Assembly (NCBI GenBank): GCA_035552155.1 | Contig: DASZLX010000032.1 | Location: 44,903 to 108,902 of the forward strand | Length of the DNA stretch: 64,000 nt | From: Verrucomicrobiia bacterium | Lineage (GTDB): Bacteria; Verrucomicrobiota; Verrucomicrobiia; Limisphaerales; DASXHY01 | Reading direction: 5' to 3' | Shown here: positions 1-64,000 of the stretch, piece after piece | Layout: every line of letters begins with the position of its first letter | Position numbering within the stretch: position 1 is the first letter of the stretch | Notes under the pieces: generated by a model | What the model saw: only the letters and a program-made list of their open reading frames with translations | Database searches by the model: none | Told to the model about the DNA's origin: nothing | Made by a program: the position numbers and the translations under genes

Positions 1-58
1 CATTTAACCAATCCACAAGCTTGCAGTTTCTTCGCACAACGCGCTATGCTCTTACCGC

Positions 59-670
59 TTGATTACCGAGTGGAACATACAATCGCGCGGCCATGGCTGC
101 GAAGTCTGCGGCAAGACATTTGCCGACAAGGAATCGTATCACACCCTGTTAATTGACGAAAAATCGGAGTTCCGCCGCTCCGATGTTTGCGTCGCCTGCT
201 GGCCGGCCAAATCCACCGATGCCCAAAGTGGCAGCGGCTTCATTTCCCACTGGCAAGGCGTTTACGAAGCTCCGCCGCCGGTCACCGAAGCCATCCAGAA
301 AGAGACCGCCGAGACTCTCCTGCGCAAACTCATCGAACAAAACGACCCCGCGCACGCCCCTGCCGGCTACATCCTCGCCGTCATGCTGGAACGCAAACGC
401 ATCCTCAAAGTTAAAGAGCAGCTGGTGCGCGATGGTCAGCGCATTTTCATTTACGAACACCCCAAGACCGGCGACATCTTTACCATCGCCGATCCCAACC
501 TGCGCCTTGATCAACTCGAACAAGTCCAGCGCGACGTCGCCGGCTTGCTCGAACACGGATTGAATCCTCCCACCGCCCAGTCCGCGGATGCCTCAGCCGC
601 GCCGTCGCCGGAAGCCGCTCCCTCCGAATCAAGCGAACCGCCCGTGCCGGCCGAAGCCAAAGCGGATTAA
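59..670 (+). CDS. hypothetical protein with N-terminal CxxC...CxxC zinc-ribbon
   Basis: 203-aa ORF with a TTG start in the track. Cysteine pairs CEVCGK and CVACW near the N-terminus, and an Ala/Pro/Ser-rich tail. Directly upstream of rnc on the same strand. No family recognised. Confidence 0.55.
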   Translation: MITEWNIQSRGHGCEVCGKTFADKESYHTLLIDEKSEFRRSDVCVACWPAKSTDAQSGSGFISHWQGVYEAPPPVTEAIQKETAETLLRKLIEQNDPAHAPAGYILAVMLERKRILKVKEQLVRDGQRIFIYEHPKTGDIFTIADPNLRLDQLEQVQRDVAGLLEHGLNPPTAQSADASAAPSPEAAPSESSEPPVPAEAKAD

Positions 671-682
671 GCCACTTTTCCC

Positions 683-1402
683 GTGTCCGCCTTTGAGGAA
701 CTCCAAAACAAACTCGGCTACACTTTTCGCGATTCCGAACTGCTCAAGCTCGCGCTGACGCATCCCTCCGTCGCCCACGAACTGGGCACGCCCATGCAGA
801 CCAATCAGCGCCTGGAATTTCTCGGCGATGCCGTCCTGCAACTCGTTCTGACCCGCGAACTCTACGAGAAATTTCCCGCCTTCGATGAAGGCCCCCTGAC
901 CAAGGCCCGCGCGAAACTTGTCAATCGCCAGACCCTCGCCGAGCACGCTGGCAGCCTTGACTTGGGCGCGCATCTGATGCTCAGCCGCGGCGAAGACCTC
1001 CACGGCGGCCGCACCCGCCCTTCCGCCCTTGCCGATGCCTACGAAGCCCTCGTGGGAGCCGTGTTCCTCGATGGTGGATTCGAAGCCGCGCGCGAATTCA
1101 TCCTGCGCGAATTCAGCGGCGACCTCGGCGGCCTCACCGTGATTCCCATCATGGAAAATCCCAAGGGCGAATTGCAGGAACTCTTGCAAGCCATCTCCGC
1201 TGAAGCCCCGCAATACCTCGTCGTCTCTGCCAGCGGCCCCGATCACGACCGAATGTTTGAATGCATCGTCCAGCATGGCGGCGTCGAACTTGCCCGCGGC
1301 CGCGGCAAAAGCAAAAAAGCCGCTGAAAGCGAAGCGGCTCTCGCAGCCCTGATAAAGCTGCGCGAGAAAAAGGAAGAGCTCGAAATAAAACGGGAAACGT
1401 AA
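683..1402 (+). CDS. rnc: ribonuclease III
   Basis: RNase III signature NQRLEFLGDAVLQLV, a second catalytic block ADAYEALVGAVFLDGG, and a C-terminal dsRBD-like segment ending KKAAESEAALAAL. Confidence 0.95.
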   Translation: MSAFEELQNKLGYTFRDSELLKLALTHPSVAHELGTPMQTNQRLEFLGDAVLQLVLTRELYEKFPAFDEGPLTKARAKLVNRQTLAEHAGSLDLGAHLMLSRGEDLHGGRTRPSALADAYEALVGAVFLDGGFEAAREFILREFSGDLGGLTVIPIMENPKGELQELLQAISAEAPQYLVVSASGPDHDRMFECIVQHGGVELARGRGKSKKAAESEAALAALIKLREKKEELEIKRET

Positions 1403-1446
1403 AACGTGAATAACAGGCGACCCTGAATTCAGGTTTTACGTTTCCC
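1392..1446. repeat. hairpin with 14-bp perfect stem built on the AAACGTAAAAC word
   Basis: gggaaacgtaaaac (1392-1405) pairs perfectly with gttttacgtttccc (1433-1446). It overlaps the rnc stop codon and has no downstream T-run. Confidence 0.8.
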
Positions 1447-1453
1447 AAACAGA

Positions 1454-2257
1454 ATGTCATTTTCCTCCATGTTACTCCGCTGGTTCGAACATAGCCGCGT
1501 CTATCATCCCACCCGCCAACTCGAAGCGGCTGCCTCCGATCTTGGCCGCCCCTTTGAAAACATTTTTTTCCAGGCCCAAGACGGCGTTGAATTGAATGGC
1601 TGGTTTTTCCCCGCGCAAACCGACTCTCCGCGCGGCCAGATGGCCTTCCTGAACTGCCACGGCAACGCCGGCAACATCAGCCATCGCCTCGGCCTTTACG
1701 CTGCCTTGCTCGAAACCGGCGCCAGTGTCTTGAGCTTCGACTATCGCGGCTACGGCTTGAGCAAAGGAAAACCCAGCGAGGAAGGAACCTATCTTGACGT
1801 CCAAGCCGCCTGGCATTGGCTGCGGCAAAAGGGCTTCGCCGGCCGGAACATCATCCCTTATGGCGAATCGCTCGGGGGCGGGATCGCCACCGAATTGTGC
1901 GCGCGCGAACAGACCGGCGGGCTCATCCTGCAAAGCACCTTCACCAGCCTCCCGGCCATTGGCGCCGAATTGTACCCCTGGCTGCCCGTCCGCCTGGTCG
2001 GCAGCATCCGCTACGATACATTGAGCAAACTGCCGCGACTGAAAATCCCCGTCCTCATCATGCACAGCCGCGAGGACGGCCTCATCGGCTTTCGCCACAG
2101 TGAACAAAATTTTGCCGCGGCCAACGAGCCCAAATTCTTCTGCGAATTGCGCGGAGCGCATAACGATAGCGCCTGGGAAGCTCCCGGTTTCGAAGCCGCC
2201 ATCGAGAAATTCCTGCAAACCGTCGAAAGCGCCAACCAGGCTGCGCGAGTCTCGTAG
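1454..2257 (+). CDS. alpha/beta-fold serine hydrolase
   Basis: Nucleophile elbow GESLGGG. Length and layout are typical of S9/S33-type hydrolases, with a late HS..D and H region. Confidence 0.85.
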   Translation: MSFSSMLLRWFEHSRVYHPTRQLEAAASDLGRPFENIFFQAQDGVELNGWFFPAQTDSPRGQMAFLNCHGNAGNISHRLGLYAALLETGASVLSFDYRGYGLSKGKPSEEGTYLDVQAAWHWLRQKGFAGRNIIPYGESLGGGIATELCAREQTGGLILQSTFTSLPAIGAELYPWLPVRLVGSIRYDTLSKLPRLKIPVLIMHSREDGLIGFRHSEQNFAAANEPKFFCELRGAHNDSAWEAPGFEAAIEKFLQTVESANQAARVS

Positions 2258-2294
2258 GACCGGTATCCTGCCCGTCTCCATTTTAAGAAATGCT

Positions 2295-2633
2295 TCATCC
2301 CGGCGGCCAGCCTAGCTTTCTTCCGCCAATGATATGGCAATGCAGATGCGGCACCGCCTCGCCGGCGTCTGGGCCGTTGTTGATCACCAGCCGAAACCCA
2401 TTTTCCGTCAGCCCCAGTTGTTTCGCCACCGCGGCGGCCTTGATCAAGAGATGCCCCAGCACCTGGTGATCGTCCGGGTGCGCCTCCGCGATGCGCGGGA
2501 TCGGCTTTTTCGGGATGATCAGCACATGCACCGGCGCCTGCGGTTTCACATCGTGAAACGCGATCACCTTGTCGTCCTCGTAAACGATATTAGCGGGAAT
2601 CTCACGGGCGATGATCTTTTCAAAAAGAGTCAT
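2295..2633 (-). CDS. HIT-family (histidine triad) protein
   Basis: C-terminal histidine triad HLHCHIIGG; N-terminus MTLFEKIIAREIPA is typical of HinT-like proteins. Confidence 0.9.
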   Translation of the reverse strand: MTLFEKIIAREIPANIVYEDDKVIAFHDVKPQAPVHVLIIPKKPIPRIAEAHPDDHQVLGHLLIKAAAVAKQLGLTENGFRLVINNGPDAGEAVPHLHCHIIGGRKLGWPPG

Positions 2634-3202
2634 TCAACCAAAAGCGCGCAACTCGGCTGGTTTGCTTCGTTCGTGAAGCAATTCCGCAGATATTCCACAA
2701 TCTGATCCTCCAAACTCTGGCAGCGCCGCGTCCAACGCCGCGCCCCGGTCAGTTGCTTCACGCAACTGCGCAACCCGTCAAAATGCAGCACCTCCGGGTC
2801 CCGCAATAATTGCTGGCGCAACTCATCCCGCAGGCGCGGGAAGAAAAAGAGCTCGAACCCCTTGCCCGATTCGCACGCGAGCTGGCGCAGGTCTGTTTTC
2901 AACACGCGCCGCTCCGCCGAAGTTTGTTCCACCAGCTCGGACGGCAGCGCCTCCGCCTGCAGCGTGAAACCGCGCAGCACCTTTTCCAGCGCGCCGGCAA
3001 ACTCCCCCACCGTCACCGTGACGCGCCCGAGGTCATGTTTAAAATAGTGAAACACGGCGCTCGCGGCGTGCTTGAGAAACTCCGGGTCGAACATCCCGAT
3101 GCCGTCGCTGGTCAGCTCCACCGAAATCATTTCCGCGGAGAACGGGATGCTTTCGCCGGTGCTCGTTTCGAACAACAAACAATCGTAGGCCAGAGCAATC
3201 AT
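2630..3202 (-). CDS. hypothetical protein
   Basis: 190-aa ORF, translationally coupled by 4-nt overlaps to nrdR upstream and the HIT gene downstream. No motif recognised. Confidence 0.6.
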   Translation of the reverse strand: MIALAYDCLLFETSTGESIPFSAEMISVELTSDGIGMFDPEFLKHAASAVFHYFKHDLGRVTVTVGEFAGALEKVLRGFTLQAEALPSELVEQTSAERRVLKTDLRQLACESGKGFELFFFPRLRDELRQQLLRDPEVLHFDGLRSCVKQLTGARRWTRRCQSLEDQIVEYLRNCFTNEANQPSCALLVE

Positions 3203-3654
3203 TGTTTTGCCTCCATTTTTTTGACCTCCTGCACAAAATCCGTCGCTTCCTGGAACCGCCGGTAGACGCTGGCGTAGCGCACATAGGCGACCTCATCGAT
3301 CTCGCGCAAGCCTTCCATGACCAGCTTGCCGATGACGTCCCCCGGCACCTCGCGCTCGTATTTGCCGGTGATTTCGTCCACGATTTTTTCGACGAGATCC
3401 TCCATGGTCTTGGGGCTGACGGGACGTTTCTGGCAGGCCTTCTTGATGCCGGACAGCAGTTTTTCCTTGGAAAATTCCTCATGCCGGCCGTCGCGTTTGA
3501 GGACCATAAGCCCCTGATGCTCAATTTCCTCGTAAGTGGTGAAGCGATGGCCGCAAGCGATGCATTGGCGGCGGCGGCGGATGGTGGCTCCTTCGCGCGA
3601 GGCGCGGGAATCAATAACCTTATCGTCCTGACAACCGCATTTGGGGCAACGCAT
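3199..3654 (-). CDS. nrdR: transcriptional repressor NrdR
   Basis: MRCPKCG...CIACGHRFTTYE zinc ribbon followed by an ATP-cone region; canonical NrdR N-terminus. Confidence 0.95.
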   Translation of the reverse strand: MRCPKCGCQDDKVIDSRASREGATIRRRRQCIACGHRFTTYEEIEHQGLMVLKRDGRHEEFSKEKLLSGIKKACQKRPVSPKTMEDLVEKIVDEITGKYEREVPGDVIGKLVMEGLREIDEVAYVRYASVYRRFQEATDFVQEVKKMEAKQ

Positions 3655-3778
3655 AATCCCACAGCTAATTGTGGTTCACGGATTTGTACCATACCGGGAA
3701 TTGTGGCGTCAAGACGGATGTAACCGTACGGGTAACAACCGGCCAAAAGCGTCCCGAGTCGGGAGTCGCGGGTTGAAT

Positions 3779-4068
3779 GAAATGCGGGGAAACGGGCCCC
3801 CCTCCCTCCTTGAATAGGCTGGAATAGGCTTGAATGGGGGGAAGTGACGAGTGATGAGTGATTGGTAACGAGTGATGAGTGATAAGTGATGAGTGATGAG
3901 TGGCGAGCGGGAATGGGGGCTGGGGGTTTTTGGATTCATGGATTGGGGACGGCGCGAATTGATTTTTTTGACCGGGATTTACCCGGATAACTTCAGTTGA
4001 GAGGTGGAGAGTCAGGGAGGTTGAGGGTTGGGCTGAATACCGGAATCCGGGCCCGTTTCCGCATTTTC
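3779..4068. repeat. inverted-repeat-bounded intergenic element
   Basis: gaaatgcggggaaacgggccc (3779-3799) is an imperfect reverse complement of gggcccgtttccgcattttc (4049-4068). The interior holds short tandem word arrays. Confidence 0.7.
3843..3912. repeat. heptamer tandem array, about 10 x AGTGATG
   Basis: agtgacg agtgatg agtgatt ggtaacg agtgatg agtgata agtgatg agtgatg agtggcg agcggga, read directly. Preceded by a 10-nt word array, gaataggct x2-3, at 3811-3840. Confidence 0.9.
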
Positions 4069-4303
4069 CATGGCTGGCTGCCTTCATTCGTGCCTTTCCT
4101 TTCTCCTCCTCTTGTCCTGGCCTTTATACCATCGGTGTCAAATCCGAGGCTCAAAGATTGGGGTCATCCGATGCAGCAGGGAGCGGACGATTCGTTCCGG
4201 GCCGGGGTCTTTGCCGCGGCTCATGTTCCATGAGCGGTGTTCGCCGGTGAGTCGGTCTCGGTTCACGCCTAAAGTTTAACAGAAGGAAACAAAGGAAACC
4301 GAG

Positions 4304-4448
4304 GGGGAATTAAGAAGGAGCAGAAAATGGCTGCGCTCACAGAGACGCCGCTACATCGGAATGTGGAAGTTAGCGGCGGTCATAGAGGCGCCACTACACC
4401 GAGTGGGCTCACTAGGACGTTCGTCCCACCGGGAGGGGAATTAAGAAG
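4304..4448. repeat. three REP-like units bracketed by a 14-bp perfect direct repeat
   Basis: ggggaattaagaag occurs at 4304-4317 and 4435-4448. Between them are ctcacagagacgccgctaca, gtcatagaggcgccactaca and ctcactaggacgttcgtccca. Confidence 0.75.
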
Positions 4449-4534
4449 AATGCAGAAGGCTATGAGCAGGGGGAAGCTTCATAGGCTATATTGAGAGCTA
4501 AATCAGCAACATCACATGATAACTCCAAAAATTT

Positions 4535-5140
4535 ATGAAACGCATTCAATGTTTCTTGTTTCTAGCTCTGCTGGCGACGCAGCATACAGTTCGGGGGCAA
4601 GGCACGTTGACCATTACTTTCGATGAGCCGCCAGTTCCGACCGGACAAACGGTTGTCTCGTCCTACGTCGAATCGGGCATGCGCTTCGAGGGTATAGTAG
4701 GGTTCGGACGCTTTGCGTCCGGGTTCCAACCCGGGTTTCCGGATGATGGAACCGCCTATTTGCATGGTGCTGGGCATGCCGGCTACAACGATGTTTACGG
4801 ATCTTTCATCGACGGCTCAACTTTCGGAGTATCATCCATTGACCTGGCTGCGTCTGGCGGCAACTCCACGGAGATTTCGGCTGTCTTTGAGGGTTGGTTT
4901 GCCAACGGCACGGTTCTCACCGAGACGGTTTCTGGAACGGGAATTGATTTTCGAACGGTTGATTTTGGTCCTGAATGGTCGTCCGGCCTGACTGCTTTTG
5001 GAATTTCCAATGACCAATCTTCTCCGGACGGCTGGTCAGTAGACACTCTGGTTGTCGTTGTTCCTGAACCGGCGAGCGGTGCCCTGTTACTGGCGGGAGG
5101 AGTCGCCGGGCTGGCATTTCGGAAATTGAAAAGACGTTGA
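4535..5140 (+). CDS. PEP-CTERM sorting-domain secreted protein
   Basis: N-terminal signal peptide. C-terminus VPEPASGALLLAGGVAGLAFRKLKRR gives the PEP motif, a TM helix and a basic tail. Confidence 0.85.
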   Translation: MKRIQCFLFLALLATQHTVRGQGTLTITFDEPPVPTGQTVVSSYVESGMRFEGIVGFGRFASGFQPGFPDDGTAYLHGAGHAGYNDVYGSFIDGSTFGVSSIDLAASGGNSTEISAVFEGWFANGTVLTETVSGTGIDFRTVDFGPEWSSGLTAFGISNDQSSPDGWSVDTLVVVVPEPASGALLLAGGVAGLAFRKLKRR

Positions 5141-5162
5141 GAACGGAGGAAGGCGGAAAGGA

Positions 5163-5302
5163 ATTTGCCACAGAGGCACAGAGGCACAGAGAGAGCGGCG
5201 GGGGAAGTTCCAAATTCCAAGCCCCAAGTTCCAGAGAAGGTCCAAGATCCAAACTTAAAAGGAGACGATCGCAAGTTTTTTCTCTGTGCCTCTGTGGCAA
5301 AT
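5163..5302. repeat. palindromic element with 21-bp perfect inverted repeats and internal 8-nt word arrays
   Basis: atttgccacagaggcacagag (5163-5183) versus ctctgtgcctctgtggcaaat (5282-5302). CACAGAGG occurs x3 in the left arm. Interior 5205-5253 is a TTCCAA-type word array. Confidence 0.85.
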
Positions 5303-5360
5303 AAATTTTGGCGAGGCGGGAGCCGAAAAAGTCAGAGACAGGCAGGATGCCTGTCCTACG

Positions 5361-6278
5361 TCAGAATACCATGGGCGAGCCTTCTTCCAAAATGTTGATG
5401 CAGTTGGTGAGTTTTTCTTTTTCGGCAATTTCCAGCAGCCAGCGGGGTGGTTCGTCCATTTCTTCGAAGGACAGTTTGAAGGTGCCGTAGTGCATGGGGA
5501 CGAAATGTTGGGCGCGCAGGTCTTTGAAGGCTTTCATGGCCTGGTCGGGGCCCATGTGGACGCGGCGGAAGCTGTCGGGATGATACGCGCCGATGGGCAG
5601 CAGGGCGATTTCGGGCGCGACGCGGCGACCAATTTCTTTGAAGCCGTGAAAGTAGGCGCTGTCGCCGGCGTGATAAATGCAGCGGCCCTGGTGTTCCAGG
5701 AGAAATCCGCCGTAGCCGCGGTGCTGGTCGCGCAAGGTGCGCGCGCCCCAATGTTTGCTGGGCGTGAAGGTCACCTTCCAGTTGTTGTGTGAGAAGCTTT
5801 CCCACCATTCGAGCTCGATGATGCGCGCGAAGCCGAGGTCCATGGCGAGGTCGCCGACGCCCCAGGGCATGACGCCGATTTTCGGCTGCGGCAACCGGCG
5901 CAGGGAGGGTTTGTGAAAGTGATCGAAGTGCGCGTGCGTGAGCAGGACGAGGTCGATGGGTGGCAGGTCCTGGATTTTCAGGCCGGAGCGTTTGATGCGT
6001 TTGAGGAGGAACAGCCAGTTGGCGAAATTGGGGTCGATGAGGACGTTGAGGTCGGTGAATTGGATGAGGAACGAGGCGTGGCCGATCCAGGTGATGGCGA
6101 CTTCGCCGTGTTTCAATTTGGGAAATGCGGGGCGGCGATGCTGGCCGGTGCGGCGGGTGAGCAGGGTCTTCCAGATCATTTCATGGAAGAAGGTGCGAGG
6201 GTTGAAGTGTTTGGCGGGGGTGAGGTCTTTGAACGATTTTGGCAGCGGCTGGCGATTTTGGCGCGGCGGTCTTGGCAT
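5361..6278 (-). CDS. MBL-fold metallo-hydrolase
   Basis: THAHFDH metal-binding motif, GHASFLIQ, HAGDS. Start moved to the internal ATG (MPRPP) because the upstream extension is encoded by a REP hairpin. Confidence 0.8.
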   Translation of the reverse strand: MPRPPRQNRQPLPKSFKDLTPAKHFNPRTFFHEMIWKTLLTRRTGQHRRPAFPKLKHGEVAITWIGHASFLIQFTDLNVLIDPNFANWLFLLKRIKRSGLKIQDLPPIDLVLLTHAHFDHFHKPSLRRLPQPKIGVMPWGVGDLAMDLGFARIIELEWWESFSHNNWKVTFTPSKHWGARTLRDQHRGYGGFLLEHQGRCIYHAGDSAYFHGFKEIGRRVAPEIALLPIGAYHPDSFRRVHMGPDQAMKAFKDLRAQHFVPMHYGTFKLSFEEMDEPPRWLLEIAEKEKLTNCINILEEGSPMVF

Positions 6279-6300
6279 GTTCGTCCTTTTATTAAAATGG

Positions 6301-6346
6301 GGGCCGCGCGGCAACGCGGCCCTACCAGGGGGTGCGGCCCTACCGG
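6301..6346. repeat. REP-like hairpin(s)
   Basis: gggccgcgcggcaacgcggccctacc (8-bp stem followed by tacc), then a partial second copy gtgcggccctacc. Confidence 0.75.
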
Positions 6347-6440
6347 CTCTTGATAGATTACTCATACCGCGCATTGAATAAAAATCAAATTGGGGCGTCG
6401 GAAGGAAAGAGCGCGAAAGCGCTAAAACGAAAGGTAAATC

Positions 6441-6731
6441 ATGAAAAAAATATTTTTAGCTCTGACGGTGATGGCAGCGGTGGCGGTGGGCGCGGCGAGT
6501 GCCCGCGCCGGGGTGGCGGTATCGATCGGATTCCCCGCGCCGGTGGTGGTGAGAACCGCCCCGGTTTATTATCCGGCTCCCCGAGTGGTGTATGCTCCGC
6601 CGGCACCGGTGGTGGTGGCTTGCGCGCCAGTGGTGGTGGCGCCTGCGCCGGTTGTTTGCGCGCCGGCACCGGTCGTGCGGTTCGGGTTTGGGTTTGGATT
6701 TCATCCGTTTTATCACCACGGACGTTGGTGA
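6441..6731 (+). CDS. small secreted Pro/Val/Ala-repeat protein
   Basis: Signal peptide MKKIFLALTVMAAVAVGAASA, then repeated PAPVVV-type units and a GFGFGFHPFYHHGRW tail. Followed by a strong terminator. Confidence 0.6.
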   Translation: MKKIFLALTVMAAVAVGAASARAGVAVSIGFPAPVVVRTAPVYYPAPRVVYAPPAPVVVACAPVVVAPAPVVCAPAPVVRFGFGFGFHPFYHHGRW

Positions 6732-6751
6732 CACCTGGAGGAACCAAGGTG

Positions 6752-6780
6752 CCCGCCGGTGCAAGCCGGCGGGTTTTTTT
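6752..6780 (+). terminator. rho-independent terminator
   Basis: cccgccgg / ccggcggg 8-bp GC stem with a 6-nt loop, followed by a run of 7 T. Lies 20 nt after the stop at 6731. Confidence 0.8.
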
Positions 6781-6792
6781 ATTGGGCAGTGA

Positions 6793-6900
6793 GGGTGGGC
6801 GTGCGTCGTCGGCGCGACGTTGGGGCAATATAGGATCGTGGGCATGATTTTTCCGCCCGCTACTGCGCGGGCGGGGACGCCGCGGCGCGGCATCCCTACC
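6793..6900. repeat. composite REP cluster copy
   Basis: Contains gcgcgacgttggggc, related to gcgcaacgtggggc of the RAYT flanks, plus ttccgcccgctactgcgcgggcggggacgccgcggcgcggcatccctacc. Confidence 0.75.
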
Positions 6901-6934
6901 AATCCGGTTTTTTATTTTCATTTCTCGTGGGAAG

Positions 6935-7501
6935 TTGCAATCTGGGAAAGTGAGCAAATTGCGCAAACAACTGGATCGGTTCCTCGCCAGGCAACCGTCG
7001 CTCGGCAAGGGCGTGTATATCGCGCGCGGCGCGGCGGTGCTCGGCGATGTGACCCTGGGCGATTATTCCAGCGTTTGGTACAATGCGGTCCTGCGCGGGG
7101 ACATCAATCGCATCGTGGTGGGCCATCACACGAACGTGCAGGACAATGCGGTGCTGCATCTGGCCGACGATTATCCGTGCCTCGTGGGAAATTACGTCAC
7201 CATCGGCCATTCCGCGGTGGTCCATGCGTGCACGGTGGGGGATGAAACTTTGGTGGGCATGGGCGCGGTGATTCTTGATGGCGCGGTCATCGGCAAGCAA
7301 TGCCTCATTGGCGCGCGGGCGCTGGTGACGCAGGGGGCGAAAATTCCGGCGGGCTCGATGGTGTTCGGCGCGCCGGCCAAGGTGGTGCGGGCGTTGACGC
7401 GGGAGGAACGCGCCGGCCTGAAGGCGTGGGCGCAAAAATACGTGGAGAACGCGGCTTACTGTTTGAAGAACGCCGCCCGCCTGACGGTCATCAACCCATG
7501 A
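6935..7501 (+). CDS. gamma-class carbonic anhydrase-like left-handed beta-helix protein (YrdA/PaaY family)
   Basis: Hexapeptide-repeat pattern with SVWYNAVLRGD and GHHTNVQDNAVLH, typical of this family. Start codon uncertain (TTG 6935 or GTG 6950). Confidence 0.85.
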   Translation: MQSGKVSKLRKQLDRFLARQPSLGKGVYIARGAAVLGDVTLGDYSSVWYNAVLRGDINRIVVGHHTNVQDNAVLHLADDYPCLVGNYVTIGHSAVVHACTVGDETLVGMGAVILDGAVIGKQCLIGARALVTQGAKIPAGSMVFGAPAKVVRALTREERAGLKAWAQKYVENAAYCLKNAARLTVINP

Positions 7502-8682
7502 GAAAAAGCCAGAAGCGGGTGCTGGTGGCGCTGGGTTGGTATGATTACCGGCTGCATCGCGGCATTGAGCGCTACGCGCTGGAGCATGGCTGGAATCTTT
7601 CGGCCAATCTGGCGCGCGAGAAGGTGATCCCGTGGGGCTGGGAGGGCGATGGCATCCTGGCGTGGCTGGGCGCGGGGGATGACCTGGCGGATTTTGTGCG
7701 GCGCACGGCGCGGCCGACGGTGGATTTCAGTTTTCGCCGGCCGCAACTGCGTTTTCCGCGGGTGCTCGAGGACCACGCGCACGCGGCGGAGTTGGTGGCG
7801 GAACATTTTCTTTCGCGCGGCCTGGCGCATTTTATTTTTTACAGCGAATCCGAGAATTGGTCGTACGAGGAGCGGGGCAACGGTTTTTTGAAAGCGTTGA
7901 AACGCGCCGGCCACGAGTGCGTCTGGCTGCGGTGGCATCAGTCGCCGGAGTTCCGCACGGACAATGAGCAATGGCGCCGGCGTCGCAAGTGGCTGAGCGC
8001 GCACATCCGGCAGGCGCCGAAGCCGCTGGGAATTTTCGCGGCGAACGACGAGCACGCGCTGCACGTGCTGGAGGCGTGCGAAAGTGCGGGCGTGCCGGTG
8101 CCCGAGCAGGTGGCGATCGCGGGCGCGGAAAATTATCTGCTGGCGCCGGACGCGATGCGCACGCCGGTTTCGAGCGTGGACACGAATCTTGAGACTCTGG
8201 GCTATCGCGGCGCGGCGTTGCTGGATGATTTGATGAACGGAAAAAAGGCGGCGCCGGAGCCGATGCGCGTGCCGGCGCTGGGGGTGATTGTGCGCAAGAG
8301 CAGTGATTTGCTGGCAGTGAACCACAAGGGCGTGGCGAACAGCCTGCGGTTCATCTGGGAGCATTGCCATGAAATGATTGGCGTCGAAGATTTGGTGGGC
8401 GTGGCCGCGATGTCCCGGCGAGGATTGCACAAGGCCTTCATGGAGCACCTGGGCCGCACGCCCGGGCAGGAGTTGCAGCGCGTGCGCATCGAACGCGCCA
8501 AGCGGCTGTTGCGCGAGTCGGGTCACAAGCTGGAAGTGCTCGCCAACATGTGCGGCTATCAAAGCGCGAATAGTTTTTGCCTGGCGTTCAAACAGGCCGC
8601 CGGGATGTCGCCCAAACAATATCGCGAGCAGGGAAAGCCGGGGGGCGGAGGGCAGCGTTTTTTTGTGAATCGGCTGCCATGA
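7498..8682 (+). CDS. XylR-like AraC-family regulator (sugar-binding-like domain plus AraC HTH)
   Basis: Internal ATG gives MRKSQKRVLVALGWYDYRLHRGI. C-terminal AraC HTH (MCGYQSANSFCLAFKQAAGMSPKQYR). ATGA overlap with the preceding gene. Confidence 0.85.
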   Translation: MRKSQKRVLVALGWYDYRLHRGIERYALEHGWNLSANLAREKVIPWGWEGDGILAWLGAGDDLADFVRRTARPTVDFSFRRPQLRFPRVLEDHAHAAELVAEHFLSRGLAHFIFYSESENWSYEERGNGFLKALKRAGHECVWLRWHQSPEFRTDNEQWRRRRKWLSAHIRQAPKPLGIFAANDEHALHVLEACESAGVPVPEQVAIAGAENYLLAPDAMRTPVSSVDTNLETLGYRGAALLDDLMNGKKAAPEPMRVPALGVIVRKSSDLLAVNHKGVANSLRFIWEHCHEMIGVEDLVGVAAMSRRGLHKAFMEHLGRTPGQELQRVRIERAKRLLRESGHKLEVLANMCGYQSANSFCLAFKQAAGMSPKQYREQGKPGGGGQRFFVNRLP

Positions 8683-8752
8683 TTTGCTAATGTTCCATAG
8701 GAAAGCAGCATGCTTTACCGATCGCCAAGCGGCGCAATGATTTAAATTTAAA

Positions 8753-9322
8753 ATGGCCAATGACGCACCAATCAACGGACCCCTCGCGGGCGGCGAGGCG
8801 GGAGCCATCGCCGAGAAGACGATGCGGGTGCAGCAGCTTTTCGTGAAGCACCAGCTCGGGTTGCGGGCGTTCATTCTGTCGTTGGAGCCGAATTTCACCG
8901 ACGCCGAGGACCTGTTGCAGGAGGTGTTTCTGGTCATTACGCGCAAGGCGAATGAGTTCGAGGAAGGCACGAATTTTTTTGGATGGGCGTGCACCATCGC
9001 GCGCTACAAATTGCTGGAATTGCTGCGGCGGCGCGCGCGGTCGCAGGCGTTGTCGGAGGAAGTCATCGAGGCCTTGTGCGTGATCGAGCCGGAACATGCT
9101 TTTGACGATTCGCGAGTGGCCATTTTGCAGCAATGCCTCGAGCAGCTCGCGCCCAAGGCGCGGCAAATGATGTATCTGCGGTATTACGGGGAGCATTCGC
9201 CGGCGCAAATCGCGCGGCTGGTGTCGTGGACGCCGAACGCGGTGCGGGTGGCCTTGTCGCGCGGGCGCACGGTTTTGCAAGAGTGCCTCGAGCGGCGTCT
9301 GCGGCAGGAGGCGTCGCGATGA
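8753..9322 (+). CDS. ECF-type RNA polymerase sigma-70 family factor
   Basis: Region 2 (DAEDLLQEVFLVITRK, FFGWACTIARYKLLE) and region 4 (MMYLRYYGEHSPAQIARLVSWTPNAVRVALSRGR). Confidence 0.85.
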   Translation: MANDAPINGPLAGGEAGAIAEKTMRVQQLFVKHQLGLRAFILSLEPNFTDAEDLLQEVFLVITRKANEFEEGTNFFGWACTIARYKLLELLRRRARSQALSEEVIEALCVIEPEHAFDDSRVAILQQCLEQLAPKARQMMYLRYYGEHSPAQIARLVSWTPNAVRVALSRGRTVLQECLERRLRQEASR

Positions 9323-11019
9323 GGGACGAGCGGCTCATTGTTTTGCTGGATGCGTACTTGGACGGCGCGTTGTCGGCGGTGGAAAAGCAGGAATTGGAAC
9401 GGATGCTATTGGAGTCCGACGCCGCGCGGCGGGAATTCTGGGAGCGCGCCTCGCTGCACGGCTGGACGTACGCGGCGGCGAAGTTGAATTACAGCGCGAA
9501 GCCGGCGGAGGAAGTGGCGCGGGAACGGCGCGGGTTGCGCGGCGTGCCTTTCGATGCGTTGGAAGCCTGGTTGAAAAGGGCGAGCCGGCTGGGATGGAAA
9601 ATGATTTTGGCGGGCGCAGCCGGCGCGGCGGCGGTGATGCTCTGGGTCGGCATCCGGGCGTTGCAGCAGCCGATGGATGACACCGCGGTGGCCGACTCGG
9701 TTCCCGGGCCGGAGCCGATGACGGAAACAAATTATATCGCGACCCTGACGCGCGGGACCGGAGTGGTGTGGGACGGCGAAAGCAATCATGTCGAAATCGG
9801 CTCGGCCCTGGCTTCGCGCTGGCTGCGCTTGAAATCGGGTGCGGTGCAAATTGAATTCAACAGCGGCGCGCGAGTGATTCTCGAGGGGCCGGCGGCGCTG
9901 GAATTAATTTCACCGGGGGCAACGCGGTTGAGTTACGGCAAGTTAAGCGCGCGGGTTCCCGAGCCGGCGCATGGTTTCAAAGTTTATACTTCGGACCTGA
10001 CGGTCACGGACCTCGGCACGGAGTTTGGGCTGAATCGGCCGGCCAACCAGCTGATGCAGGTGGAAGTATTCGAGGGGAAGGTCGAAGTGGCGATGGATGG
10101 AGCGGCCCGGACGTCCCGGATTTTGAATGCCGGTCAGGGCGTTCAGGTCAGCGCGCAACAAGTGCAGCCGATGGCGGCGGTGGACCGGCGGGAGTTTCTG
10201 GGCGTGGACGAGCTCGCGCAACGGGAGTTGGCGGAATTGCGCGCGCGCTATAAAGATTGGCGGCGGGCAGACGGCGCGTTGGACTATGATCCCGCGGTGC
10301 TCGTGCATCTGAACTTTGAAGACCAAAGCAACGTGGAGCGAAATTTGATCAATCGCGCCGTCGGGACGCCGGCGTCATCGCGCGCGATGGTTCTGGGTTG
10401 CGATTGGGGCGAAGGGCGGTGGCCGGGGAAAGGTGCGCTCGAGTTCAACGGACTCAACGACCGTGTGCGCGTCTCGGTGCCGGGCACGTTTCAATCCCTC
10501 ACCTACCTCGCGTGGTTGCGCGTGGACAGCCTGCCGAACCCGTGGAACGCGCTGGCATTGGTGGACACTTTCAAGACCGGCGAGACGCACTGGCAAATTC
10601 GCCGGAACGGCAGCGTGGAATTGGCGGTGCGGAATGGAAGCGGAAAGACGCCTTGGGATCACCTCATGAGTCCGCCGGTCATCACGCGCGAAGATTTTGG
10701 CAAATGGATTCAATTGGCGGCGGTGTTCGATGGAGGCAGCGGACAGATGATTCTCTATATGAACGGCCGGCAGGTGGCAGCGAAGACCGCGAAAATGCAG
10801 CCGCTCACGCTGGGGACTTTGGACCTTGGCAATTGGACGCTGACCGCGCCCAAGGCCAGCGCGGATTATCGCATACGGGATTTTCACGGGCGGATGGATG
10901 AATTCGCGCTGTTCAGCCGCCCGCTTTCGGCCGAAGAAATTTACCGCCAATATGAAATCGGCCAGCCGCGCGAAGCCATCGCCGTGGCGGGATTGACTCC
11001 GCTTTCCCCGAAGCCGTGA
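9319..11019 (+). CDS. anti-sigma factor with FecR-like and LamG/concanavalin-like domains
   Basis: ATGA-coupled to the sigma gene. N-terminal anti-sigma helix (LLDAYLDGALS), one TM, a FecR-like middle, and a C-terminal LamG-type segment (GRMDEFALFSRPLSAEEI). Confidence 0.75.
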   Translation: MRDERLIVLLDAYLDGALSAVEKQELERMLLESDAARREFWERASLHGWTYAAAKLNYSAKPAEEVARERRGLRGVPFDALEAWLKRASRLGWKMILAGAAGAAAVMLWVGIRALQQPMDDTAVADSVPGPEPMTETNYIATLTRGTGVVWDGESNHVEIGSALASRWLRLKSGAVQIEFNSGARVILEGPAALELISPGATRLSYGKLSARVPEPAHGFKVYTSDLTVTDLGTEFGLNRPANQLMQVEVFEGKVEVAMDGAARTSRILNAGQGVQVSAQQVQPMAAVDRREFLGVDELAQRELAELRARYKDWRRADGALDYDPAVLVHLNFEDQSNVERNLINRAVGTPASSRAMVLGCDWGEGRWPGKGALEFNGLNDRVRVSVPGTFQSLTYLAWLRVDSLPNPWNALALVDTFKTGETHWQIRRNGSVELAVRNGSGKTPWDHLMSPPVITREDFGKWIQLAAVFDGGSGQMILYMNGRQVAAKTAKMQPLTLGTLDLGNWTLTAPKASADYRIRDFHGRMDEFALFSRPLSAEEIYRQYEIGQPREAIAVAGLTPLSPKP

Positions 11020-11065
11020 GATTGCTTCGGCTGCCAAGGCGGCTCCTACTTTTTCGAATACAACC

Positions 11066-11091
11066 AGAGCCTCCTCACGTCGGCTGCTACG
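11066..11091. repeat. dispersed 26-nt repeat, family 2
   Basis: agagcctcctcacgtcggctgctacg; a copy differing at one base lies at 35055-35080. Confidence 0.8.
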
Positions 11092-11100
11092 AAATTCTAA

Positions 11101-11438
11101 AGCGGTTTAAAAAATACTGTAGCCGTTTGGTCAGAGGAATGCCGAAGCCCCGAAATCGCATGTGCGAAAACCGCCCAAGTAATCGAAATGTTGTGGCCTT
11201 AAAAAGGCTATCGCCTACCCATTTGTAGCTGGGGGCAAATGGGTAGGCGGATTTTAATTGTGATGATTCTAATGTCAAACCAAATGTCCAACGAAACATC
11301 GTGCTGAAAAAATTAAGATGCGTCCGCCCTGCGTCGTTTCGGCTCAGTCATCCCGACGGGTCGGGACTCCTTCGCCGAAGCCTCGCTAAAAACCAAAAAT
11401 CCTCGCTCCAAATCGGCTACAGTATTTTTTGAACCGCT
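11101..11438. mobile_element. MITE-like non-autonomous element with about 30-bp terminal inverted repeats
   Basis: agcggtttaaaaaatactgtagccgtttgg (11101-11130) versus the reverse complement of ccaaatcggctacagtattttttgaaccgct (11408-11438): one mismatch and one indel. No ORF inside. Internal 14-bp hairpin cgcctacccatttg/caaatgggtaggcg at 11212-11249. Confidence 0.65.
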
Positions 11439-11909
11439 CTAGAACCAAGACTTGTGGCCGTCCACGTAGGTGCGCACGAATTCGTCATCGGATTTGGCCA
11501 GGTAAAGGATGCCTTCGATGAGCCCGATGAGGTGCATGATGGGATAGAGCGCTCCGCAGGATAGCACCGTGAGCAGGAGCATGGTAATGCCCGCGCCGGT
11601 GTAACCGAGGATGAATTTGTGCACGCCAAGGCCGCCGAGGATGATGCCGCAGACACCGGCGGGAATTTTATCCGAAGCGCGGGGATTAGAGATTAGCGGC
11701 GGGACTGCCGGGGCCGGAGTGATGGGCGGCGGCGACGTTTTAATTTCGGCGGCCAATTCGGGAAAGTAAGTGAGCGGCTTCCATTCGCCCGAGCCTTCCG
11801 CCTGGACCAGGGTTTCCGCGCGCACGCGGTTTTCGGCGATCCATTGCCGCATCTGCTGGACGGTCACGGGTCCGTATGGCTGTCCGTCGGCTCCGATGAT
11901 TTTATACAT
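11439..11909 (-). CDS. GYF-like (GYF_2/DUF4339-type) N-terminal module fused to a TM2-like membrane domain
   Basis: Starts MYKIIGADGQPYGPVTVQQMRQWI...EWKPLTYFPEL, then a Pro-rich linker and GGLGVHKFILGYTGAG (TM2-like). Internal ATG chosen by analogy with the paralogs. Confidence 0.8.
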   Translation of the reverse strand: MYKIIGADGQPYGPVTVQQMRQWIAENRVRAETLVQAEGSGEWKPLTYFPELAAEIKTSPPPITPAPAVPPLISNPRASDKIPAGVCGIILGGLGVHKFILGYTGAGITMLLLTVLSCGALYPIMHLIGLIEGILYLAKSDDEFVRTYVDGHKSWF

Positions 11910-11928
11910 AACGCACCTTTCGTTGCGG

Positions 11929-11958
11929 CGCGGACGGCGCAAGCGCGCCGTCCCTACC
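11929..11958. repeat. REP-like hairpin
   Basis: ggacggcgc aagc gcgccgtcc (9-bp stem) followed by ctacc. Confidence 0.8.
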
Positions 11959-12000
11959 TACTTGCAAGTGCCAGCGTGCGGCAAATTTCGGATTTTGCCA

Positions 12001-12348
12001 TTACATTTTCGGGGGGAGATTTGTAATGCGCGGCGGGACACTGCCGGGCGGCGGCGGTTCCGGGACCTTGCCTTCCCGCAGGAGGCTGAGGCTGGTCACG
12101 AGCGACCATATCCACGCGAGCGCAAACAGCGAAGCGCCGGCCAGAAAGTATCGGGTGTAGGAGACCGCCGGCTGATCGTCCATCGGGGTATAATAATCTT
12201 TCATCAGGCCGTAATATTTTTTCATCACCAGCACGAACCACACGAGGACGAGGGTAAAGCCGGCGAGGGCGAGCACGAGTTGGCCGATGCCGGGGAGGAT
12301 TCTGCGCCCCATGAGCGAGCCGAGGCCCGGCGTTGCGAATTGGTTCAT
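12001..12348 (-). CDS. small two-TM membrane protein
   Basis: Hydrophobic segments GIGQLVLALAGFTLVLVWFVLV and FLAGASLFALAWIWSLV, with a Pro-rich tail. Start uncertain (ATG 12348, or the upstream start at 12414 overlapping the previous gene). Confidence 0.5.
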   Translation of the reverse strand: MNQFATPGLGSLMGRRILPGIGQLVLALAGFTLVLVWFVLVMKKYYGLMKDYYTPMDDQPAVSYTRYFLAGASLFALAWIWSLVTSLSLLREGKVPEPPPPGSVPPRITNLPPKM

Positions 12349-12376
12349 CAGAAAACAATTTCGCGCCGCGGCCGGG

Positions 12377-13402
12377 CTAAGCGGTTTTGCGGCCGAAGAT
12401 TTCTTCATAAGCACACATGAGGGCGACCAGGGTCAGCGGAATGGTCACCAGCAGGCCGATACAACAGGCGCAAAAGCCGGCCACATTGATGAGGCCCATC
12501 ACCACCGCCAATCCAAAAACGTGGAACCAATGCCGGTGGACCATTTTCCAACTGATTTTCATCGCGCCCCAGAAGCCGATCTTTTTGTCGATGATGAGCG
12601 GCAGGACGAACATCCAGTTCACCGAGAAATACATGGCGGGGATCATGCACAGCAGGAACACCGGCAGGGACGCGGTGAAGGCGGACATCATGTGGGTGAA
12701 GATTTCCTGCGGGTTGACAGACCCGGGATTTTGCCGGAGGGAATCCATGAGCGGCGCCATTTTGGAGGCGTTCGCCATGTTGTAGGGAAGCATGCAGGCG
12801 GAGCCGATGACGCCGGGAATCAGTTTGCCGAGATAAAGGTCCTGAAAATGGCTGAAGCCGGTGAAAAGATTGCCGGCGCTGGCCGGTTGCCCGCGAATAA
12901 TGGAAAGATAAACGTGATAAAGGCCGCCGGCCGCCGGACCCATCACCAGCGCGAGGAAAATGAAATAGACGGGCGTGAGATATTGGGTGGTCTGGTAAGG
13001 GAGCCGATTCACGCCGCCCAGGGCGAGGATGGCCTGGATGATCAGGCTGGCGCCGAAAACGAGCGCCACCAGGAGCAGGAAGGTCACCAACAAGGTCCCG
13101 ACATTGTTCTTGAACACTCCCCAGGCGCGGCTGACGCAACCGCCGATGTCGAGGGAATAATCCCGCGCCAGGATTTCCTCCGGCGAAGCCGGAGCGGCGG
13201 CTGCCGCTTCAACCCCCGTTCCCGAAATAGCACCGGGCGCCAGGCCAAATTCGGGGTACATCTCCAGCGGTTTCCACTCCTGCGAACCTTCGAGGCAGAC
13301 CGGCGTTTTTCCATTCAGGCGGCCTTCCGAGATCCACTCCCGGATTTGGTCCTCGCTGATGGGCCCGTATTCTTTTTGGTCGGCTCCGATGATTTTATAC
13401 AT
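12377..13402 (-). CDS. GYF-like module fused to a polytopic (about 6 TM, DUF975-like) membrane domain
   Basis: MYKIIGADQKEYGPISEDQIREWISEGRL...EWKPLEMYPEF, then a linker and multiple TM helices. Confidence 0.8.
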   Translation of the reverse strand: MYKIIGADQKEYGPISEDQIREWISEGRLNGKTPVCLEGSQEWKPLEMYPEFGLAPGAISGTGVEAAAAAPASPEEILARDYSLDIGGCVSRAWGVFKNNVGTLLVTFLLLVALVFGASLIIQAILALGGVNRLPYQTTQYLTPVYFIFLALVMGPAAGGLYHVYLSIIRGQPASAGNLFTGFSHFQDLYLGKLIPGVIGSACMLPYNMANASKMAPLMDSLRQNPGSVNPQEIFTHMMSAFTASLPVFLLCMIPAMYFSVNWMFVLPLIIDKKIGFWGAMKISWKMVHRHWFHVFGLAVVMGLINVAGFCACCIGLLVTIPLTLVALMCAYEEIFGRKTA

Positions 13403-13453
13403 AAGACGGTTTCTGGCGTGAAAAAAATCCGCAGTGCGGTCGCGGCGTGGGCA

Positions 13454-14107
13454 TCATTGGAACTGCGATTTGACTTCCGATTTATTCAGGACCACCAAAG
13501 CCCAGATGCCGAAGGGGATGCCCAAAATGCAACAGCAACCGGCGCAGGGTATCATCGCGACGATGGCTGCCGCGATGGCGAGCGAGCGGCTTTGCAGGCG
13601 CAACATTTTGATGGCGCCGAGGAGGACGAAGGCGTTCACCACCACGATGAGCAGGCAAACTGCGATGCCGACGGTCCCCTGCATGTTTTGCATTATGGAT
13701 CGCATTTCCGGCGGAATATTGGCGGGCAGGTTCCGTTGAAACATCGCGCCGCCGCCAATCAACATGGCCAATCCCCGGAACAGGTATAACACGACCCCCA
13801 ACGAAGCAGTGACGATGAGCGCGATGGCCGGACCTTTCACCGCCTGGAGCGCGGCATCGCGCGAACCGGGAGCGCCCGGCATGGCCATGGGGGCGGGGGC
13901 GGAGCCAGGCGGCGGCGCGCTGGTTCCGGCGGCGGCCGGGCTCAGCACGTCGGCAAATTCCGCGAATGCGGAGAGCGTCTGCCATTCACCACCGTCGCGC
14001 TGCGCCCGCGTATGCGCATTCAAACGGCCATCGATGATCCATTGGCGAATTTGTTCAGCGGCGATGGGTCCATATTCCTTTTGGTCGGCTCCAATGATTT
14101 TAAACAT
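13454..14107 (-). CDS. GYF-like module fused to a 4-TM membrane domain
   Basis: MFKIIGADQKEYGPIAAEQIRQWIIDGRL...EWQTLSAFAEF, a Pro/Ala linker, then hydrophobic helices. Confidence 0.8.
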   Translation of the reverse strand: MFKIIGADQKEYGPIAAEQIRQWIIDGRLNAHTRAQRDGGEWQTLSAFAEFADVLSPAAAGTSAPPPGSAPAPMAMPGAPGSRDAALQAVKGPAIALIVTASLGVVLYLFRGLAMLIGGGAMFQRNLPANIPPEMRSIMQNMQGTVGIAVCLLIVVVNAFVLLGAIKMLRLQSRSLAIAAAIVAMIPCAGCCCILGIPFGIWALVVLNKSEVKSQFQ

Positions 14108-14139
14108 AATATTTTTCTATGGTTGCAAGGTTGGTTTGC

Positions 14140-15006
14140 TCATGGATTCCACCGCAGGCCGGCGAGCCGGTCGGAGGTCAATTGTTGAACACTGCCATCG
14201 GCGAAGGCCACGACGCACAAGCGGCCATGGCGCGATTTTGGAAGCATCAACTCCGGGCCGCCACTGGTGTTCCAGCCGTCTTCGGTTTCAAAAAGGAGAA
14301 CCGTATTGGGAGCGATGTTTTTTTCTTCGATGCCATCGAGTTGGGAATTAAAAGCATAGTCGCACCGGTCGGTGGGACCTGCGGCGGGACATTTGAAAAC
14401 CCTTTCAGAAGGAGCATACGATTTGATGGAATCACACCACGTTTTCGCGGGCGGCAAATGGTCTCCATGGTCCCCGGAATAAATGCGCACCGCCAGCGCC
14501 AATTGTTTCATGTTATTGACGCATTGAATCGTTTGCGCGCGCTGTTTGGCTTTGGACAGGGCCGGCAAAAGCATTGCCCCCTCGAGAGGAATCATCAGGA
14601 GCAACACGGCGGACACGATGGTTCCCGCCAGTGCGATGCCAAAACCACTGAGAGCGCCGTTGCTTTTTTTCACCCGGTTTATCGCGATGATACCGAGGAT
14701 TAACCCGATCACCGCGCCGATGCCGCACGTGAACAATCCCAGGACACCTGAAATGAGTGAGCCAATGGCCAGGCCGCTGGTTCTGGACGGTGGAGGGGGG
14801 GCGGAGGGTGCGGGGGAAACCATCGGCGGAACGCGGTGCGCAAAGGCCGCGGTAAATTCCGGGAATTCGCTTAGCGGCTTCCAATCGCCGCCGTCAGCCT
14901 GCGTCCTGGTTTGGAAGTTGACGCGACCTTGCGCAATCCATTGATTCATCTGGTCTGCCGAAACCGGGCCGTACTCCTTCTGGTCCGCTCCGATGATTTT
15001 ATACAT
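14140..15006 (-). CDS. GYF-like module + DUF4190-like TM pair + pseudopilin-like (DUF1559-type, H-X9-DG) ectodomain
   Basis: MYKIIGADQKEYGPVSADQMNQWI.... SGLAIGSLISGVLGLFTCGIG...INRVKKSNG is DUF4190-like. LLPALSKAKQRAQTIQCVNNMKQLALA and HGRLCVVAFADG give the H-X9-DG motif. An alternative start lies 9 nt upstream at 15015. Confidence 0.8.
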   Translation of the reverse strand: MYKIIGADQKEYGPVSADQMNQWIAQGRVNFQTRTQADGGDWKPLSEFPEFTAAFAHRVPPMVSPAPSAPPPPSRTSGLAIGSLISGVLGLFTCGIGAVIGLILGIIAINRVKKSNGALSGFGIALAGTIVSAVLLLMIPLEGAMLLPALSKAKQRAQTIQCVNNMKQLALAVRIYSGDHGDHLPPAKTWCDSIKSYAPSERVFKCPAAGPTDRCDYAFNSQLDGIEEKNIAPNTVLLFETEDGWNTSGGPELMLPKSRHGRLCVVAFADGSVQQLTSDRLAGLRWNP

Positions 15007-15081
15007 AGGCGTCATCCTTGGACATGTTTTCCAACGCTCCCACTGTGGAGCTTTTACCCAATTGTCCCTGACAAAGCAAGG

Positions 15082-15549
15082 TCAGGCCGCGAACCATTGA
15101 AAAATCGGGAACGGTAAATTCCGCAGAAGGCCGAACAAAATCCAAGCGGCGAGATAGCACCACAGCCAGCGGGCATTCAGAGGCAGAGAGCCGCCGCGCA
15201 TGGTGAGCCACATCCAGCGCAGACCGAACCACGCGGCAAGTGGCAGCGAAAGGACGAACATCGCGTTCAGTTGGAAAGCCGCGATGAGGTTCCCGTGCAA
15301 CAATTGATGCAGGGCACGCTGTGCGCCGCAGCCGGGGCAGTCCAACCCGGTTATTTGATGAAACATGCAGGGGGGGAAAATAGCGACCTGCGTGGGATCA
15401 AAGGCGAAGTAAATCAGGGCGCCGGTGGCGCATAAAAGGCAAACGCCCGCCAGCAGCAACGCCCTGGCGCTGGGAAATCCGACCCGCGTGAGGTTAGAGC
15501 CGGTAAACATGATGTATCGGATGGCCCAAAGCGGCGGACGCAAAGACAA
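15082..15549 (-). CDS. DUF2752-like membrane protein
   Basis: Motif GLDCPGCGAQRALHQLLHG plus four hydrophobic helices. The 5' end overlaps the upstream gene, so the start is uncertain (15549 or 15510). Confidence 0.7.
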   Translation of the reverse strand: MSLRPPLWAIRYIMFTGSNLTRVGFPSARALLLAGVCLLCATGALIYFAFDPTQVAIFPPCMFHQITGLDCPGCGAQRALHQLLHGNLIAAFQLNAMFVLSLPLAAWFGLRWMWLTMRGGSLPLNARWLWCYLAAWILFGLLRNLPFPIFQWFAA

Positions 15550-15988
15550 CAGCTAATATGATTACTATCAGGGCGAGGCTCATCAGGGAAAGCACCAACC
15601 CGGCGATGGCCATGCCTTTGCCGTCATATCGATTCGGGTTGCTTTTAATTTGAGACAGGGCGACGAGCGACAAAATCAGGCCGGTGATGTTGAACGGCAG
15701 TCCGTAACAACAACACAAGCCGAAGGTCAGGGAAAAAATTCCCAGGATCAGGCTGGTGAGGGCGAGAGCGGAGCTTTTGTAAGCGGCCGGCGCTGCGGCA
15801 GTGGAAGGGGCTGTCGCTGCGAACAAGAGGGAGAATTCCGGCAGCGCACTGAGGTTTTTCCATTCGGTTGCGCCCTGCGCGAGCGTGGGCGTGGCGGCAT
15901 TGGCGCGGCCTTCGGTGATCCATTGGCGCAATTGGTCGGCGGAAATGGGGCCGTACTCCTTTCCATCGGCTCCGATGACTCTATACAT
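15494..15988 (-). CDS. GYF-like module fused to a DUF4190-like membrane domain
   Basis: MYRVIGADGKEYGPISADQLRQWITEGR...EWKNLSALPEF, then LALTSLILGIFSLTFGLCCC...SQIKSNPNRYDGKG. Confidence 0.8.
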   Translation of the reverse strand: MYRVIGADGKEYGPISADQLRQWITEGRANAATPTLAQGATEWKNLSALPEFSLLFAATAPSTAAAPAAYKSSALALTSLILGIFSLTFGLCCCYGLPFNITGLILSLVALSQIKSNPNRYDGKGMAIAGLVLSLMSLALIVIILAVVFASAALGHPIHHVYRL

Positions 15989-16031
15989 GAATGGACTCTG
16001 GTTAATTCTCTGGCTGGCGTCAAGTGCGACA

Positions 16032-16162
16032 GTAGGGACGGCGCGCTGGCGCCGTCAGCGCCGCGTTCAGCGGCGCAACGTGGGGCGTGGCTGGAGTCGT
16101 GGGTTTGAGTTGTTCCGCCCGCTACTGCGCGGGTAGGGACGCCGTGGCACGGCGTCCCTACC
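16032..16162. repeat. composite REP cluster, left flank of the RAYT gene
   Basis: tagggacggcgcgctggcgccgtc, gcgccgcgttcagcggcgc, aacgtggggcg, a spacer, ccgcccgctactgcgcgggt, then the perfect palindrome ggtagggacgccgtggcacggcgtccctacc. Confidence 0.9.
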
Positions 16163-16215
16163 AATCTTCTTCGCTGCGCTTGCTGAATTTGATTTTGTCG
16201 TCTTAACTGCCCTCA

Positions 16216-16689
16216 ATGGAAATTCCACAGCGCAAAAGGTTGCCTCATGAGGTGCCGTCGTGGGTGGACCCGCAAAAGGAAATTTATTTCATCACCATCA
16301 ACTGCAAAAAGCGTTTTCAAAATCAGCTCACCTTGCCAGGCATAGCCGAACAACTATTCGAAACGGTTCGTCATCGGCAGGAAGGATTTTTGTGGTGGCC
16401 TTATTTATTTTTGCTGATGCCTGACCATTTGCACGCCCTTCTTTCGTTTCCTCCGTCCGGAAAGCCGCTAAAACAGATCGTTTCCAAATGGAAGGAATGG
16501 ACGGCCAAGGAAATTAAAATAGCTTGGCAACGCGATTTTTTTGAGCATCGGTTGCGGCGGGAAGAAAGCCGCCGGGAAAAAGCCGACTATATTTTACAAA
16601 ATCCGGTTCGCGCAAAATTAATCGCACGGCCGGAAGAATGGCCGTTCATCTATTTTGGGGATGGCCAACGCCCGCAATTCGACTGGTAG
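16216..16689 (+). CDS. REP-associated tyrosine transposase (RAYT; IS200/IS605 TnpA-like Y1 HUH enzyme)
   Basis: HUH motif PDHLHALLSF and catalytic-Tyr motif ADYILQNPVRAKL. 157 aa. Flanked on both sides by the same REP cluster. Confidence 0.85.
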   Translation: MEIPQRKRLPHEVPSWVDPQKEIYFITINCKKRFQNQLTLPGIAEQLFETVRHRQEGFLWWPYLFLLMPDHLHALLSFPPSGKPLKQIVSKWKEWTAKEIKIAWQRDFFEHRLRREESRREKADYILQNPVRAKLIARPEEWPFIYFGDGQRPQFDW

Positions 16690-16815
16690 GGATGGCGCGC
16701 CTGCGCCGTCAGCGCCGCGTTCAGCGGCGCAACGTGGGGCGTAATTCACGCGATCGGCTCGCGGATTCCGCCCGCTACTGCGCGGGCGGGGACGCCGTGG
16801 CACGGCGTCCCTACC
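16685..16815. repeat. composite REP cluster, right flank of the RAYT gene (direct copy of 16032-16162)
   Basis: ggtagggatggcgcgcctgcgccgtcagcgccgcgttcagcggcgcaacgtggggcg ... ttccgcccgctactgcgcgggcggggacgccgtggcacggcgtccctacc. It begins on the RAYT stop codon. Confidence 0.9.
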
Positions 16816-16838
16816 ACCTCACGGCTGTCGAAGGCGGA

Positions 16839-17894
16839 TTACTCGGCCAACTCCTTCAGCTTTCTCGCGGCTTTGCCGCCGTCGATTAGTTCGACGGCGA
16901 GGTCCCATCCTTCGCCCAGGGTGCGTGCGCGATTGGCCACGAACAGGCCGGCAGCGGCGTTTAACAACACGGCGTCGCGTTTCGGGCCGCGATCCTCGCC
17001 GCGCAAAATTCGGCGGATAATTTCGGCGTTGACCTCCCGGGTTCCACCCGCGAGATCGGCCAGCGTTGCTGGTTGTAGCGGAAAATGACCGGCGTCGAGG
17101 ACTGAAGTGGTGAAGCCGCGTTCCTGGTAAAACTCCGCGACGGCATTTTCACCCAGGGTCGAGAGTTCATCCAGATAGCGGACGGTATCCGGAGGACTGT
17201 GGACTTTCCCCGAGACCACCATCCCACGCCGCGCGCCGAGCGATTGCAACACGTGCGCGAGCGGTTCGCACAATTCCGGGCGAGGCACTCCGACCAGTTG
17301 CGCGCCGGGATGCGCGGGGTTTAAGAGCGGGCCGAGAAAATTGAAGATGGTTCGCCGGCCGCGGTCGGCGCAGAGTTTGCGCGCGGGGCCGATGTGCCGG
17401 AAAGCCGGGTGGTAGCTCGGCGCGAAAAAAAATGCGAAATATCGCTCGCGCAATGAATGCGCGGCTTCGTCCGGCGTCAAATCGATTTTGATCCCGAGCG
17501 CTTCGAGCACGTCCGCGCTGCCCGCCTGCGAGGTGACGGCGCGGTTGCCGTGTTTGGCGACCGGCACACCCGCCGCGGCGCAAATGATGGCGACGGTTGT
17601 GGAAATGTTGAACGTGTTGAGGCGGTCGCCGCCGGTGCCGCACACGTCCAGGATTTCGTGCGTGTTGCGCCAGGCGGGATCGAGCGGCGGCGCGATGGAT
17701 TTTTCGCGCAACGCGCGAGCGAACGCGGCAATTTCTCCGACGGTCTCGCCTTTGAGCGCGAGATGGCAAAGAAAGTCCGCTTTCAATGTGGCGGGAACTT
17801 TTTCGTCGATGATTTGTTCGACGGCCAGGCGCGCCTGGTCATCAGAAAGATGTCGCGCAGCGGCAAGTTCAACGATTAGAGTATCCAGCGTCAT
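16839..17894 (-). CDS. trpD: anthranilate phosphoribosyltransferase
   Basis: GTGGDRLNTFNISTT, KHGNRAVTSQAGSADVLEALG, and overall TrpD layout. Confidence 0.95.
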   Translation of the reverse strand: MTLDTLIVELAAARHLSDDQARLAVEQIIDEKVPATLKADFLCHLALKGETVGEIAAFARALREKSIAPPLDPAWRNTHEILDVCGTGGDRLNTFNISTTVAIICAAAGVPVAKHGNRAVTSQAGSADVLEALGIKIDLTPDEAAHSLRERYFAFFFAPSYHPAFRHIGPARKLCADRGRRTIFNFLGPLLNPAHPGAQLVGVPRPELCEPLAHVLQSLGARRGMVVSGKVHSPPDTVRYLDELSTLGENAVAEFYQERGFTTSVLDAGHFPLQPATLADLAGGTREVNAEIIRRILRGEDRGPKRDAVLLNAAAGLFVANRARTLGEGWDLAVELIDGGKAARKLKELAE

Positions 17895-18010
17895 GCGGTT
17901 TTCGGTTCAACGGCCAGCACGGTATACCTCATCCTGCTCGCAAATCAAAATCGTAAACTGAAAGCGTGTCGTTTGGCCGGGACGGGATGGAACTCTTTCG
18001 GCGCCTCAAT

Positions 18011-18092
18011 TAGGGCGCAGACGCGTCGTTGGCGTCATTTTTTTTCGCCCGCTATTACGCGGGCGGGCACGCCATGGCGCGGCGTCCCTACC
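18011..18092. repeat. composite REP cluster copy (shortened)
   Basis: tagggcgcagacgcgtcgttggcgtc followed by ttcgcccgctattacgcgggcgggcacgccatggcgcggcgtccctacc. Confidence 0.75.
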
Positions 18093-18158
18093 GGGGCAGT
18101 TGGGAAAAGTGGTAACCTCCTGGTTACAGAAAGTGTCTGAATTTCTCGAAGTAATTTT

Positions 18159-19430
18159 ATGGCGAACAATGGAAAATCGCGGTGGTTGATGTGGCTAATT
18201 ATTTTAATCGTGGTTGGCGGTATCGCTGGCGCGGTCGTGTGGCACTATGTAAATGCCGGCGACGCGGGCCCGCAATACCAGACAGCGGAGATCACGCGCG
18301 GCGATATTATCCAGGCGGTCACGGCCACCGGCACGTTGAACCCGGTGACGAATGTGACGGTGGGCAGCCAGATTTCCGGTTACATTACAAAACTGTATGT
18401 GGACTGGAATTCGAAGGTCAAAGCCAACCAGCTCATCGCGCAACTCGACCCGGCCACTTACAAGGCGCAGGTCGCCCAGGCGGAAGGTGATTTGGCCAGC
18501 GCCAGCGCCACGCTGGAGTTGAACCAGATTGAAGCGAAGCGCGCGGATGAACTGTTTAAGAGCAAGCTGATTTCCGACTCCGATCATGACACAGCGATTG
18601 CCACTCTGCACCAGGCCGAGGCCACCGTTAAAATCAAGCAGGCGGCGCTGGACACCGCCAAGGTGAACCTGGAGCGCTGCACGATTTATTCGCCGGTGGA
18701 TGGCATTGTGATTTCGCGGAACGTGGACGTGGGCCAGACCGTGGCCGCCAGCTTGAGCGCGCCGACGCTGTTCGTCATCGCCAATGACCTGACCAAAATG
18801 GAAATCGACGCGAACATCGCGGAGGCGGACGTGGGGGGCGTGGAAGACAAACAGGATGTGACCTTCACGGTGGACGCTTTTCCGAACCGCACCTTTATCG
18901 GGACGGTGATCCAGGTCCGCAATGCGCCGACGAATTATCAAAACGTCGTCACCTACGACGCCGTGATCAGCGTGGAGAATCGCGACTTGAAGTTGAAGCC
19001 CGGCATGACGGCGAATGTTTCCGTGGTGATCGCGGAGCGGAAGGATGCGGTGAAAGTTCCGAACGCCGCGCTGCGTTTCCGGCCGCCGGACGTTATCGCC
19101 AAAGACGTGAAGACAAACGGCGCGGCGAGAATGGAGGCGGCGACGAATGGCGCCGGCGGAAATCATGAAGGCCATCATGAACACAACGGCGGGGCGGGAG
19201 GCCATCCGCACGCCGAGCATCAGCCGGTCCGGACGGTTTATGTGCAGACAGACCCGCAGGACCCGACGAAGTTGACGCCGGTGCAGGTGAAAGTCGGCAT
19301 CAGCGACGGCGTTTACACCGAAGTGATTGACGGCCTGAAAGAGGGCGAACAGGTGGTGACGGGATTGAGCTACCCGGACCAGGCCAGCGGGCCCGGAAAT
19401 AATGCCATGCGCGGTTTCCGCAGAATGTAA
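18159..19430 (+). CDS. efflux periplasmic adaptor (HlyD/MacA family)
   Basis: N-terminal TM, lipoyl/coiled-coil hairpin region and beta-barrel region (IYSPVDGIVISRNVDVGQTV). His/Gly-rich insert near the C-terminus. Confidence 0.9.
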   Translation: MANNGKSRWLMWLIILIVVGGIAGAVVWHYVNAGDAGPQYQTAEITRGDIIQAVTATGTLNPVTNVTVGSQISGYITKLYVDWNSKVKANQLIAQLDPATYKAQVAQAEGDLASASATLELNQIEAKRADELFKSKLISDSDHDTAIATLHQAEATVKIKQAALDTAKVNLERCTIYSPVDGIVISRNVDVGQTVAASLSAPTLFVIANDLTKMEIDANIAEADVGGVEDKQDVTFTVDAFPNRTFIGTVIQVRNAPTNYQNVVTYDAVISVENRDLKLKPGMTANVSVVIAERKDAVKVPNAALRFRPPDVIAKDVKTNGAARMEAATNGAGGNHEGHHEHNGGAGGHPHAEHQPVRTVYVQTDPQDPTKLTPVQVKVGISDGVYTEVIDGLKEGEQVVTGLSYPDQASGPGNNAMRGFRRM

Positions 19431-19497
19431 CTGGATGGCCGAGCATGAAATTTTTCCCCATTCGCGATTCCATCTTCTGCATTTATGTTGATGCGCC

Positions 19498-20811
19498 ATG
19501 CCGTTGAAAAAAGCTCCCGACGAAATCGTACGCGTGCCGGAGGAAGTCACCGGGCAGCCGCGGCGGATGGTCGTGGGCGAGCTGATGCTGCGGCAGACAT
19601 TTTCCGCGCTGCGGCATCGGAACTTCCGCCTGTTCTTCGGCGGGCAACTGGTTTCGCTCATCGGCACGTGGATGCAGAACACCGCCCAGGGCTGGCTGGT
19701 TTACGAATTAACCGGCTCGAAATGGCTGCTCGGGCTGGTGACGGCGGTCAATTGCGCGCCGATGCTGTTCCTCTCGATTTTGGGCGGCTCGATTGCCGAC
19801 CAGCATTCCAAGCGCAACATCGTGTTGTGCACGCAGACGTCCATGATGGTGCTCGCGTTCACCTTTGCGGGGTTGGTTTGGAGCGGCCATATCACCACGA
19901 ATCAAATCCTGGTGATCGCCGCGCTGCGCGGAGTGGCGATGGCGTTCGACATGCCCGCCCGGCAGGCGTTCATGGTGGAAATGACGAGCCGCGAAGACTT
20001 GATGAACGCCATTTCGCTGAACAGTTCCATGGTGAACGGCGCGCGAATCATCGGGCCGACCGTCGCGGGCCTGCTGATGGCCCAGATCGGGATAGCGATG
20101 TGTTTCTTCGCGGACGGATTGAGTTACCTGGCGGTGATTGCGGGGTTGGTGATGATGCGGCTGCCAAAATTTGTGAAGCCGGAACGCACGAGTTCGGCGG
20201 CGGCGCACGCGCTCGAAGGGTTTTCCTACGTGTGGAAACATCGGCGGATGAAAACGCTGCTGATTCTTTTTGCGATCGTCGGCATTTTCGGCTGGTCGTA
20301 TTCCGTGATGATGCCGGCGTTTGCGATCGACGAGTTGAAGGTGGGCGCGGGCGGCTACGGAGCGTTGCTGGCTGCGAATGGCGTCGGCGCCCTATTCGGC
20401 GCGCTCACGGTGGCATCGGTGGGAAATCGGGCGAGCCTGCGGTTCCTGGTTTTTGGCGGACTGGGGATTTTTTCGGCGATGCTCCTGTTGCTGGCGTTCG
20501 TGCACAATTTTTATTTCGCGCTGGTGTTGCTGGCCATTGGCGGCTGGGGAATGCTGCTGTTTTTTTCCACCACCAATACTTTGCTGCAACTCGGCGCATC
20601 GGACGAAATGCGCGGGCGCGTCATGGGCGTTTGGGCGCTGGTGTTTGGCGGCATGATGCCGATCGGCGGGCTGGAATCGGGTGCGCTATCGCATTCTTTC
20701 GGCGTCCGGTGGACGATCGCCATTGGTGCGATCGTTTGCGCGCTGGCGGCGCTGGTGACGTGGCTGGTCGTGCGGAAATGGAAACCGGAACCCAATGAAC
20801 GCAGTCATTAA
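19498..20811 (+). CDS. MFS transporter (EntS/MFS_3-like)
   Basis: About 12 predicted TM helices. FRLFFGGQLVSLIGTWMQ is typical of this MFS subgroup. Confidence 0.85.
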   Translation: MPLKKAPDEIVRVPEEVTGQPRRMVVGELMLRQTFSALRHRNFRLFFGGQLVSLIGTWMQNTAQGWLVYELTGSKWLLGLVTAVNCAPMLFLSILGGSIADQHSKRNIVLCTQTSMMVLAFTFAGLVWSGHITTNQILVIAALRGVAMAFDMPARQAFMVEMTSREDLMNAISLNSSMVNGARIIGPTVAGLLMAQIGIAMCFFADGLSYLAVIAGLVMMRLPKFVKPERTSSAAAHALEGFSYVWKHRRMKTLLILFAIVGIFGWSYSVMMPAFAIDELKVGAGGYGALLAANGVGALFGALTVASVGNRASLRFLVFGGLGIFSAMLLLLAFVHNFYFALVLLAIGGWGMLLFFSTTNTLLQLGASDEMRGRVMGVWALVFGGMMPIGGLESGALSHSFGVRWTIAIGAIVCALAALVTWLVVRKWKPEPNERSH

Positions 20812-21549
20812 ACTCGAAGATGTCCACAAGGTTTACCACACCGGCGAGGTGGACGTGCATGCCGTGCGCGGCGTTTCGCTGGAGATACGTACCGGCGAGT
20901 TCGTGGCCGTGATGGGTTCGAGCGGCTCGGGAAAATCGACGCTGATGAACATGCTTGGCTGCTTGGATCATCCGACGCGGGGCCGTTATTCACTCGACGG
21001 CACGGACGTTTCGCAACTCGACCGCGACCAGCTTGCGGACATTCGCAACGCAAAAATCGGCTTTGTTTTCCAGGGATTCAATTTGCTGGCGCGCACTTCG
21101 GCATTGGAAAACGTCGAGTTGCCGCTGCTTTACGTGCATCGGCACATTCCCGGCAGCCAGCAGCGTGAGCGGGCGATGAAATGTCTCGAAGTTGTGGGCC
21201 TGGCCAAACGCGCCGATCATCATCCCAACCAGCTTTCGGGCGGGCAGCAACAACGCGTGGCGATTGCCCGAGCGCTGGTGAACCAGCCGGCCTTGCTGCT
21301 GGCCGATGAGCCGACCGGAAATCTGGACAGCCAGACCAGCATTGAAATCATGGGCGTGTTTCAGAAATTGAACGATGAAGGCATCACCATAGTGATGGTC
21401 ACACACGAGCTGGATATCGCCAGTTACACCAAGCGCAATATCATTATGCGCGACGGCAGCGTGGTGACGGATGAGGCGGTTTCGCGCCGCTTGATTGCCG
21501 AAGACGAACTGCGCAAACTCCGCGAAGCGCACCAGGCGGTGAATCTCGC

Positions 21550-21553
<4 letters not shown>
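20795..21553 (+). CDS. ABC transporter ATP-binding protein (MacB/LolD-type)
   Basis: Walker [10 protein letters not shown], signature [15 protein letters not shown], Walker [13 protein letters not shown]. Confidence 0.95.
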
Positions 21554-22758
<1,205 letters not shown>

Positions 22759-22782
22759 TAAGGACGCGCCGATGCTTTCGCG

Positions 22783-23784
22783 ATGAAGACCGAGGTCCTG
22801 GCCACTCACACGCGCGATTTGTTCAACGCGGCGGTCAAGAGAGCGGTGGATTTGTTGCGAGCCGGACACGTGGTGGCTTTGCCGACCGAGACGGTTTACG
22901 GCTTGGCGGCCAACGCGCTCGATGCCGCGGCGGTTGCGCGCATTTACGAAATCAAGGGCCGGCCGGCGAATAATCCAATTATTGTTCACGTCGCGAGCGT
23001 TGAAATGGCGAAGCGTTGTGTGTCTCAATGGCCGCCGCTGGCGGACAAGCTCGCGCGGGCGTTCTGGCCCGGGCCGTTGACGCTGGTATTGCCGCGAAAA
23101 AAAGAAATACCGGATATCGTCACGGCCGGCGGCGAAACCGTGGCCGTGCGCTGGCCGAGTCATCCGTTTATCCAGGAAGTGATTCGCGCGTGCGATTTTC
23201 CGCTGGCGGCGCCGAGCGCCAATTTATCCAACCGGATTTCGCCGACGAACGCGGAACACGTGGTGAGCCAGCTCGGCGGAAAAATTCCACTGGTAGTGGA
23301 TGGCGGGCAATCGCAGGTCGGGCTCGAATCCACCGTGCTGGATTTGACCGCGAAACCGCCGCGATTGTTGCGCCCGGGGATGATTCATGAAGACGCGCTG
23401 ATGACGGTCACGGAAAAATTGACGCTCGGCGTGGGCGAGAGCGAAGAAATTCTGAAAAGCCCCGGCCAGCTGCGCAAGCACTACGCGCCGAAGGCGAAGT
23501 TGATTGTCCTGGAATGGCGCGACGACGCGGACTTGCGCGCGCAACTCTCGACTCGCGACATCCGGCCAGCGGCGCTTCACGTCCTCGCCCACACGCACAT
23601 TCCGTCCCCGGGCGGCTTCGCGCGCGTGAGCGTGATTCCGCACGACGCGGAGGCTTTTGCGCGGGCGCTCTATGCCGAATTGCATTACTGCGACTGGCTC
23701 GGCGCGGAATTGATCGTGGTGGAAGCGCCGCCCGGTGAGTGGCGGGCGATAGCGGACCGGTTGCGACGCGCGTCAGCCGAATAG
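22783..23784 (+). CDS. L-threonylcarbamoyladenylate synthase (Sua5/TsaC, long form)
   Basis: PTETVYGLAANA, KGRPANNPIIVHV, SANLSNRISPT, plus a C-terminal Sua5 domain. Confidence 0.9.
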   Translation: MKTEVLATHTRDLFNAAVKRAVDLLRAGHVVALPTETVYGLAANALDAAAVARIYEIKGRPANNPIIVHVASVEMAKRCVSQWPPLADKLARAFWPGPLTLVLPRKKEIPDIVTAGGETVAVRWPSHPFIQEVIRACDFPLAAPSANLSNRISPTNAEHVVSQLGGKIPLVVDGGQSQVGLESTVLDLTAKPPRLLRPGMIHEDALMTVTEKLTLGVGESEEILKSPGQLRKHYAPKAKLIVLEWRDDADLRAQLSTRDIRPAALHVLAHTHIPSPGGFARVSVIPHDAEAFARALYAELHYCDWLGAELIVVEAPPGEWRAIADRLRRASAE

Positions 23785-23834
23785 CATCCATGATGAATGC
23801 GCGCCGGCCCGGTCAAATCAGCGGAGAGAAAAAT

Positions 23835-25592
23835 ATGCAAAGACGGAATCACAACGGTTTGTTTGACGAATTAAAACGAATGCCTCAATCTGCTCTGGCG
23901 ATGAAATGGTTTGGAATCTTGTTGGCAGTGATGGCGTGCGGACTTTCGGCGTTCGCGCAGGATGCGGATAATGGGACGCTCGACACGAACATTACTGACC
24001 GGGCTTACGCCGACATGACCAATTCGATTGCGCAGGATTTAAAGACCTCGGCGACGGTCCGCAAGATGTCGTTGCAGGATTGCATCCAGGTGGCGTTGGA
24101 GCACAACTTCACCATCAAGATTGCCCGCTACAATCCGGCGCTGGCGCGGTATAATTTATGGGGTTCGTATGGAGTTTACGATCCGACGTTTAGCGCGAGC
24201 TACGATCATACTTACAATCTGTCCCCCGGCGGCATTGACCAGCAGGGCCGGTTTTTCTCCGGAGTGGAATCCGAATCGGACAATCTGAGCGGGGGACTGG
24301 CGGGCATGTTGCCGTGGGGCTTGAATTACAATTTGGGCGTGAGCGCTTCCGATCAAAAAGGCACCCAGCCGGCGAATTTCGCGACCACCAACCTGAGCGG
24401 TTTTTTAACGAATGTGTTTTTGGACACCAGCTCGAACCCGGTGGTTTTGCTTTCGCCCACTTTCGCGACCCGGTCCGGGCGGACGCCTTTCGAAACAACT
24501 TCGGCGAGCGCCGGGGCGTTGAGCTTGAGCCAGCCGTTGTTGAGAAACTTTTGGATCGACGCGGACCGGTTTACAATTTTCGTCAATAAAAAGGAGTTGG
24601 AAAAGAGCGAGGCGGATTTTCGCGACACGATGATGTCCATCGTCACTCAAGTGGAAGTGGCTTATATAACCCTCATCCAGGCGGATGAGACCATCCGGGT
24701 CCAGGAGACGGCACTTGAATTGGCGGACCGTACGGCAGCCGAAAACAAAAAGCGCGTGCAAGTGGGAGCGATGGCGCCGCTGGATGAGCAACAGGCGGAG
24801 GCGCAGGCCGCGTCCACCCGCGCGGACTTGTTGAAAGCGGAAATCGCGGCCGGCCAGCAGCAACGCGTGCTCAAGACGTTGTTGAGCGACAATTATACGA
24901 ATGATTGGTTTAACGTCTTCATCCAGCCGACCGAGAAGCTGGTGGCGATTCCGCAGCAGTTCAATTTGCAGGAAAGCTGGCGGAAGGGACTCGCGCAAGG
25001 CGGCTCGCCGGATCGTTTGCGGCAATTGCGAATAACTTTGGAGGAGAATGACGCCCGCATTCGCCTGCAAAAAAACCAGCTTTTTCCCGAACTGGATTTG
25101 GTCGGGAGCTATGGCTACAGCGGGACGGGACGAGAATTCAGCGACGCGCTCGGACAAATCCAGGACCGCACCTCGCCGTCGTGGTCGATTGGCGCGCAAA
25201 TGACGGTTCCCTTGAGCCAGACCGTCGCCCGGAATAATTTGAAGGCGGCCAAGGCTTCCCGCGACCAGCAGGCACTCACGATAAAAATGCAGGAACAGAA
25301 CACGTTGATAGCGATTGAGAATGACATCGGTAACGCCCGAGGCGATTACGAATCTGTCGAGGCCACACACACCGCCCGGCTTTACGCGGAGGCGGCTTTG
25401 GATGCGGAACAGAAAAAATATGAGAACGGCAAAAGTACGTTGTTTGATATTCTGGGACTGCAGGCCAAGCTGACGACGGCGCGCTCGGATGAAATCAACG
25501 CGTTGGCGGCTTACAATCTGGTCTTGTCAACGCTGTCGTTTGACGAAGGGTCCACTTTCGAGAGGCTTCGTCTGGATTTGAAAATGCAGTAA
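23835..25592 (+). CDS. TolC-family outer membrane efflux protein
   Basis: Signal peptide (alternative start MKWFG at 23901) and two repeated OEP-type helical/beta halves. GGAGAG lies upstream of ATG 23835. Confidence 0.8.
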   Translation: MQRRNHNGLFDELKRMPQSALAMKWFGILLAVMACGLSAFAQDADNGTLDTNITDRAYADMTNSIAQDLKTSATVRKMSLQDCIQVALEHNFTIKIARYNPALARYNLWGSYGVYDPTFSASYDHTYNLSPGGIDQQGRFFSGVESESDNLSGGLAGMLPWGLNYNLGVSASDQKGTQPANFATTNLSGFLTNVFLDTSSNPVVLLSPTFATRSGRTPFETTSASAGALSLSQPLLRNFWIDADRFTIFVNKKELEKSEADFRDTMMSIVTQVEVAYITLIQADETIRVQETALELADRTAAENKKRVQVGAMAPLDEQQAEAQAASTRADLLKAEIAAGQQQRVLKTLLSDNYTNDWFNVFIQPTEKLVAIPQQFNLQESWRKGLAQGGSPDRLRQLRITLEENDARIRLQKNQLFPELDLVGSYGYSGTGREFSDALGQIQDRTSPSWSIGAQMTVPLSQTVARNNLKAAKASRDQQALTIKMQEQNTLIAIENDIGNARGDYESVEATHTARLYAEAALDAEQKKYENGKSTLFDILGLQAKLTTARSDEINALAAYNLVLSTLSFDEGSTFERLRLDLKMQ

Positions 25593-25598
25593 GCCGAT

Positions 25599-26063
25599 CT
25601 AAAGGTTTTCCAATACGCGGGCGTCCCCCACGAAGTCCGTGGCCATGGCGGTCAGTTCCACATCTTTCACCGGCAAATATTTTCCGGTCGCGCTCGCCAT
25701 GAGTTCGCCGGCTTGATTTCTCAGCTCGGCTTTGGCCTCGAAAATTTTGTCGCGCCGATTGGCGGCCAGCTCGCCGGTGGCGATGACTTCTTCGTTGGGC
25801 CGAAGCGGTTTTTGAAAGCGCACGGTCATTTCGGCGCAATAACCGAATTTTTTCAGGCGGACCGCGCAGGCCCAAACCATGATTTCATCCAGCAGCGTGG
25901 CAATGATTCCGCCGTGGACGACGCCTTTGAAGCCAATGTGCTCGGGCCGGGGAATAAAATGCGTGCGCACGACGTGCCCGTCCGACTCGAAGCGCAGCCG
26001 CAGCCCGATGGCATTCGATTCGCCGCAAACGAAGCACGAATGCGTGTGTGGCAGTTCTTTCAT
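25599..26063 (-). CDS. PaaI-family hotdog-fold thioesterase
   Basis: HGGIIATLLDEIMVWA core motif, 154 aa. Convergent with the tolC-like gene, 6 nt apart. Confidence 0.8.
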   Translation of the reverse strand: MKELPHTHSCFVCGESNAIGLRLRFESDGHVVRTHFIPRPEHIGFKGVVHGGIIATLLDEIMVWACAVRLKKFGYCAEMTVRFQKPLRPNEEVIATGELAANRRDKIFEAKAELRNQAGELMASATGKYLPVKDVELTAMATDFVGDARVLENL

Positions 26064-26108
26064 GCAGCAATAGGGTGCCGAATGGGCCGGCGGGCAAGAA
26101 GAAAAATC

Positions 26109-26170
26109 GCGTTTAACGCTTCACGCTTTACGTTTTTGCGCATTTTGAAACGAAAAGTGAAACGTAAAGA
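26109..26170. repeat. hairpin built on the ACGTAAA word
   Basis: ctttacgttt (26126-26135) pairs with aaacgtaaag (26160-26169). Same word family as 1392-1446. Confidence 0.65.
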
Positions 26171-26254
26171 TATGAACACCCGCTTGCGCGCATCCCGCGC
26201 ATCTGTTATCCACGCGCAAATGATTAAATCCGGCCTTCGCGCCGTCTAAAGCAC

Positions 26255-28849
26255 ATGGCAGTCGCAGGTTCGCCCCGGCCACGCGTCGTTGTTGATGGCA
26301 AGTTTTTCCGGCTGGGCGGCAAAAAATTTTACGTCAAAGGCATCGCGTATGGGCCGCTCCCGCCCAATGCGCAAGGCCAGCCTTTTGCGTCCCCGGAACA
26401 AACCGCGCTGGACCTGGATCAAATCCGCGAGCTGGGCGCCAATGTTCTCCGGGTTTATCACCTGCCGCCGCGCTGGTTTCTCGACATGGCGGACAGCCGC
26501 GAGCTGAAGGTGCTGGTGGACATTCCGTGGAACAAGCATCTGAGTTTCGATACCGCCGCGCGCCGGGCGGAGGCGCGCGAAGCCGTGCGCAATGCGGTCG
26601 CGACCTGTTCGCGCCATCCGGCGGTGTTCGCGTTCAGCATCGCGAATGAAATTCCGCCGGACATCATTCGCTGGACCGGCGCGAAGGCGGCGGCGAATTT
26701 CATCGATGAACTGGTATTCGAGGCGCGCCGCGTGGATCCCGATTGCCTGTGCACCTACAGTAATTTTCCTTCGACGGAATTTCTGCGCCCGCGCGCGGTG
26801 GATTTTGTCACCTTCAACGTGTACCTGCACCAGGAGCTGGCCTTCAAAAATTACCTGGCGCGGCTGCAGATGATGGCGGACAACAAACCGCTGGTGCTCG
26901 GCGAATTCGGCATCGATTCGCTGCGGGAAGGCGCGGCGCGCCAGTCCGAAATGTTATCCTGGCAGATCGAGGACTCGTTTCGCGCCGGGCTGGCGGGCAC
27001 GGTAGTTTTCACCTTCACTGACGAATGGTTCCGGGACAACCGTGTGGTGGAAGACTGGAAAATGGGGCTCGTCTCGAACGACCGCGGGCCGAAGGAATCT
27101 TTTTCGGGGGTGAAAAGGATGTTCCACGCTGCGCCGTATTTTCCACTGGCCAATTATCCGAAAGTTTCCGTCGTAGTCGCGAGCTACAATGGCGCGCGCA
27201 CGCTGAAGCAGTGCCTGGAATCGTTGCAACGGCTGAATTATCCCGATTACGAAATTATTCTCGTGGATGACGGCTCGACGGATGCGACGCAAAAGATCGC
27301 TTCTGAGGTGGAGCGTGCTTCACCGGGGGCGACGGTGCCGGATGAATCCGGACGGCGTGCGCGGAGCGGCGCGCCCTACCCGCCGTTCATTAACATTCGC
27401 CATGAAAAGAATTTTGGACTGTCGATTGCGCGGAACACAGGCATTGCGGCAGCCACCGGCGAAATCGTCGCCTTCACCGATTCTGACTGCCGCGCGGATG
27501 AGGACTGGCTTTATTATCTCGTGGGCAGCCTGGCGGGGAGCGAATTTGTGGGTGTGGGCGGCCCAAACCTGTTGCCGCCGGAGGATTCACGGGTGGCGGC
27601 GGCAGTGATGGTTTCGCCGGGCGGCCCGGCGCATGTGATGCTGACCGACCGCGAGGCGGAGCACATTCCCGGCTGCAACATGGCGTTTTACAAACGCGCG
27701 CTGGAGGAAATCGGCGGGTTCGATCCGATTTTTATGAAAGCGGGCGACGACGTGGACGTGTGCTGGCGCCTGCAACAGGCGGGTTGCAAGATAGGATTCA
27801 GTCCCTCGGCATTTGTCTGGCACTACCGGCGCTCGACGATGGGCGCGTATTTGAAACAGCAGGAGGGTTACGGCGAAGCCGAGGCGTTGCTGGTGCGCAA
27901 ACATCCGGAAAACTTCAATTCCTTCGGCGGCGGCATCTGGCAGGGACGGATTTACGCGTCGTCCAAGTACGGCGTCGAGTTGCGCGCGCCGGTAATTTAT
28001 CACGGCCTGTTCGGCAGCGCGGGATTTCAGAAGATATACGCGCCCGAGCCCTCCGGGACGCTGATGTTTTGCACGACCCTGGAGTATCATTTATTCGTCA
28101 CCATTCCCTTGTGGATTTTGACGGGAATATTTCATTATCTGCTGCCGCTCGCCATTGCGGGGCTTTTGATTCCAGCGGGTGTCTGCGCGCTGGCGGGGGC
28201 GCAGGCCGAATTGCCGGCGAGCAAAATCAGGTGGTGGTCGCGCCCGCTGGTGGCGCTGCTCTTTTTTTTGCAGCCGATTGTTCGCGGCGTGGCGCGTTAC
28301 CAGGGACGGCTGGCTCAGCGGCCGTTGGAATTGGCGGCGCAGGAATCGCTGGATTCAGTGGCGCTGTTCCATGGCGGCAAACCGTTGAACGAAGTGCAGT
28401 ATTGGGCGGGCCAGCGAATCGACCGGCTGGATTTTGTGGCCGCGATTTTCCGGCGGCTGCAGGAGCGCGGCTGGCCGAACAAATCGGACGTGGGCTGGAG
28501 CGATTACGATGTGGAAATCAACGGCAGTCGCTGGAGCCATTTGCTGCTGACCACGGTGGTGGAAGACCACCCGCAGGGACGCCGCCTGGTGCGCTGCCGA
28601 TTGCGCGCCATCTGGTCGTTCCAGGCGAAAGTCAATTTTTGGGCGTTGCTGGGATTGGAATTTTTGTTTATCGGGCTGATGGGCTTTGAGCGAGTCTGGC
28701 CGTGGTTCGTGCTGCTGACGTTGCCGGTCTTCGGATGGTTTGTTCAGCGTCAGCGGCGCAAAGTTCAAAGCGTGGTGACTGTTTTCCTGGATCAACTCGC
28801 CAAGGAATTGGGCCTTACGAAAATCCACCCGGATTCAGACGGTCATTGA
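26255..28849 (+). CDS. trimodular protein: N-terminal glycoside-hydrolase-like TIM barrel, GT2 glycosyltransferase, C-terminal membrane domain
   Basis: N-terminus FYVKGIAYGP...LGANVLRVYH...NEIP is GH-like. VSVVVASYNGA...ILVDDGSTD...FTDSDC...GCNMAF is GT2. Hydrophobic helices follow after about aa 590. Confidence 0.8.
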   Translation: MAVAGSPRPRVVVDGKFFRLGGKKFYVKGIAYGPLPPNAQGQPFASPEQTALDLDQIRELGANVLRVYHLPPRWFLDMADSRELKVLVDIPWNKHLSFDTAARRAEAREAVRNAVATCSRHPAVFAFSIANEIPPDIIRWTGAKAAANFIDELVFEARRVDPDCLCTYSNFPSTEFLRPRAVDFVTFNVYLHQELAFKNYLARLQMMADNKPLVLGEFGIDSLREGAARQSEMLSWQIEDSFRAGLAGTVVFTFTDEWFRDNRVVEDWKMGLVSNDRGPKESFSGVKRMFHAAPYFPLANYPKVSVVVASYNGARTLKQCLESLQRLNYPDYEIILVDDGSTDATQKIASEVERASPGATVPDESGRRARSGAPYPPFINIRHEKNFGLSIARNTGIAAATGEIVAFTDSDCRADEDWLYYLVGSLAGSEFVGVGGPNLLPPEDSRVAAAVMVSPGGPAHVMLTDREAEHIPGCNMAFYKRALEEIGGFDPIFMKAGDDVDVCWRLQQAGCKIGFSPSAFVWHYRRSTMGAYLKQQEGYGEAEALLVRKHPENFNSFGGGIWQGRIYASSKYGVELRAPVIYHGLFGSAGFQKIYAPEPSGTLMFCTTLEYHLFVTIPLWILTGIFHYLLPLAIAGLLIPAGVCALAGAQAELPASKIRWWSRPLVALLFFLQPIVRGVARYQGRLAQRPLELAAQESLDSVALFHGGKPLNEVQYWAGQRIDRLDFVAAIFRRLQERGWPNKSDVGWSDYDVEINGSRWSHLLLTTVVEDHPQGRRLVRCRLRAIWSFQAKVNFWALLGLEFLFIGLMGFERVWPWFVLLTLPVFGWFVQRQRRKVQSVVTVFLDQLAKELGLTKIHPDSDGH
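27350..27380. repeat. REP-like sequence embedded in-frame in the GT2 domain
   Basis: ggacggcgtgcgcggagcggcgcgccctacc resembles the REP at 11929-11958 and encodes ...GRRARSGAPYP... between the DDGSTD and NFGLSIARN blocks. Confidence 0.5.
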
Positions 28850-30424
28850 TTGGTCATCAGGCGAAAAAACTCCATCGGCTCGGAGAGCGGATTCGTGTAG
28901 GGATTGGCCGGGCTCGGGACGGTGAGGAACGGCCCTTGAAGCGATGTTGCAGACTGGAGCAGGTAGCCGGGATTCGTCCACGAAAGCACCGCTTCATTTC
29001 CCATAATTCCAATATTCAAAGAGGGTGGCGAGGGCAGCAGAGTTACGGTGAACGTGTGATTCGTCTGCTGGGCCGCCGCGTGGATCAAAACATCTTCCGC
29101 CTGCAGCTCCGCTTCGCGGTCCGACATATCCGTAATGTAAGGATTCACGCCGGCATTCGTGGGCCAACGGGCATTGGCGTAGGATTCGTATCTTTCGATC
29201 AGCAAATTCTCGCCCGGATGCGCATCGGACGAGGCATCCGAGCGGGACACATCGAGCATGTCGCACATGAGACCCAGAATCTCTTTCTTCTGCGCCCAAA
29301 ACGGCCCGCTGTAGTTGGTAAAATTATTGTACCCCGCGGCTAATTGAGCGGATGACACCGTGACCGCGTTGCTGCCGTCCATGTTGAGCGCGTAGTTTCC
29401 CGCCGGAAGATTCGTGATTCTCAGAATTTCGCAGAATTGATTGCCGACCGAAGGCATCAATGTGAAAGCGCCGCGACAGTCGTTCGTGATTTCGCCGTCC
29501 GGAACATAAAACCCGGGCGCCATGCGATCCGCGCGGAAGGTAAATGTGATGCTGTTCCCGTTGTGGGACAGGCCGGTGACATTGCAATGATTCGTGGACG
29601 ACACAATCGCTCCATTGAAATCAATGACGGCCGTGTACGTATTGGTATCCACGCCCAGGCTCCTCAACGTGGTCAAAGTCCAAAGCAACTGCAGTTCATT
29701 TGCCGGATGATCGAAGGCCGGGGCGTTGAACCAAAGGTTGGGGCCGTTGAAATAGGCGTTGGTGACGACACCCAGGAGATTGGACCAGGTATCCACAAAG
29801 GGAACGCCGTCCTCCCAGGCCGCGCTGCGTCCGCCGTAGGAATAATCGCGAGCGCCCGGATCGCCATCCGGCGCGTGGTAGGGAATGTCTCCGATCACCA
29901 CGCTTTGAAACAGAGCTGGGGCGTTCGGCTGGGACCAGTCGTTGGTGAGAACTCCGAAACGATTATAGGTGTTGGTGGGATATTGGAGCAGGCCTTTGAA
30001 AAAACCGTAAATCGAATTGGAATCGTAGGGCCCGTCCATGTCGTAGCTGCCATTGTCGCTTACGTAGAAAAAATTCAAGCTGTTGGTCCTTCCCTGGCAC
30101 GCGCCGGCGTCCGGGATGCCGTACATGGGCTCGCGGTCGGTGAGCATTTCGAGATTGGAAGCCCCGCTCCGGCTGTGATCGCGATAAGACACAAAATACT
30201 GCGGGTAATAATTGATAAAAAAACTGCCGAGGAAAAAATTCTGCCGCTGTCCGAATTGCGCCCGGGCAAAGGAGTCGGACCAGGTGGTGACCATCGTGTC
30301 ATTGGTGAGGACCAAATCGGCCGAGGCGGGCAAAGTGAATAGGAGCGCTGCTGCCGAAAGAATCGAAAACGGCAGTCTGCGGAAGAGACGGGAAATGAGC
30401 CCCTTCTTATTCACTACGCCAATA
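28843..30424 (-). CDS. secreted hypothetical protein with C-terminal FFRL-ending module
   Basis: GTG start chosen just before the signal peptide KKGLISRLFRRLPFSILSAAALLFTLPASA; the longer track ORF would overlap the upstream gene. Weak SGNH-like blocks, not confirmed. The 3' end overlaps the convergent GT gene by 7 nt. Confidence 0.6.
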
Positions 30425-30470
30425 TGCCCACATTTCACAGGAGAGTAAATGCGCAGGTGCCGAAAATCGG

Positions 30471-31544
30471 TCAGCGCGTTTTCGTGAACAGAAAATTCCA
30501 AATGCCGTCCCAATTTAACAAAAATTTTCCAACGGGAGTTCGCAGGACGGAGGAAAACATCAACCATTGCAAACGCCGCGCCCACGCCAGGCGCTCGGCG
30601 AAGGCGGCGTCACACGCGCGCGCGATGGTCTCGCGGGCTTCCGCCCAGGCGATTTCGCCGCGGCTGTAGCGGGCCAGGGGGGCAATGGAGAGTTCGGCGG
30701 ATTCAAAGGCCATGGACATGCCGTTGCCGGTGACGGGCGGAATCATGGTGATGGAGTCGCCGATGCAACATTCGGTTTTATCCGCGGCGCGCCGGGGTTT
30801 CAGCGAAAGCCCGGCCACGGAGCAAAGCGAGGTTTTGTCAAAGCGCGCGGATGCCAGTCGCTCGTGCAGCGGTGTCCCGGGTTTACCGTGAAGCAAATCA
30901 AAGCCCGCCTCGGACGCTTCGCCGGCACGCTGGCGGAAAAGTCCGCAGATGTTCACTTCGCCACGGTCGATTCGATTGACGCCAATGTAATGGCTGGCCG
31001 AGATGTGCATTTCGAGGTCGGCCGCGAGGTCCACGTTCGTGGCGTGGGCTTTGAGGCCGAACCAGCGCCAGCCGTTTTCGGTGGGTTGCGGACGGCGACC
31101 GGCGGCGCGCACGACGCCGTCAGAAAATGCTTCAGGTCCGGCGCCGCTGGAATCCGCCGGAACTCCAAAGGGATTGCGGCGAGAGCCGGTGTGCAACTCG
31201 CCGCCGAGCCGTTGGAATTCCTCCGCGAGCGTTGCGTCCAGGCGGTAGCGGGACAGGCCGAGAGCGGGAGAGGGCATCTGGCGGACGGGTGAGCGATTCG
31301 TCCCGGAAACAAAAGCGGCACTGCTCAGACTGACGGCGCCGGCCTGGTCGAGCAATGTCCGCAAGCCGAGCCGCTGCAATACGGCGAGGCCATTACCGCT
31401 GATGAATTCGCCACAGACGCGATGTCGCGGGTAATCGCCTGCTTCCCACACCGCAGCGGGGATGCCGCGCTGGCGCAGGCCAATCCCCAGCGTTAGACCG
31501 GCCAATCCGCCGCCGACGATGGTGATGGGCTTGGGTGAAGCCAT
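30471..31544 (-). CDS. FAD-dependent oxidoreductase / flavoprotein monooxygenase-like
   Basis: Internal ATG gives MASPKPITIVGGGLAGLTLGIGL (a GxGxxG dinucleotide fold). It starts 1 nt after the methyltransferase stop. Confidence 0.8.
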   Translation of the reverse strand: MASPKPITIVGGGLAGLTLGIGLRQRGIPAAVWEAGDYPRHRVCGEFISGNGLAVLQRLGLRTLLDQAGAVSLSSAAFVSGTNRSPVRQMPSPALGLSRYRLDATLAEEFQRLGGELHTGSRRNPFGVPADSSGAGPEAFSDGVVRAAGRRPQPTENGWRWFGLKAHATNVDLAADLEMHISASHYIGVNRIDRGEVNICGLFRQRAGEASEAGFDLLHGKPGTPLHERLASARFDKTSLCSVAGLSLKPRRAADKTECCIGDSITMIPPVTGNGMSMAFESAELSIAPLARYSRGEIAWAEARETIARACDAAFAERLAWARRLQWLMFSSVLRTPVGKFLLNWDGIWNFLFTKTR

Positions 31545-31545
31545 A

Positions 31546-32241
31546 TCAAGTTTTGCGTCGCGCGATAAATAAATGGCTGAACAGCCCAGCGCGGCGTTCG
31601 AGCAATTCCCAGGGGCTATTCGCGGGCCAGAGCGCGGAAAGTTCGCGGCGGTTGAAGCCGGCCTGGACGCTAATGGGCGCGTCATGGCAGGCGACCGGCC
31701 CGCAACCGATGAGCGAGAGGCAGCGGGCGAAGAATAAAGACCACCGGCCGCGCCGTGGTTCCACCGCGATGAATGCCCGGGTCTTTTTTTCGGCGGCGGA
31801 AAACAGGCGGGACAATTGCGCGTCGGTGAAGTGATGCAGGACTAGATTGGCGAGAATAACATCGGTATCGCCCGTAGCGGGATCGGCCATCCATTGAAAA
31901 ATATCGCCTTTCACCGAGCGGACCGTCCAGTTGAGCGCGGCGAAATCGGCTTTGGTTTGAGGGCGAAGCAGGTCCTGCAAATCGACGAAGGTGACATTCA
32001 CATCGCGCCACGCGCGCGGCAGCCGGGGGGCGATGCGCAGGAGGATTTCGCCGTCGCCCGCGCCGATTTCCAGGATGCGCGAGGGCGATTGGTGGGGAAA
32101 AATTTTCTTGAGCGCGCGGGTGAGGATGCCGGAGTGACCCATCAGCGTGTTAATGCGGCGCAGGTCGCGGCGGGTTTGGATGGCCGCCGGGTGATGGGCC
32201 GGCAATTCATCCACCAGTTCAGGCTGAAGACTGCGGATCAC
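31546..32241 (-). CDS. class I SAM-dependent methyltransferase
   Basis: Motif I ILEIGAGDGEILL. The GTG start directly abuts the PKS stop codon. Confidence 0.8.
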   Translation of the reverse strand: MIRSLQPELVDELPAHHPAAIQTRRDLRRINTLMGHSGILTRALKKIFPHQSPSRILEIGAGDGEILLRIAPRLPRAWRDVNVTFVDLQDLLRPQTKADFAALNWTVRSVKGDIFQWMADPATGDTDVILANLVLHHFTDAQLSRLFSAAEKKTRAFIAVEPRRGRWSLFFARCLSLIGCGPVACHDAPISVQAGFNRRELSALWPANSPWELLERRAGLFSHLFIARRKT

Positions 32242-33297
32242 TCAGCCCACCTCCAGCAGTGCGCCGTGGCAACTGAAACCGGCGCCGAACGAACTCATCC
32301 ACCAAAGGCCGGGCGGGACGCTGTCGTTCAGCGCGTTTTGCAAAACGAAATAGATCGACGGACTGCTCACGTTGCCGTATTCGCGCAGCACGGCTTCGCT
32401 CCAGCGCACGTCGCGGTCGCTCAGGCCCAACGCATCGCGCAGGGCGGCGAGCACATCACGCCCACCGGGATGCAGGACCCAGCCGGCGACCTGCGAGCGG
32501 TCCACGTTCGCGCGCGCGAGGGTATCGGCAAACAATTTGCCGACGTGTTGCGCGGCCAGGGCGGGCACCTGTGGGGCGAGAATGTTGCGGAGCATCCCGC
32601 TTTTTTGTTCGAACCGCAGAAACTCGCGGTCGGCCGGCACGGTCAATGAGCCGCCGATTTTCCATTTCACGGAGCGATTGGCGCCTGGTTCATTGGCAAG
32701 CACCGCGGCGCCGGCGCCGTCGCCGAAAAGACAGGCGCTGATCAAGACGCCGATATCGTCGTCCAAATAAAATGCCGCGCTGCAGATCTCGACGCACACC
32801 GACAACACGCGGCCGGCGCGGCCGGCAGCGAGCAGGGCATCCGCCACGCGCAAATTCGGCAGGGCCGCGCCGCAGCCTTGCCCAACGAGATCGAAAGTCA
32901 TCGCGTCCTTGCGCAGGCCGAGCCGCTCACCGACGTAGCTCGTGAGGCCGGGACACAAATATCCGGTGCAGGTGCTGACGACGATGGCGTCGATGTCCGC
33001 GGGTTTTATTTGAGCGTCGGCAAAGGCGCGTTCGGCGGCTTGCGCGGCGAGCAGCGGGGCGTTTTGGGAGAAGCGCGCGTGCAGGGCATCGGGCGTGAGG
33101 TCGAAGGCTTGGTTGAGATTCTCCAATGATAAATGGCGCGTGGTAATGCCATTGGCGCCGGAGAGGACTTTTTTCAGAATGGCGCGGGAGCGGGGAGTAA
33201 GCTCGCGAAAGCGGGTGGAATTCTGGAGCGCGTCCCAGCATTGCGCTTGTGTGTAGCAGTGCGAGGGCGCGGCGGTGCCAAGTCCGGTGATGTACAT
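32242..33297 (-). CDS. type III polyketide synthase (chalcone/stilbene synthase superfamily)
   Basis: Cys-His-Asn triad contexts VVSTCTGYLCPG, WVLHPGGRDV and EYGNVSSPSIYF. 351 aa. Confidence 0.9.
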   Translation of the reverse strand: MYITGLGTAAPSHCYTQAQCWDALQNSTRFRELTPRSRAILKKVLSGANGITTRHLSLENLNQAFDLTPDALHARFSQNAPLLAAQAAERAFADAQIKPADIDAIVVSTCTGYLCPGLTSYVGERLGLRKDAMTFDLVGQGCGAALPNLRVADALLAAGRAGRVLSVCVEICSAAFYLDDDIGVLISACLFGDGAGAAVLANEPGANRSVKWKIGGSLTVPADREFLRFEQKSGMLRNILAPQVPALAAQHVGKLFADTLARANVDRSQVAGWVLHPGGRDVLAALRDALGLSDRDVRWSEAVLREYGNVSSPSIYFVLQNALNDSVPPGLWWMSSFGAGFSCHGALLEVG

Positions 33298-33505
33298 TAT
33301 GCCAGAGGGTAGCGCGGTTAAACGGTTTGCGCCACTGGGATAAGACGGGCGGCGGGAGTCCTTTGTTCCGGGCTCTTTTTGGGAGTTCCTGCCGGGCGAG
33401 ACAAGTAACTTGCCAAGAGGAAAAATAGAGTTTTAGATTCATCCGTGAATAAGGAAGAGGCCGAACTTTCATTTGGGCTAATACAATGTTAGGCGGCGTT
33501 ACGCT

Positions 33506-33898
33506 ATGAGTGCTTGGAGACGAGTTGCGATTGAGAAGATTCCAAAACAGAAGGCGCTGATTACCAAGAGTGAGAGCGTCGGCATGTTGTGGGTTGACCT
33601 TTGGTTTGTGTTTCTCAAGGCTCACCACGAGCCGGTTGATGAGGCGACCATTCGCGGTGTTTATGAGTTTGCCAAGTGGACGTGTGCGGAATCTCGCGAT
33701 GCAGAGATGGCTACTTCGACCTGTTGCCATTTTTACGAGCACTTGCCACTTGAGCAATCGGTTAGAGAGCGGTTGCCTCGGTTTATGTCGCGTCAGGAGG
33801 TTTTGGGATTGTCGGAGATTTTTAAGTATCACATGAGCGAAGCCGAGCACCGGGAGTTCATGCAAGAGTTTGCCGGAGCGCACAAGAATTTGCGATGA
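33506..33898 (+). CDS. hypothetical protein
   Basis: 130-aa ORF in a visibly AT-richer stretch; helical-looking; no motif recognised. Confidence 0.5.
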   Translation: MSAWRRVAIEKIPKQKALITKSESVGMLWVDLWFVFLKAHHEPVDEATIRGVYEFAKWTCAESRDAEMATSTCCHFYEHLPLEQSVRERLPRFMSRQEVLGLSEIFKYHMSEAEHREFMQEFAGAHKNLR

Positions 33899-34036
33899 GC
33901 ATGCTGCTTACCACCGCGCGCAGCCAGCGGTCGCCGCGCCTTGAGTTTCGACCTTGATATGAAATGGGATTGTCATCATTGCATTTCGGAGTCACGCTCC
34001 GGTGGCAGCGGCTCAGTTTTGGATCGTTAGGCGTTT

Positions 34037-34390
34037 ATGCGCGTATTCTCAATCGCGGACGGATTGCTCTTGCTGTTGAACGGCTGCAGTAGCAAGCCCT
34101 ACAACGAGCGTTACGTTGCCAGTTGCCCAAACCTTGATACGAAGACCCGCGAAGCGATCCTGCAGCATCGAGTCATTTCGGGCATGTCTATAGAAGAGGC
34201 TATCGCCGCTACCGCCGATAATCGGCAACCTTACGCTTACGCGGCGAATCCCGACAATAGTTTGATTGACATAAATTTTTGGACTTGCACGCAATTTGAC
34301 ACAACGAATCTTGTTGGATTTAAGGTCGTTTTCGCGAATGGCAGAGCAACCAGTATTACGCGACTACCGAAATGGAAAGACACACGATAA
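34037..34390 (+). CDS. putative lipoprotein
   Basis: Lipobox-like LLLLNGCSS near the N-terminus; 117 aa. Confidence 0.55.
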   Translation: MRVFSIADGLLLLLNGCSSKPYNERYVASCPNLDTKTREAILQHRVISGMSIEEAIAATADNRQPYAYAANPDNSLIDINFWTCTQFDTTNLVGFKVVFANGRATSITRLPKWKDTR

Positions 34391-34505
34391 TTCCGCCTGA
34401 AAAATCGCTGCGGCCAACGCGGGGCGACGCTCTGGGTTCATCGAGAAGTCGCGGGCAATGTATGTTGCAGTTTCCGCGTGGCTCAGTTCTTGGCCGTCAG
34501 GCGGC

Positions 34506-35018
34506 ATGAAAAAAACCTCCCGAAAAGTTCTGGTAGTGTTGCTTGCCGCTGTGGTGCTCTTGGGCATTCTCGGCGCCGGGTTCCTGGCTAAACCGAGCAA
34601 CCCGGCTTTGTCGGTCGGCTATGTGGGAACCATTGATGGCAAGGGTCATTGGAAATTGCGCTTCGCGGTAACGAATGTCGGGAACACGACCGTGCTTACG
34701 TCCGGGTTCGGAGAGATCGAGGTGCTCAACCACACGAATGTACTGTTGGTGGGTGTGACTGCTCCACTGACCCGGCTCGCTCCGGGACAGGGACACATTG
34801 TCGATGCAGTGTTGTCGGAGGCGCAGATGAAGTCCATCGACGGGAAGTGGCGCTTCACTTGCCGTAGCGGCGGCGATGGATGGCGATCACGCATTTATCG
34901 CTGGCAGTGGACGCCGAACGGCCCGGGCAGCCGTGTCAACTGGCTTATCCCAAGCCAGCTGAAAGGCATGCCTTTGACAGTGAAAAGTACGAGTGATTGG
35001 ATTGAGCCGGCGAAATGA
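34506..35018 (+). CDS. membrane-anchored hypothetical protein
   Basis: The internal ATG gives MKKTSRKVLVVLLAAVVLLGILGAGFL as a signal anchor; the rest looks beta-rich. Confidence 0.55.
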   Translation: MKKTSRKVLVVLLAAVVLLGILGAGFLAKPSNPALSVGYVGTIDGKGHWKLRFAVTNVGNTTVLTSGFGEIEVLNHTNVLLVGVTAPLTRLAPGQGHIVDAVLSEAQMKSIDGKWRFTCRSGGDGWRSRIYRWQWTPNGPGSRVNWLIPSQLKGMPLTVKSTSDWIEPAK

Positions 35019-35054
35019 GCTTCCAATCCCCAAACCGTGCGTGCGCGGAAAATT

Positions 35055-35080
35055 AGAGCCTCCTCACGTCGGCTCCTACG
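35055..35080. repeat. dispersed 26-nt repeat, family 2
   Basis: agagcctcctcacgtcggctcctacg; one substitution relative to 11066-11091. Confidence 0.8.
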
Positions 35081-35083
35081 GTA

Positions 35084-35734
35084 CTATGAGGCGGATGAGG
35101 GGTAAGCTCCATTGGAGGCACTGAGGCGATTGGCGCCGGCGGCCAGCAGGGCGAGAGCGGTTTTGCTGTCGAGAATCTCTTCGCCGGCTTTCACGCCGAA
35201 TTGAGGACCCACCGCTTCGCGGCATAATTTTATGTCCTCGATTTTAGCGGAGGCGACATAACGCGCGGAAACAAAATGGGCTCCGGAATCAAGAACGAGC
35301 TGGCAGGCGAGAAGAATTTCCTCGCGCGTCAAAAGGGAAGGCCGGATTTCAACTTTGACGATGCGTTCGTCCGCGGCTTCGGCGACGTCCCGCAATTCCC
35401 GCAGGACGTATTTGCCATCGCCGTCTTTCAGCCGGCCGATGTTCATGCAGACTTCGATTTCCTGGGCGCCGTAATCGACGGCGACTTCCGTTTCGTAGCG
35501 TTTGACGTCGCTGTCTTCCGCGCCGGAGAGGCCGACCAGGGCGGTGGTTTTTACCGGTGTTTCATCGAGCAGTGACACGGCAAGTTCGACGCGCGAAGTG
35601 GGGACGCAAATGCCATGTAGATTTTGCTCCAACGCTTTGCGGCAGGCCTCCTGAACGTCTTTTGCGGTGGCATTGAGCCTCCAAAGAGGAAGCTCAATGA
35701 GTCGCGGTAATTCCGATAGCGGAACGTCACTCAC
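35084..35734 (-). CDS. DeoC/LacD-family aldolase (deoxyribose-phosphate aldolase-like)
   Basis: [17 protein letters not shown] and GVKAGEEI...AGANRLSAS resemble DeoC blocks. GTG start in a GTGA overlap with the mdh stop; the longer track ORF would overlap mdh. Confidence 0.65.
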
Positions 35735-36726
35735 TTCGGCAATAGATCGCTGACGAGGCTTTTTTCTTCCTTCAACTCGGCTTCGGTCGCGGCGATTTTC
35801 GCCTTGCTGAACTCGTTGAGGGGAACGCCCTGGACGATTTCCCATTTCTTGCCGTCGGTGCGGATGGGGTAGCTGAACATCAGGCCCTTCTCGATGCCGT
35901 AATCGCCGGGCGAACAAACCGACACGCTGAACCAATCGCCGGCTTTCGTGGGCGTGGTGAGATTGCGAACGGTATCGACCACGGCGTTGGCGGCGCTGGC
36001 GGCGCTGCTGAGGCCGCGGGCCTTGATGATGGCCGCGCCGCGCTGTTGCACGGTGGCGATGAAATCCTTCTCCAGCCATTCGCGATGGCTGATGACTTCG
36101 GGGACCGGGCGGCCGTGGATTTTGGTGTTGAAGAAATCAGGATACATCGTGGAGCTGTGATTGCCCCAGATGGCGAGGTTGCTGACGGCGGTGACATCGA
36201 CGCTGGCTTTTTTCGCGAGTTGAGTGCGCGCGCGATTTTCATCGAGCATGGTCATGGCGAAGAAACGGTCGCTCGCCAGGCCTTTGGCGTTGTTCATGGC
36301 GATGAGCGCATTGGTGTTGCAGGGATTGCCGACCACGAGCACGCGAGCGTCGGCCGCGGCGTTCTTCGCGATGGCCTGGCCCTGGCCGGTGAAAATTTTT
36401 CCATTGATGCCGAGCAGGTCCTTTCGCTCCATGCCGGCTTTGCGCGGCACCGCGCCGACGAGCAGCGACCAGTTTACGCCTTTGAATCCTTCATCGAGAT
36501 TGGAGGTGGGCACGGTGCCCTTGAGCAGCGGGAACGCGCAATCGTCAAGTTCCATGCAGACGCCCTGGAGGGCGGCCATGGCTTTTTCATCCGGAATTTC
36601 GATGAGATGCAGGATGACGGGCTGGTTGGGGCCGAACATCGCGCCGGAAGCGATGCGAAAAAGAAGTGAATAGCCAATTTGCCCGGCAGCGCCGGTAACC
36701 GCGACTCGGATGGGTGCTGTGTTCAT
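35731..36726 (-). CDS. mdh: malate dehydrogenase
   Basis: The internal ATG gives [28 protein letters not shown]. Also [18 protein letters not shown] and [11 protein letters not shown]. Confidence 0.95.
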
Positions 36727-36786
36727 AGTTAAATGCGGGCGAAGTATGCGTCTCTCTAATGGAGCGCGCAAGTGGGGAGTGGAAGG

Positions 36787-36871
36787 TGTTAAATATGTTA
36801 AATGGTTAAATTAGTTAAATGAGTAAAAAGACAGCGCGTCTCATTTAACCTTTAACCAATCACTTATTTAA
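36787..36871. repeat. GTTAAAT word-array hairpin
   Basis: 4 x gttaaat on the left and 3 x (a/t)tttaac on the right. Central 10-bp perfect stem gttaaatgag / ctcatttaac (36813-36822 and 36839-36848). Confidence 0.85.
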
Positions 36872-36880
36872 CTTTCCCTA

Positions 36881-37750
36881 TTACAGTCCAATCGGATGCC
36901 AGGCGGTCTTGAACTCGATGGTATCCAAAATCCAATACGGGTCTTCGGCTTTCGCGGTGAACCAATCGGTGGGCGGGAGGAAATGATTGGCGTAACGCTT
37001 CAGGTTGATCGCGGTGCCGCTTTGCAGTTTGGAACCGAGGGCGGCATCGCCGGTGCCGTCCACAATCGCGTTGACGTCCATGTGGCTGGCGATGTGCGGC
37101 ACGAGTTCGGCGCGCTTTCCGGTGAGGAGGTTCAGCACGCCGGCCGGGAGATCGCTGGTGGCGAGAATTTCCGCAAAGGTGGCGGCAGGGAGGGGGAATT
37201 TTTCGGAGGCAATCACGACCGCCGTGTTGCCGCTCAAAATCACCGGTGCAATGAGAGACACGAGGGCGAGCAGAGAAGGCTCGTCCGGCGCGAGGACGAC
37301 CACGACGCCCGAGGGCTCCGGCGTGGTGAAATTAAAATGCGCACTGGCCACCGGATTCACGCTGCCGAAGACCTGCGAGTATTTGTCCGTCCAGCCGGCA
37401 AAATGTACCAACCGGTCGATGGCCGCGGTGACTTCGCGTTTGGATTTAGCCGCGCTGGCGCCAGTGGAGCGCGCGATTTCGTTGACAAGTTCCGCCGCGC
37501 GATTTTGCAGCATCTCGGCGGCGCGATAAAGAATCTGTCCGCGATTGTAGGCGCTGGCCTTGCCCCAGCCATCCACGGCGGCTCGGGCGGCGGTCACGGC
37601 ATCGCGGAAATCCTTGCGGGAGGCGTGGGCGAAATTATCGAGGTGCTCGCCGCGGGGGGATTGGGCGGGCAGATAACGGCCGCTTTCACTGCGGGGAAAT
37701 TTTCCGCCGATGTAGAGCTTGTAAGTTTTGCGAACGTCGAGCCGGCCCAT
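36881..37750 (-). CDS. aldehyde-dehydrogenase-like protein lacking the catalytic domain
   Basis: ALDH N-terminal blocks (KLYIGGKF, EPSGVVVVLAPDEPSLL, SGNTAVVIASE, LPAGVLNLLTG). Only 289 aa, with no ELGGK or catalytic-Cys region. Confidence 0.7.
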   Translation of the reverse strand: MGRLDVRKTYKLYIGGKFPRSESGRYLPAQSPRGEHLDNFAHASRKDFRDAVTAARAAVDGWGKASAYNRGQILYRAAEMLQNRAAELVNEIARSTGASAAKSKREVTAAIDRLVHFAGWTDKYSQVFGSVNPVASAHFNFTTPEPSGVVVVLAPDEPSLLALVSLIAPVILSGNTAVVIASEKFPLPAATFAEILATSDLPAGVLNLLTGKRAELVPHIASHMDVNAIVDGTGDAALGSKLQSGTAINLKRYANHFLPPTDWFTAKAEDPYWILDTIEFKTAWHPIGL

Positions 37751-37820
37751 TTTGGTTTCGAGTTTCGGGTTTTTGATTTCGAGTTATCGGCGCACGATGC
37801 GGGAGCGACTCCGGCACAGC

Positions 37821-37848
37821 GTAAATTGTAAACCGCAAATCGTAAATG
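37821..37848. repeat. heptamer tandem array, 4 x GTAAAT-type
   Basis: gtaaatt gtaaacc gcaaatc gtaaatg, read directly. Confidence 0.75.
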
Positions 37849-37930
37849 CCTTAATTGGGGTTCTCACCCTATGGGTTGGGCGCGCGGCGTTTAGGAGAAT
37901 AGAGGCGATTGCCAAAAAAAAGAATATCCT

Positions 37931-39742
37931 TTGCAATACGATAACCCGGTGCAGATGCGATTGGCTGAAAGTGTATTACAGCCGACTGAAAAAGCGAGGC
38001 TTCGAGTCACGTCCGACGTGGTGCGAACGAAAGGATTTATCTTTCCACGGGCATCTAGTATTGAAACTCCTGTGAAGCCGTTCATCCCCAGGTTGCTCCG
38101 AATGGTTCTGTTGGCCGCCGCGTATGTGGTGGCGGGAAAACTGGGATTGTTGCTGGCCAACCTGCATTCGAGCGTCTCCCCGATCTGGCCGGCCAGCGGG
38201 ATTGCGGTGGCGGCGCTGCTCGTCGCGGGAATGGAATACTGGCCCGCGGTTTTTGTGGGGGCGTTTGTGGTCAGTGTGAGTGTGTCCCTGCCGGGCGGCG
38301 CGGCGATCGGTTGGCGAATCCTTCTGGCGGTTGGAATCGCAGCCGGCAATACGTTGGAGGCCGTGACGGCCGCATGGCTGGTGAATCGTTTCGCGAGCGG
38401 CGTGGAGGCTTTCTCCCGGATGGGAGGGGTTTTTCGATATACGTTCCTGGCCGGTTTTTTATCCACGGCGATCAGTGCCACGGTCGGGACGTTGAGCCTG
38501 CTGGCGTGCGGTTTCATGTCGAAACAACTCACCGCGACCGCCTGGCTGACGTGGTGGATGGGCGACATGGTGGGCGTGGTGCTGGTGGCCCCGCTGATTT
38601 TGCTGTGGTGGAAACGGCCACCGCGGCCGGTGCCCGTCCGGCGCACGTTCGAGGCCCTGGCGCTGTTAATTTCACTGCTACTGATTTCGGCGATAAGTTT
38701 TTCGAGCCTGTTTCCGTTGGCGGCGAAACATTACCCGCTGGGATTTTTGTTCCTGCCTTTTCTGGTGTGGGCGGCCTTGCGATTTGAAGCGCGGGGCGCC
38801 ATGGCATTCGTCGCGGTCATGGCCGCGCTGGCGATCAATGGGACGCAGCACGGTCTGGGAGGCTTCGCCATCGTGGATGAAAACAGTTCGCTATTGCTGT
38901 TGCAGACCTACACGTGCGTGGTCACGTTCACGGCGCTGGTGCTGGCGGCGGCGGTCGCCGAACGCCGCGCGGCGGAGGACCAGTTCCGCAAATTAAACCT
39001 GGAGCTGGAGCAACACGTCCAGCAGCGAACGGCGCAGTTGGAAGGCACGAACAAGGAATTGGAGGCGTTTTGTTATTCGGTTTCGCACGATTTGCGGGCG
39101 CCGTTGCGCACGATTCGCGGTTTCAGTGAAGTATTGCTCGAACAATACCGTCCGCAACTCGATGCGCGCGGGCAGGATTACCTGCGCCGGACCTGCGATG
39201 CCGGCGTGCAGATGGATAAGCTGATTGAAGATTTGCTGAAGCTCTCGCGCCTGGGCCGCAGCGAAATCCAGATTGGCGAAATCAATTTGAGCACCATTGC
39301 ACAGCAGATTGCCATTGAAGTGGCGAAAACGGAGCCGGGCCGCACGGTTGAATTTGTCATTGCGCCCGGGGTCATTGCCAGCGGCGACGAACGGTTGCTG
39401 CGGCTCGTGATTGATAACCTGTTGCGCAACGCCTGGAAATTCACCCGCAAGCGGCCCGACGCGCGGATTGAATTCGGGCGTGAGGCGGGCGAGGGTTCAC
39501 CGTATTTCGTGCGCGATAATGGGGTTGGTTTTGACATGGCGTACGCGGCGAAACTTTTCGGCGTATTCCAGCGGCTGCATTCGTCCGCTGAGTTCGCCGG
39601 GTCGGGTGTGGGCCTGGCGATTGTGCAACGCATCATTAGCAGGCATGGCGGGCGGGTTTGGGCGGACGCCAAGGTGAATGGGGGCGCCACGTTTTATTTT
39701 ACCTTGCCGTCCACGCAGGGCCCTCCCAATCAAGCGAACTGA
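37931..39742 (+). CDS. sensor histidine kinase with MASE1-like membrane sensor domain
   Basis: Polytopic N-terminus (SPIWPASGIAVAALL), HisKA H-box FCYSVSHDLRAPLRTI, and HATPase N, G1 and G2 boxes. Start uncertain (TTG 37931 or ATG 38102). Confidence 0.85.
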   Translation: MQYDNPVQMRLAESVLQPTEKARLRVTSDVVRTKGFIFPRASSIETPVKPFIPRLLRMVLLAAAYVVAGKLGLLLANLHSSVSPIWPASGIAVAALLVAGMEYWPAVFVGAFVVSVSVSLPGGAAIGWRILLAVGIAAGNTLEAVTAAWLVNRFASGVEAFSRMGGVFRYTFLAGFLSTAISATVGTLSLLACGFMSKQLTATAWLTWWMGDMVGVVLVAPLILLWWKRPPRPVPVRRTFEALALLISLLLISAISFSSLFPLAAKHYPLGFLFLPFLVWAALRFEARGAMAFVAVMAALAINGTQHGLGGFAIVDENSSLLLLQTYTCVVTFTALVLAAAVAERRAAEDQFRKLNLELEQHVQQRTAQLEGTNKELEAFCYSVSHDLRAPLRTIRGFSEVLLEQYRPQLDARGQDYLRRTCDAGVQMDKLIEDLLKLSRLGRSEIQIGEINLSTIAQQIAIEVAKTEPGRTVEFVIAPGVIASGDERLLRLVIDNLLRNAWKFTRKRPDARIEFGREAGEGSPYFVRDNGVGFDMAYAAKLFGVFQRLHSSAEFAGSGVGLAIVQRIISRHGGRVWADAKVNGGATFYFTLPSTQGPPNQAN

Positions 39743-39757
39743 TTTTTCGAACGCGTT

Positions 39758-40201
39758 ATGAACCGGAAAACAATTTTATTGGTGGAGGACAATGCCAATG
39801 ACGAATATCTCACCCTGCGGGCGCTGAAAAAATACAACGTGGCCAATGACGTGGTGGTGGCGCGCGACGGTGTGGAGGCGCTGGATTATCTGTTTGGCGA
39901 CGGCCCGCACGCCGGGCGCGATACCCGGGAGACTCCGCTCGTGGTGCTGCTGGATTTGAAATTGCCGAAGATTGACGGGCTGGAAGTGTTGCGCCGCATC
40001 CGCAACGACGAACGCACGCGCCTGCTGCCGGTGGTGATCCTTACCTCGTCAAACGAAGAGCGGGACGTCATCAACGGCTACAAGCTCGGCACCAACAGCT
40101 ACGTGCAGAAACCGGTGGACTTTACGGCCTTCATGGACGCCGTGGGACAATTGGGGCTATATTGGCTCATGTTAAACCAACCCGCACCGCCGCCAAAATG
40201 A
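39758..40201 (+). CDS. stand-alone response-regulator receiver protein
   Basis: LLVEDNAND, LDLKLPKIDG and SYVQKP receiver motifs. No output domain. Confidence 0.9.
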   Translation: MNRKTILLVEDNANDEYLTLRALKKYNVANDVVVARDGVEALDYLFGDGPHAGRDTRETPLVVLLDLKLPKIDGLEVLRRIRNDERTRLLPVVILTSSNEERDVINGYKLGTNSYVQKPVDFTAFMDAVGQLGLYWLMLNQPAPPPK

Positions 40202-41733
40202 ATATGACGAGGCCATTGCAGGTTTTGCTGGTGGAAGATTCGGAAAACGATGCCGCCTTGCTGGAACTTGCTTTGCAACGCACCGGATTCTCGACCCAGT
40301 GCGAACGGGTGGAAACGGGCGAGGGCCTTGCCGCCGCGCTCGAAAATCAGAATTGGGACGTGGTGGTGGCTGATTATGTCATGCCGCAGTTTGACGGCCT
40401 GAGCGCGCTGGCCATGGTGAAGGAAAAAGGGCTCGACCTGCCGTTCATCATCGTTTCCGGGCACATCACGGATGACACCGCCGTGGCGGCCATGAAGGCG
40501 GGGGCGCACGACTACGTGATGAAGGACAATCTCACGCGGTTGGGCTCGGCGGTGGAGCGTGAGTTGCGGGACGCGGAGGTGCGCCGCGCGCGGAAAATGA
40601 CCGAGAAAAAGTTATGGGAGGAACATGCCTTCCGCTCGGCGATCGAGAATTCCATTCCCTCCGGCATCGTTGTGCTAAACCTGGACGGCAAGTTGACCTA
40701 CGTGAATCCGGCTTTTTGCGAAATGGTGGGTTGGAGCGAATCCGAGTTGATCGGTACGAAAGCGCCGTTCGCCTATTGGCCCGAGGAGGAGGTGGAGCGG
40801 ATCACTTCGGAAATGGCCCGGGTCATCGAGGGTGCGGTGCCTACGGACGGATTCGAGCTGCGTTTTTGCCGCAGTTCGGGCGAGCGTTTTGACGTGCTCG
40901 TGCTGGTCACGGCGTTGCGCGACAGTTTTGACAACGTGAGTGGGTGGCTCAGTTCGATCACGGACATTACCGAGCGCAAAAAGGCCGAGGCTGAATTACG
41001 CCGTTCGCACGAGGAACTGGAACGGCGCGTGCAGGAGCGCACGACGGATCTTTCGACGGCGAACTCGCGGTTGAAATCGGAGATCGCCGAGCGCCGCCGG
41101 CTGGAGCATGAATTATTAGACATCACGGAAAAGGAACGCCGCCGCATCGGTCTGGATTTGCATGATGATCTAGGCCAGAAACTGGCCGGCGTGGCGCTGA
41201 TGGCCAAGGGGCTGCAATTGAAACTGGCCAAACAGCGCTCGAGCGAATCCGCCGATGCGGGCAAGATCCACGAATTGCTCGAACAGGCCATGAGCCATGC
41301 CCGCGACCTGGCTCGCGACCTGACCACCCTGGATTTGAGTGAAAGTGATTTGCCCTCCGCCATCGAAAAGCTGGCGGCCCATGTGAAGGAGTCCTTTGGC
41401 ATTTCGTGCCGGTTTAAAGCGGACGGTATCATTCCGCCGCTGGAAGCCAACACGGTGCGGCAGCTTTATAAAATAACACAGGAAGCGCTGACGAATGCCA
41501 TCAAGCATGGCAAGGCGAGACAGGTGAGCATTCAACTTTCCAACGGCGACAGCAAACTGGCGCTGACCATCCGCAACAGCGGCGCGCCGTTTCCATCGGT
41601 GGTGGGACGAAACGCGGGGATGGGATTGCGCATCATGAATTACCGCGCCAACTTGATCGGGGCGTCCCTGGAAATCAAACCCGGCGATCCCGAAGGCACG
41701 GTCGTGACCTGCATGGTGCCGTTGAAAAAATAG
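40198..41733 (+). CDS. hybrid receiver-PAS-histidine kinase (HisKA_3 / NarX-DegS type)
   Basis: ATGA-coupled to the receiver gene. REC (LLVEDSENDA...ADYVMPQFDG), a PAS region, H-box LHDDLGQKLAG, and HATPase (GMGLRIM). Confidence 0.9.
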   Translation: MNMTRPLQVLLVEDSENDAALLELALQRTGFSTQCERVETGEGLAAALENQNWDVVVADYVMPQFDGLSALAMVKEKGLDLPFIIVSGHITDDTAVAAMKAGAHDYVMKDNLTRLGSAVERELRDAEVRRARKMTEKKLWEEHAFRSAIENSIPSGIVVLNLDGKLTYVNPAFCEMVGWSESELIGTKAPFAYWPEEEVERITSEMARVIEGAVPTDGFELRFCRSSGERFDVLVLVTALRDSFDNVSGWLSSITDITERKKAEAELRRSHEELERRVQERTTDLSTANSRLKSEIAERRRLEHELLDITEKERRRIGLDLHDDLGQKLAGVALMAKGLQLKLAKQRSSESADAGKIHELLEQAMSHARDLARDLTTLDLSESDLPSAIEKLAAHVKESFGISCRFKADGIIPPLEANTVRQLYKITQEALTNAIKHGKARQVSIQLSNGDSKLALTIRNSGAPFPSVVGRNAGMGLRIMNYRANLIGASLEIKPGDPEGTVVTCMVPLKK

Positions 41734-41755
41734 ATGCCGAAGACGCGGTGAACTA

Positions 41756-41791
41756 AAGTTCCAAATCCCAAGTTCCAATTCCGATCCAATC
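41756..41791. repeat. TTCCAA-type word array
   Basis: aagttccaaatcccaagttccaattccgatccaatc; same word family as 5205-5253. Confidence 0.7.
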
Positions 41792-41835
41792 TGCGGGCGC
41801 TTTTGGAGCACATCCCCGGCCCTCACGGCAGCGCG

Positions 41836-42144
41836 TTATCTCTGGCTTTGCAGCCGGCATCCTACAAACATCCCGAGCACGACCGCTCCGGCCATAAACG
41901 AATACGGACGCCTTCTCACGAGCCGATCCGTGGCCTGCGCCCGGGCGAGGATTTCCTGCTTGATGCTCTGGCAGCGTGTTTTCAGGCTTTCGATGCGACG
42001 CGCGATTTCAGGGCGAGGTTCTGCCGGATTCATGCTCAATGATTTCGCAAAATCATCCGCGCCCTGGACGACTCTTTCGAGGTCTTCCACGAGCTTCTCG
42101 AGGGAGGCTTCTTTGGAAATCAGTTCTTTAAAATAAACTTCCAT
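41836..42144 (-). CDS. DUF883/ElaB-like C-tail-anchored protein
   Basis: The internal ATG gives a 102-aa helical protein ending in a TM (YSFMAGAVVLGMFVGC), typical of the ElaB/YqjD layout. Confidence 0.65.
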   Translation of the reverse strand: MEVYFKELISKEASLEKLVEDLERVVQGADDFAKSLSMNPAEPRPEIARRIESLKTRCQSIKQEILARAQATDRLVRRRPYSFMAGAVVLGMFVGCRLQSQR

Positions 42145-42240
42145 AAAATATACGCGGTGGAAATCTCGCTCACAACGGAAGAAAAATATATGGGGTGTCG
42201 CCCACCGGTGATTCGGTAGAACACAAACTATTTTGGATCC

Positions 42241-42278
42241 TGAAACAAAAACGCCCAAACCTTTCGGTTTGGGCGTTT
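42241..42278 (-). terminator. rho-independent terminator
   Basis: 13-bp stem aaacgcccaaacc / ggtttgggcgttt with a 4-nt loop. On the minus strand it is followed by tttttgttt. Lies 19 nt after the stop at 42297. Confidence 0.85.
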
Positions 42279-42296
42279 GCGATAAGTAATTATTGA

Positions 42297-44018
42297 TTAT
42301 TGGCAAGCGGCAGATCCTGTGGCGCTCCACGAACCGGTGAAGTTCGAGCCGCCACCACCGCGCGGTCCTTGAATGAGGGATTTTTGAACCGTTGTATTTT
42401 CGGGTGTGCCAGCATGATCACCTTTGTGATAGGGCTGAATCATCGCCTGGTTCCAATCGCTGGGCCAGAAGGTGAAGACCGCTGCGCTCCACTGCCAGGA
42501 ATAGGAAATACCGGCCACGCTCGACAATGAGGTGAAGGTCAAAGTGGCCTTGGCACCGTTGGCGATTGCGGAAGTTACCGGGATAGCCGCACCAGTGAAG
42601 AACATTTCATCACTGAGATTATTTGGGTTAATCGTCGTCTGCCACTTGCCGCCGGTATAGGTGGTGGTGGGCGTCGCGGGAGCCGACGGATTGAATGTGA
42701 TGACCCCATCCGGCATCGGGTAGGAGGTTCCATCAAGGGTAATTGAGACCCCGACGAATTGAACCGTGGTCACGCCGATCTTGGGAATGCCAGAGATACC
42801 GTTGAGATGGGCATGCACCCAGACTACGGGGCTGGTGCCGCTCGGAATGTTAAACTTGTTCCAGGAGGTATTGCTGATGGTGACGCCATTAATGGTGCAG
42901 GCAGGTCCAGTCACAAGACGCACGCTGGCACTGCACATGGACTGACATCCCGCAGGTGAAGTGAGGGCGACCGATATTGTGACGGGGACAGTGGTATCAG
43001 TTCCCGCAGTCCAAGTGATCTTAGTCGTTCCCTGGCCCGAAGTAATGGTTCCATTGAGGATATTCCAAACATAGGTTGCGCCCGCGCCGGCGTTCGCCAC
43101 GGAGGCTGTTAGGTTTGAGGTTCCCACGGTGGTCGTGGTGGCCGAAGGCGTAATGGTGCAATCCGGGCTGCAATTAATCGTGATCGTTTGAGTGAACGGA
43201 TGAGCCACACCACAGCCGTCGGTGGCGGAAACCGTGCGAGTAATGATCTGGGGGCAGGTCCCATTGGTGGTCGCGCTGACCGGAGTAACAATCGCCGGGG
43301 TTGTGCCGCTGCCGCAATTCTGGGTCGCTGTGATATCGGAAATCACGTCACCCGCGCAGTTAGTGATGCTGGCCGGGGAGGTGAAGTTCAGAGTGCAGAT
43401 ACATGGCGGCGGGGGCTGGTTGGTACCCTGCAGATTGGCCGAGAGACTGTAAGAAGAAGCATGGCCGCCCTTGATGGTCACCACTTCGGTCAGCGAATAG
43501 CCGGCCGGAAGGGCGATGCTGCCCGTCTTGACGCTCTGATACGTATTGCTGGCGTCGGGGGTCATGCCGTCGGCGCTGGTGATCGGAGTGGTCAGCGCCG
43601 CGAGAGCGTTGTTCACATCATAATAGGTATCGAACGAAATCGCGTCGCCCGTGCCGTTGTTGAACGGGTGGCCGATGAAATTCGCGGTCAAATTGCCGGT
43701 GGTGGGGCCGAAGTTGTTATCGGAAAAAATAATCGTCAGATCACTACCGGAACCCAACGAATCGGCGGTGATGCTGAGCTCCATGTTGGGGCTGTCGGCT
43801 GAACCCAGGGCGGGTTTGCTTTCACCGCTCGTGATGACGAAGTCCCAGGTGTTATCGAAGCTGCCGTTAATATAGCTGCCCGCTCCCCCCGGAAGAGTGA
43901 TTGGCCCGGTGCTGGTGACGCCATCGGTGATAATGATGACTGGGTCCCCAAACACAGCCGTGCTGGTAATCAGTATGGCGCTCAGGGCCGCCATTTTTGA
44001 GATCAAGTGGTTTTTCAT
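42297..44018 (-). CDS. secreted adhesin-like protein with Cys-containing Ig-like modules
   Basis: Signal peptide, a Thr/Ser/Gly/Asn-rich beta-type sequence, and a Cys-patterned middle (CICTLNF...NCAGD...CGSG...CPQI...CGVA...CSPDC). AT-richer than its surroundings. Confidence 0.7.
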   Translation of the reverse strand: MKNHLISKMAALSAILITSTAVFGDPVIIITDGVTSTGPITLPGGAGSYINGSFDNTWDFVITSGESKPALGSADSPNMELSITADSLGSGSDLTIIFSDNNFGPTTGNLTANFIGHPFNNGTGDAISFDTYYDVNNALAALTTPITSADGMTPDASNTYQSVKTGSIALPAGYSLTEVVTIKGGHASSYSLSANLQGTNQPPPPCICTLNFTSPASITNCAGDVISDITATQNCGSGTTPAIVTPVSATTNGTCPQIITRTVSATDGCGVAHPFTQTITINCSPDCTITPSATTTTVGTSNLTASVANAGAGATYVWNILNGTITSGQGTTKITWTAGTDTTVPVTISVALTSPAGCQSMCSASVRLVTGPACTINGVTISNTSWNKFNIPSGTSPVVWVHAHLNGISGIPKIGVTTVQFVGVSITLDGTSYPMPDGVITFNPSAPATPTTTYTGGKWQTTINPNNLSDEMFFTGAAIPVTSAIANGAKATLTFTSLSSVAGISYSWQWSAAVFTFWPSDWNQAMIQPYHKGDHAGTPENTTVQKSLIQGPRGGGGSNFTGSWSATGSAACQ

Positions 44019-44351
44019 ATATTATGGGCAGGGTTCAAGCGCCGCTTCGGTTTACAGGCCTGGCCGGTTTGCTGCGGTTGGGTATAGGTTTCAACTAAGT
44101 AATCTCAACCAGCAGAGACCATTCCGATTTTCAACCTTTTGCATTGTCCATGTGTTATTGGCTTTGAATCAACCACATAGAGTTGGCGTCGAAATTTAAC
44201 GGCCGCATGCGGGCGGGCTTTTCTGTTAAAAGTACCGACAAATTTAAAAGGTTTCGACAGGTTGGTTATTCCAAAGAATGCGATTTGGATTGCCACCCGC
44301 CGTTTACTTGGGAGGTCGGCTGCGGGGTTCGCTACCGAGGTCCGGGAGATT

Positions 44352-45461
44352 TCATTTTCGGAAAAAATCCTTGATGACGTCGGTGACGCGCTGGATCTGG
44401 CGGTCGGTGAGCTCGGGATACGTCGGGAGACTAAGGCATTCGCGCGCGGCTTTTTCTGCGACGGGGAAATCGCCCGGTTGGTGACCGAGTGAGGCGTAGC
44501 ATTTTTGCAAATGCAGCGGAACGGGATAATGAAGCGCGCAGCCAACGCCATTGGCTTCGAGATGTTTTTTCAATTCATCCCGGCGCGGATGGCGCACGAC
44601 GTAAATGTGCTGTGCGCTTTGGGCCTGGTCAGTTTCGCGCGGCAGTTGCAACGGGGTTTCGGAAAGCAGCTCGCCATAGATTTTAGCCACTGCGCGGCGG
44701 CGCTCGTTCCATTTGGCGAGGTGTTTCAATTTCACGCCGAGGACTGCGCCCTGGATGCCTTCCATGCGGTAATTGTAACCCACTTCATCGTGGTAATAGC
44801 GCACAGTGGAACCGTGTTCGCGCAGGGAGCGCGCCCGGGCAGCGAACTTGTTGTCGTTGGTGACCAACGCGCCGCCCTCGCCGCACGCGCCCAGATTTTT
44901 TCCGGGATAAAAACTGAAGCAGGACATTTCGCCGAACGTGCCGACGGTTTTTCCTTTGTAGGTGGCGCCGGCGGCTTGGGCGGCATCCTCCACGAGCGGC
45001 AATTTTTTGCGGCGGGCAATTTCAAGAATGGGATCGATATCGAACGGGCGGCCGTAAAGATGCACCGGCAGGATGGCTTTCGTGTGTGAGGTGATGGCGC
45101 GCTCGATCAAGTTCGGATCGATGTTAAAACTGGCATCATCGATATCGACGTAAACCGGTTTTGCGCCGACGTACGATATCGCCCAACTCGTGGCCACGAA
45201 AGTAAATGGAGTGGTGATGACTTCATCGCCGGGGCCGACGCCGAGCAGGAGCAGGGCGACGTGGAGCGCGGACGTGCCGCTGTTGAACCCGACACAATGT
45301 TGCGCCCCGAGAAATTTCGCGAAGTCTTTTTCGAACTGGGCCACGTCCGGCCCGAGGCAGAAGGAACAGTTGTCCAGAGTGCGGGCAATGGCCGCATCGA
45401 GTTCTTTGCGGAGACCGCGTATTTGCGCCGGCAGATCGAAGTAAGGAACTGGTTCGCTCAT
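44352..45461 (-). CDS. DegT/DnrJ/EryC1/StrS-family sugar aminotransferase (PLP-dependent)
   Basis: GDEVITTPFTFVAT, and the Lys region SFYPGKNLGACGEGG. Confidence 0.9.
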   Translation of the reverse strand: MSEPVPYFDLPAQIRGLRKELDAAIARTLDNCSFCLGPDVAQFEKDFAKFLGAQHCVGFNSGTSALHVALLLLGVGPGDEVITTPFTFVATSWAISYVGAKPVYVDIDDASFNIDPNLIERAITSHTKAILPVHLYGRPFDIDPILEIARRKKLPLVEDAAQAAGATYKGKTVGTFGEMSCFSFYPGKNLGACGEGGALVTNDNKFAARARSLREHGSTVRYYHDEVGYNYRMEGIQGAVLGVKLKHLAKWNERRRAVAKIYGELLSETPLQLPRETDQAQSAQHIYVVRHPRRDELKKHLEANGVGCALHYPVPLHLQKCYASLGHQPGDFPVAEKAARECLSLPTYPELTDRQIQRVTDVIKDFFRK

Positions 45462-45521
45462 CAGACCTATATTTTGTGAAGTTTGGCGGCAGAAGCAAGA
45501 AGTGGTTGGGTTAGGGAAATT

Positions 45522-45640
45522 GTTAAATCAGTTAAATGGGTTAAATAAGTTAAATCGTTAAATCGTTAAATCGTTAAATCAGTCGGAGGGGCTCCGTGTT
45601 CGCCTCATTTAACCTGTTTAACTTATTTAACTTGTTTAAC
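45522..45640. repeat. GTTAAAT word-array hairpin (largest copy)
   Basis: 8 x gttaaat at 8-9 nt spacing (including 3 exact cgttaaat units), then 4 x (a/g)tttaac on the other arm. Shares the ctcatttaacc core with 36839-36849 and with window positions 1-9. Confidence 0.9.
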
Positions 45641-45706
45641 TCCTAACGAATCCCCCTCCCCTCATCCGCCTTGGCAACCGGCTCCGCAGGTTCTACCCTG
45701 CGCCCG

Positions 45707-46591
45707 ATGAAAGGCATCATCCTCGCTGGCGGCGCCGGCTCGCGATTGTATCCGCTCACCCTGGTGGCGAGCAAACAGTTGCAGCCGGTTTACGACAAGC
45801 CGATGGTTTATTATCCGCTGACGACCTTGATCGAGGGCGGCATCCGGGAGCTTTGCCTGATTTCCACGTCGCAGGATTTGCCGCGCTTTCAGCGATTGCT
45901 CGGAGATGGAGCGGCGTGGGGATTGCGCATCGAGTATCGCGAGCAGGCGAAACCAGCCGGCATCGCGCAGGCGTTTTTAATTGCCGAATCCTTCATTGGC
46001 CGCGAGGCCGTGACGCTCATCCTGGGAGATAATATTTTTTACGGCGGCGATAATTTCCAAAAGGCTTTTGCCGAATTCAAAAGCGGGGCGACGATTTTCG
46101 GTTATCATGTGAATGATCCGAGCCGTTACGGCGTGGTGGAATTCGACGCGAACGGCCACGCGGTTTCGATTGAAGAAAAACCGAAACAGCCGAAGAGCAA
46201 TTACGCCGTGCCGGGACTTTATTTGTACGACAACGAAGTGGTGGCGGTGGCGAAGGCGCTGAAACCCTCGGCGCGCGGAGAACTGGAAATCACCGACGTG
46301 AACCTGGAATATTTGCGGCGCGGCAAGTTGCGCGTGCACCGCTTGAGCCGCGGCTTTGCCTGGCTGGACGCGGGCACGAGCAACAGCTTGCACGATGCCT
46401 CGGCGTATGTGCAGACCATCGAGAAGCGGCAGGGCGTCAAGATCGGCTGCCCGGAAGAGGCGGCGTTTCGGAAGGGATTTCTTTCGCTGGCGGAACTCGA
46501 GGGATTGACCGCAAAAATCCCGGCCTGCGAATACGGAAATTACCTGGCAGAAGTCGTGGCGGAGACGAAGCGGCTGAAACCTATTGCATAG
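45707..46591 (+). CDS. rfbA: glucose-1-phosphate thymidylyltransferase
   Basis: MKGIILAGGAGSRLYPLT, VYDKPMVYYPL and the canonical RmlA layout. Internal ATG chosen. Confidence 0.95.
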   Translation: MKGIILAGGAGSRLYPLTLVASKQLQPVYDKPMVYYPLTTLIEGGIRELCLISTSQDLPRFQRLLGDGAAWGLRIEYREQAKPAGIAQAFLIAESFIGREAVTLILGDNIFYGGDNFQKAFAEFKSGATIFGYHVNDPSRYGVVEFDANGHAVSIEEKPKQPKSNYAVPGLYLYDNEVVAVAKALKPSARGELEITDVNLEYLRRGKLRVHRLSRGFAWLDAGTSNSLHDASAYVQTIEKRQGVKIGCPEEAAFRKGFLSLAELEGLTAKIPACEYGNYLAEVVAETKRLKPIA

Positions 46592-46595
46592 AATG

Positions 46596-46698
46596 TTTCG
46601 CGAAAGAAATTTCCAAAAAGGTGGCGACGCCCCTGCCGGGGCGTCGTGGCAAACCCGCAGGTTTGCCCCACCTTTTTTGGGAATTTCTTTCGAGAAAT
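46596..46698. repeat. 103-nt palindromic element predicted to fold as a three-way junction
   Basis: The outer arms, about 29 nt each, are tttcgcgaaagaaatttccaaaaaggtgg and ccaccttttttgggaatttctttcgagaaa. They enclose the hairpins cgacgcccc-tgcc-ggggcgtcg and ggcaaacc-cgca-ggtttgcc. Confidence 0.8.
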
Positions 46699-46714
46699 AC
46701 CATAGAAGGAAAAA

Positions 46715-47686
46715 ATGATCGTTGTTCTTGGCGCATCCGGTTACATCGGGGAGGCTTTTGTCCGCGAATTGCGAAGTCGCGGCGAGGCGTTCATCCCGCT
46801 TTCGCGGGCGGAATTGGATTACACGCGATTCGATGAATTGCTCCGCTTCCTGCGCGAGCGCAAGCCGGATTTTCTCGTCAATGCCGCGGGTTACACCGGC
46901 CGACCGAACGTGGACGCCTGCGAAATCGCCCGGGCCGATACGCTCGCGGGCTGCGTGCTCCTGCCGCAAGTCATCGCCCACGCCTGCGCGGCGGCCGATA
47001 TTCCGTGGGGCCATGTTTCCTCCGGCTGTCTTTATTCCGGCGCGAAAATTGTTGAGGGCGGAAAAGTGCGCGTCGAGAAGGACCTGACCCGGACGGAACT
47101 GCGGAAGCTGGTCGAAGAATCACCGGAATCCATTCGCGGTTTCGCCGAAAATGATCCGCCGAATTTTTCGTTCCGCGACCCGCCGTGCAGCTTTTACAGC
47201 GGGTCGAAGGCGCTGGCTGAAGAGGCGATTGCCGGCATCGGGCGGAATTACAGCTGGCGATTGCGAATTCCATTCGACGAATATGACAACGCGCGCAATT
47301 ACCTGAGCAAGGTGCAGCGCTACGCCAAAGTGTACGACAACGTGAATTCCATTTCGCACCGCGCGGATTTTGTGCGGGCCTGCCTGGACTTGTGGCAGCG
47401 CCGCGCGCCCTTCGGCATTTACAATGTGGTCAATCCGGGCTTCGTCACCACGCGGCACGTGGTGGAATTGGTGCAGAAAATTCTGCATTTGGACCGGCCG
47501 TTCGAATTCTGGGAGGGTGACGAGGAATTTTATCGGTCGGCCAAGGCGCCGCGTTCCAATTGCGTGCTGGATGCTTCGAAATTGCTGGCCACGGGCGTGC
47601 GCGTTCCCCCGGTGGAAGAAGCGCTGGAGGCGGCGTTGCGCCAGTGGAAACCGGAAACAAAAACTCTCGCCCCTCTCCCCGCATGA
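46715..47686 (+). CDS. SDR-family sugar-nucleotide reductase/epimerase (RfbD-like)
   Basis: MIVVLGASGYIGEAF Rossmann motif, NAAGYTGRPNVDACE, and YSGSKALAE (YxxxK). Confidence 0.75.
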   Translation: MIVVLGASGYIGEAFVRELRSRGEAFIPLSRAELDYTRFDELLRFLRERKPDFLVNAAGYTGRPNVDACEIARADTLAGCVLLPQVIAHACAAADIPWGHVSSGCLYSGAKIVEGGKVRVEKDLTRTELRKLVEESPESIRGFAENDPPNFSFRDPPCSFYSGSKALAEEAIAGIGRNYSWRLRIPFDEYDNARNYLSKVQRYAKVYDNVNSISHRADFVRACLDLWQRRAPFGIYNVVNPGFVTTRHVVELVQKILHLDRPFEFWEGDEEFYRSAKAPRSNCVLDASKLLATGVRVPPVEEALEAALRQWKPETKTLAPLPA

Positions 47687-48705
47687 ACTTGCTGGTCACC
47701 GGCGGCGCCGGGTTCATCGGTTCCAATGTCATTCATCACGCGATCGAGCGGCCGGAGATCAATCGCCTGGTGAATCTGGATTGCCTCACGTACGCGGGGC
47801 ACCTCGTCAACCTGGAAAAAGTTTCGCGGCATCCCAAATATATTTTTGAAAAAGTGGATTTGCGGGACAAAACCGCCGTGCTGGCCGTGATGCAAAAACA
47901 CGCCGTGACCCACGTGCTGCATCTCGCCGCGGAATCGCACGTGGACCGTTCCATCACCGGCCCGGGCGATTTCGTCCAGACGAACGTCGTCGGCACGTTC
48001 AACCTGCTCGAGGCATGCCGCGCGGTTTGGGACCAGGCAAAAGACGGAGGGCAGAAGGTGGAACACAAATTTCATCACGTTTCCACGGATGAAGTTTACG
48101 GCTCGCTCGGCGCGACGGGTTTATTTTCCGAGACGTCTCCCTACGCGCCCAATTCGCCGTACGCGGCGAGCAAGGCCTCGAGCGATTTTCTCGTGCGCGC
48201 GTATCATCACACCTACGGGCTGCCGGCGGTCATTACAAATTGCTCGAATAATTACGGGCCGTATCAATTTCCGGAAAAGCTCATTCCGGTCGTGATTCAA
48301 AGTGTGCTCGCGCGAAAAAAGGTGCCGGTATACGGCGACGGGTTGAACGTGCGCGACTGGCTTTACGTCCGCGACCACGCGGAGGCGTTGTGGACCGTTC
48401 TGCGGCGGGGTAAAGCAGGACAGACCTATAATATTGGGGGACACAACGAGTGGGCGAACATCCGGATCGTGGAATTGATTTGCGATTTGATCGACGAACT
48501 GCAACCGCAACTGGGCGGCAATTCCCGCGCGCTGATTTCATTCGTCAAGGACCGGCCCGGGCATGACCGCCGTTACGCCGTGGATGCGACGAAGATTCAA
48601 AATGAACTTGGCTGGAAACCCGCCCACCAGTTCGAGCAGGGAATTCGTGAAACCGTCCGCTGGTACCTGGATAACCAGGATTGGGTGAAGACCGTCCTTT
48701 CTTAA
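47683..48705 (+). CDS. rfbB: dTDP-glucose 4,6-dehydratase
   Basis: MNLLVTGGAGFIGSN, STDEVYG, YAASKASSD, and the RmlB C-terminal block DRPGHDRRYA. ATGA-coupled to the upstream gene. Confidence 0.95.
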   Translation: MNLLVTGGAGFIGSNVIHHAIERPEINRLVNLDCLTYAGHLVNLEKVSRHPKYIFEKVDLRDKTAVLAVMQKHAVTHVLHLAAESHVDRSITGPGDFVQTNVVGTFNLLEACRAVWDQAKDGGQKVEHKFHHVSTDEVYGSLGATGLFSETSPYAPNSPYAASKASSDFLVRAYHHTYGLPAVITNCSNNYGPYQFPEKLIPVVIQSVLARKKVPVYGDGLNVRDWLYVRDHAEALWTVLRRGKAGQTYNIGGHNEWANIRIVELICDLIDELQPQLGGNSRALISFVKDRPGHDRRYAVDATKIQNELGWKPAHQFEQGIRETVRWYLDNQDWVKTVLS

Positions 48706-48772
48706 TCTCTCTCCGTGGGAAGTGCGGTTGCCGAAGGGGAAGGAGGCGATTTTTATTTGGAATTGTGAAAGT

Positions 48773-49003
48773 TTATTTGATTCCGCGCACGAGATCGGCC
48801 AATTCCACATTTAACGCCTTTGCGATTCTTACCAAAGCATCCACCGAGATATTTACAGAACCACGCTCAACGTCACTGATATAGGTGGGAACGAGTTCGG
48901 CTTTTTCGGCAAGTTTCTCTTGGGTGAGACGACTCAATTTACGATATAGACGAACTTGCTCTCCGAGGATTTTTCTGTGACGCGAACGATATGACACGCG
49001 CAA
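48773..49003 (-). CDS. XRE-family helix-turn-helix regulator
   Basis: LRKLSRLTQEKLAEKAELVPTYISDVERG is a typical HTH_XRE sequence. Confidence 0.8.
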   Translation of the reverse strand: MRVSYRSRHRKILGEQVRLYRKLSRLTQEKLAEKAELVPTYISDVERGSVNISVDALVRIAKALNVELADLVRGIK

Positions 49004-49138
49004 GACCCAAACAGGATTCCCGGAAACCCTCCATAAGACATATCAGAACTTTACGCTTGTAATCCCCTGGCACGAGTGTATAACCACCTCAACTGAATCG
49101 CGGCGATCTCCCCGGGGATTCAGGAAAATGGGAATCTT

Positions 49139-51325
49139 ATGACGAAAACCACTTGGAACTACTTGGCTTCAACAGCACTTTTTTTGTCGGCCTGCTGCAC
49201 GCTTCACGCACAGACCTACTTTTTGCAGTCATTAGGAGGACAAGGGTCTGTTCCTTATCCGATGGACCCTTATCACGGAACCGTGACCATGACGGAGATC
49301 GCCGATGATATATTCGTGCTGGATGATGGCGACTCGGGCGCGTTTGGCAGCCTGATGACCATGTCCGAGGACGACGATCTGCCTCCCGGTCCCACTGGAG
49401 GAAGCGGAAGTCCGGGGACAAACTCACCCCCGCCTGCGCCACCGGACATCCGCAACTACGCGAAGTACAGCCAGCAGATTTTTTCATTGTTGGATACGAA
49501 CAGTGTGTTGAACGACGACAATAACACGAACCTCTATAATGCATGTGCAGCGATGCCGGTGGATACGAATACGATTCCGCTGCTTTTCATTCAGCCATAC
49601 GGTGCCAATGCGGTCATCATCCGCGCAGACAACTTTGATTATTCAGAAACCAACGCCGATTTCGCTCTTTTGATCTGTGACAAAGTTCAATCGCCAACGT
49701 GGAAGACCATTGATTTTTCGGGGGCCTCGGACACCCAGGACGGCTGGCTTGTCCAGGGCACGGTTCCGAACTGGAAAGTAACGAGTACGATGTTTATGCT
49801 CGTTACGAATTTGAACACACCGTACAATGCGTTCTTCCAGGCTGTTCCCTATAGCGGGCCGCAGGTTGCAATAATTGGAACCAATTCACCTTACGATGTG
49901 GTGAGCAATACGATTACGTTCACCACGCAGGTAGTGGATTTGAGTGGAACCACTAACGAACAGCTTGAAGTCAATATCGACGGGTATCCGTGTCGATATT
50001 CCTTCGGCAGCAGCAACACCTTCACCGTGGACACGACGTACAGTCCGTCAGGAACCTGCAACGTGTACTTGGAAGCTATGGGTACATCGAGCGTGAATGA
50101 CCCTGCCAATCCACCTCCGGTTGACACAGAGTTAGCTTTTCTGGGTCTAACTTCGATACCGCTGGATTTCGAGAATCCTACATATTTGCTTTTCCAGAGT
50201 GATTATGCCTCGCCGGATGTGGGGACCAACTACATCGAATTTGTGATCAGCAAGGCACAGGACTGCGCTGCTATCATTTCAGACCCGTTAGATGGCCATG
50301 TGATTTGGGCAGCCACGAATTATTTTTCAAGCCCTGGCCCCATTGCGATTCCGTGGAACTTCACAGAGGCAGATGGAGTGACGCCGTACACAAACGACAC
50401 ATACGCAGTGCAGATCATTGCATTTGATCCTCAATCGTTCTTCTTTACCAACCATATTGATTTTGCCCAAGTGAGGCATGGCGCGGGCACTTACCTGGCG
50501 TATGAGGAGGAGCCAGCTAACACGACGACAGGTATTTATCTGAATAGTGAGGCCGCAAACTGGACCGCGACAGAGCAGGAGCTTTTCAACGACATTTACC
50601 TGTATTTTGGTTTGACCGAATACACCACAGGCCAAGTCGGCGATAACCGCAATTACTCAGCGACAGGCTATCAATCAGCGATCACTCCAGGTTGGGACAC
50701 GTTCTTGAAGCCCGCGCTTCAGGCTACTTATGCGACGAATGCCTGCACCTATTCCGACCTCACCATTGCGCAGGCTCACGGCAGCGGTTCGACGATTGGT
50801 GGGGCCAATAGCGTTTCCACCAATGATTTCAACACACTTGATCTCGGACTTTGGGTGGCCGGGGCACCCCATCCGAATTGGAGGCTCCGCAAAGCTGCAC
50901 TTTGGGCCTGTTACAGTTCGAGCTACAAGGGCCGTGAGTCAATGACCACCCCCTATCCAGGATTTCCGACAGCGTGCGGCATTCGGGATAAAGGATTGCA
51001 GGAAATCTCATTCATGCGAAAGAATTGCGGACTATTCTTTAACGGCCTGCTTCCGCAAGGCGGTTTCGGCGGCAATACCTCCGTCGTAACAGCGCATGTC
51101 GCTGCATTTCTGGACCAGACGTGGGTGTGCGGTGCGAATCAGTATCCTGGCGGGTGCGACCCGACCTATTCGTTTCGCTTCGCGGTCAATGCCACGCGAG
51201 GCGTCTATAATCCGCAGATGGATTACGCTGGTCCGCTGCTTTTCGGGTTGGGACAGATGATTTATAGCAGCGTTTATGACGACGAACTGCTCATGCTCAA
51301 TTATTCAGATGTTAAATCGCCATAG
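49139..51325 (+). CDS. large secreted hypothetical protein
   Basis: Signal peptide (ALFLSACCTLHAQ). 728 aa, AT-richer. No family recognised. The C-terminal region has AQAHGSG ... LWACYSS (see findings). Confidence 0.7.
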   Translation: MTKTTWNYLASTALFLSACCTLHAQTYFLQSLGGQGSVPYPMDPYHGTVTMTEIADDIFVLDDGDSGAFGSLMTMSEDDDLPPGPTGGSGSPGTNSPPPAPPDIRNYAKYSQQIFSLLDTNSVLNDDNNTNLYNACAAMPVDTNTIPLLFIQPYGANAVIIRADNFDYSETNADFALLICDKVQSPTWKTIDFSGASDTQDGWLVQGTVPNWKVTSTMFMLVTNLNTPYNAFFQAVPYSGPQVAIIGTNSPYDVVSNTITFTTQVVDLSGTTNEQLEVNIDGYPCRYSFGSSNTFTVDTTYSPSGTCNVYLEAMGTSSVNDPANPPPVDTELAFLGLTSIPLDFENPTYLLFQSDYASPDVGTNYIEFVISKAQDCAAIISDPLDGHVIWAATNYFSSPGPIAIPWNFTEADGVTPYTNDTYAVQIIAFDPQSFFFTNHIDFAQVRHGAGTYLAYEEEPANTTTGIYLNSEAANWTATEQELFNDIYLYFGLTEYTTGQVGDNRNYSATGYQSAITPGWDTFLKPALQATYATNACTYSDLTIAQAHGSGSTIGGANSVSTNDFNTLDLGLWVAGAPHPNWRLRKAALWACYSSSYKGRESMTTPYPGFPTACGIRDKGLQEISFMRKNCGLFFNGLLPQGGFGGNTSVVTAHVAAFLDQTWVCGANQYPGGCDPTYSFRFAVNATRGVYNPQMDYAGPLLFGLGQMIYSSVYDDELLMLNYSDVKSP

Positions 51326-51328
51326 AAA

Positions 51329-52087
51329 ATGAAAAATTCTCGAGTCCTAGTCGTTATTTTCGGGATTGCGTTGTTCGTGCTAGTGGCATGGCTTGTGTGG
51401 GTTAAACCCTCGCACAAGCCGGTGCCTGTAGCCGAAGTCACTGTGCCTATTCAGTCCACTGTTGTTGCAACTAATCAAACCGCGCAGTCTCGAAAGACAC
51501 ATGAACCCCCCCGAAACCTTCTGAACACGAAACGCGCCAGCGAATTCACCGAGGACGAAAAGAAGGAATTGGCTGATATTTTCAAAACAAAACTCCGGCC
51601 TGCGGCGGAAAGGTGGTTTTTGGCGTACAGCAATCATGTGCCGTTCGCCCTGTCGGATTTGACTTTGGACAAGTTTGTCGAGCGGATCGGGAAGGATCCA
51701 TCATATCGGCTCTACACGTTCGTCCTGGGCGATGTTACTTTCACGATCCAGGAAACACAGGATAGTGCCAAAGTGAGTTATCTTATGAGTCGGAAGGCAG
51801 CGCAGGCAATGAATACTATACCAACCTCAGGAGCCGCCCCGAATCTCACACTGCCTGTCCAGCGTTCGGATGTCATCAGCATGGTACAGGCTGATTCCGG
51901 GGTGCGATTCAAGCCCAACGAGGTAATTATCCGTCCCACTGCAGCTGCATCTGCCCTAAATGGCGGGGCATTTGTCCATACTGTTCCGGCTGGCTCAAAC
52001 CCTCATAATGCTCTCAGCAGCAAGATAGATATGGTATTCAACGCGGACGGAAAGCTGGTGAACTACGACCGCGACCCGTTTTTCTAG
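51329..52087 (+). CDS. membrane-anchored hypothetical protein
   Basis: Starts 3 nt after the upstream stop. N-terminal TM VLVVIFGIALFVLVAWLVWV. Has a decayed paralog immediately downstream. Confidence 0.65.
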   Translation: MKNSRVLVVIFGIALFVLVAWLVWVKPSHKPVPVAEVTVPIQSTVVATNQTAQSRKTHEPPRNLLNTKRASEFTEDEKKELADIFKTKLRPAAERWFLAYSNHVPFALSDLTLDKFVERIGKDPSYRLYTFVLGDVTFTIQETQDSAKVSYLMSRKAAQAMNTIPTSGAAPNLTLPVQRSDVISMVQADSGVRFKPNEVIIRPTAAASALNGGAFVHTVPAGSNPHNALSSKIDMVFNADGKLVNYDRDPFF

Positions 52088-52101
52088 TTTGTGATACGGA
52101 A

Positions 52102-52905
52102 ATGAAGTGCAGCAAAAGCTTCATCGTAACAGTCATTGCGCTCCTCGTCGCAGCGGAATACGCAAGGTATCGCGTTCAGGATACTTACGACGTGCGTTAT
52201 ACTGGCACTCCAGACGCGCAAGGCGGCGTCGAACACGATGTTATCATGTGGCGGTTGAGAACGGGTAAACTGCCGACGAACAGCCCGGCTCCGGCTCCAC
52301 AGCCGGGTTCAACCAAAATCCGCACAGCCTCCTGTTCCGCAAGAAGGTGAATGAACTGAACGATGCGGAGAAGGCCGCAATGACAAACTTGTTTCTGACC
52401 AAAATCAAACCGCAGTTGAAAAATGGGCATCCGTTTATGGCGGCCATGTTCCATTCAACCTCGCGGATTTGACCATGGATAAGTTTCTCGAACGCATTGG
52501 GCACGATACCGGAGTGTATCACTCATACACGTTTGTTAGGGTGACATTACTCTAGGCGTCGCGCAACGGAGCGACGATACCCAAGTGCAATACTTGGCGA
52601 GCAAGAACGGGCTGCGAACCATGCGGACCATGCCAGCGACCGGGGCCGCACCGGACGTGACCATGCCGGTGACTGTCGCACAGGTCTTGGCCTTGGCAGA
52701 AGCGGACTCTGGCCAGCCGATTCCGCCAAACTTGGTCCGGCTGATACCCTCGGCTGAATCAGGTTCACTGGCAGGCGGGGCAATCGTGGATGTCGGCAGC
52801 GAGGTTAACAACGCTATGGGCATCCCGATCTCAAAAGCGAGCGCGGGCTTTAATTACGTGTTCGCCAAGGACGGGACACTGGCTTACTACCTTCGCGCGC
52901 ATTAG
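52102..52905 (+). pseudogene. frame-disrupted paralog of 51329-52087
   Basis: Paralog matches are spread over three frames. LNDAEKAAMTNLFLTKIKPQL, KWASVYGGHVPFNLADLTMDKFLERIGHD...YTFV and GDITLGVAQRSDDTQVQYLASKNG...GAAPDVTMPV...ADSG align to EDEKKELADIFKTKLRP, RWFLAYSNHVPFALSDLTLDKFVERIGKD...YTFV and GDVTFTIQETQDSAKVSYLMS...GAAPNLTLPV...ADSG. Confidence 0.65.
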
Positions 52906-53163
52906 CGCAGAACGGGCTCCCAGGTTGGCACGAGTTGGCACGGAGCCGTGAAAAAAGGCCCCCTTTTTGCTCTCTTTCAAGACAGGTTGTCTTAAAAACC
53001 GGGAGCAAGCGGTGAGCGCTAGGCGTGAATTTCCTCCCCGGCGGGAAAATTATTCCGCATTGCTTCGCCAATAATTACCGTTAAAACCCGGCCTCTCTTC
53101 AAACATTTTTCTCCCTTCGGCGCGGAATAAAAACTTTGGCAACGGTTATGCAAAAGGGGGTTC

Positions 53164-55368
53164 ATGATGTACGAAGTAGTAACGTCCGCCCGTCTGAAAG
53201 GGTTGGCGCTCAGGATTCTGTTATGGGGATCATTAATTTTAACGCCTTTTCTTGCGGTAGGTGCCGGAAGCGTGAGCCTGATTTGGAACGCCAGCACTAA
53301 TACGGGGATTACGGGCTATAATGTCTATTACGGCAGCGCGAGTCGCAATTACCCGAACCAAGTTTCCGCCGGTAACAACCTCAGTGCCGTGGTTTCCGGT
53401 TTGTCCAACGGAAATTACTTTTTTGCGGTGACCGCGGTGGACGCGCTCGGCAACGAGAGCGATTTTTCCAACGAAATCAATTACCAGATAGCCGGAGTCA
53501 ATCAGCCGCCGACGATTTCCTCTATTTCGAGCCTGAGCGTAACTGTCGGCCAGACCATTGCTCCCCTCGCTTTCACGATCAATGACCCCGACAGCGGTCC
53601 GAGCAGTTTGATTCTCTCGGTCGTTTCCTCGAATCCGGGAATGGTGCCCAACGGGAACATTGTGTTCGGCGGCAGCGGCCAGAACCGCACCCTGACCATC
53701 ACACCGGTCGACGGGCAGACCGGGGGCGCGGAAATTACGGTCACAGTGAGTGACGGGAGCCTGACCGCGCAGAGCAGCTTTGCGTTGAACATCCAGCCGG
53801 TTTCCTCAGGCAATCATGCGCCGACGATTTCGGCCATTGCCGACCAGAGCATCAATGCCGGTACGGCCGCCGGGCCGGTCGCTTTCACGATTAATGATCA
53901 GGACACGGGCGCGAGCGGTTTGACGCTCTCGGCGGTTTCCTCGAATACGGGATTGGTGCCGAATGGCAACGTCGTCTTCGGCGGCAGCGGCCAAAATCGC
54001 ACCGTGACCGTCACGCCCCGAGCAGGCCAGACGGGAGCCGCGCAGATTACCGTCACGGTAAGCGACGGGAGCCTGACCGCTCAGAGCAGCTTCACCGTGA
54101 ACGTCCAACCGGTCGTCTCAGTCAACCATGCGCCGACGATTTCGGCCATCGCCGACCAGAGCGCTTATGCGGGCGTGGCCACTGGACCGATTGGTTTCAC
54201 GATCAATGATCAGGATACGGGCGCGAACGGGTTGATCCTGTCGGCGGGTTCGTCGAATACGGGACTGGTGCCGAACGGGAACATAGTCTTCGGCGGCAGC
54301 GGCCAAAATCGTACAGTGACCATTACGCCGCTGGCGGGCCAGACGGGCGCGGCGCAGATTACCGTCACGGTGAGCGACGGAAGCCTGACCGCGCAGAGCA
54401 GCTTCGCCGTGAATGTTCAACAGTCCGCCGCACTGCCGACCGCGAGCGCGGGCAAGAGTACCTACAACGGATTGTTTTTTGACCCGGCCGGACTGCAACC
54501 GCAAAGCGCTGGCGCGGTTAAAATATCCGTGACGACTGGCGGCAGGTATTCCGGATCGGTGCAGATGGCGGCGGCCCGTTATTCTTTTAGCGGCCAGTTT
54601 GGCGCGCTCTGCCAGGGAACCGCCGTCATCCAGAGAAAGGGCGCCAACTCGCTCAACGTCAATTTCACTTTGAAACCCGGGTCCTCGGGACAGCTCACGG
54701 GGAGCATGTCGGATGGCACCTGGACCGCGCAAATTCTCGGTGGCCTGGCGGCGTTCAATTCGAAAACGAATCCCGCGCCTTATGCGGGCAGTTACACCCT
54801 GGAAATCCCGGGCCAAGCCGCGCCGTTTTCGTTGGGCAATGGTTTCGGCTCCATCAAGGTGGATGGCAGCGGCAATGTGAAGCTGACGGGAATGCTCGCC
54901 GACGGCACGAAACTCAGCCAATCGGCGCCGCTTTCGAGCGATGGCACCTGGCCGGTCTTTGTGCCGCTGTATTCCGGGAAAGGCCTGATCCTGGGCTGGA
55001 TATCGTTCGTGAGCCGCGCGGGTGATGACCTGCACGGGACGTTGAGCTGGCTCAAGTTGTCGGTGCCCAACACGCGTATTTATCCCGGCGGCCTAGCCGT
55101 GGCGAGCGACGCCGTCGGTTCCGCATTTGTGCCAGGACCTCAACCGTTCGTTTTCGGCAGAGTGCAACTGCAATTGGGAGAGGCAGGCAACGGCTTGATC
55201 ATGGCGCTTAAAGTTTCGCCCACGACGGGCCTGTTCAACGGCAACATTCTGGATCGCGCCACCGGAAAACCGGAAAAGTTCCAAGGGGCTCTGCTGGACA
55301 AGGTGAACGCCGGCTATGGCTTTGTCCTCGGAACCAACCAAAGCACGCCCGTCACGCTGATCCAGTAG
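53164..55368 (+). CDS. large secreted protein: FN3-like module, three 104-aa Ig/cadherin-like repeats, C-terminal domain
   Basis: Signal anchor. SVSLIWNAS...GYNVYYG...YFFAVTAVDALGNES is FN3-like. Then 3 x (N[QH][PA]PTIS...FTIND.D.G...VPNGN.VFGGSGQNRT.T.TP..GQTG.A.ITVTVSDGSLTAQSSF). Confidence 0.8.
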   Translation: MMYEVVTSARLKGLALRILLWGSLILTPFLAVGAGSVSLIWNASTNTGITGYNVYYGSASRNYPNQVSAGNNLSAVVSGLSNGNYFFAVTAVDALGNESDFSNEINYQIAGVNQPPTISSISSLSVTVGQTIAPLAFTINDPDSGPSSLILSVVSSNPGMVPNGNIVFGGSGQNRTLTITPVDGQTGGAEITVTVSDGSLTAQSSFALNIQPVSSGNHAPTISAIADQSINAGTAAGPVAFTINDQDTGASGLTLSAVSSNTGLVPNGNVVFGGSGQNRTVTVTPRAGQTGAAQITVTVSDGSLTAQSSFTVNVQPVVSVNHAPTISAIADQSAYAGVATGPIGFTINDQDTGANGLILSAGSSNTGLVPNGNIVFGGSGQNRTVTITPLAGQTGAAQITVTVSDGSLTAQSSFAVNVQQSAALPTASAGKSTYNGLFFDPAGLQPQSAGAVKISVTTGGRYSGSVQMAAARYSFSGQFGALCQGTAVIQRKGANSLNVNFTLKPGSSGQLTGSMSDGTWTAQILGGLAAFNSKTNPAPYAGSYTLEIPGQAAPFSLGNGFGSIKVDGSGNVKLTGMLADGTKLSQSAPLSSDGTWPVFVPLYSGKGLILGWISFVSRAGDDLHGTLSWLKLSVPNTRIYPGGLAVASDAVGSAFVPGPQPFVFGRVQLQLGEAGNGLIMALKVSPTTGLFNGNILDRATGKPEKFQGALLDKVNAGYGFVLGTNQSTPVTLIQ
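53500..54430 (+). repeat. tandem repeat, 3 x 312 nt, in-frame
   Basis: Units start at 53500, 53812 and 54124. Units 2 and 3 share long identical runs, e.g. ccatgcgccgacgatttcggccat.gccgaccagagc. Confidence 0.9.
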
Positions 55369-55572
55369 CATTCGCCGGTTTGTTTTCAAACCACTCGTAC
55401 ACAATCAGATGCGATTAAGAACCCCCTCACATAAAGGGGTTTTGGATGAGGCCAATCGATCGATTCTCTCTGTCGACTTAAAGGGTCTTTGTAGGCCAAA
55501 CACCGACAGGAGAATCAGCCCATTACGGAGGTGGCTGATTGGGCTCTCACTGGCATTCTGGGAGTCCGTTAA

Positions 55573-56103
55573 ATGAAGAAGATTAGCTGGTTTGAATTTG
55601 GTTTGGTTGTCGTGGTGGCTTGGCTGTCAGCATGCGGCATCGCAAAATGTGACTCCAGTGTTTCACTCCAGTGGAACGCTAACGCCGATCCGTCGGTGGT
55701 CGGTTACAATCTCTATTATGGCGGGGCCACTCGTGACTACACCAATGCCATTGACCTCGGTCCCGCCACGAATACCCTCGTGGGCGGTTTGACCGAGGGG
55801 AAAACGTACTTCTTCGCGGTGACGGCCTACGATGCTTACGGGGATGAGAGTGATTACTCCGAGGAAACGATCTACATTGTTCCGGGATATCTCGTCCTGA
55901 CTCCCGGGGCGAGTCCGGGGGCGGGTGTCCGTATTCAGTTTCCGGTCGCGTCGGGTCATTGGTACGAGATTCAGGAATCCCCGGATTTGCAGTCCTGGAC
56001 CACCATCCAGAAAGTGCTCGGAAGCATGACCAACGGATGGGTGGAATACGATCCTTCCCCGACCAATCAGGGTCCGCAATTTTTCCGACTGATACTTCAT
56101 TAG
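55573..56103 (+). CDS. secreted FN3-like protein with C-terminal FFRL-ending module
   Basis: Signal peptide. SVSLQWNAN...GYNLYYG...YFFAVTAYDAYGDES is paralogous to the N-terminus of 53164-55368. The tail is WYEIQESPDLQSW...GPQFFRLILH. Confidence 0.75.
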   Translation: MKKISWFEFGLVVVVAWLSACGIAKCDSSVSLQWNANADPSVVGYNLYYGGATRDYTNAIDLGPATNTLVGGLTEGKTYFFAVTAYDAYGDESDYSEETIYIVPGYLVLTPGASPGAGVRIQFPVASGHWYEIQESPDLQSWTTIQKVLGSMTNGWVEYDPSPTNQGPQFFRLILH

Positions 56104-56232
56104 ATTCTCAAGGCGTTCACTTCCATCGTCTTGGAAACCGACGGTAATCTTGGCTTCGTTAGGTAGCTTTACGGATTCTGGCCGTGTACTTGCTTGCTAT
56201 TCCGTCGAAAGCCAGTTTTCATGATATAAGAA

Positions 56233-56910
56233 GTGAAACTATCGACTGACCAACCTAAGCGGCAGCGGATTTTACTGGTGGACGACCACCCTTTGGTGCG
56301 TCGGGCGCTTAAGCAAACTATTGAGCGCGAACAGGATTTGACGATTTGTGGCGAGGCGGAAGATCGGGAAGAGGCGCTCGCCGTCCTGGAAAGCTCGGCC
56401 GCGAGCATGGCGATTGTGGATTTGACCCTGAAAAATTCGGATGGATTGGAACTGGTGAAAGATATTCGGCAAAAATATCCCCAGGTTCTAACCCTCGTGT
56501 TATCAATGCATAACGAATCACTTCATGCCGAACGTGCCATCCGCGCGGGGGCCAATGGGTATATTTCCAAGCAGGAAGCTCCTGCCGAGGTGATGCGGGC
56601 GGTGCGCAAGGTATTGGGCGGCGAAATTTATTGGCCGGAGAAGGCGGTCGTCGAGACCTTCAACCGTCTTGCCGGCAGAGGGTTCGAGTCGAATGACGGT
56701 GCCACGGCGCGCCTTTCTGGACGCGAATTACAGGTTTTTGAATTGATCGGAACTGGTGCTACTCCCGCACAAATTGCCGCAATTATGGACGTGGAGGTCA
56801 GCACCGTGGACACTTACCGGAGCCGGATCAAGGATAAGCTCAGCCTCAAAAGCGCAAACGAATTGAGGCATGAGGCGATCCGCTGGAACGTCGCCAAAAA
56901 CACCCGCTGA
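56233..56910 (+). CDS. NarL/LuxR-family response regulator
   Basis: REC (ILLVDDHPLVR, VDLTLKNSDG) plus a LuxR HTH (LSGRELQVFELIGTGATPAQIAAIMDVEVSTVDTYRSRI). GTG start. Confidence 0.9.
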   Translation: MKLSTDQPKRQRILLVDDHPLVRRALKQTIEREQDLTICGEAEDREEALAVLESSAASMAIVDLTLKNSDGLELVKDIRQKYPQVLTLVLSMHNESLHAERAIRAGANGYISKQEAPAEVMRAVRKVLGGEIYWPEKAVVETFNRLAGRGFESNDGATARLSGRELQVFELIGTGATPAQIAAIMDVEVSTVDTYRSRIKDKLSLKSANELRHEAIRWNVAKNTR

Positions 56911-57079
56911 AATGGTTCTCATTCAACGAATTAGAAATGCAGTTTTTCACGTCCCGGCAAGCCCCCGGGGGTGTAGGTGTTTTCCAGTACAAGACTTGTC
57001 GTGGCAAATAGCTACAGCAAAATCTGTATAAGCCACAAGTTTCCCAAAGAGCCGAGACGTGGTTGAATCACGCACGCCT

Positions 57080-57095
57080 TGGAACGGTTGTCGCA
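57080..57095 (+). promoter_or_regulatory. candidate sigma-54 (-24/-12) promoter
   Basis: TGGAACGGTTGTCGCA compared with consensus TGGCAC-N5-TTGCA. The GG and GC dinucleotides are at the canonical spacing. Lies 26 nt upstream of the NusG-paralog ATG. Confidence 0.35.
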
Positions 57096-57120
57096 GGTTT
57101 TTCGGTTGGGTGAAGTTTTT

Positions 57121-57762
57121 ATGTCAGTTTTTGAGTCCAGAATTATAGATTTCGGAGATGTCGAAGGCCGTATTTTCGCGGCACAGCCGGCATTTTCGCC
57201 CGCGCCTGCGGCGCAGGATACGCTGGCGTGGTATTGCGCGCGGACGAAGCCGAAGCATGAGCACATTGTGGCGGCGGGGCTGAAAAGAAATCTGGGCCTG
57301 GAAGTATTTCACCCGCGTTTGCGGATAGAACGGCCCACGCGGCGTGGAGTGGTGCGCGTGGTTGAGCCGCTGTTTCCTTGTTATGTATTTGTCCGTTGCA
57401 ACATCGACGAGTCCCTGGACAACGTTCGGTATGTCAACGGAGTCAGCAGCCTGGTTCATTTCGGACAACGCATCCCGGTTGTCCCGGATGCCGTGGTGGA
57501 CGAGTTGAAACAGTGTTTTGAATCGCAGGAACCGATGGACGTGGAGGAGCGTCTCGTCCCGGGCACTGAGGTGACGGTGGGCGAGGGTGCGTTTCATGGG
57601 TTTAACGGGATTGTATTGCGCGTCATGCCGGCGAAGCAGCGCGTGCAGATCCTGCTCGATTTTTTAGGCCGAACGACTTTGGCGGAAGTGGATCGCAAAT
57701 CGCTGATTTTGGAAAACCGATCCATGGCCGAGATGATGCCTTCGCTGGCGATGGCGAAGTAG
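57121..57762 (+). CDS. NusG-family paralog (RfaH/UpxY/LoaP-like specialised antiterminator)
   Basis: NGN-domain start WYCARTKPKHEH...GLEVFHP...PLFPCYVFV and a KOW-like GTEVTVGEGAFHGFNGIV. Heads a polysaccharide locus. Confidence 0.8.
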   Translation: MSVFESRIIDFGDVEGRIFAAQPAFSPAPAAQDTLAWYCARTKPKHEHIVAAGLKRNLGLEVFHPRLRIERPTRRGVVRVVEPLFPCYVFVRCNIDESLDNVRYVNGVSSLVHFGQRIPVVPDAVVDELKQCFESQEPMDVEERLVPGTEVTVGEGAFHGFNGIVLRVMPAKQRVQILLDFLGRTTLAEVDRKSLILENRSMAEMMPSLAMAK

Positions 57763-58125
57763 GGGTGGTCTCAGTGGTTTGAGATCAAGCAACAGGGGTT
57801 TCCCAATTGGACGATGGGAAGGGGAAGTGAAAAGTGGGCGAAAATAGAATTCGCCTACAAGTGCGGAGCTTTGGACAACAATTAAACAGCGAAGCTTTCT
57901 GCATGTCTTTGTTCCCGGCGGTTTCAGTGTCGATGTAATTTTTGAGAAGACAGTGAATTCAGCTATGCATTTAAAAAATACCGCAGGCTTCCTGCTCAAG
58001 AAGGCGCTTCAGGCCTTGAGCCACGTTTTTGCCTGGAACGGCTTTATTGTCTCTTCACGAGGTGGACAGACTTTCGATTCTTTCTCCGCCCGTCCCGCTT
58101 ACGTGTTCTGTCGTATTCCCAGGAA

Positions 58126-58878
58126 ATGAATCCCTTTTCTTCAGTCAACACCTGCCCTCTGCAAAGCCTGACGGCGTCCGGCGGCATCCCGTGGTGGAAA
58201 CGCGCCCTGGATGTGCTTTGCGTGGTCCTGCTGTTGCCGCTGCTGGCGTTGGTGGGTTTGGTGGTGGCAGCGGTCATCAAGATCGTTTCGCCCGGTCCCA
58301 TCTTTTTCCGGCAGGAGCGCATTGGCTATCGTGGCCGCCCGTTCATGTGCTTCAAATTCCGCACCATGATCGTCAATGCGGATACGGATGTTCACAAAGG
58401 GCACCTGGAGGAATTGATTTCGTCCAATCTTCCCATGACCAAGCTCGACGGTGATGACCGGCGCGTGATTCCCGGGGGCATCTGGCTGCGTTCACTGGGC
58501 CTGGATGAATTGCCCCAGCTTATCAATGTGCTGCGCGGAGAGATGAGCCTCGTCGGGCCGCGTCCCTGCGTTTCCTACGAGTACGAAAAATATCTTCCGC
58601 GCCATCGCATCCGTTGCGCGACGCTGCCCGGCCTGACCGGTTTGTGGCAGGTGAATGACAAGAACAACACCACTTTCGAGGAGATGATGGATTTGGACAT
58701 TTACTACGTCCACAACAAGTCTCTTTGGATGGACGTGAGCATTCTCGCTCGGACGTTTCCCGCAGTGCTTCTTCAAACCCGGGAAGTTCGGCGCAAGAAG
58801 AGGAATGCCTCAGAGACGGTGTTGGTGCCAGGAGCAACGGCAGCGCGTGCGGTGCGCTCGCCCGACCAGGCTTCCTGA
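58126..58878 (+). CDS. polyprenyl-phosphate sugar-phosphate transferase (bacterial sugar transferase family, priming GT)
   Basis: WWKRALDV, SPGPIFFRQERIG, FKFRTM, DELPQLINVLRGEMSLVGPRP. Confidence 0.9.
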   Translation: MNPFSSVNTCPLQSLTASGGIPWWKRALDVLCVVLLLPLLALVGLVVAAVIKIVSPGPIFFRQERIGYRGRPFMCFKFRTMIVNADTDVHKGHLEELISSNLPMTKLDGDDRRVIPGGIWLRSLGLDELPQLINVLRGEMSLVGPRPCVSYEYEKYLPRHRIRCATLPGLTGLWQVNDKNNTTFEEMMDLDIYYVHNKSLWMDVSILARTFPAVLLQTREVRRKKRNASETVLVPGATAARAVRSPDQAS

Positions 58879-58880
58879 GT

Positions 58881-59027
58881 TAGGGATTCTCGGGCAGGGC
58901 CACGAGTATCGGGTCACCTTACTTTCGCCGCGTACGGCGGCGCTTTCGAAACGTTCCAGACTCTTGGATTTATCACCTTTTCCGCCCGCTGAGCGCGGGC
59001 GCGACGCCGCGGCACGGCGTTTCTACC
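58881..59027. repeat. degenerate composite REP cluster copy
   Basis: ttaggg..., tcgccgcgtacggcggcgc ..., ttccgcccgctgagcgcgggcgcgacgccgcggcacggcgtttctacc. Confidence 0.65.
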
Positions 59028-59070
59028 AGGTTTCGCAAGCGGAATTTCGTCGGTCAACAGAAGGAGAATT

Positions 59071-60345
59071 ATGACTAAGCCAATCAAAGTCGGCGTGGTG
59101 GGTTGCGGCTATTGGGGCCCGAACCTCATCCGCAACTTCCGGTCGCTTCCGGATTGCAACCTCAAGATGATGTGCGATCTCAGCGAAGACCGCTTGAAAC
59201 ATCTGAAGACCTTGTATCCGGAGGTCAAGGGCGAGACGGATTTCAGCCATATGCTCAACGGCGCCGGGCTGGACGCCATTGTCATCGCCACCAATTTGAA
59301 AGCGCATTACCCGATGGCCAAGGCGAGTTTGCTGGCGGGCAAGCACACCTTCATTGAAAAGCCGATGGCCGCATCGCTGAGCGAATGCGAAGAGCTATTG
59401 GCCATCGCGCAGCAAAAAGGACTGGTGCTCATGATCGGGCACACGTTTGTTTATTCGGCCGCGGTCAAAAAAATCAAAGAGATTGTCGAGTGGGGCGACC
59501 TGGGTGACATCCGTTATATTTCGGCGCGCCGCCTCAACCTCGGGTTGTTCCAGCGGGACATCAATGTGGCGTGGGACCTCGCCTCGCATGACATTTCAAT
59601 CATTCTTCACATCATGGATGAAATGCCGATCAGCGTGAATTGCCGCGGCAGCGCGCACATCACGCCCGGCGTCGAAGATGTTACTTCCATGTGCCTGACT
59701 TTCCGCAAGGACCGCTCCGCCATCATTCACAGCAGCTGGCTCGATCCGCGCAAAATCCGGGAGATGACCATTGTGGGCAGCAAGCGGATGATTGTTTATG
59801 ACGACGTGGCGCCGCTGGAAAAAATCCGCGTATTCGACGTGCGCGTCGAGCGTCCGCCGCATTACGACACGTTCGCGGAATTTCATTACGCCTACCATTA
59901 CGGGGACGTTTATGCGCCGTATATCAAGCAGGAGGAGCCGCTCAAAACCGAATGCCAGCATTTCCTTGATTGCATTCGCGAGAGCAAATCGCCGATGTCC
60001 AACGGCACCCACGGAGTGGAAGCGGTGAAAATCCTGGAAGCTTCCTCGCTGTCCCTGAAACAAAGCGGCAGCGCCGTCCGGCTGGATCAGGTGGAGGCGT
60101 TGCGGAATCAATCGGCGAATAAAGCGAATGGCCTGGCCATCGCGCGCAGCATCAACAACGGGATTTCCAAGGCGACGAGAATTCCCAAGTCCAACGGCAT
60201 TTCGAAAACGCCGAGAATTCCCAAGCTCAACGGAGCGGCCAAAACCAACGGCAACGGTCATGGTAATGGCAATGGCAATGGCAACGGCGCGCGCGGAGGC
60301 GATTCAAAAACTTCCTATCGCTCGCTTCCGGAAGCGCAGGGTTGA
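59071..60345 (+). CDS. Gfo/Idh/MocA-family sugar-nucleotide oxidoreductase with low-complexity C-terminal tail
   Basis: IKVGVVGCGYWGPN Rossmann motif and the EKP motif (FIEKPMA). The tail is NGISKATRIPKSNGISKTPRIPKLNG...NGNGHGNGNGNGNG. Confidence 0.9.
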   Translation: MTKPIKVGVVGCGYWGPNLIRNFRSLPDCNLKMMCDLSEDRLKHLKTLYPEVKGETDFSHMLNGAGLDAIVIATNLKAHYPMAKASLLAGKHTFIEKPMAASLSECEELLAIAQQKGLVLMIGHTFVYSAAVKKIKEIVEWGDLGDIRYISARRLNLGLFQRDINVAWDLASHDISIILHIMDEMPISVNCRGSAHITPGVEDVTSMCLTFRKDRSAIIHSSWLDPRKIREMTIVGSKRMIVYDDVAPLEKIRVFDVRVERPPHYDTFAEFHYAYHYGDVYAPYIKQEEPLKTECQHFLDCIRESKSPMSNGTHGVEAVKILEASSLSLKQSGSAVRLDQVEALRNQSANKANGLAIARSINNGISKATRIPKSNGISKTPRIPKLNGAAKTNGNGHGNGNGNGNGARGGDSKTSYRSLPEAQG

Positions 60346-60369
60346 GGTAAAAGGGTTGTCGCCGCGCAC

Positions 60370-60861
60370 ATGAGCAAGGATTCCATGTTTCAGCAGATCG
60401 CCTCCGACGTAAAGTTGGGAAAGGGCGTGCGCATCTTTGGCTTCACGAATCTGTACGGTTGCGAAATCGGCGATGACGTCAAGATTGGAACCTTTGTAGA
60501 AATTCAGAAGGGGGCGCGCATCGGCAATCGCTGCAAAATTTCCAGCCACACTTTTATCTGCGAAGGCGTGGAGCTGGAGGATGAAGTGTTCGTGGGCCAT
60601 AACGTGACCTTCGTCAATGACCTTTATCCCCGCGCCACCAATGGCGACGGCGGCTTGCAGCAGGAATCGGATTGGGAACGCGTTCCCACGCTGGTCAAGC
60701 GCGGCGCCTCCATCGGCTCCGGCTCAACGCTGCTCTGCGGCGTGACGGTGGGCGAGCGGGCGTTGGTGGGAGCAGGCAGCGTGGTGACCAAGGACGTGCC
60801 CGCGTTCACGGTCGTGGCTGGCAATCCGGCGCGCGTCATCAAAACATTGCCTCGCGAATAG
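60370..60861 (+). CDS. hexapeptide-repeat sugar N-acetyltransferase (LbH family)
   Basis: Repeated [LIV]G..x..I pattern; GASIGSGSTLLCGVTVGERALVGAGSVVTKDVPAFTVVAGNPARVI. Confidence 0.9.
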   Translation: MSKDSMFQQIASDVKLGKGVRIFGFTNLYGCEIGDDVKIGTFVEIQKGARIGNRCKISSHTFICEGVELEDEVFVGHNVTFVNDLYPRATNGDGGLQQESDWERVPTLVKRGASIGSGSTLLCGVTVGERALVGAGSVVTKDVPAFTVVAGNPARVIKTLPRE

Positions 60862-60883
60862 CCCGGTTGCGGTTCCAGAAATC

Positions 60884-61987
60884 ATGAATGGGGTTGCTGA
60901 AGTGACTTCCCGCGCGGCACAAACTGCCGCGCGAACGGCGTGCGCTCCCCTGGAGCCGCCGGTCGTCATCAATCCTTTGGAATTTCAGCGGTGGGACACG
61001 CAACTGGCCAATCTCCCCGGCGCTTCATTTTTTCACGGCACAGCCTGGCCGCGCGTGTTGCGGGAAACTTACGGGCACGAACCGGTTTATTTTTGCCGCT
61101 TTTCCGGCGGGGAATTGAAGCAATTGCTGCCCGTGATGGAAGTGTCGAGCGCGTGCACCGGGCGCCGCGGGGTTTCGCTGCCCTTCGCGGATTTTTGCGC
61201 TCCGCTCAATTCGAGCGACGAAGATTTAAGCGCGCTGTATGCGTTCGCGGTCGAGCATGGCCGCCGGCGGAATTGGCGGCATCTCGAGACGCGCGGTGAC
61301 TTCGGCCAATGGCGCGGCGCTTCGCCGTCGGTCGCGTTCTTCGGTCATGCTCTCGCGCTGGAAGGCGGCGAAGCGGCATTGTTCAAGGGATTGGATGGCG
61401 CAATGCGCCGGGGGATTCGCAAGGCGGAACAAAGCGGCGTGAAAGTTGAATTCGGCAGCACGCTGGAATCCGTCCGCATTTTTTATGCGCTGCATTGCCG
61501 GACGCGCCGGCGCCACGGCCTGCCGCCGCAGCCCGTCGAATTTTTTGAGAACATCGCGCGCCACGCGCTCGAGCCCGGCCATGGATTTGTGGCGATTGCG
61601 CGGCACGAACAACAGCCGGTGGCCGCGGCGGTATTTTTCCACGAAGGGCACGCCGCGCTTTACAAGTACGGAGCAAGCGATGAAGCGGCCCAACACCTGC
61701 GTCCGAACAATTTCCTGATGTGGGAAGCCATCCGGCGTTGCGCCGCCGGCGGGTTCGCGGAACTGCATTTTGGCCGCACCTCACTTTATAATGATGGCTT
61801 GCGGCATTTCAAACTCGGTTTCGGCGCGGTCGAGGAGCCGGTTGAATATGCCAAATATGATTTTCGCCGCGACGGTTTCGTTTCCGATGTGGACCGATCC
61901 GAAGGGTTGATGAATATGGTGTTCCGCTGTTTGCCGCAGCCGTTGCTCGTGCAGGCGGGCCGGATGTTGTACCGGCATTTGCAGTAA
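60884..61987 (+). CDS. FemAB-like / GNAT-fold acyltransferase of the type associated with PEP-CTERM exopolysaccharide loci
   Basis: About 367 aa, with FFHGTAW, RRGIRKAEQSGV and LMWEAIRRCAAGGFAELHFGRT. The family call rests on recollection of FemAB-related proteins in such loci. Confidence 0.7.
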   Translation: MNGVAEVTSRAAQTAARTACAPLEPPVVINPLEFQRWDTQLANLPGASFFHGTAWPRVLRETYGHEPVYFCRFSGGELKQLLPVMEVSSACTGRRGVSLPFADFCAPLNSSDEDLSALYAFAVEHGRRRNWRHLETRGDFGQWRGASPSVAFFGHALALEGGEAALFKGLDGAMRRGIRKAEQSGVKVEFGSTLESVRIFYALHCRTRRRHGLPPQPVEFFENIARHALEPGHGFVAIARHEQQPVAAAVFFHEGHAALYKYGASDEAAQHLRPNNFLMWEAIRRCAAGGFAELHFGRTSLYNDGLRHFKLGFGAVEEPVEYAKYDFRRDGFVSDVDRSEGLMNMVFRCLPQPLLVQAGRMLYRHLQ

Positions 61988-62029
61988 GTGATAACAGCGG
62001 AAAAGGAAAGAGAAGCAGGTGATCAATAC

Positions 62030-64000
62030 ATGAATGCGAAACCGACACGTCCTCACGCGCCAATGCTGACGCTGGGAGACATTTATTACATCCTTTTCCG
62101 ACACAAATGGAAAATCGTCGTGATTTCCGCGATGGGATTGATTGCGGCGCTGGTGATACCGTTCGTATGGCCGCAGGTTTATGAGTCAGAAGCCAAGGTG
62201 CTCGTCAAATACGTGGTCGATAACCGGGTGCTGTCCGATCCCACGGGCAGTGCGCGCGTCTCGCTGCCGGATGCGCAGGGGCGTAATATCATCAACACCG
62301 AGTTGCAGATACTGACGAGCCTGGACCTCGCCCAGGAAGTGGCCACCAACGTCGGGCCGGACAAAATTTTGGGCAAGCCCAAGGCAAACGTGCTGGAGGC
62401 GGCGGCTTTCATTCACGGCCACCTGCTGGTGGATCCCAACAATAGCGATGTTATCCAGATCACCTTCACGCATCCCGACCCGGTCGTGGTGCAGCCGGTG
62501 CTGTCGCAGGTGATTTCCACCTACTTGGAACGGCATGCGCAGATTCATCGGCCCGAGGGCGCGGATGAATTCCTGACGCAGGAAACCGATCAGTTGAAAC
62601 ATCGGTTGCAGGAAACTGAAGAGGCATTGCGGGCTGCCAAAACGAACCTGGGAGTTATTTCACTGGACGACGCCGAGAAGGTGTTTGGCGAAAAAATCAG
62701 CAAGATTCAACAGGACATCGATGATTCCCAGGCGCTCCTCGCGCAGCATCAGGCCGCCGTCGATGAGCTGTCCAAGCGGACCAAGATTGATCCCCTTCCC
62801 ACCAACGCCGTGGCCGGAGCCGCAACGGGCACAAATACCCCCAGCCCGGAAAAACTGACCGAATATAAACATGTTTGCGACATGGTGGACGCATTTCGCA
62901 CCGAGGAAAAAGCCTTGTTGCTTCAGTTCCTGCCGGAAAATTCGCGGGTGAAGGATATCCGCGGCCAGATTGCCGCGGCGGAAAAACAAAAGAAACAAAT
63001 CGAAGACGAGAACCCCTCCCTGCTCGCGAAAAAAGTTGCGGACGCCAAAGTTGCCAATCCCGATTCTCTCCTGCAAAACAATTTGATCTCGGAAACGGCC
63101 ATCGTGGCGGGCTTGAAATCGAAGATAGATGTTTTGACCAATGAACTCGCCGAAGTCCGCGGGCATTTATCCGCCGTGGACGCGGGAGCGAGCCGGATAA
63201 CCGAACTGGAGCGCACGCAAAAACTGGAGGAGGCTCATTACACGTATTATTCTGAAAGCCTGGAAAATGCGCGCATTGACGAGGCTCTCGGGCCGGGCAA
63301 AGGCTCGAACATCAATACCATCCAAAGCCCCTCGCCGCCGTTTCGCGACAGCTCCAAGATGACCAAAACCGCCATGGGGGTGGGTATTTTCGGCATTGTT
63401 TTGGGTCTTGGCCTGGCGTTCTTCACCGAACTGTATCTGGATCATAGCGTGAGGCGCCCGACGGACATCGAGGCGCGCCTGGGCATCCCCTTGTTGCTTT
63501 CGATTCCGTATCGCAATGGCAAAGGCAAAGTGCCGCTGTTAAATGCTCCGCCGACAGCGGGTCTCACCCTGCGTTCGGAAGCATTGAACCGCACCGTTCA
63601 ATTGAATGGAGTCAAAACCACGGTCGGCCGGCTTCCGGAGAACCTCCTGGTGGTCGATGAAGGCTCGGTTTCCCTGCATCATTGCGAAATCTATTCGCGC
63701 AACGGCGAGGTCATTGTGAAAGACCTCGGCTCGACCAACGGCACTTTCGTCAATGGCGAGCGGATTGTTGAAATGTCGATCAAAGCCGGCCAGACGTTGC
63801 GCTTCGGCAACGTGGAATTCCGGGTGGAAAACAAGGATGCCAAGGCGGAATCTTCCGTCCCCGTGCCTTCCCCGACGGTGATGCCGCCCTGGGACCCGCG
63901 GCATGCGCTGCGGCCTTTCTACGATACGTTGCGCGACCGGTTGATTACCTATTTCGAAGTCAAAAACCTGACGCATAATCCGAAGCTCGTGGCGCTCACG
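62030..64000 (+). CDS. polysaccharide co-polymerase (Wzz/GumC-type) with embedded FHA domain; 3' end beyond the window
   Basis: Not in the supplied track because it has no stop in the window. My translation from ATG 62030 is open to 64000. TM1 is WKIVVISAMGLIAALVIPFVW, followed by a coiled-coil periplasmic region and TM2 AMGVGIFGIVLGLGLAFF. The FHA domain is VGRLPEN..VVDEGSVSLHHCEI...VKDLGSTNGTFVNGERI. The window ends at ...NPKLVALT, which looks like the lead-in to a P-loop kinase domain. Confidence 0.85.
   Translation, partial: MNAKPTRPHAPMLTLGDIYYILFRHKWKIVVISAMGLIAALVIPFVWPQVYESEAKVLVKYVVDNRVLSDPTGSARVSLPDAQGRNIINTELQILTSLDLAQEVATNVGPDKILGKPKANVLEAAAFIHGHLLVDPNNSDVIQITFTHPDPVVVQPVLSQVISTYLERHAQIHRPEGADEFLTQETDQLKHRLQETEEALRAAKTNLGVISLDDAEKVFGEKISKIQQDIDDSQALLAQHQAAVDELSKRTKIDPLPTNAVAGAATGTNTPSPEKLTEYKHVCDMVDAFRTEEKALLLQFLPENSRVKDIRGQIAAAEKQKKQIEDENPSLLAKKVADAKVANPDSLLQNNLISETAIVAGLKSKIDVLTNELAEVRGHLSAVDAGASRITELERTQKLEEAHYTYYSESLENARIDEALGPGKGSNINTIQSPSPPFRDSSKMTKTAMGVGIFGIVLGLGLAFFTELYLDHSVRRPTDIEARLGIPLLLSIPYRNGKGKVPLLNAPPTAGLTLRSEALNRTVQLNGVKTTVGRLPENLLVVDEGSVSLHHCEIYSRNGEVIVKDLGSTNGTFVNGERIVEMSIKAGQTLRFGNVEFRVENKDAKAESSVPVPSPTVMPPWDPRHALRPFYDTLRDRLITYFEVKNLTHNPKLVALT

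Follow-up and report, generated by a model that had tools for sequence, protein, structure and literature searches.

In the window, i.e., the whole 64-kb stretch of DNA analysed from a Verrucomicrobiia bacterium (its host is described as a soil Verrucomicrobium), seven minus-strand open reading frames, designated g1 to g7, are arranged between positions 11439 and 15988 (Table 1). Five of them (g1, g3, g4, g5 and g7) bear the only GYF modules of the window, and between them stand g2 and g6, which code for a 2-TM and a DUF2752 protein, respectively; this set of five plus two genes had been outlined in a first-pass annotation, and all the reading frames were found where it had placed them. Two starts follow the gene call of the source contig: that of g6 (15510) gives a 17 nt overlap with g7, and that of g2 (12408, versus 12348 in the earlier annotation) leads to a 32 nt overlap with g3, which suggests translational coupling. 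Approximately 190 nt beyond the g1 stop lies a candidate terminator, a pattern match only, based on a terminator scan and the minus-strand sequence; no sigma-70-like promoter match was found in the upstream intergenic region (15989-16215). With intergenic distances of -32, -17, 32, 51, 75 and 91 nt, an order kept on one strand in dozens of species with differing flanks, and the hairpin with its T-run, the previously suggested single transcription unit comprising g1-g7 is plausible. None of the seven proteins matched a PADLOC defence-system model at E ≤ 0.01.

Table 1. Genes and other features of the GYF array (positions counted from the first letter of the window).
Feature	Position	Strand	Description
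g7	15494-15988	-	GYF_2 module (15824-15988), Ala/Pro linker, DUF4190, three predicted TM helices; first in array
g6	15082-15510	-	DUF2752 membrane protein, CPGCG motif; alternative TTG start at 15549
g5	14140-15006	-	GYF_2 module (14842-15006), Pro-rich linker, DUF4190, pseudopilin-like DUF1559 ectodomain
g4	13454-14107	-	GYF_2-like module (13943-14107), Pro/Ala linker, ~4-TM body
g3	12377-13402	-	GYF_2 module (13238-13402), linker, multi-TM GPDPase_memb/DUF975-like body; conserved core gene
g2	12001-12408	-	2-TM partner; probably cytoplasmic C-terminal tail with VPPRI...PPKM (12004-12039)
g1	11439-11909	-	GYF_2 module (11745-11909), linker with SPPPI (11724-11738), TM2; last in array
Candidate terminator	11211-11250		Hairpin with 14-bp stem and TTTTT run on the minus strand
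Upstream intergenic region	15989-16215	-	Expected promoter place; one REP-like repeat copy (16032-16163)

The module spans 55 aa from residue 1 of all five proteins, with no signal peptide, and its earlier assignment to GYF_2 (PF14237, formerly DUF4339; GA 25.8 bits) was borne out by Pfam searches for four of the five copies (g1, 44.9; g3, 36.8; g7, 35.1; g5, 29.7 bits), that of g4 scoring slightly under threshold at 24.7 bits. Seventeen positions are invariant across the five modules, g4 included, and pairwise identity to the g3 module is 53-60%. In the AF2 models of g7 and g1, the GYF part (pLDDT 93-95 in g7 and about 80 in g1) follows the order beta-beta-alpha-beta-beta-alpha, with strands at residues 2-5, 11-15, 34-37 and 43-45, and helices at 17-25 and 50-58. 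A Foldseek search with the g7 model returned named GYF domains at all of ranks 1-9 (Smy2, GltJ 7z3c, GIGYF1/2) and CD2BP2 at ranks 11-12, the top GYF matches having probabilities of 0.99-1.0 and E-values (0.02-0.5) that are weak because the domain is small; the closest sequence match in the PDB was the GYF domain of GltJ (E = 0.0075). We class the module as a GYF domain of bacterial type whose nearest solved relative is that of GltJ.

Canonical eukaryotic GYF domains carry the signature W-x-Y...GPF...W...G-Y-F and bind PPG-type ligands. Membership of the array modules in that class was rejected, given PF02213 scores of 15-17 bits (threshold 25.7), a triad that reads G-R-[LVA], and no enrichment of PPG in either the linkers or the 2-TM tails; with this triad, ligand specificity cannot be transferred from the eukaryotic domains. 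The replacement of the triad Tyr by an invariant Arg is also compatible with a different function, namely that the module reads no proline motifs and binds anionic lipid head groups or nucleic acid via the invariant Arg28 and Asp8, or serves in membrane targeting, and the GltJ domain itself lacks classical CD2 peptide binding and uses a non-canonical face (PMC11135422). However, that nearest solved relative does bind a proline-rich sequence (PMC11135422), and proline motifs are enriched within the same operon (see below); we consider such a function very improbable and retain the recognition of proline motifs as the preferred reading. Conservation of the GYF core is 58% between paralogues and 57-66% between orthologues, a similarity that fits a shared ligand class. 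Of the best 150 library matches, most have the module at residue 1, and elsewhere two or three GYF_2 modules are joined in a single protein to membrane bodies of the kinds found here, an arrangement compatible with multivalent binding.

Regarding the membrane parts, Pfam assigned TM2 (PF05154) to g1 (35.5 bits, threshold 27.9), GPDPase_memb (PF10110) to g3 (34.2 bits, threshold 29.6), DUF4190 (PF13828) to g7 and g5 (53.5 and 41.4 bits, threshold 35), SBP_bac_10/DUF1559 (PF07596) additionally to g5 (36.7 bits, threshold 23.3), and DUF2752 (PF10825) to g6 (71.3 bits, threshold 27). An H-X9-DG motif was read from the g5 translation at residues 260-271 (14194-14229), and AF2 helices of g7 lie at residues 74-89, 96-116 and 124-154. 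No Pfam family matched the two-TM g2 protein or the 4-TM body of g4, which ends in a Cys-rich hairpin (GCCCILGIPFG) with weak similarity to DUF4190 (hhalign, 51.6% probability), and no zinc-ribbon family matched any of the seven proteins. Among the families initially proposed, TM2, DUF4190, DUF2752 and the pseudopilin-like domain stood, whereas g3 gave no match to DUF975 (PF06161) itself. Its 519 homologues of full-length type include a few with precomputed PF06161 assignments, and P0361, a tandem-GYF relative, scores 31.5 bits against DUF975, below the cut-off of 34.8. According to hhalign, the membrane parts are mutually near-unrelated except for the DUF4190 common to two of the five (g5 and g7), so the original description of five different parts is slightly overstated. 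Public data contain many fusions of GYF_2 with DUF4190, TM2 or GPDPase_memb; to our knowledge, none of TM2, DUF4190, DUF2752, GPDPase_memb/DUF975 and DUF1559 has an established bacterial function, and almost no literature was found on DUF4190 or DUF2752.

With g3 (GYF-GPDPase_memb) as anchor, 80 species loci were gathered, and the 47 with flanks were counted. The 2-TM gene lies directly 3' of the anchor, overlapping it, in all 47; at least two adjacent GYF genes are present in 35 of these loci and, with GYF-TM2 as an independent anchor, in 30 of 32 contigs. The identical seven-gene order recurs in a relative whose anchor protein is 51% identical, and most related loci that possess GYF-DUF4190 have a DUF2752 gene immediately after it. 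Conversely, the upstream neighbour varies (dprA in 21 of 66 loci, trpD in 8 of 66); in the relative L003, trpD stands directly upstream of the array. As predicted by the first-pass annotation, the genes are kept together, not scattered, in related Verrucomicrobiota genomes and, judged from gene order, probably form an operon conserved in this phylum, of the Limisphaerales/subdivision-3 type.

This co-localisation might nevertheless reflect ancestry and shared regulation, tandem duplication and domain shuffling having produced independent or redundant small membrane proteins that form no physical complex. Cluster membership is variable, from one to five GYF genes with the core pair alone in 12 of the 47 loci, the GYF-DUF4190 and DUF2752 pair sometimes sits 7 kb from the core, and most of the membrane parts show no relationship to one another, all of which would suit such an origin. 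However, the duplications are old (in 57-92% of cases, depending on the class, the closest GYF neighbour from a different genome is of the same class), and adjacency is still kept; order and strand persist as the flanking genes change, and the overlaps within gene pairs suggest coupled synthesis. We regard an array of unconnected proteins as unlikely, and tentatively prefer one whose members associate through GYF domains and proline motifs.

Candidate motifs for such an association are found in the 2-TM tails, where PP[RK][ILMV] occurs in 25 of 53 distinct sequences (1.2±1.0 expected), mostly ≤3 residues from the C-terminus, and, in a second set, in 38 of 49 (1.3±1.1 expected), often doubled, these expectations coming from composition shuffles whose statistics overstate independence since the sequences are phylogenetically related. 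The doubled form has the consensus [VI]PP[RK][ILM]...PPK[LM]; the motif is absent from a minority of tails, and its presence does not track that of GYF-TM2. The first-pass annotation did not single it out. In some species the 2-TM protein is fused at its C-terminus to Pterin_4a, and in others to an additional hydrophobic stretch together with Trypsin_2, which points to a cytoplasmic location of the tail. Among the linkers, with the same reservation on the shuffled expectations, PPx[ILMV] is strongest in the TM2 class (32 of 36, 6.2 expected) and the pseudopilin class (14 of 24, 3.8 expected), and is also enriched in the GPDPase_memb class (25 of 86, 5.6 expected). In the TM2 class it is positionally fixed, approximately 6 residues past the GYF domain, and P60 and P61 of the g1 linker are ≥90% conserved in 42 homologues; the corresponding g5 motif is VPPMV (14818-14832). 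The 4-TM class shows weak enrichment that depends on the regex, and the DUF4190-alone linkers show none. The conserved, often doubled tail motif and the PPx[ILMV] motif of three linker classes appear, from these sequence comparisons, to be new.

The tethers joining GYF to the first TM helix are flexible, Pro/Ala-rich and of ~20-45 residues, and Pro/Ala-rich tethers are common flexible spacers. The linkers may be no more than spacers, and all five modules might recruit one external cytoplasmic proline-rich protein encoded elsewhere, just as GltJ, the sole characterised case, recruits AglZ, a cytoplasmic protein distinct from it (PMC11135422). The equal conservation of the GYF cores in the five classes fits one common ligand, the DUF4190-alone linkers offer no motif, and AF2 left both modelled linkers (g7 and g1) at low confidence and docked neither on its own GYF domain, a point against the reciprocal GYF-linker recognition first envisaged. 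This explanation would nevertheless require another reason for a strongly conserved PP[RK][ILMV] at the C-terminus of the 2-TM partner, which is obligatory, and for the fixed spacing of PPx[ILMV] in the TM2 class; furthermore, no conserved soluble proline-rich candidate adjoins the cluster, whose checked upstream neighbours vary. An external ligand is possible and, in our judgment, somewhat improbable.

The reading we favour, tentatively and at slightly less than an even chance, is that of a conserved GYF operon in which cytoplasmic GYF domains would read operon-encoded proline motifs, thereby clustering membrane modules; assembly of a membrane complex by GYF-proline contacts is plausible but unproven. 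The core would be the GYF-GPDPase_memb/DUF975-like protein with its 2-TM partner, and the accessory members would be paralogues in which the shared N-terminal module is joined to TM2, DUF4190-pseudopilin, 4-TM and DUF4190 bodies, the last followed by the DUF2752 gene. Facing the cytoplasm, the modules may recognise proline motifs as that of GltJ does, the likeliest ligands being (i) the often doubled C-terminal motif of the 2-TM partner, and (ii) the PPx[ILMV] sequences that the TM2, pseudopilin and GPDPase_memb paralogues carry in their linkers; candidate ligand peptides are SVPPRITNLPPKM and TSPPPITPAPAVPPLIS. Multivalent contacts of this kind could build a hetero-oligomeric inner-membrane platform that includes the periplasm-facing pseudopilin-like domain, with a possible role in envelope-to-cytoplasm coupling, as has been proposed for this protein class. 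A stronger version, which we consider doubtful, would have the operon form a self-contained 'reader plus motif' network, in which five membrane-tethered GYF readers act on at least three operon-encoded ligands, with the doubled 2-TM tail motif as the hub of a dedicated heteromeric inner-membrane complex. If true, the array would be a bacterial equivalent of the proline-motif scaffolds of eukaryotes, and would give bacterial GYF domains their first ligand code outside Myxococcus.

Eukaryotic GYF domains (CD2BP2, Smy2, GIGYF1/2; PF02213) share with the array modules the fold and the signature YGP[FIV]..xQ[MI]..W[VI].EG, and the tandem repeat reported for the CD2 tail ligand resembles the often doubled 2-TM tail motif; their context is that of splicing and translation factors, whereas the array modules are linked to membrane proteins. 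For GltJ (AgmX), which belongs to the Agl-Glt gliding machinery of Myxococcus xanthus, Attia et al. (2024) solved the structure of the GYF domain (PDB 7z3c) and reported its binding to a proline-rich sequence of AglZ, with micromolar affinity and through a conserved beta-sheet face (PMC11135422), so the earlier statement that the bacterial domain has no assigned function is outdated. Like the array modules, this is a bacterial-type GYF domain without the G-Y-F triad; it is cytoplasmic and connected by a disordered tether to a TM protein with an extracytoplasmic part, a topology that is predicted for the array proteins. In contrast, GltJ displays a ZnR-linker-GYF region, a single GYF copy and a TonB-C-like periplasmic part, whereas the array operon encodes five paralogues without zinc ribbon, whose membrane parts are small DUF modules and whose candidate ligands are short motifs within their own operon. 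The GltJ partners (Agl/Glt, MglA, AglZ) have no counterpart genes near the array, and a GltJ-type ZnR-linker-GYF switch was discarded, as the seven proteins gave no zinc-ribbon match, the GYF module starts at residue 1, and there is no motility gene among the Pfam-assigned neighbours.

In Verrucomicrobia, the stlA locus of the Akkermansia-like gut fosmid SMG 25 has a DUF4339 (GYF_2) gene adjoining a TM2 gene (PMC3861447), a proximity also seen in the array; unlike the array, it belongs to a putative prophage region in which DnaJ-zinc-finger and ankyrin genes occur, it has no array of paralogues, and its salt-tolerance phenotype maps to a gene other than DUF4339 or TM2 (PMC3861447). More broadly, the survey accompanying the GltJ study describes bacterial GYF domains as mostly N-terminal to membrane modules, over-represented in Planctomycetes-Verrucomicrobia, and often sharing a conserved operon with genes for transmembrane proteins (PMC11135422). 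The array, with its N-terminal GYF, membrane module and conserved TM-protein operon, has the architecture of this bacterial GYF membrane-adaptor class, and the earlier view that no such system had been described is superseded. The general design is already described, and the multi-copy array constitutes a moderately interesting variant of it.

According to the ORF listing, seven minus-strand genes lie between positions 11439 and 15988, arranged 5' to 3' as g7, g6, g5, g4, g3, g2 and g1, and in Pfam searches the GYF_2 domain was found on the first ~52 residues of five of their products; four of these matches exceeded the threshold of 25.8 bits, and that of g4 fell just short of it at 24.7 bits. 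The seven-gene, five-GYF array described in the first-pass annotation was thus confirmed. Gene starts follow the gene calls of a 119.8-kb JGI soil-metagenome contig, identical to the window across this stretch, and two array proteins are also found in NCBI under a 'Verrucomicrobiae bacterium' MAG. The spacings from g7 to g1 are -17, 75, 32, 51, -32 and 91 nt, and a hairpin with a 14-bp stem followed by TTTTT (minus strand) is located ~190 nt past the last array stop codon. The family assignments of the membrane parts are listed in the table; for the g4 body and for g2, a family match was looked for in Pfam and none was found. An H-X9-DG motif is readable at the end of g5, which we take to fit DUF1559-type pseudopilin-like proteins. 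When the membrane parts were compared by hhalign to test for a common origin, a clear relationship emerged for the DUF4190-containing pair alone; TM2 and the 4-TM body each resemble DUF4190 over a short stretch, and these resemblances may stem from transmembrane composition.

Coordinates of the array genes and surrounding features, with assignments and short sequences
Feature	Position	Strand	Assignment	Motif or peptide
g7	15494-15988	minus	GYF_2; membrane part DUF4190 (Pfam)	Cys cluster LCCCYGLPF
g6	15082-15510	minus	DUF2752, without GYF module (Pfam)	CPGCG
g5		minus	GYF_2; membrane part DUF4190 + SBP_bac_10/DUF1559 (Pfam)	linker HRVPPMVSPAPSAPPPPS; H-X9-DG end HGRLCVVAFADG
g4	13454-14107	minus	GYF_2-like; 4-TM body	Cys cluster GCCCILGIPFG
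g3	12377-13402	minus	GYF_2; membrane part GPDPase_memb (Pfam)	Cys cluster FCACCIGLL
g2		minus	2-TM partner	tail REGKVPEPPPPGSVPPRITNLPPKM
g1		minus	GYF_2; membrane part TM2 (Pfam)	linker TSPPPITPAPAVPPLISNPRAS
Sigma-70-like match	11211-11278	minus	near-consensus, 11/12 matches	TTGACA-16-TAAAAT
ECF sigma factor + FecR + Laminin_G_3 anti-sigma-like pair	8753-11019		convergent to array end	
Transposase plus repeats	16032-16816			
Bipartite repeat, first copy	16032-16088 + 16113-16163			hairpin GGGACGCCGTGGCACGGCGTCCC
REP-associated tyrosine transposase	16216-16689	plus	NCBIfam NF047646, 93.4 bits (cut-off 80)	
Bipartite repeat, second copy	16686-16742 + 16766-16816			hairpin GGGACGCCGTGGCACGGCGTCCC
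Diverged hairpin copies	6874 and 18066			
Fused 2-TM gene, locus L004	10998-11654			
Fused 2-TM gene, locus L052	10911-12239			

Other searches on this stretch were mostly negative. None of the seven array proteins matched NCBIfam above the cut-offs, the only notable match being that of g7 to 'CCC motif membrane protein', below threshold; an Rfam scan of 10800-17000 by E-value gave no match; and a sigma-70 consensus scan gave no promoter upstream of g7, in organisms that may use other promoter types. A sigma-70-like match is present directly upstream of the post-array hairpin and T-run, and could correspond to a very short hairpin transcript or to a chance match. Assignment of the array as a defence system was unsupported, with zero PADLOC model matches. 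Furthermore, Cys clusters are located within predicted transmembrane hairpins of g3, g4 and g7; together with the CPGCG motif of g6, they may be related to acylation, or to metal or redox chemistry.

The array module is a true GYF domain of the bacterial type, and the first-pass identification of the N-terminal module as GYF_2 proved right by Pfam, structure prediction, structure comparison and profile search. Seventeen positions are invariant across the five modules (M1, I5, G6, A7, D8, Y12, G13, P14, Q19, W23, I24, R28, T33, G39, W43, L46 and E51), which display 53-60% identity to the g3 module; the eponymous triad reads G-R-[LVA], with Arg28 invariant. A profile built from the five modules matched exactly five stretches in the 64-kb window, all inside the array. 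The AlphaFold2 model of g7, based on 35 aligned sequences, displays a pLDDT of 93-95 over residues 1-58 and the order beta-beta-alpha-beta-beta-alpha, after which come a linker modelled with low confidence and three long helices. In a Foldseek search against the PDB, the top nine matches were all named GYF domains, including Smy2 (3fma/3k3v), the Myxococcus gliding protein GltJ (7z3c) and GIGYF1/2, with CD2BP2 at ranks 11-12; probabilities were 0.99-1.0, and E-values were weak, as is usual for a domain of 55 residues. Likewise, the profile search of PDB sequences ranked the GYF domain of GltJ ('AgmX') first (E = 0.0075) and CD2BP2 second, the latter through the common stretch YGP[FI]..Q[MI]..W[VI].EG. 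In a representative library of 1.84 billion proteins, 3313 clusters at 50% identity matched this GYF subtype, and the proteins with the highest scores contain two or three GYF_2 domains per chain by Pfam, with up to four stretches matched in the library search itself. The bodies of these multi-GYF proteins (P0361-P0370, P0421 and P0479) are DUF975, DUF4190, GPDPase_memb or DUF5362, and the multi-gene array seems to have its single-chain counterparts in them.

Gene-neighbourhood conservation, a check suggested in the first-pass annotation, was evident across species. In a relative with a 5.9-Mb chromosome (locus L003, 51% identity at g3), all seven genes recur in unchanged order, together with one additional ORF. 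We then surveyed one genome per species using the g3-type gene as anchor, which yielded 80 loci, most labelled Verrucomicrobiota. These were annotated using profiles derived from the proteins of the window, and presence was counted over the 47 loci having sufficient flanking DNA. The 2-TM gene immediately follows the anchor in 47/47 loci, usually with an overlap of 32-47 nt. The remaining members were found less regularly: GYF-TM2 in 25/47, GYF-DUF4190-pseudopilin in 19/47, DUF2752 in 15/47, GYF-4TM in 14/47 and GYF-DUF4190 in 9/47. Clusters with at least two GYF genes constitute 35 of the 47 loci, those with at least three 22, and those with all five only 3. Cluster members lie on a single strand throughout the surveyed loci, and DUF2752 follows GYF-DUF4190 as a pair that is sometimes separate from the core. 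Since the immediate upstream gene varies by lineage (dprA in 21/66 loci, trpD in 8/66), the conserved unit is the cluster and not the wider neighbourhood. A second check, independent of g3, used GYF-TM2 as anchor in metagenome contigs with at least 2 kb upstream: in 30/32, one or more additional GYF paralogues lay adjacent, and the check also revealed a variant core of GYF-4TM, 2-TM and GYF-TM2. The GYF modules are as similar among paralogues within a genome (58%) as among orthologues across genomes (57-66%), and a module's nearest neighbour in a different genome usually belongs to its own class, which indicates that the duplications are old and that the core is under common constraint. The array is genuinely conserved as a unit: its core, a GYF membrane protein and the 2-TM partner, is fixed, and the set of GYF paralogues around it varies.

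The typical verrucomicrobial cluster was also found at several loci in MAGs labelled as other phyla (L015, L018, L019, L022, L040, L043, L048, L069 and L087), including Methylomirabilota, Acidoferrum, Sulfotelmatobacter, Limnocylindrales and Aquilonibacter. The arrangement and spacing of L015 are those of L007 and L008, whose anchor protein also appears in NCBI under a 'Methyl...' name, and these loci look like mis-binned contigs rather than cases of horizontal transfer. Where dprA (DNA-processing protein A) is the upstream gene, as in L004, L006 and L007, it lies on the same strand as the cluster; from this adjacency and the pseudopilin-like domain of one paralogue, a connection with DNA uptake is conceivable. 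In the window, a REP-associated tyrosine transposase is located between trpD and the array, with a bipartite repeat of ~130 nt on both sides in direct orientation (copies 95-96% identical). L003 does not harbor this element, and there trpD directly precedes the array; the ECF sigma factor/FecR + Laminin_G_3 pair is kept at the same position in L003.

Regarding topology, the GYF modules begin at residue 1 and carry no signal peptide. The g5 protein has an N-in start and three hydrophobic passes, so its pseudopilin-like domain is predicted to be periplasmic, the usual location for such domains. Charge counts of the 2-TM partner were ambiguous for orientation. Its C-terminus runs into a Pterin_4a (PCD/DCoH-like) domain in about two dozen species, giving proteins of 216-220 aa, and is extended in two species by another hydrophobic segment followed by a Trypsin_2 protease domain (the table lists two examples, in addition to about 24 other loci). 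These natural fusions settle the orientation: from both types, the 2-TM tail is cytoplasmic and thus shares its compartment with the GYF modules. It is unusual for a pterin-4a-carbinolamine-dehydratase-like domain to be anchored in the membrane. GYF-TM2 is present in just 3/19 loci having a fused 2-TM gene.

The GYF linkers are rich in Pro and Ala (Pro content 18-26%, or 10% for those of the g3 class), and we compared proline motifs in linkers and 2-TM tails with shuffles of the same sequences, which are related, so that counts do not represent independent events. The motif PP[RK][ILMV] was found in 25/53 distinct short 2-TM tails of the first set (shuffles 1.2 +- 1.0), usually within three residues of the C-terminus, and in 38/49 tails of the TM2-anchored set (shuffles 1.3 +- 1.1), whose consensus, [VI]PPR[LMI]xDLPGxPPKL, indicates that the motif is often doubled. 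The remainder of each tail varies freely and the motif persists. Among the linkers, PPx[ILMV] was found in 32/36 of the GYF-TM2 class (shuffles 6.2), 14/24 of the pseudopilin class (shuffles 3.8) and 25/86 of the g3 class (shuffles 5.6); enrichment was weak and regex-dependent in the 4-TM class, and absent in the DUF4190-alone class. In GYF-TM2, the first PP is located ~5-6 residues past the GYF domain, and the conservation of P60 and P61 across 42 homologues is at least 90%. PPG, the canonical ligand motif, was unenriched in every linker class and in the 2-TM tails. The 2-TM tail is the best ligand candidate, with a putative motif PPx[ILMV] or PP[RK][ILMV] and not PPG. Sharpened in this way, the first-pass idea that GYF-proline recognition assembles a membrane complex is plausible as an inference. 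The tail motif displayed no clear correlation with GYF-TM2 presence beyond phylogeny. No docking of the own linker on the GYF domain was found in full-length AF2 models of g7 and g1, in which linkers are low-confidence and which are uninformative for binding in trans.

The array constitutes a compact testable case: its candidate ligands, short conserved motifs, are encoded beside their readers, and peptide binding could accordingly define a bacterial GYF recognition code. DUF4190, DUF2752, TM2 and DUF975/GPDPase_memb are very common domains of unknown function, for which peptide-binding results would provide a first functional handle. Should the motifs prove not to be ligands, what remains is a conserved operon of the ordinary kind, encoding uncharacterised membrane proteins.

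GYF domains are widespread in bacteria, and to our knowledge that of GltJ is the sole one with a known ligand; almost nothing was found in the literature on the function of GYF_2/DUF4339, DUF4190 or DUF2752. The GYF domain of GltJ, which is cytosolic, recognises a proline-rich stretch in AglZ, to which it binds with micromolar affinity (Attia et al. 2024, PMC11135422), and the first-pass statement that the domain has no assigned function is therefore outdated. Its binding face is the beta-sheet, where the best-conserved residues of prokaryotic GYF domains lie, and the classical CD2 peptide is not bound (PMC11135422). The same paper states that the G, Y and F residues are absent from nearly all bacterial GYF domains, that most bacterial GYF proteins consist of an N-terminal domain followed by a membrane-associated module, and that they are over-represented in Planctomycetes-Verrucomicrobia, among other groups (PMC11135422). 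The first-pass view that such an organisation is undescribed is likewise outdated. The array is a member of the described class of bacterial membrane-tethered GYF adaptors and probably a distinct variant within them: it has no zinc ribbon, comprises up to five paralogues per operon, and encodes conserved proline motifs in the operon itself, chiefly in the tail of the 2-TM partner.

Follow-up and report, generated by a model that had tools for sequence, protein, structure and literature searches.

A REP-associated tyrosine transposase gene bracketed by inverted REP doublets in a Verrucomicrobiia bacterium

The spacer between trpD and GYF in a Verrucomicrobiia bacterium holds a 785-nt cassette (16032-16816) in which a gene for a 157-aa protein lies between two composite clusters of hairpins. 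The window in which we analyzed it is a 64,000-nt stretch of DNA (contig positions 44903-108902 of DASZLX010000032.1, assembly GCA_035552155.1), part of a 5.10-Mb genome of 58 contigs and 56.7% G+C whose relatives belong to Verrucomicrobiota, subdivision 3/Limisphaerales. The original prediction, made from the letters of the window, read the gene as a REP-associated tyrosine transposase (RAYT) and the clusters as members of a REP family dispersed through the window. Here, we characterize the protein and its flanking repeats, follow both through the host genome, the genus and the phylum, and weigh the explanations for their association. The features of the cassette and the further copies of its repeats in the window are listed in Table 1.

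Table 1. The RAYT gene, its flanking doublets and the dispersed copies of the same REP family in the window.
Feature	Position	Strand	Evidence and remarks
RAYT gene, 157 aa	16216-16689	+	NF047646 93.4 bits; 4ER8 E=4e-9; invariant residues
Left doublet, module A	16032-16081	+	GTAG head GTAGGGAC; hairpin 1 GGACGGCGC/GCGCCGTC; hairpin 2 GCGCCGC/GCGGCGC; nhmmer 51.7 bits, ssDNA fold, alignment
Left doublet, spacer, type 1 (..TCGTGGGTTTGA..)	16082-16112	+	
Left doublet, module B, inverted REP	16113-16162	+	Inner hairpin CCGCCCGC/GCGGG, terminal hairpin, CTACC head; extended to 31-nt perfect palindrome; nhmmer 44.4 bits
Right doublet, module A	16686-16735	+	nhmmer 52.2 bits; GTAG head gives RAYT stop
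Right doublet, spacer, type 2 (AATTCACGCGATCGGCTCGCGGA)	16736-16765	+	Type also found in one copy of congener G005
Right doublet, module B, inverted REP, end TCCCTACC	16766-16815	+	nhmmer 46.9 bits
Dispersed copy	6793-6900	+	Intact B at 6851-6900, decayed A before it
Dispersed partial A	11925-11957	-	Head, hairpin 1, start of hairpin 2
Dispersed B, trpD-hlyD spacer	18043-18092	+	Orthologous site in congener G005 is a full A+B doublet
Dispersed copy	58881-59027	+	B at 58980-59027; decayed, interrupted A upstream

Profile searches place the 157-aa protein among the RAYTs. It scores 93.4 bits, above the cut-off of 80, against the NCBIfam equivalog NF047646 (REP-associated tyrosine transposase, REP_Tyr_transpos), and only 19.6 bits against the IS200 TnpA model NF033573 (cut-off 55); its Pfam Y1_Tnp score, also 19.6 bits, is below the cut-off of 23. 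The only real match in the PDB is E. coli TnpA-REP (4ER8; phmmer E=4e-9, residues 24-147). The HUH (HLH) and YxxxNP motifs that had been predicted are present: H71-L-H73 (in PDHLH) and Y125 (in DYILQNPVR) correspond to the HMH motif and Y115 in 4ER8, and an alignment of 26 relatives shows no variation at H71, H73, Y125 or N129-P-V-R132. RAYT-specific motifs include a conserved N-terminal Thr and NP(L/V)(R/K)xG after the Tyr (Nunvar 2010, PMC2817692). The Thr is T27 here (in FITIN), a T or S throughout the clade; of the second motif, N129-P-V-R132 is kept and the final G is absent (NPVRAK). Judged by its sequence, the protein is a RAYT whose catalytic residues are intact.

The RAYT is present in one copy in the host genome, where the remaining Y1 ORFs are at most 35% identical to it, and a genome-wide search found no TnpB. 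With an IS200 score of 19.6 against 55 and a genome without TnpB, the protein is not an ordinary IS200/IS605 TnpA accompanied by TnpB, the outcome that had been named as fatal to the RAYT reading. The G+C content of the ORF is 48.1%, 9.6 points lower than the 57.7% of the window.

The flanks (16032-16162 and 16686-16815) are direct repeats spaced 653-654 nt from start to start, and the prediction of two same-orientation clusters of about 130 nt with the same order of hairpins is borne out. Each flank consists of a module A (GGTAGGGAC, hairpin 1, hairpin 2), a spacer, and a module B (hairpin 2', hairpin 1', TCCCTACC). The left and right copies of module A share 95% identity and those of module B about 96%, and the two spacers (about 25-31 nt) are unrelated in sequence. 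By aligning the A consensus with the reverse-complemented B consensus, we found that 43 of 52 positions are identical (83%), that the stems differ by paired changes, and that A and inverted B follow a common plan of GTAG head, hairpin 1 and hairpin 2. Because A resembles the reverse complement of B, the composite is an inverted doublet in which two REP alleles point their GTAG heads outward; Di Nocera would call it a head-to-head heterodimer, and in the usage of Bertels & Rainey it is a REPIN-like unit, comparable also to BIME-1.

Since each composite is such an inverted doublet, the gene-proximal REPs, left B and right A, are mutually inverted, with their heads towards the gene, and the outer pair around the RAYT is likewise inverted. 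Gene-flanking REPs in inverted orientation are the classical RAYT arrangement (Nunvar 2010, PMC2817692), and the "direct" orientation is a property of the doublets, not of single REPs. The locus had been thought to depart from the proteobacterial pattern in its composite unit and direct flanks; the doublets are indeed direct, but the inner REPs are inverted, and the departures are largely descriptive. Dimers, heterodimers and BIME-flanked RAYTs had already been described (PMC2817692, PMC3733652).

When folded as single-stranded DNA (ssDNA), both strands of both copies form the predicted hairpins (z = -4.5 to -6.2), and pairing of the two heads can additionally close the unit in the right copy. 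A chance origin of the flank repeats is excluded because their 25-nt cores match 7 and 3 times in the window, compared with 0.00 and 0.01 matches expected from shuffles. Both clusters had been described as ending in a perfect palindrome, which is true of the left copy but not of the right. The 31-nt palindrome of the left copy, GGTAGGGACGCCGTGGCACGGCGTCCCTACC, arose where GGGCGGGG changed to GGGTAGGG and scores as terminator-like, and the right copy reads GCGGGGACG... instead. That the right copy starts on the RAYT stop codon proved correct, the stop TAG (16687-16689) being the TAG of the GTAG head of right module A. Two sequence variants in the cassette doublets, GTGGCAC in the B loop and CAG in the A link, are rare, with n=3 each in the genome.

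A census with iterated nhmmer profiles of modules A and B over the genome contigs revealed 54 A and 58 B modules (112) at 85 loci on many contigs, comprising 27 doublets, 27 A singles and 31 B singles. The repeats are thus enriched well beyond the window, and the predicted RAYT/REP association holds for both the protein, with its RAYT profile above cut-off, and the dispersed family. REPs beside a RAYT are characterized by a GT(A/G)G head plus a palindrome and by dispersal in numerous extragenic copies (Nunvar 2010), as seen here for the A/B family. All 27 doublets run from A to B with heads outward, with spacers mostly of 19-34 nt and total lengths of 96-133 nt. Their pairwise identity has a median of 71% and a maximum of 95%; they are old and diverse. 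Some singles are decayed doublets, as at 6793-6900 and 58881-59027, which retain A remnants. These two and a third copy, predicted at 18011-18092, each contain a B module, and a single hairpin noticed at 11929-11958 is a partial inverted A of the same family (Table 1). One B subfamily bears an A-type hairpin 1, inverted, which indicates that homodimers also exist.

The stems covary. Pair 12-25 of module A is GC in 22 copies, AU in 16, GU in 3 and unpaired in none; the observed score was reached by 0 of 500 shuffles, and slid controls collapse. T.A predominates in the inner stem of module B (29, compared with 14 C.G and one mismatch). The hairpins are thus maintained by compensatory changes.

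Stable hairpins in old, diverged copies, one of them the terminator-like left palindrome, could be immobile structures selected by the host, such as terminators, mRNA stabilizers or protein-binding sites, with the adjacency to the RAYT a historical remnant. The placement of the loci fits such a role in being strongly extragenic: 66 of 85 (78%) are fully intergenic, compared with 14.5% of random placements, according to a crude gene caller (codon log-odds on ORFs) that assigned 81.6% of the genome to coding sequence and failed to call the RAYT, and by which alone 11 REP loci count as "intragenic". It fits poorly in other respects. REP loci are not biased to gene 3' ends or convergent spacers, and spacer types follow base rates (tandem 39, convergent 17, divergent 17). 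The proposed correlation of copy orientation with the direction of the neighboring gene did not emerge (16 same, 22 opposite, p=0.42; doublets alone 3 vs 10, not significant). Sister species differ in their REP sites, orthologous sites being empty, and termination would need neither a conserved GTAG head nor a clade-wide overlap of gene and REP. We therefore consider host-selected, immobile repeats very unlikely.

The host genome contains at least three GTAG-REP families, and two repeats that had been assigned to the cassette family belong to the other two. The repeat at 6301-6346 (GGTAGGGCCGCG...) had been counted as the same family; it belongs to a second one, which flanks another RAYT gene, RAYT-2 (C35:123411-123922). 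RAYT-2 is 35% identical to the RAYT of the cassette and has its own REPs, GGTAGGGCGGCGCTGCCGCGCCGCCCC, on both flanks, a pairing of gene and REP family that is conserved in congener G008. A possible copy inside a coding sequence, at 27350-27380, does sit in frame within an 864-aa ORF, but it is a member of a third family, GTAGGGCGCG[TC]C[GA]CTCCG[CT]GCGCGCC, with ~39 strict copies and no RAYT adjacent to its REPs. RAYT-2 was considered as the cognate enzyme of the A/B repeats and rejected in that primary role, as it has distinct REPs of its own on both flanks, also in G008; the closest A/B doublet (C35:127434-127557) is about 3.5 kb off. The other four Y1-domain ORFs that we checked (C35:91368, C15, C37, C36) have no A/B REP within 5 kb. 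Each RAYT is specifically paired with its own REP family.

RAYT relatives are encoded in 210 species genomes, and the best 80 are almost all from Verrucomicrobiota. Homologues in the protein database form more than 1,300 90%-clusters, the best of them 84% identical, and IMG gives many of these clusters the name "REP element-mobilizing transposase RayT". At most of the best 80 loci, A/B-like GTAGGGA REPs flank the gene on both sides. Sufficient flank and a detectable flank repeat were available at 57 loci; at 46 of them the best repeat has direct orientation, compared with 11 inverted cases. GGTAGGG provides the TAG stop at ~30 relative loci, with repeat homology beginning at the preceding GG. 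The layout that had been thought unusual is therefore common in the clade, and the comparison indicates that direct doublets and a stop in the 3' GTAG are the norm of verrucomicrobial RAYTs. Orthologous RAYTs elsewhere in Verrucomicrobiota are flanked by near-identical GGTAGGGACGGCGCGCTGCGCCGTCC REPs, indicating a specific pairing of protein and REP. GTAG REPs, their head-to-head (HH) and TT hetero- and homodimers, REPtrons, 3'-overlapping REPs and GTAG-donated TAG stops are all known, including from Verrucomicrobia (Di Nocera 2013, PMC3733652).

Within the genus the picture is patchy. We found no RAYT orthologue in 11 same-genus genomes even at E<=1, the best matches being paralogues of 31-41% identity. 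Fragmentation affects ten of these genomes, all MAGs, and metagenomic RAYT homologues lie mostly on 1-3 kb contigs, so absence from a MAG bin is weak evidence; the exception is G008, a single-contig genome. The gene order hlyD-trpD-GYF-membrane-GYF is kept in five congeners (G005, G008, G003, G002 and G007), and in none of their trpD-GYF spacers (48-276 nt) did we find a RAYT or A/B REPs. The 785-nt cassette is therefore lineage-specific at this site, and one gain is more parsimonious than five losses. A single leftover doublet, as expected from direct-repeat recombination, was found in none of the congeners. In G003 and G007 the spacer holds third-family REPs, which marks it as a REP hotspot. 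TrpD of the host is 83-92% identical to that of these congeners and 55-73% identical to that of the distant genomes that carry the RAYT, whereas RAYT identity to the latter is 65-83%, exceeding that of TrpD.

We conclude that the locus is very probably a REPtron: a single-copy RAYT, an HUH/Y1 ssDNA endonuclease of the IS200/IS605 superfamily, bracketed by cognate GTAG REPs, with the gene having arrived together with its own REPs. Arrival at the trpD-GYF site would have occurred by relocation or by horizontal transfer, REPs included.

A cassette that is missing from the syntenic site in five congeners and from all 11 genomes of the genus, that has lower G+C than its surroundings, and whose protein is better conserved than TrpD across the same distant genomes might also be an autonomous, TnpA-only IS200-like insertion sequence, and not a domesticated, vertically inherited RAYT. 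LE and RE, its left and right ends, would then be the two same-strand doublets, and the dispersed REPs would be MITE-like derivatives. We regard this as unlikely. The absence from the genus is weakened by the fragmentation of the MAGs described above. Some relatives carry two RAYT copies, one pair of which (L056/L057) is 99.5% identical over 1,318 nt, but the identity runs 360 and 220 nt past the REPs, and we rejected this duplicate as a REP-bounded transposition. In the host genome the RAYT is single copy, and tblastn against PLSDB found no plasmid-borne relative. With IS200/IS605 elements (IS608, ISDra2) the cassette shares its catalytic fold and chemistry, subterminal hairpins on one strand, and ends in the same orientation, as in LE and RE of IS608. 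Such elements are usually multicopy and often include TnpB. The cassette differs from them in leaving the TnpA profile unmatched (19.6 vs 55) while exceeding that of RAYTs, in having no TnpB, in its single copy, and in ends that are full inverted REP doublets, also found solitary at at least 80 loci.

In contrast to the cassette, the A/B REP family is also present in G003, G004, G005, G007 and G008, with at least 11-25 matches each, and no RAYT remnants were detected in these REP-bearing congeners at E<=1. Of 16 REP sites in G008, one is shared with the host genome and at least six are empty in the host; for the 20 sites in G005, ~5 are shared and at least six are empty. At host-empty sites in G008 or G005 that hold whole doublets, the flanks are 75-90% identical and the junctions are not clean, so that insertion and deletion are indistinguishable. 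Comparison of these filled sites with the empty host sites revealed neither a clean boundary of the element nor a target motif or duplication, and GTAG...CTAC does not exactly delimit the extra DNA.

With no orthologue in the REP-bearing congeners, the RAYT of the cassette may not be the spreader of the dispersed copies. The cassette variants, at n=3 each, also argue that the dispersed A/B population was not recently copied from the cassette doublets. The RAYT could thus be a late arrival, the A/B REPs having been spread in the subclade ancestor by an earlier, lost or unassembled RAYT copy or by another paralogue, a scenario we consider somewhat unlikely. It would explain the REP family in congeners without the RAYT, including the single-contig G008, but RAYT loss with REP persistence is known in E. 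coli strains (PMC3733652), and the REPtron reading fits equally well. Likewise, the cassette REPs are minority variants, yet the modules that flank the RAYT are clearly of the same family (44-52 bits), and orthologous RAYTs stand beside near-identical GGTAGGGACGGCGCGCTGCGCCGTCC REPs. REP sites mostly differ between species, which favors a late arrival, though those species have no RAYT; the conservation in the genus of a second RAYT with related GTAGGG-headed REPs favors it as well.

For the REPtron that we favor, E. coli TnpA-REP is the model for the chemistry (Ton-Hoang 2012, to the extent that PMC3733652 relays it; Messing 2012, PMC3479197). By analogy with that enzyme, a RAYT dimer would bind the REP hairpin in single-stranded DNA and cleave at the GTAG head via Tyr125, with His71 and His73 holding the metal. 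The REP doublets, as non-autonomous passengers, would thereby be excised, rejoined or copied.

The locus resembles the E. coli REPtron (yafM/tnpA-REP, BIME-2, 4ER8) in its single-copy HUH/Y1 enzyme of ~160 aa, in a GTAG head followed by a palindrome, and in a gene bracketed by composites of two REP types in alternating orientation. It differs in that the protein match is distant (E=4e-9), each REP arm has a second conserved hairpin, dispersed units are doublets at most, without long BIME arrays, the stop codon lies in the 3' GTAG, and the host phylum is Verrucomicrobiota. A REPIN is reportedly a pair of inverted REPs with a short spacer that recurs as a unit (Bertels & Rainey 2011). The REPIN-RAYT system of P. 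fluorescens (Bertels & Rainey 2011; Bertels et al. 2017) is alike in its repeated unit, an inverted REP doublet with a short spacer of conserved length, in singlets that look like decayed doublets, and in a single-copy RAYT with doublet flanks; there, however, the units number hundreds and the arms are near-identical, compared with 27 doublets and 58 singles and arms that are diverged alleles (83%) here. The domesticated Group 2/3 RAYTs are said to be single copy per genome and vertically inherited within a genus (Bertels et al. 2017). The present gene is likewise single copy, with no duplicates, but against the vertical inheritance reported for that group stands a RAYT found in 0 of 11 congeners, 10 of them fragmented MAGs. 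By description, the GTAG families of the PVC superphylum, such as those of Opitutus terrae (GTAG-17/19; Di Nocera 2013), share GTAG-headed stem-loops, HH dimers, heterodimers, several families per genome, REP-specific REPtrons, intragenic copies and GTAG-donated TAG stops. Dimer partners are 1-2 bp apart in O. terrae, compared with a spacer of about 30 nt here.

A bolder proposal, which we hold to be doubtful, is that in Verrucomicrobiota a RAYT and one doublet can still move together, from site to site and probably from lineage to lineage, through RAYT-mediated ssDNA recombination at the GTAG head. Speculatively, a single-stranded circle of doublet plus gene would integrate at a GTAG head. 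Such an event would yield doublet, gene and doublet in direct order, with the stop codon formed by the junction GTAG.

The REPtron is ordinary in kind: its features are among those already described for REPs and RAYTs, and the picture of RAYT/REP biology is unchanged. The locus adds a well-resolved REPtron from an under-studied phylum, with a layout shown clade-wide. The uneven occurrence of the cassette among members of the genus is of note for REPIN-RAYT evolution. Sister species have the REP family in common and only one has the RAYT cassette, which provides a usable natural test of the dependence of REPs on a RAYT; the same pattern also tests whether RAYTs are always vertically inherited. 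If a RAYT with one doublet does prove mobile, this clade would stand between autonomous IS200-like elements on one side and the domesticated, strictly vertical RAYTs of Proteobacteria on the other, and an incoming RAYT could re-seed REP populations.

The two REP doublets beside the RAYT have rare module variants in common, and the spacers between their modules are unrelated. Both spacer types (type 1, ..TCGTGGGYWTGA..; type 2, AATTYRCGCGRTYGGCTCGCGGA) recur in other members of the A/B family; module gene conversion or recombination between doublets is a possible origin of like modules with unlike spacers. Elsewhere, two contigs of the same MAG (loci L056 and L057) share 1,318 nt at 99.5% identity; this stretch includes an orthologue of the RAYT with direct REP flanks, and the homology runs 360 and 220 nt past the REPs. 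We also observed in the congener G008 a MITE-like element of ~330 nt (loci L108, L109, L111 and L112) that has terminal inverted repeats (GTGACAGAAAGCGAGGGTCAT.../...ATGACCCTCA..TTCTGTCAC) and, at one of its ends, a REP of module A. This element accounts for most of the 'A single' matches in that genome.

The source genome, G000, encodes a second, paralogous RAYT that is bracketed by GTAG REPs of its own (GGTAGGGCGGCGCTGCCGCGCCGCCCC) in inverted orientation, and REPs related to these occur in the window. Because G008 keeps the pair of second RAYT and REPs, this second REPtron appears to be vertically inherited.

The window holds other repeats as well. One is a paralogous gene array, kept in congeners, whose members have in common a ~105-nt 5' segment encoding an N-terminal MYKIIGADxKEYGP (GYF-like) domain. 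Elsewhere, three ~300-nt repeats that are 74–75% identical lie in tandem with a period of 312 nt, and probably represent a repeated protein domain. GTGATGA-like heptamer units form a further, short tandem array.

Coordinates of repeats and RAYT-related features (window positions unless a contig is named)
Feature	Position	Strand	Remark
Heptamer array	3843-3907
REPs related to second RAYT's flanks	6301-6346
Paralogous gene array	11800-16000	-
GYF-like 5' segments (n=5)	11807, 13300, 14005, 14904, 15886	-
Left doublet spacer	16082-16112
Right doublet spacer	16736-16765
Third-family GTAG-REP copy	27350-27380		in frame within ORF 26255-28849
Tandem ~300-nt repeats	53496-54419
Second RAYT	G000:C35:123411-123922	-	170 aa; outside window; 35% identical to RAYT
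Second RAYT-REP pair, G008	C1:299499-299861

A third GTAG-REP family (GTAGGGCGCG[TC]C[GA]CTCCG[CT]GCGCGCC) has ~39 strict copies genome-wide, and no RAYT adjoining its REPs was found in the G000 genome. The copy within an ORF encodes ...SGRRARSGAPYP... in a glycosyltransferase-like protein of 864 aa. In the congeners G003 (L118) and G007 (L120), third-family REPs (GGTAGGGCGCGTCACTCCGTGCGCGCC) occupy the trpD-GYF spacer in place of the RAYT cassette; this spacer is a recurrent landing site for REPs.

Follow-up and report, generated by a model that had tools for sequence, protein, structure and literature searches.

Export of capsules and exopolysaccharides by the Wzx/Wzy-dependent route is thought to be timed by a tyrosine-phosphorylation cycle of the co-polymerase BY-kinase. 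A gene at the 3' end of the 64,000-nucleotide stretch of DNA analysed here (henceforth the window) raises the question of how such a machine is controlled when an FHA domain is built into it, between its second transmembrane segment and what a first-pass annotation had presumed to be a kinase module. This gene and the upstream genes described below lie on the forward strand.

The frame that opens at ATG 62030 stays open through base 64000, i.e. for 657 codons (at least 656 had been claimed). On the parent contig (JGI 3300036800, Ga0376674_0000190) it continues, with no stop or frameshift between the FHA domain and the P-loop module, to a stop about 525 nt beyond the window end. The full ORF has 831 codons, so that 62030..64000 holds its 5' part and the last 174 codons, among them the entire degenerate P-loop core, fall past the window; the ORF was absent from the ORF lists only because the frame runs off the window end. 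JGI calls the start at 62063, but ATG 62030 is the better choice given that a Shine-Dalgarno-like AGGTGA (62017..62022) stands 7 nt upstream of it and that the N-terminal MNAKPTRPHAP it adds is kept in homologues. The product is an 831-aa inner-membrane PCP-2 (Wzc/PslE-like) polysaccharide co-polymerase of an uncultured Verrucomicrobiota bacterium.

From N- to C-terminus the protein consists of an N-tail, TM1, a helical periplasmic domain of about 400 aa, TM2, a post-TM2 strand, the FHA domain, a short linker, a conserved helix and the P-loop domain. The cytoplasmic tail covers residues 1–26 (62030..62107). Hydropathy places TM1 at residues 27–50 (62108..62179) and TM2 at 447–470 (63368..63439), in agreement with the earlier reading of two membrane segments around a coiled-coil periplasmic region. 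AlphaFold models, with long helices between TM1 and TM2, describe the intervening PCP domain (residues 51–446, 62180..63367) as mostly helical or coiled-coil, and a Pro-rich SPSPPFRD (residues 433–440, 63326..63349) directly precedes TM2. By homology, both termini would be cytoplasmic. Pfam finds Wzz (PF02706) at residues 14–107 (62069..62350; 1.8e-10, 41.4 bits against a cut-off of 25.5), whereas the GNVR model, which had been proposed as a check, has no match in the co-polymerase at E≤1. Membership in the XrtA/PEP-CTERM chain-length determinant family (TIGR03007) was rejected, the 93.7 bits obtained being under the NCBIfam equivalog cut-off of 278.85. The conserved stretch noted after TM2, a helix and strand RRPTDIEARLGIPLLLSIPY (residues 475–494, 63452..63511), is mostly invariant among 50 homologues and aligns with about 452–474 of Wzc and about 486–508 of PslE; Wzc is also the best Foldseek match of the full-length model (6e-18).

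The FHA domain, described from the letters by its GR, SLHH and TNGT..NG blocks, is recovered by Pfam (PF00498) at residues 530–593 (5.8e-18, 65.5 bits against a cut-off of 20.7) and has a structural extent of residues 512–601 (63563..63832), with a beta-sandwich modelled by AlphaFold at pLDDT of about 79–93. The window copy has the complete set of phosphothreonine (pThr)-binding motifs: G533-R534 within VGRL (63623..63634), SxxH in the form SLHH (S548 to H551, 63671..63682) and STNGT (S568 to T572, 63731..63745), the STNGT..NG block spanning residues 568–576. Among 50 FHA-bearing homologues, G533, H551 and T572 are kept in 50/50, S548 in 49 and R534 in 48, and the Asn of the STNGT loop in just 35. 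Foldseek superimposes the FHA part on the FHA domains of FhaA and GarA/OdhI with TM 0.81–0.90 and rmsd of about 1.6–2 Å (0.87–0.90 and 1.6 Å for FhaA), the closest structural matches being FhaA, GarA, OdhI, EmbR, DgcB and Rv1747. Pairwise identities average 0.58 in the FHA domain, 0.50 in the periplasmic domain and 0.26 in the adjoining linker, and the 58% of the FHA against the 26% of this linker indicates selection on the FHA domain. Judging by its intact predicted contact residues, the domain most likely binds phosphothreonine. Two further models match the sequence: Pfam Yop-YscD_cpl (2.5e-11), which represents the cytoplasmic domain of YscD from T3SS, and NCBIfam GltG; the YscD domain has the FHA fold and is not known to need phosphopeptides.

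Beyond the FHA domain, a variable linker modelled with low confidence (63833..63904) leads to a near-invariant helix, ALRPFYDTLRDRLITYFEV (residues 626–644, 63905..63961), which by its position, and as D/E-x-x-R-x-R, may be the counterpart of the EX2RX2R oligomerisation helix of BY-kinases. The window closes on the strand KLVALT (63983..64000), and the Walker A into which it leads (SCGGSAGVTS) begins just beyond. The NPKLVALT stretch aligns with the strand immediately before Walker A in Wzc, VpsO and CapB, so that the lead-in to a BY-kinase-type P-loop had been recognised correctly. In a sequence comparison with the PDB, PslE comes first (4.5e-23), followed by the kinase domains of Wzc, VpsO and CapB (1e-8 to 1e-9), and phmmer matches the P-loop domain to VpsO, CapB, Wzc and Etk (1.7e-9 to 4e-4). 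With 83% identity, it is better conserved than any other part of the protein. Of the AAA_31/CbiA-like kinase models suggested as a check, AAA_31/CBP_BcsQ gives a weak profile match; catalytic residues are missing. Val replaces the Walker-A Lys in all 50 FHA-bearing members and in at least 90% of 90 family members, at the position that aligns with the Lys of CapB and VpsO and with position 540 of Wzc. Walker A' has changed from DxDxR to DMNVE (LLVDMNVEQ, aligned to LLIDCDLRK in VpsO and LIVDGDMRK in CapB), with loss of the second Asp and the Arg, and its D-M-N is conserved in 47–50 of the 50 FHA-bearing members. Walker B is kept (YIIFDMPP, invariant), the C-terminal Tyr cluster is absent, with a single Tyr in the last 30 residues, and the Pfam scan of the locus detected no LMWPc (LMW-PTP) or PHP phosphatase gene. 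On these motifs, the module presumed to be a kinase looks like a BY-pseudokinase of the PslE type and not like an active BY-kinase. Given this state of the P-loop domain, the cycle of Tyr autophosphorylation and dephosphorylation that controls Wzc octamers could not operate, while with its retained Gly-rich loop, Walker-A Ser/Thr and Walker-B Asp the domain may still bind nucleotide. From 50 close homologues AlphaFold modelled the C-terminal domain poorly, and from an alignment of 90 sequences better; even so, residues 695–744 have pLDDT <50, so the relative placement of FHA and pseudokinase is not interpretable.

The combination is not confined to the window. FHA-bearing sequences form 58 protein clusters with the same uninterrupted architecture, drawn from independent JGI, ENA, NCBI and Logan assemblies, and the form is found on contigs of 0.45–1.6 Mb and on the complete 5.9-Mb MAG chromosome OY969416.1. 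In a tree built with the FHA region masked they are monophyletic: the FHA domain is a single insertion in one sub-clade of a widespread Verrucomicrobiota co-polymerase. The insertion site is the loop that joins the post-TM2 strand to the conserved pre-P-loop helix, disordered in FHA-less orthologues, where a low-complexity loop of 56–137 aa stands in place of a linker-plus-FHA of fixed length (128–134 aa). A short FHA query of an index of 5.8 billion proteins returned only 24 short FHA proteins and no separate FHA-PCP fusion. A phmmer search with the TM2-FHA-lead-in region against 1.84 billion representatives gave two FHA-PCP representatives (P0015 and P0040) among the top 150, of which ten other mid-protein FHA matches, when checked, were multi-FHA proteins, mostly oxidoreductase fusions, with no PCP. 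No homologue names are recorded in NCBI, and no description of an FHA domain inside a co-polymerase was found in the searchable literature, in line with the earlier remark that no characterisation of it was known.

The gene belongs to a polysaccharide locus. Upstream on the same strand (56233..61987) are encoded a response regulator/GerE (56233–56910), a NusG paralogue (57079–57762), a Bac_transf protein (58126–58878), a GFO_IDH_MocA oxidoreductase (59071–60345), a hexapeptide acyltransferase (60370–60861) and an Acetyltransf_6/FemAB protein (60884–61987). Elsewhere in the window, a PEP-CTERM protein is encoded at 4535–5140. The order NusG-Bac_transf-GFO-Hexapep-AcT6-PCP is common to FHA-bearing and FHA-less loci, so that the two forms of the co-polymerase are orthologous. 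The genes that flank that of the co-polymerase encode initiating transferases, sugar-modifying enzymes and glycosyltransferases; Wzy_C genes are present in syntenic loci, and no Wzy, Wzx or Poly_export gene was seen within 10 kb on the parent contig, which ends soon after.

A Hanks-type kinase or PP2C phosphatase had been expected nearby. None was found by a Pfam scan of the roughly 30 window ORFs, by a regex screen of six-frame ORFs of the window and 81 loci, or in precomputed Pfam lists within 10 kb of the gene in five other FHA-bearing loci, nor was a Ser/Thr kinase or PP2C detected up to 10 kb downstream or at distances of up to 10 kb from 85 related loci. In M. tuberculosis (the Rv1747 ABC exporter, FhaA-MviN, EmbR), in T6SS (TagH/Fha1) and in Bdellovibrio (DgcB), FHA domains that are fused to components of membrane export or cell-envelope biosynthesis, or are recruited by them, read pThr from Hanks kinases that are known and often encoded nearby; in contrast, none of these machines is a polysaccharide co-polymerase, and no nearby kinase was found here. 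As to the epitope, column-wise Thr enrichment between FHA-bearing and FHA-less members gave no conserved FHA-clade-specific Thr in a disordered cytoplasmic segment. Weak candidates are T6 (about 75% of FHA-bearing members), T640 and T806, and the disordered linkers carry no conserved Thr. With a pseudokinase-like module and no Hanks kinase or PP2C in the window or syntenic loci, the proposed coupling to Ser/Thr signalling is argued from the intact FHA residues.

What, then, might the domain do? The reading we favour, and hold to be rather likely, is that a co-polymerase with a PslE-type pseudokinase, which has lost the phosphotyrosine (pTyr) cycle, came under pThr-dependent control through a single FHA acquisition. 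The results above establish the architecture and topology of the protein, its fold and motif states, its conservation and synteny, and the single origin of the FHA form; that the domain binds pThr, which ligand and kinase take part and how polymerisation or export is affected we infer along the following lines. If the protein forms an octamer, as Wzc and PslE do, up to eight FHA domains would lie beneath the membrane ring. A Hanks-type Ser/Thr kinase whose gene lies in another part of the genome would write the pThr epitope that the FHA domain binds, and this epitope may be carried by the flexible tail or linker of a neighbouring subunit or by an assembly-machinery partner. Co-polymerase assembly or partner recruitment would in this way become phosphorylation-dependent again, by reading pThr instead of writing pTyr. 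A more specific version, which we put forward only tentatively, has the clade regaining a phospho-switch through this reader: the kinase would mark the N-tail or linker, or a Wzy, Wzx or transferase partner, and the eight FHA domains would bind in trans, gating octamer assembly, chain length and export.

The most serious competitor, though we consider it unlikely, holds that the FHA fold has a structural role independent of phosphorylation, as an additional cytoplasmic ring or docking platform that recruits, for example, glycosyltransferases by protein contacts, much as the FHA-like cytoplasmic domains of YscD and PrgH work in T3SS. The Yop-YscD_cpl and GltG matches fit this, as do the lack of a kinase or phosphatase in any locus examined and the fixed linker length, which suggests structural constraint; pseudokinase PCPs have moreover been proposed as scaffolds (PMC12004946). 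Against it, the general FHA model scores far better than that of YscD, conservation reaches 96–100% at the Arg and Ser that contact the phosphate and at the structural His, the window copy has the full GR/SxxH/STNGT set, and the nearest structures (FhaA, GarA, OdhI, EmbR and DgcB) are bona fide pThr-binding FHA domains.

It is much less probable that the C-terminal module has BY-kinase or ATPase activity despite an unusual P-loop, in which case the FHA domain would directly couple Ser/Thr-kinase input to tyrosine autophosphorylation. The P-loop fold homologous to the kinase domains of Wzc, VpsO and CapB, the retained nucleotide-binding residues in so conserved a domain, and the Wzc K540M mutant, which still binds ATP-Mg (PMC9800525), speak for it. 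However, the invariant Val for the Walker-A Lys, the loss of the second Asp and Arg of Walker A', the lack of a Tyr cluster as substrate and of an LMW-PTP or PHP phosphatase in the locus all point the other way, and PslE, with the same substitution, has no kinase activity (PMC13434223). Finally, the metagenomic origin of the sequence and the truncation of the ORF in the window might suggest a chimeric contig or a two-gene read-through, but the same uninterrupted ORF recurs in the 58 clusters from independent assemblies, long contigs and a complete chromosome included, and such an assembly or gene-calling artefact was rejected as next to impossible.

By sequence, the closest solved relative is PslE of Pseudomonas aeruginosa, a PCP-2 with a tyrosine-kinase-like domain and no kinase activity (PDB 9v75/9v6l; PMC13434223). 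The two share the layout from N-tail to cytoplasmic P-loop domain, the Lys-less loop (GEGVT in PslE, SAGVT here), a single tail Tyr and the lack of a cognate phosphatase, although identity is low and limited to the PCP core. PslE has no FHA domain, and its shorter cytoplasmic domain follows TM2 almost directly, whereas here about 130 residues (FHA and linkers) are inserted and an A' region is present, if degenerate. With Wzc, Etk and VpsO (PCP-2a, active BY-kinases), our protein shares the fold, a homologous P-loop domain with the Walker-B DxPP and a conserved helix where their oligomerisation motif lies; it lacks their catalytic Lys, Walker A' DxDxR and Tyr cluster, and carries the FHA domain where they have a basic flexible juxtamembrane loop. 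The idea of PCP-2 systems that work with a BY-pseudokinase is well established (PMC12004946; PMC9800525). EcpK/EpsV of Myxococcus and HfsB/HfsA of Caulobacter combine stand-alone BY-pseudokinases with PCP-2 partners (PMC12004946), likewise a pTyr-independent PCP-2 subfamily with a catalytically dead BY-kinase fold as scaffold. Those systems are bipartite and EcpK has lost all Walker motifs, while here the module is fused, Walker B is kept and an FHA domain, a term with 0 occurrences in the EcpK paper (PMC12004946), has been added.

The work on PslE and EcpK/EpsV has made clear that many systems carry dead kinases (PMC13434223; PMC12004946). The clade described here is narrow and uncultured, and envelope machines with fused FHA domains have been described elsewhere, which limits the impact of the finding. 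Still, a canonical FHA domain in a pseudokinase co-polymerase is in effect a natural experiment, with R534, S548 and H551 as precise residues open to mutation, and hints at Ser/Thr phosphorylation as an alternative control input. If the proposal is true, one and the same machine would have been rewired in evolution, exchanging the writing of pTyr for the reading of pThr, with Ser/Thr signalling in place of the BY-kinase/phosphatase pair.

The gene opens at ATG 62030 on the forward strand and reaches the last base of the window without a stop (657 codons by translation), which is the sole reason for its absence from the mechanical ORF lists. On L001, a 119,851-bp JGI metagenome contig, the frame continues free of stops or frameshifts to a complete 831 codons counted from ATG 62030, and the public protein encoded there (P0001) is 100% identical to our product over their common part. 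The public call begins 11 codons too late, at 62063. Given that the eleven residues added by the upstream ATG (MNAKPTRPHAP) are kept in most homologues and that a Shine-Dalgarno-like AGGTGA sits 7 nt 5' of it, the start at 62030 is preferable.

The first-pass annotation had described a co-polymerase of the Wzz/GumC type with an FHA domain between the second transmembrane segment and a presumed kinase module, an observation confirmed in every particular. Hydropathy gives exactly two transmembrane segments (residues 27-50 and 447-470), and two AlphaFold2 models show long periplasmic helices, a confident beta-sandwich at residues ~512-601 and an alpha/beta C-terminal domain. Among the domains proposed for searching, Pfam recovered Wzz (residues 14-107, 1.8e-10) and FHA (residues 530-593, 5.8e-18, 65.5 bits against a cut-off of 20.7); GNVR was not detected. 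The canonical FHA residues are all present (G533-R534, S548-x-x-H551, S568-T-N-G-T572). Full-length Wzc was the top Foldseek match (6e-18), and the FHA part resembled the FHA domains of FhaA, GarA, OdhI, EmbR, DgcB and Rv1747 (TM 0.8-0.9, rmsd ~1.6-2 Å). The strongest matches to the FHA outside co-polymerases (P0193, P0277, P0258, P0259, P0172 and others) carry a pyridine-nucleotide-disulphide oxidoreductase domain followed by three to four tandem FHA domains, with zinc ribbons in some, an architecture unfamiliar to us.

FHA-bearing and FHA-less relatives have the same flanking motifs, SIPY-x-NGK..LL.AP and PWDP.HALRPFY. Between them, FHA-less orthologues hold a low-complexity loop of 56-137 residues rich in S, T, G, N and P, while FHA-bearing members hold a fixed 128-134 residues, FHA included. 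Aligned to Wzc, the insertion falls between the post-TM2 strand (Wzc ~452-474) and the pre-Walker A helix, which in BY-kinases bears the EX2RX2R oligomerisation motif; the near-invariant LRPFYDTLRDRL helix found at this position is, we infer, its equivalent. The survey of this architecture suggested at first pass found FHA in 58 of the 120 best protein clusters. In a neighbour-joining tree computed with the FHA region masked, all 30 full-length FHA-bearing sequences of the alignment grouped in a single clade that included no FHA-less member. The form is narrow: two representatives at 50% clustering among 1.84 billion proteins and, from at least 396 relatives in GTDB species representatives (nearly all labelled Verrucomicrobiota), only one of the best 80, carried by the complete Verrucomicrobiae MAG chromosome L002 (5.9 Mb). 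Pairwise identity averages 0.58 for the FHA, 0.26 for the adjoining linker and 0.50 for the periplasmic domain, and the pThr-contacting residues are 96-100% conserved, except Asn570 (70%). An assembly artefact is excluded, as many independent assemblies carry the architecture; the FHA was inserted once and has been retained under selection.

The presumed kinase module is indeed a P-loop domain of the BY-kinase fold; the catalytic part of that expectation was not supported. The closest solved sequence relative is PslE (4.5e-23), not Wzc, and the C-terminal domain further matches the kinase domains of VpsO, CapB, Wzc and Etk (1e-9 to 4e-4). The valine of SCGGSAGVTS aligns to the catalytic Walker-A lysine of CapB and VpsO and to Wzc position 540, and Walker A' reads LLVDMNVEQ against LLIDCDLRK in VpsO and LIVDGDMRK in CapB. 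Walker B is retained (YIIFDMPP), and the final 30 residues contain a single tyrosine. Across 50 FHA-bearing homologues the valine and Walker-B aspartate are invariant and D-M-N is 94-100% conserved; over 90 members of both kinds the valine is still at least 90% conserved. An active kinase is thus unlikely, and from its sequence the domain very probably does not work as one, although nucleotide binding is possible. It is the best-conserved region of the protein (83% mean pairwise identity), and therefore functional. The PslE loop (GEGVT) is of the same lysine-less type as SAGVT here, and according to the 2026 paper on the PslD-PslE structure (PMC13434223) PslE has neither the Walker lysine nor the tyrosine cluster, shows no kinase activity and has no Wzb-like phosphatase. 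BY-pseudokinase PCP-2 systems are a recognised subfamily, e.g. EcpK/EpsV and HfsB/HfsA (PMC12004946), and GumC has been labelled a 'pseudo-BY-kinase' (PMC9800525).

The gene belongs to a polysaccharide locus. Upstream lie genes for a response regulator (GerE), a NusG paralogue, Bac_transf, a GFO_IDH_MocA oxidoreductase, a hexapeptide acyltransferase and Acetyltransf_6/FemAB; downstream are DUF354, a UDP-GlcNAc 2-epimerase-like protein, a WbaP-like transferase, WecG, an asparagine-synthase-like protein, an epimerase and a nucleotidyltransferase. The downstream part varies among relatives and includes Wzy_C there. The order from NusG to the co-polymerase is kept in most FHA-less loci as well, which makes the FHA form an orthologue occupying the same locus. 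The NusG paralogue (57079-57762, +), first in the operon in FHA-bearing and FHA-less Verrucomicrobiota loci alike, resembles UpxY and RfaH, operon-specific antiterminators of other polysaccharide loci. 5' of it, at 53164-56910 (+) here and in L002 and L082-L085 (other FHA-bearing loci), fn3 and response-regulator/GerE matches occur in 6/6 FHA-bearing loci with flanks (in L085 the regulator match lies within a fragmented gene call), and a Big_9/cadherin-like surface protein in 5/6. All are rare in the 79 FHA-less loci, where Big_9 was found in 1, fn3 in 5 and a response regulator in ~16. They may have a functional link with the FHA clade.

The Hanks-type kinase or PP2C phosphatase that might have been expected nearby did not appear: Pkinase, PP2C, LMW-PTP and Poly_export had no match in the window, in the 10 kb downstream or up to 10 kb away in 85 related loci. 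Because no Poly_export (OPX) gene was found, two adjoining ORFs of 728 and 252 aa (49139-52087, +), without Pfam match or counterpart in other FHA-bearing loci, may encode an outer-membrane or export component that escaped recognition. Only two-component systems represent signalling machinery in the neighbourhood; a MASE1 histidine kinase, a stand-alone receiver and a receiver-PAS-HisKA_3 hybrid kinase (37931-41733, +) lie ~20 kb upstream. Elsewhere, a protein with a PEP-CTERM tail (4535-5140, +) fits the co-polymerase's sub-threshold match to TIGR03007 (PEP-CTERM chain-length determinant) and suggests that the genome may have an XrtA-type sorting system. Three paralogous ORFs starting MYKIIGADG.(E/P)YGP (11439-11942, 14140-15015 and 15494-15988, all -) look like a small family of membrane or secreted proteins, the one scanned matching GYF_2, DUF4190 and DUF1559. 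A type III polyketide synthase (chalcone/stilbene-synthase-like; 31546-33297, -) adjoins a SAM methyltransferase.

The protein is thus a PCP-2 scaffold whose P-loop domain lacks the lysine and tyrosine cluster, with a canonical FHA in its cytoplasmic juxtamembrane loop. The PVC superphylum is rich in Hanks-type kinases, and the FHA would bind a pThr epitope made by one encoded elsewhere, so that assembly or the recruitment of partners could depend on phosphorylation in a co-polymerase unable to use the phosphotyrosine cycle. The chief alternative is a scaffold role that needs no phosphorylation, as for YscD of the T3SS, whose Pfam model also matches (2.5e-11); the conserved Arg, Ser and His speak against it. 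Phospho-dependent binding has analogies in DgcB, Rv1747 and FhaA-MviN, taken from the structural matches; in Bdellovibrio DgcB the FHA domain has a phosphorylated N-terminal tail as its ligand. A search for threonines co-varying with FHA presence between FHA-bearing and FHA-less members yielded only weak candidates: Thr6 of the N-tail (~75% of FHA-bearing members, FHA-less ones having similar tails), and T640 (100% against 28%) and T806 (84% against 12%), both in folded regions.

Full-text literature searches found no paper joining FHA with a polysaccharide co-polymerase, chain-length determinant, Wzc or BY-kinase in this sense, in line with the first-pass impression of an uncharacterised architecture. 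JGI automatic annotation lists this pairing of domains for some of the proteins, several in number, and the NCBI-derived homologues have no recorded name. The FHA, the co-polymerase and the pseudokinase concept are known; their combination is new. Although confined to a narrow uncultured clade, it implies that Ser/Thr phospho-signalling may feed into a phosphotyrosine-independent co-polymerase, and offers a helpful working hypothesis on the regulation of pseudokinase PCPs.
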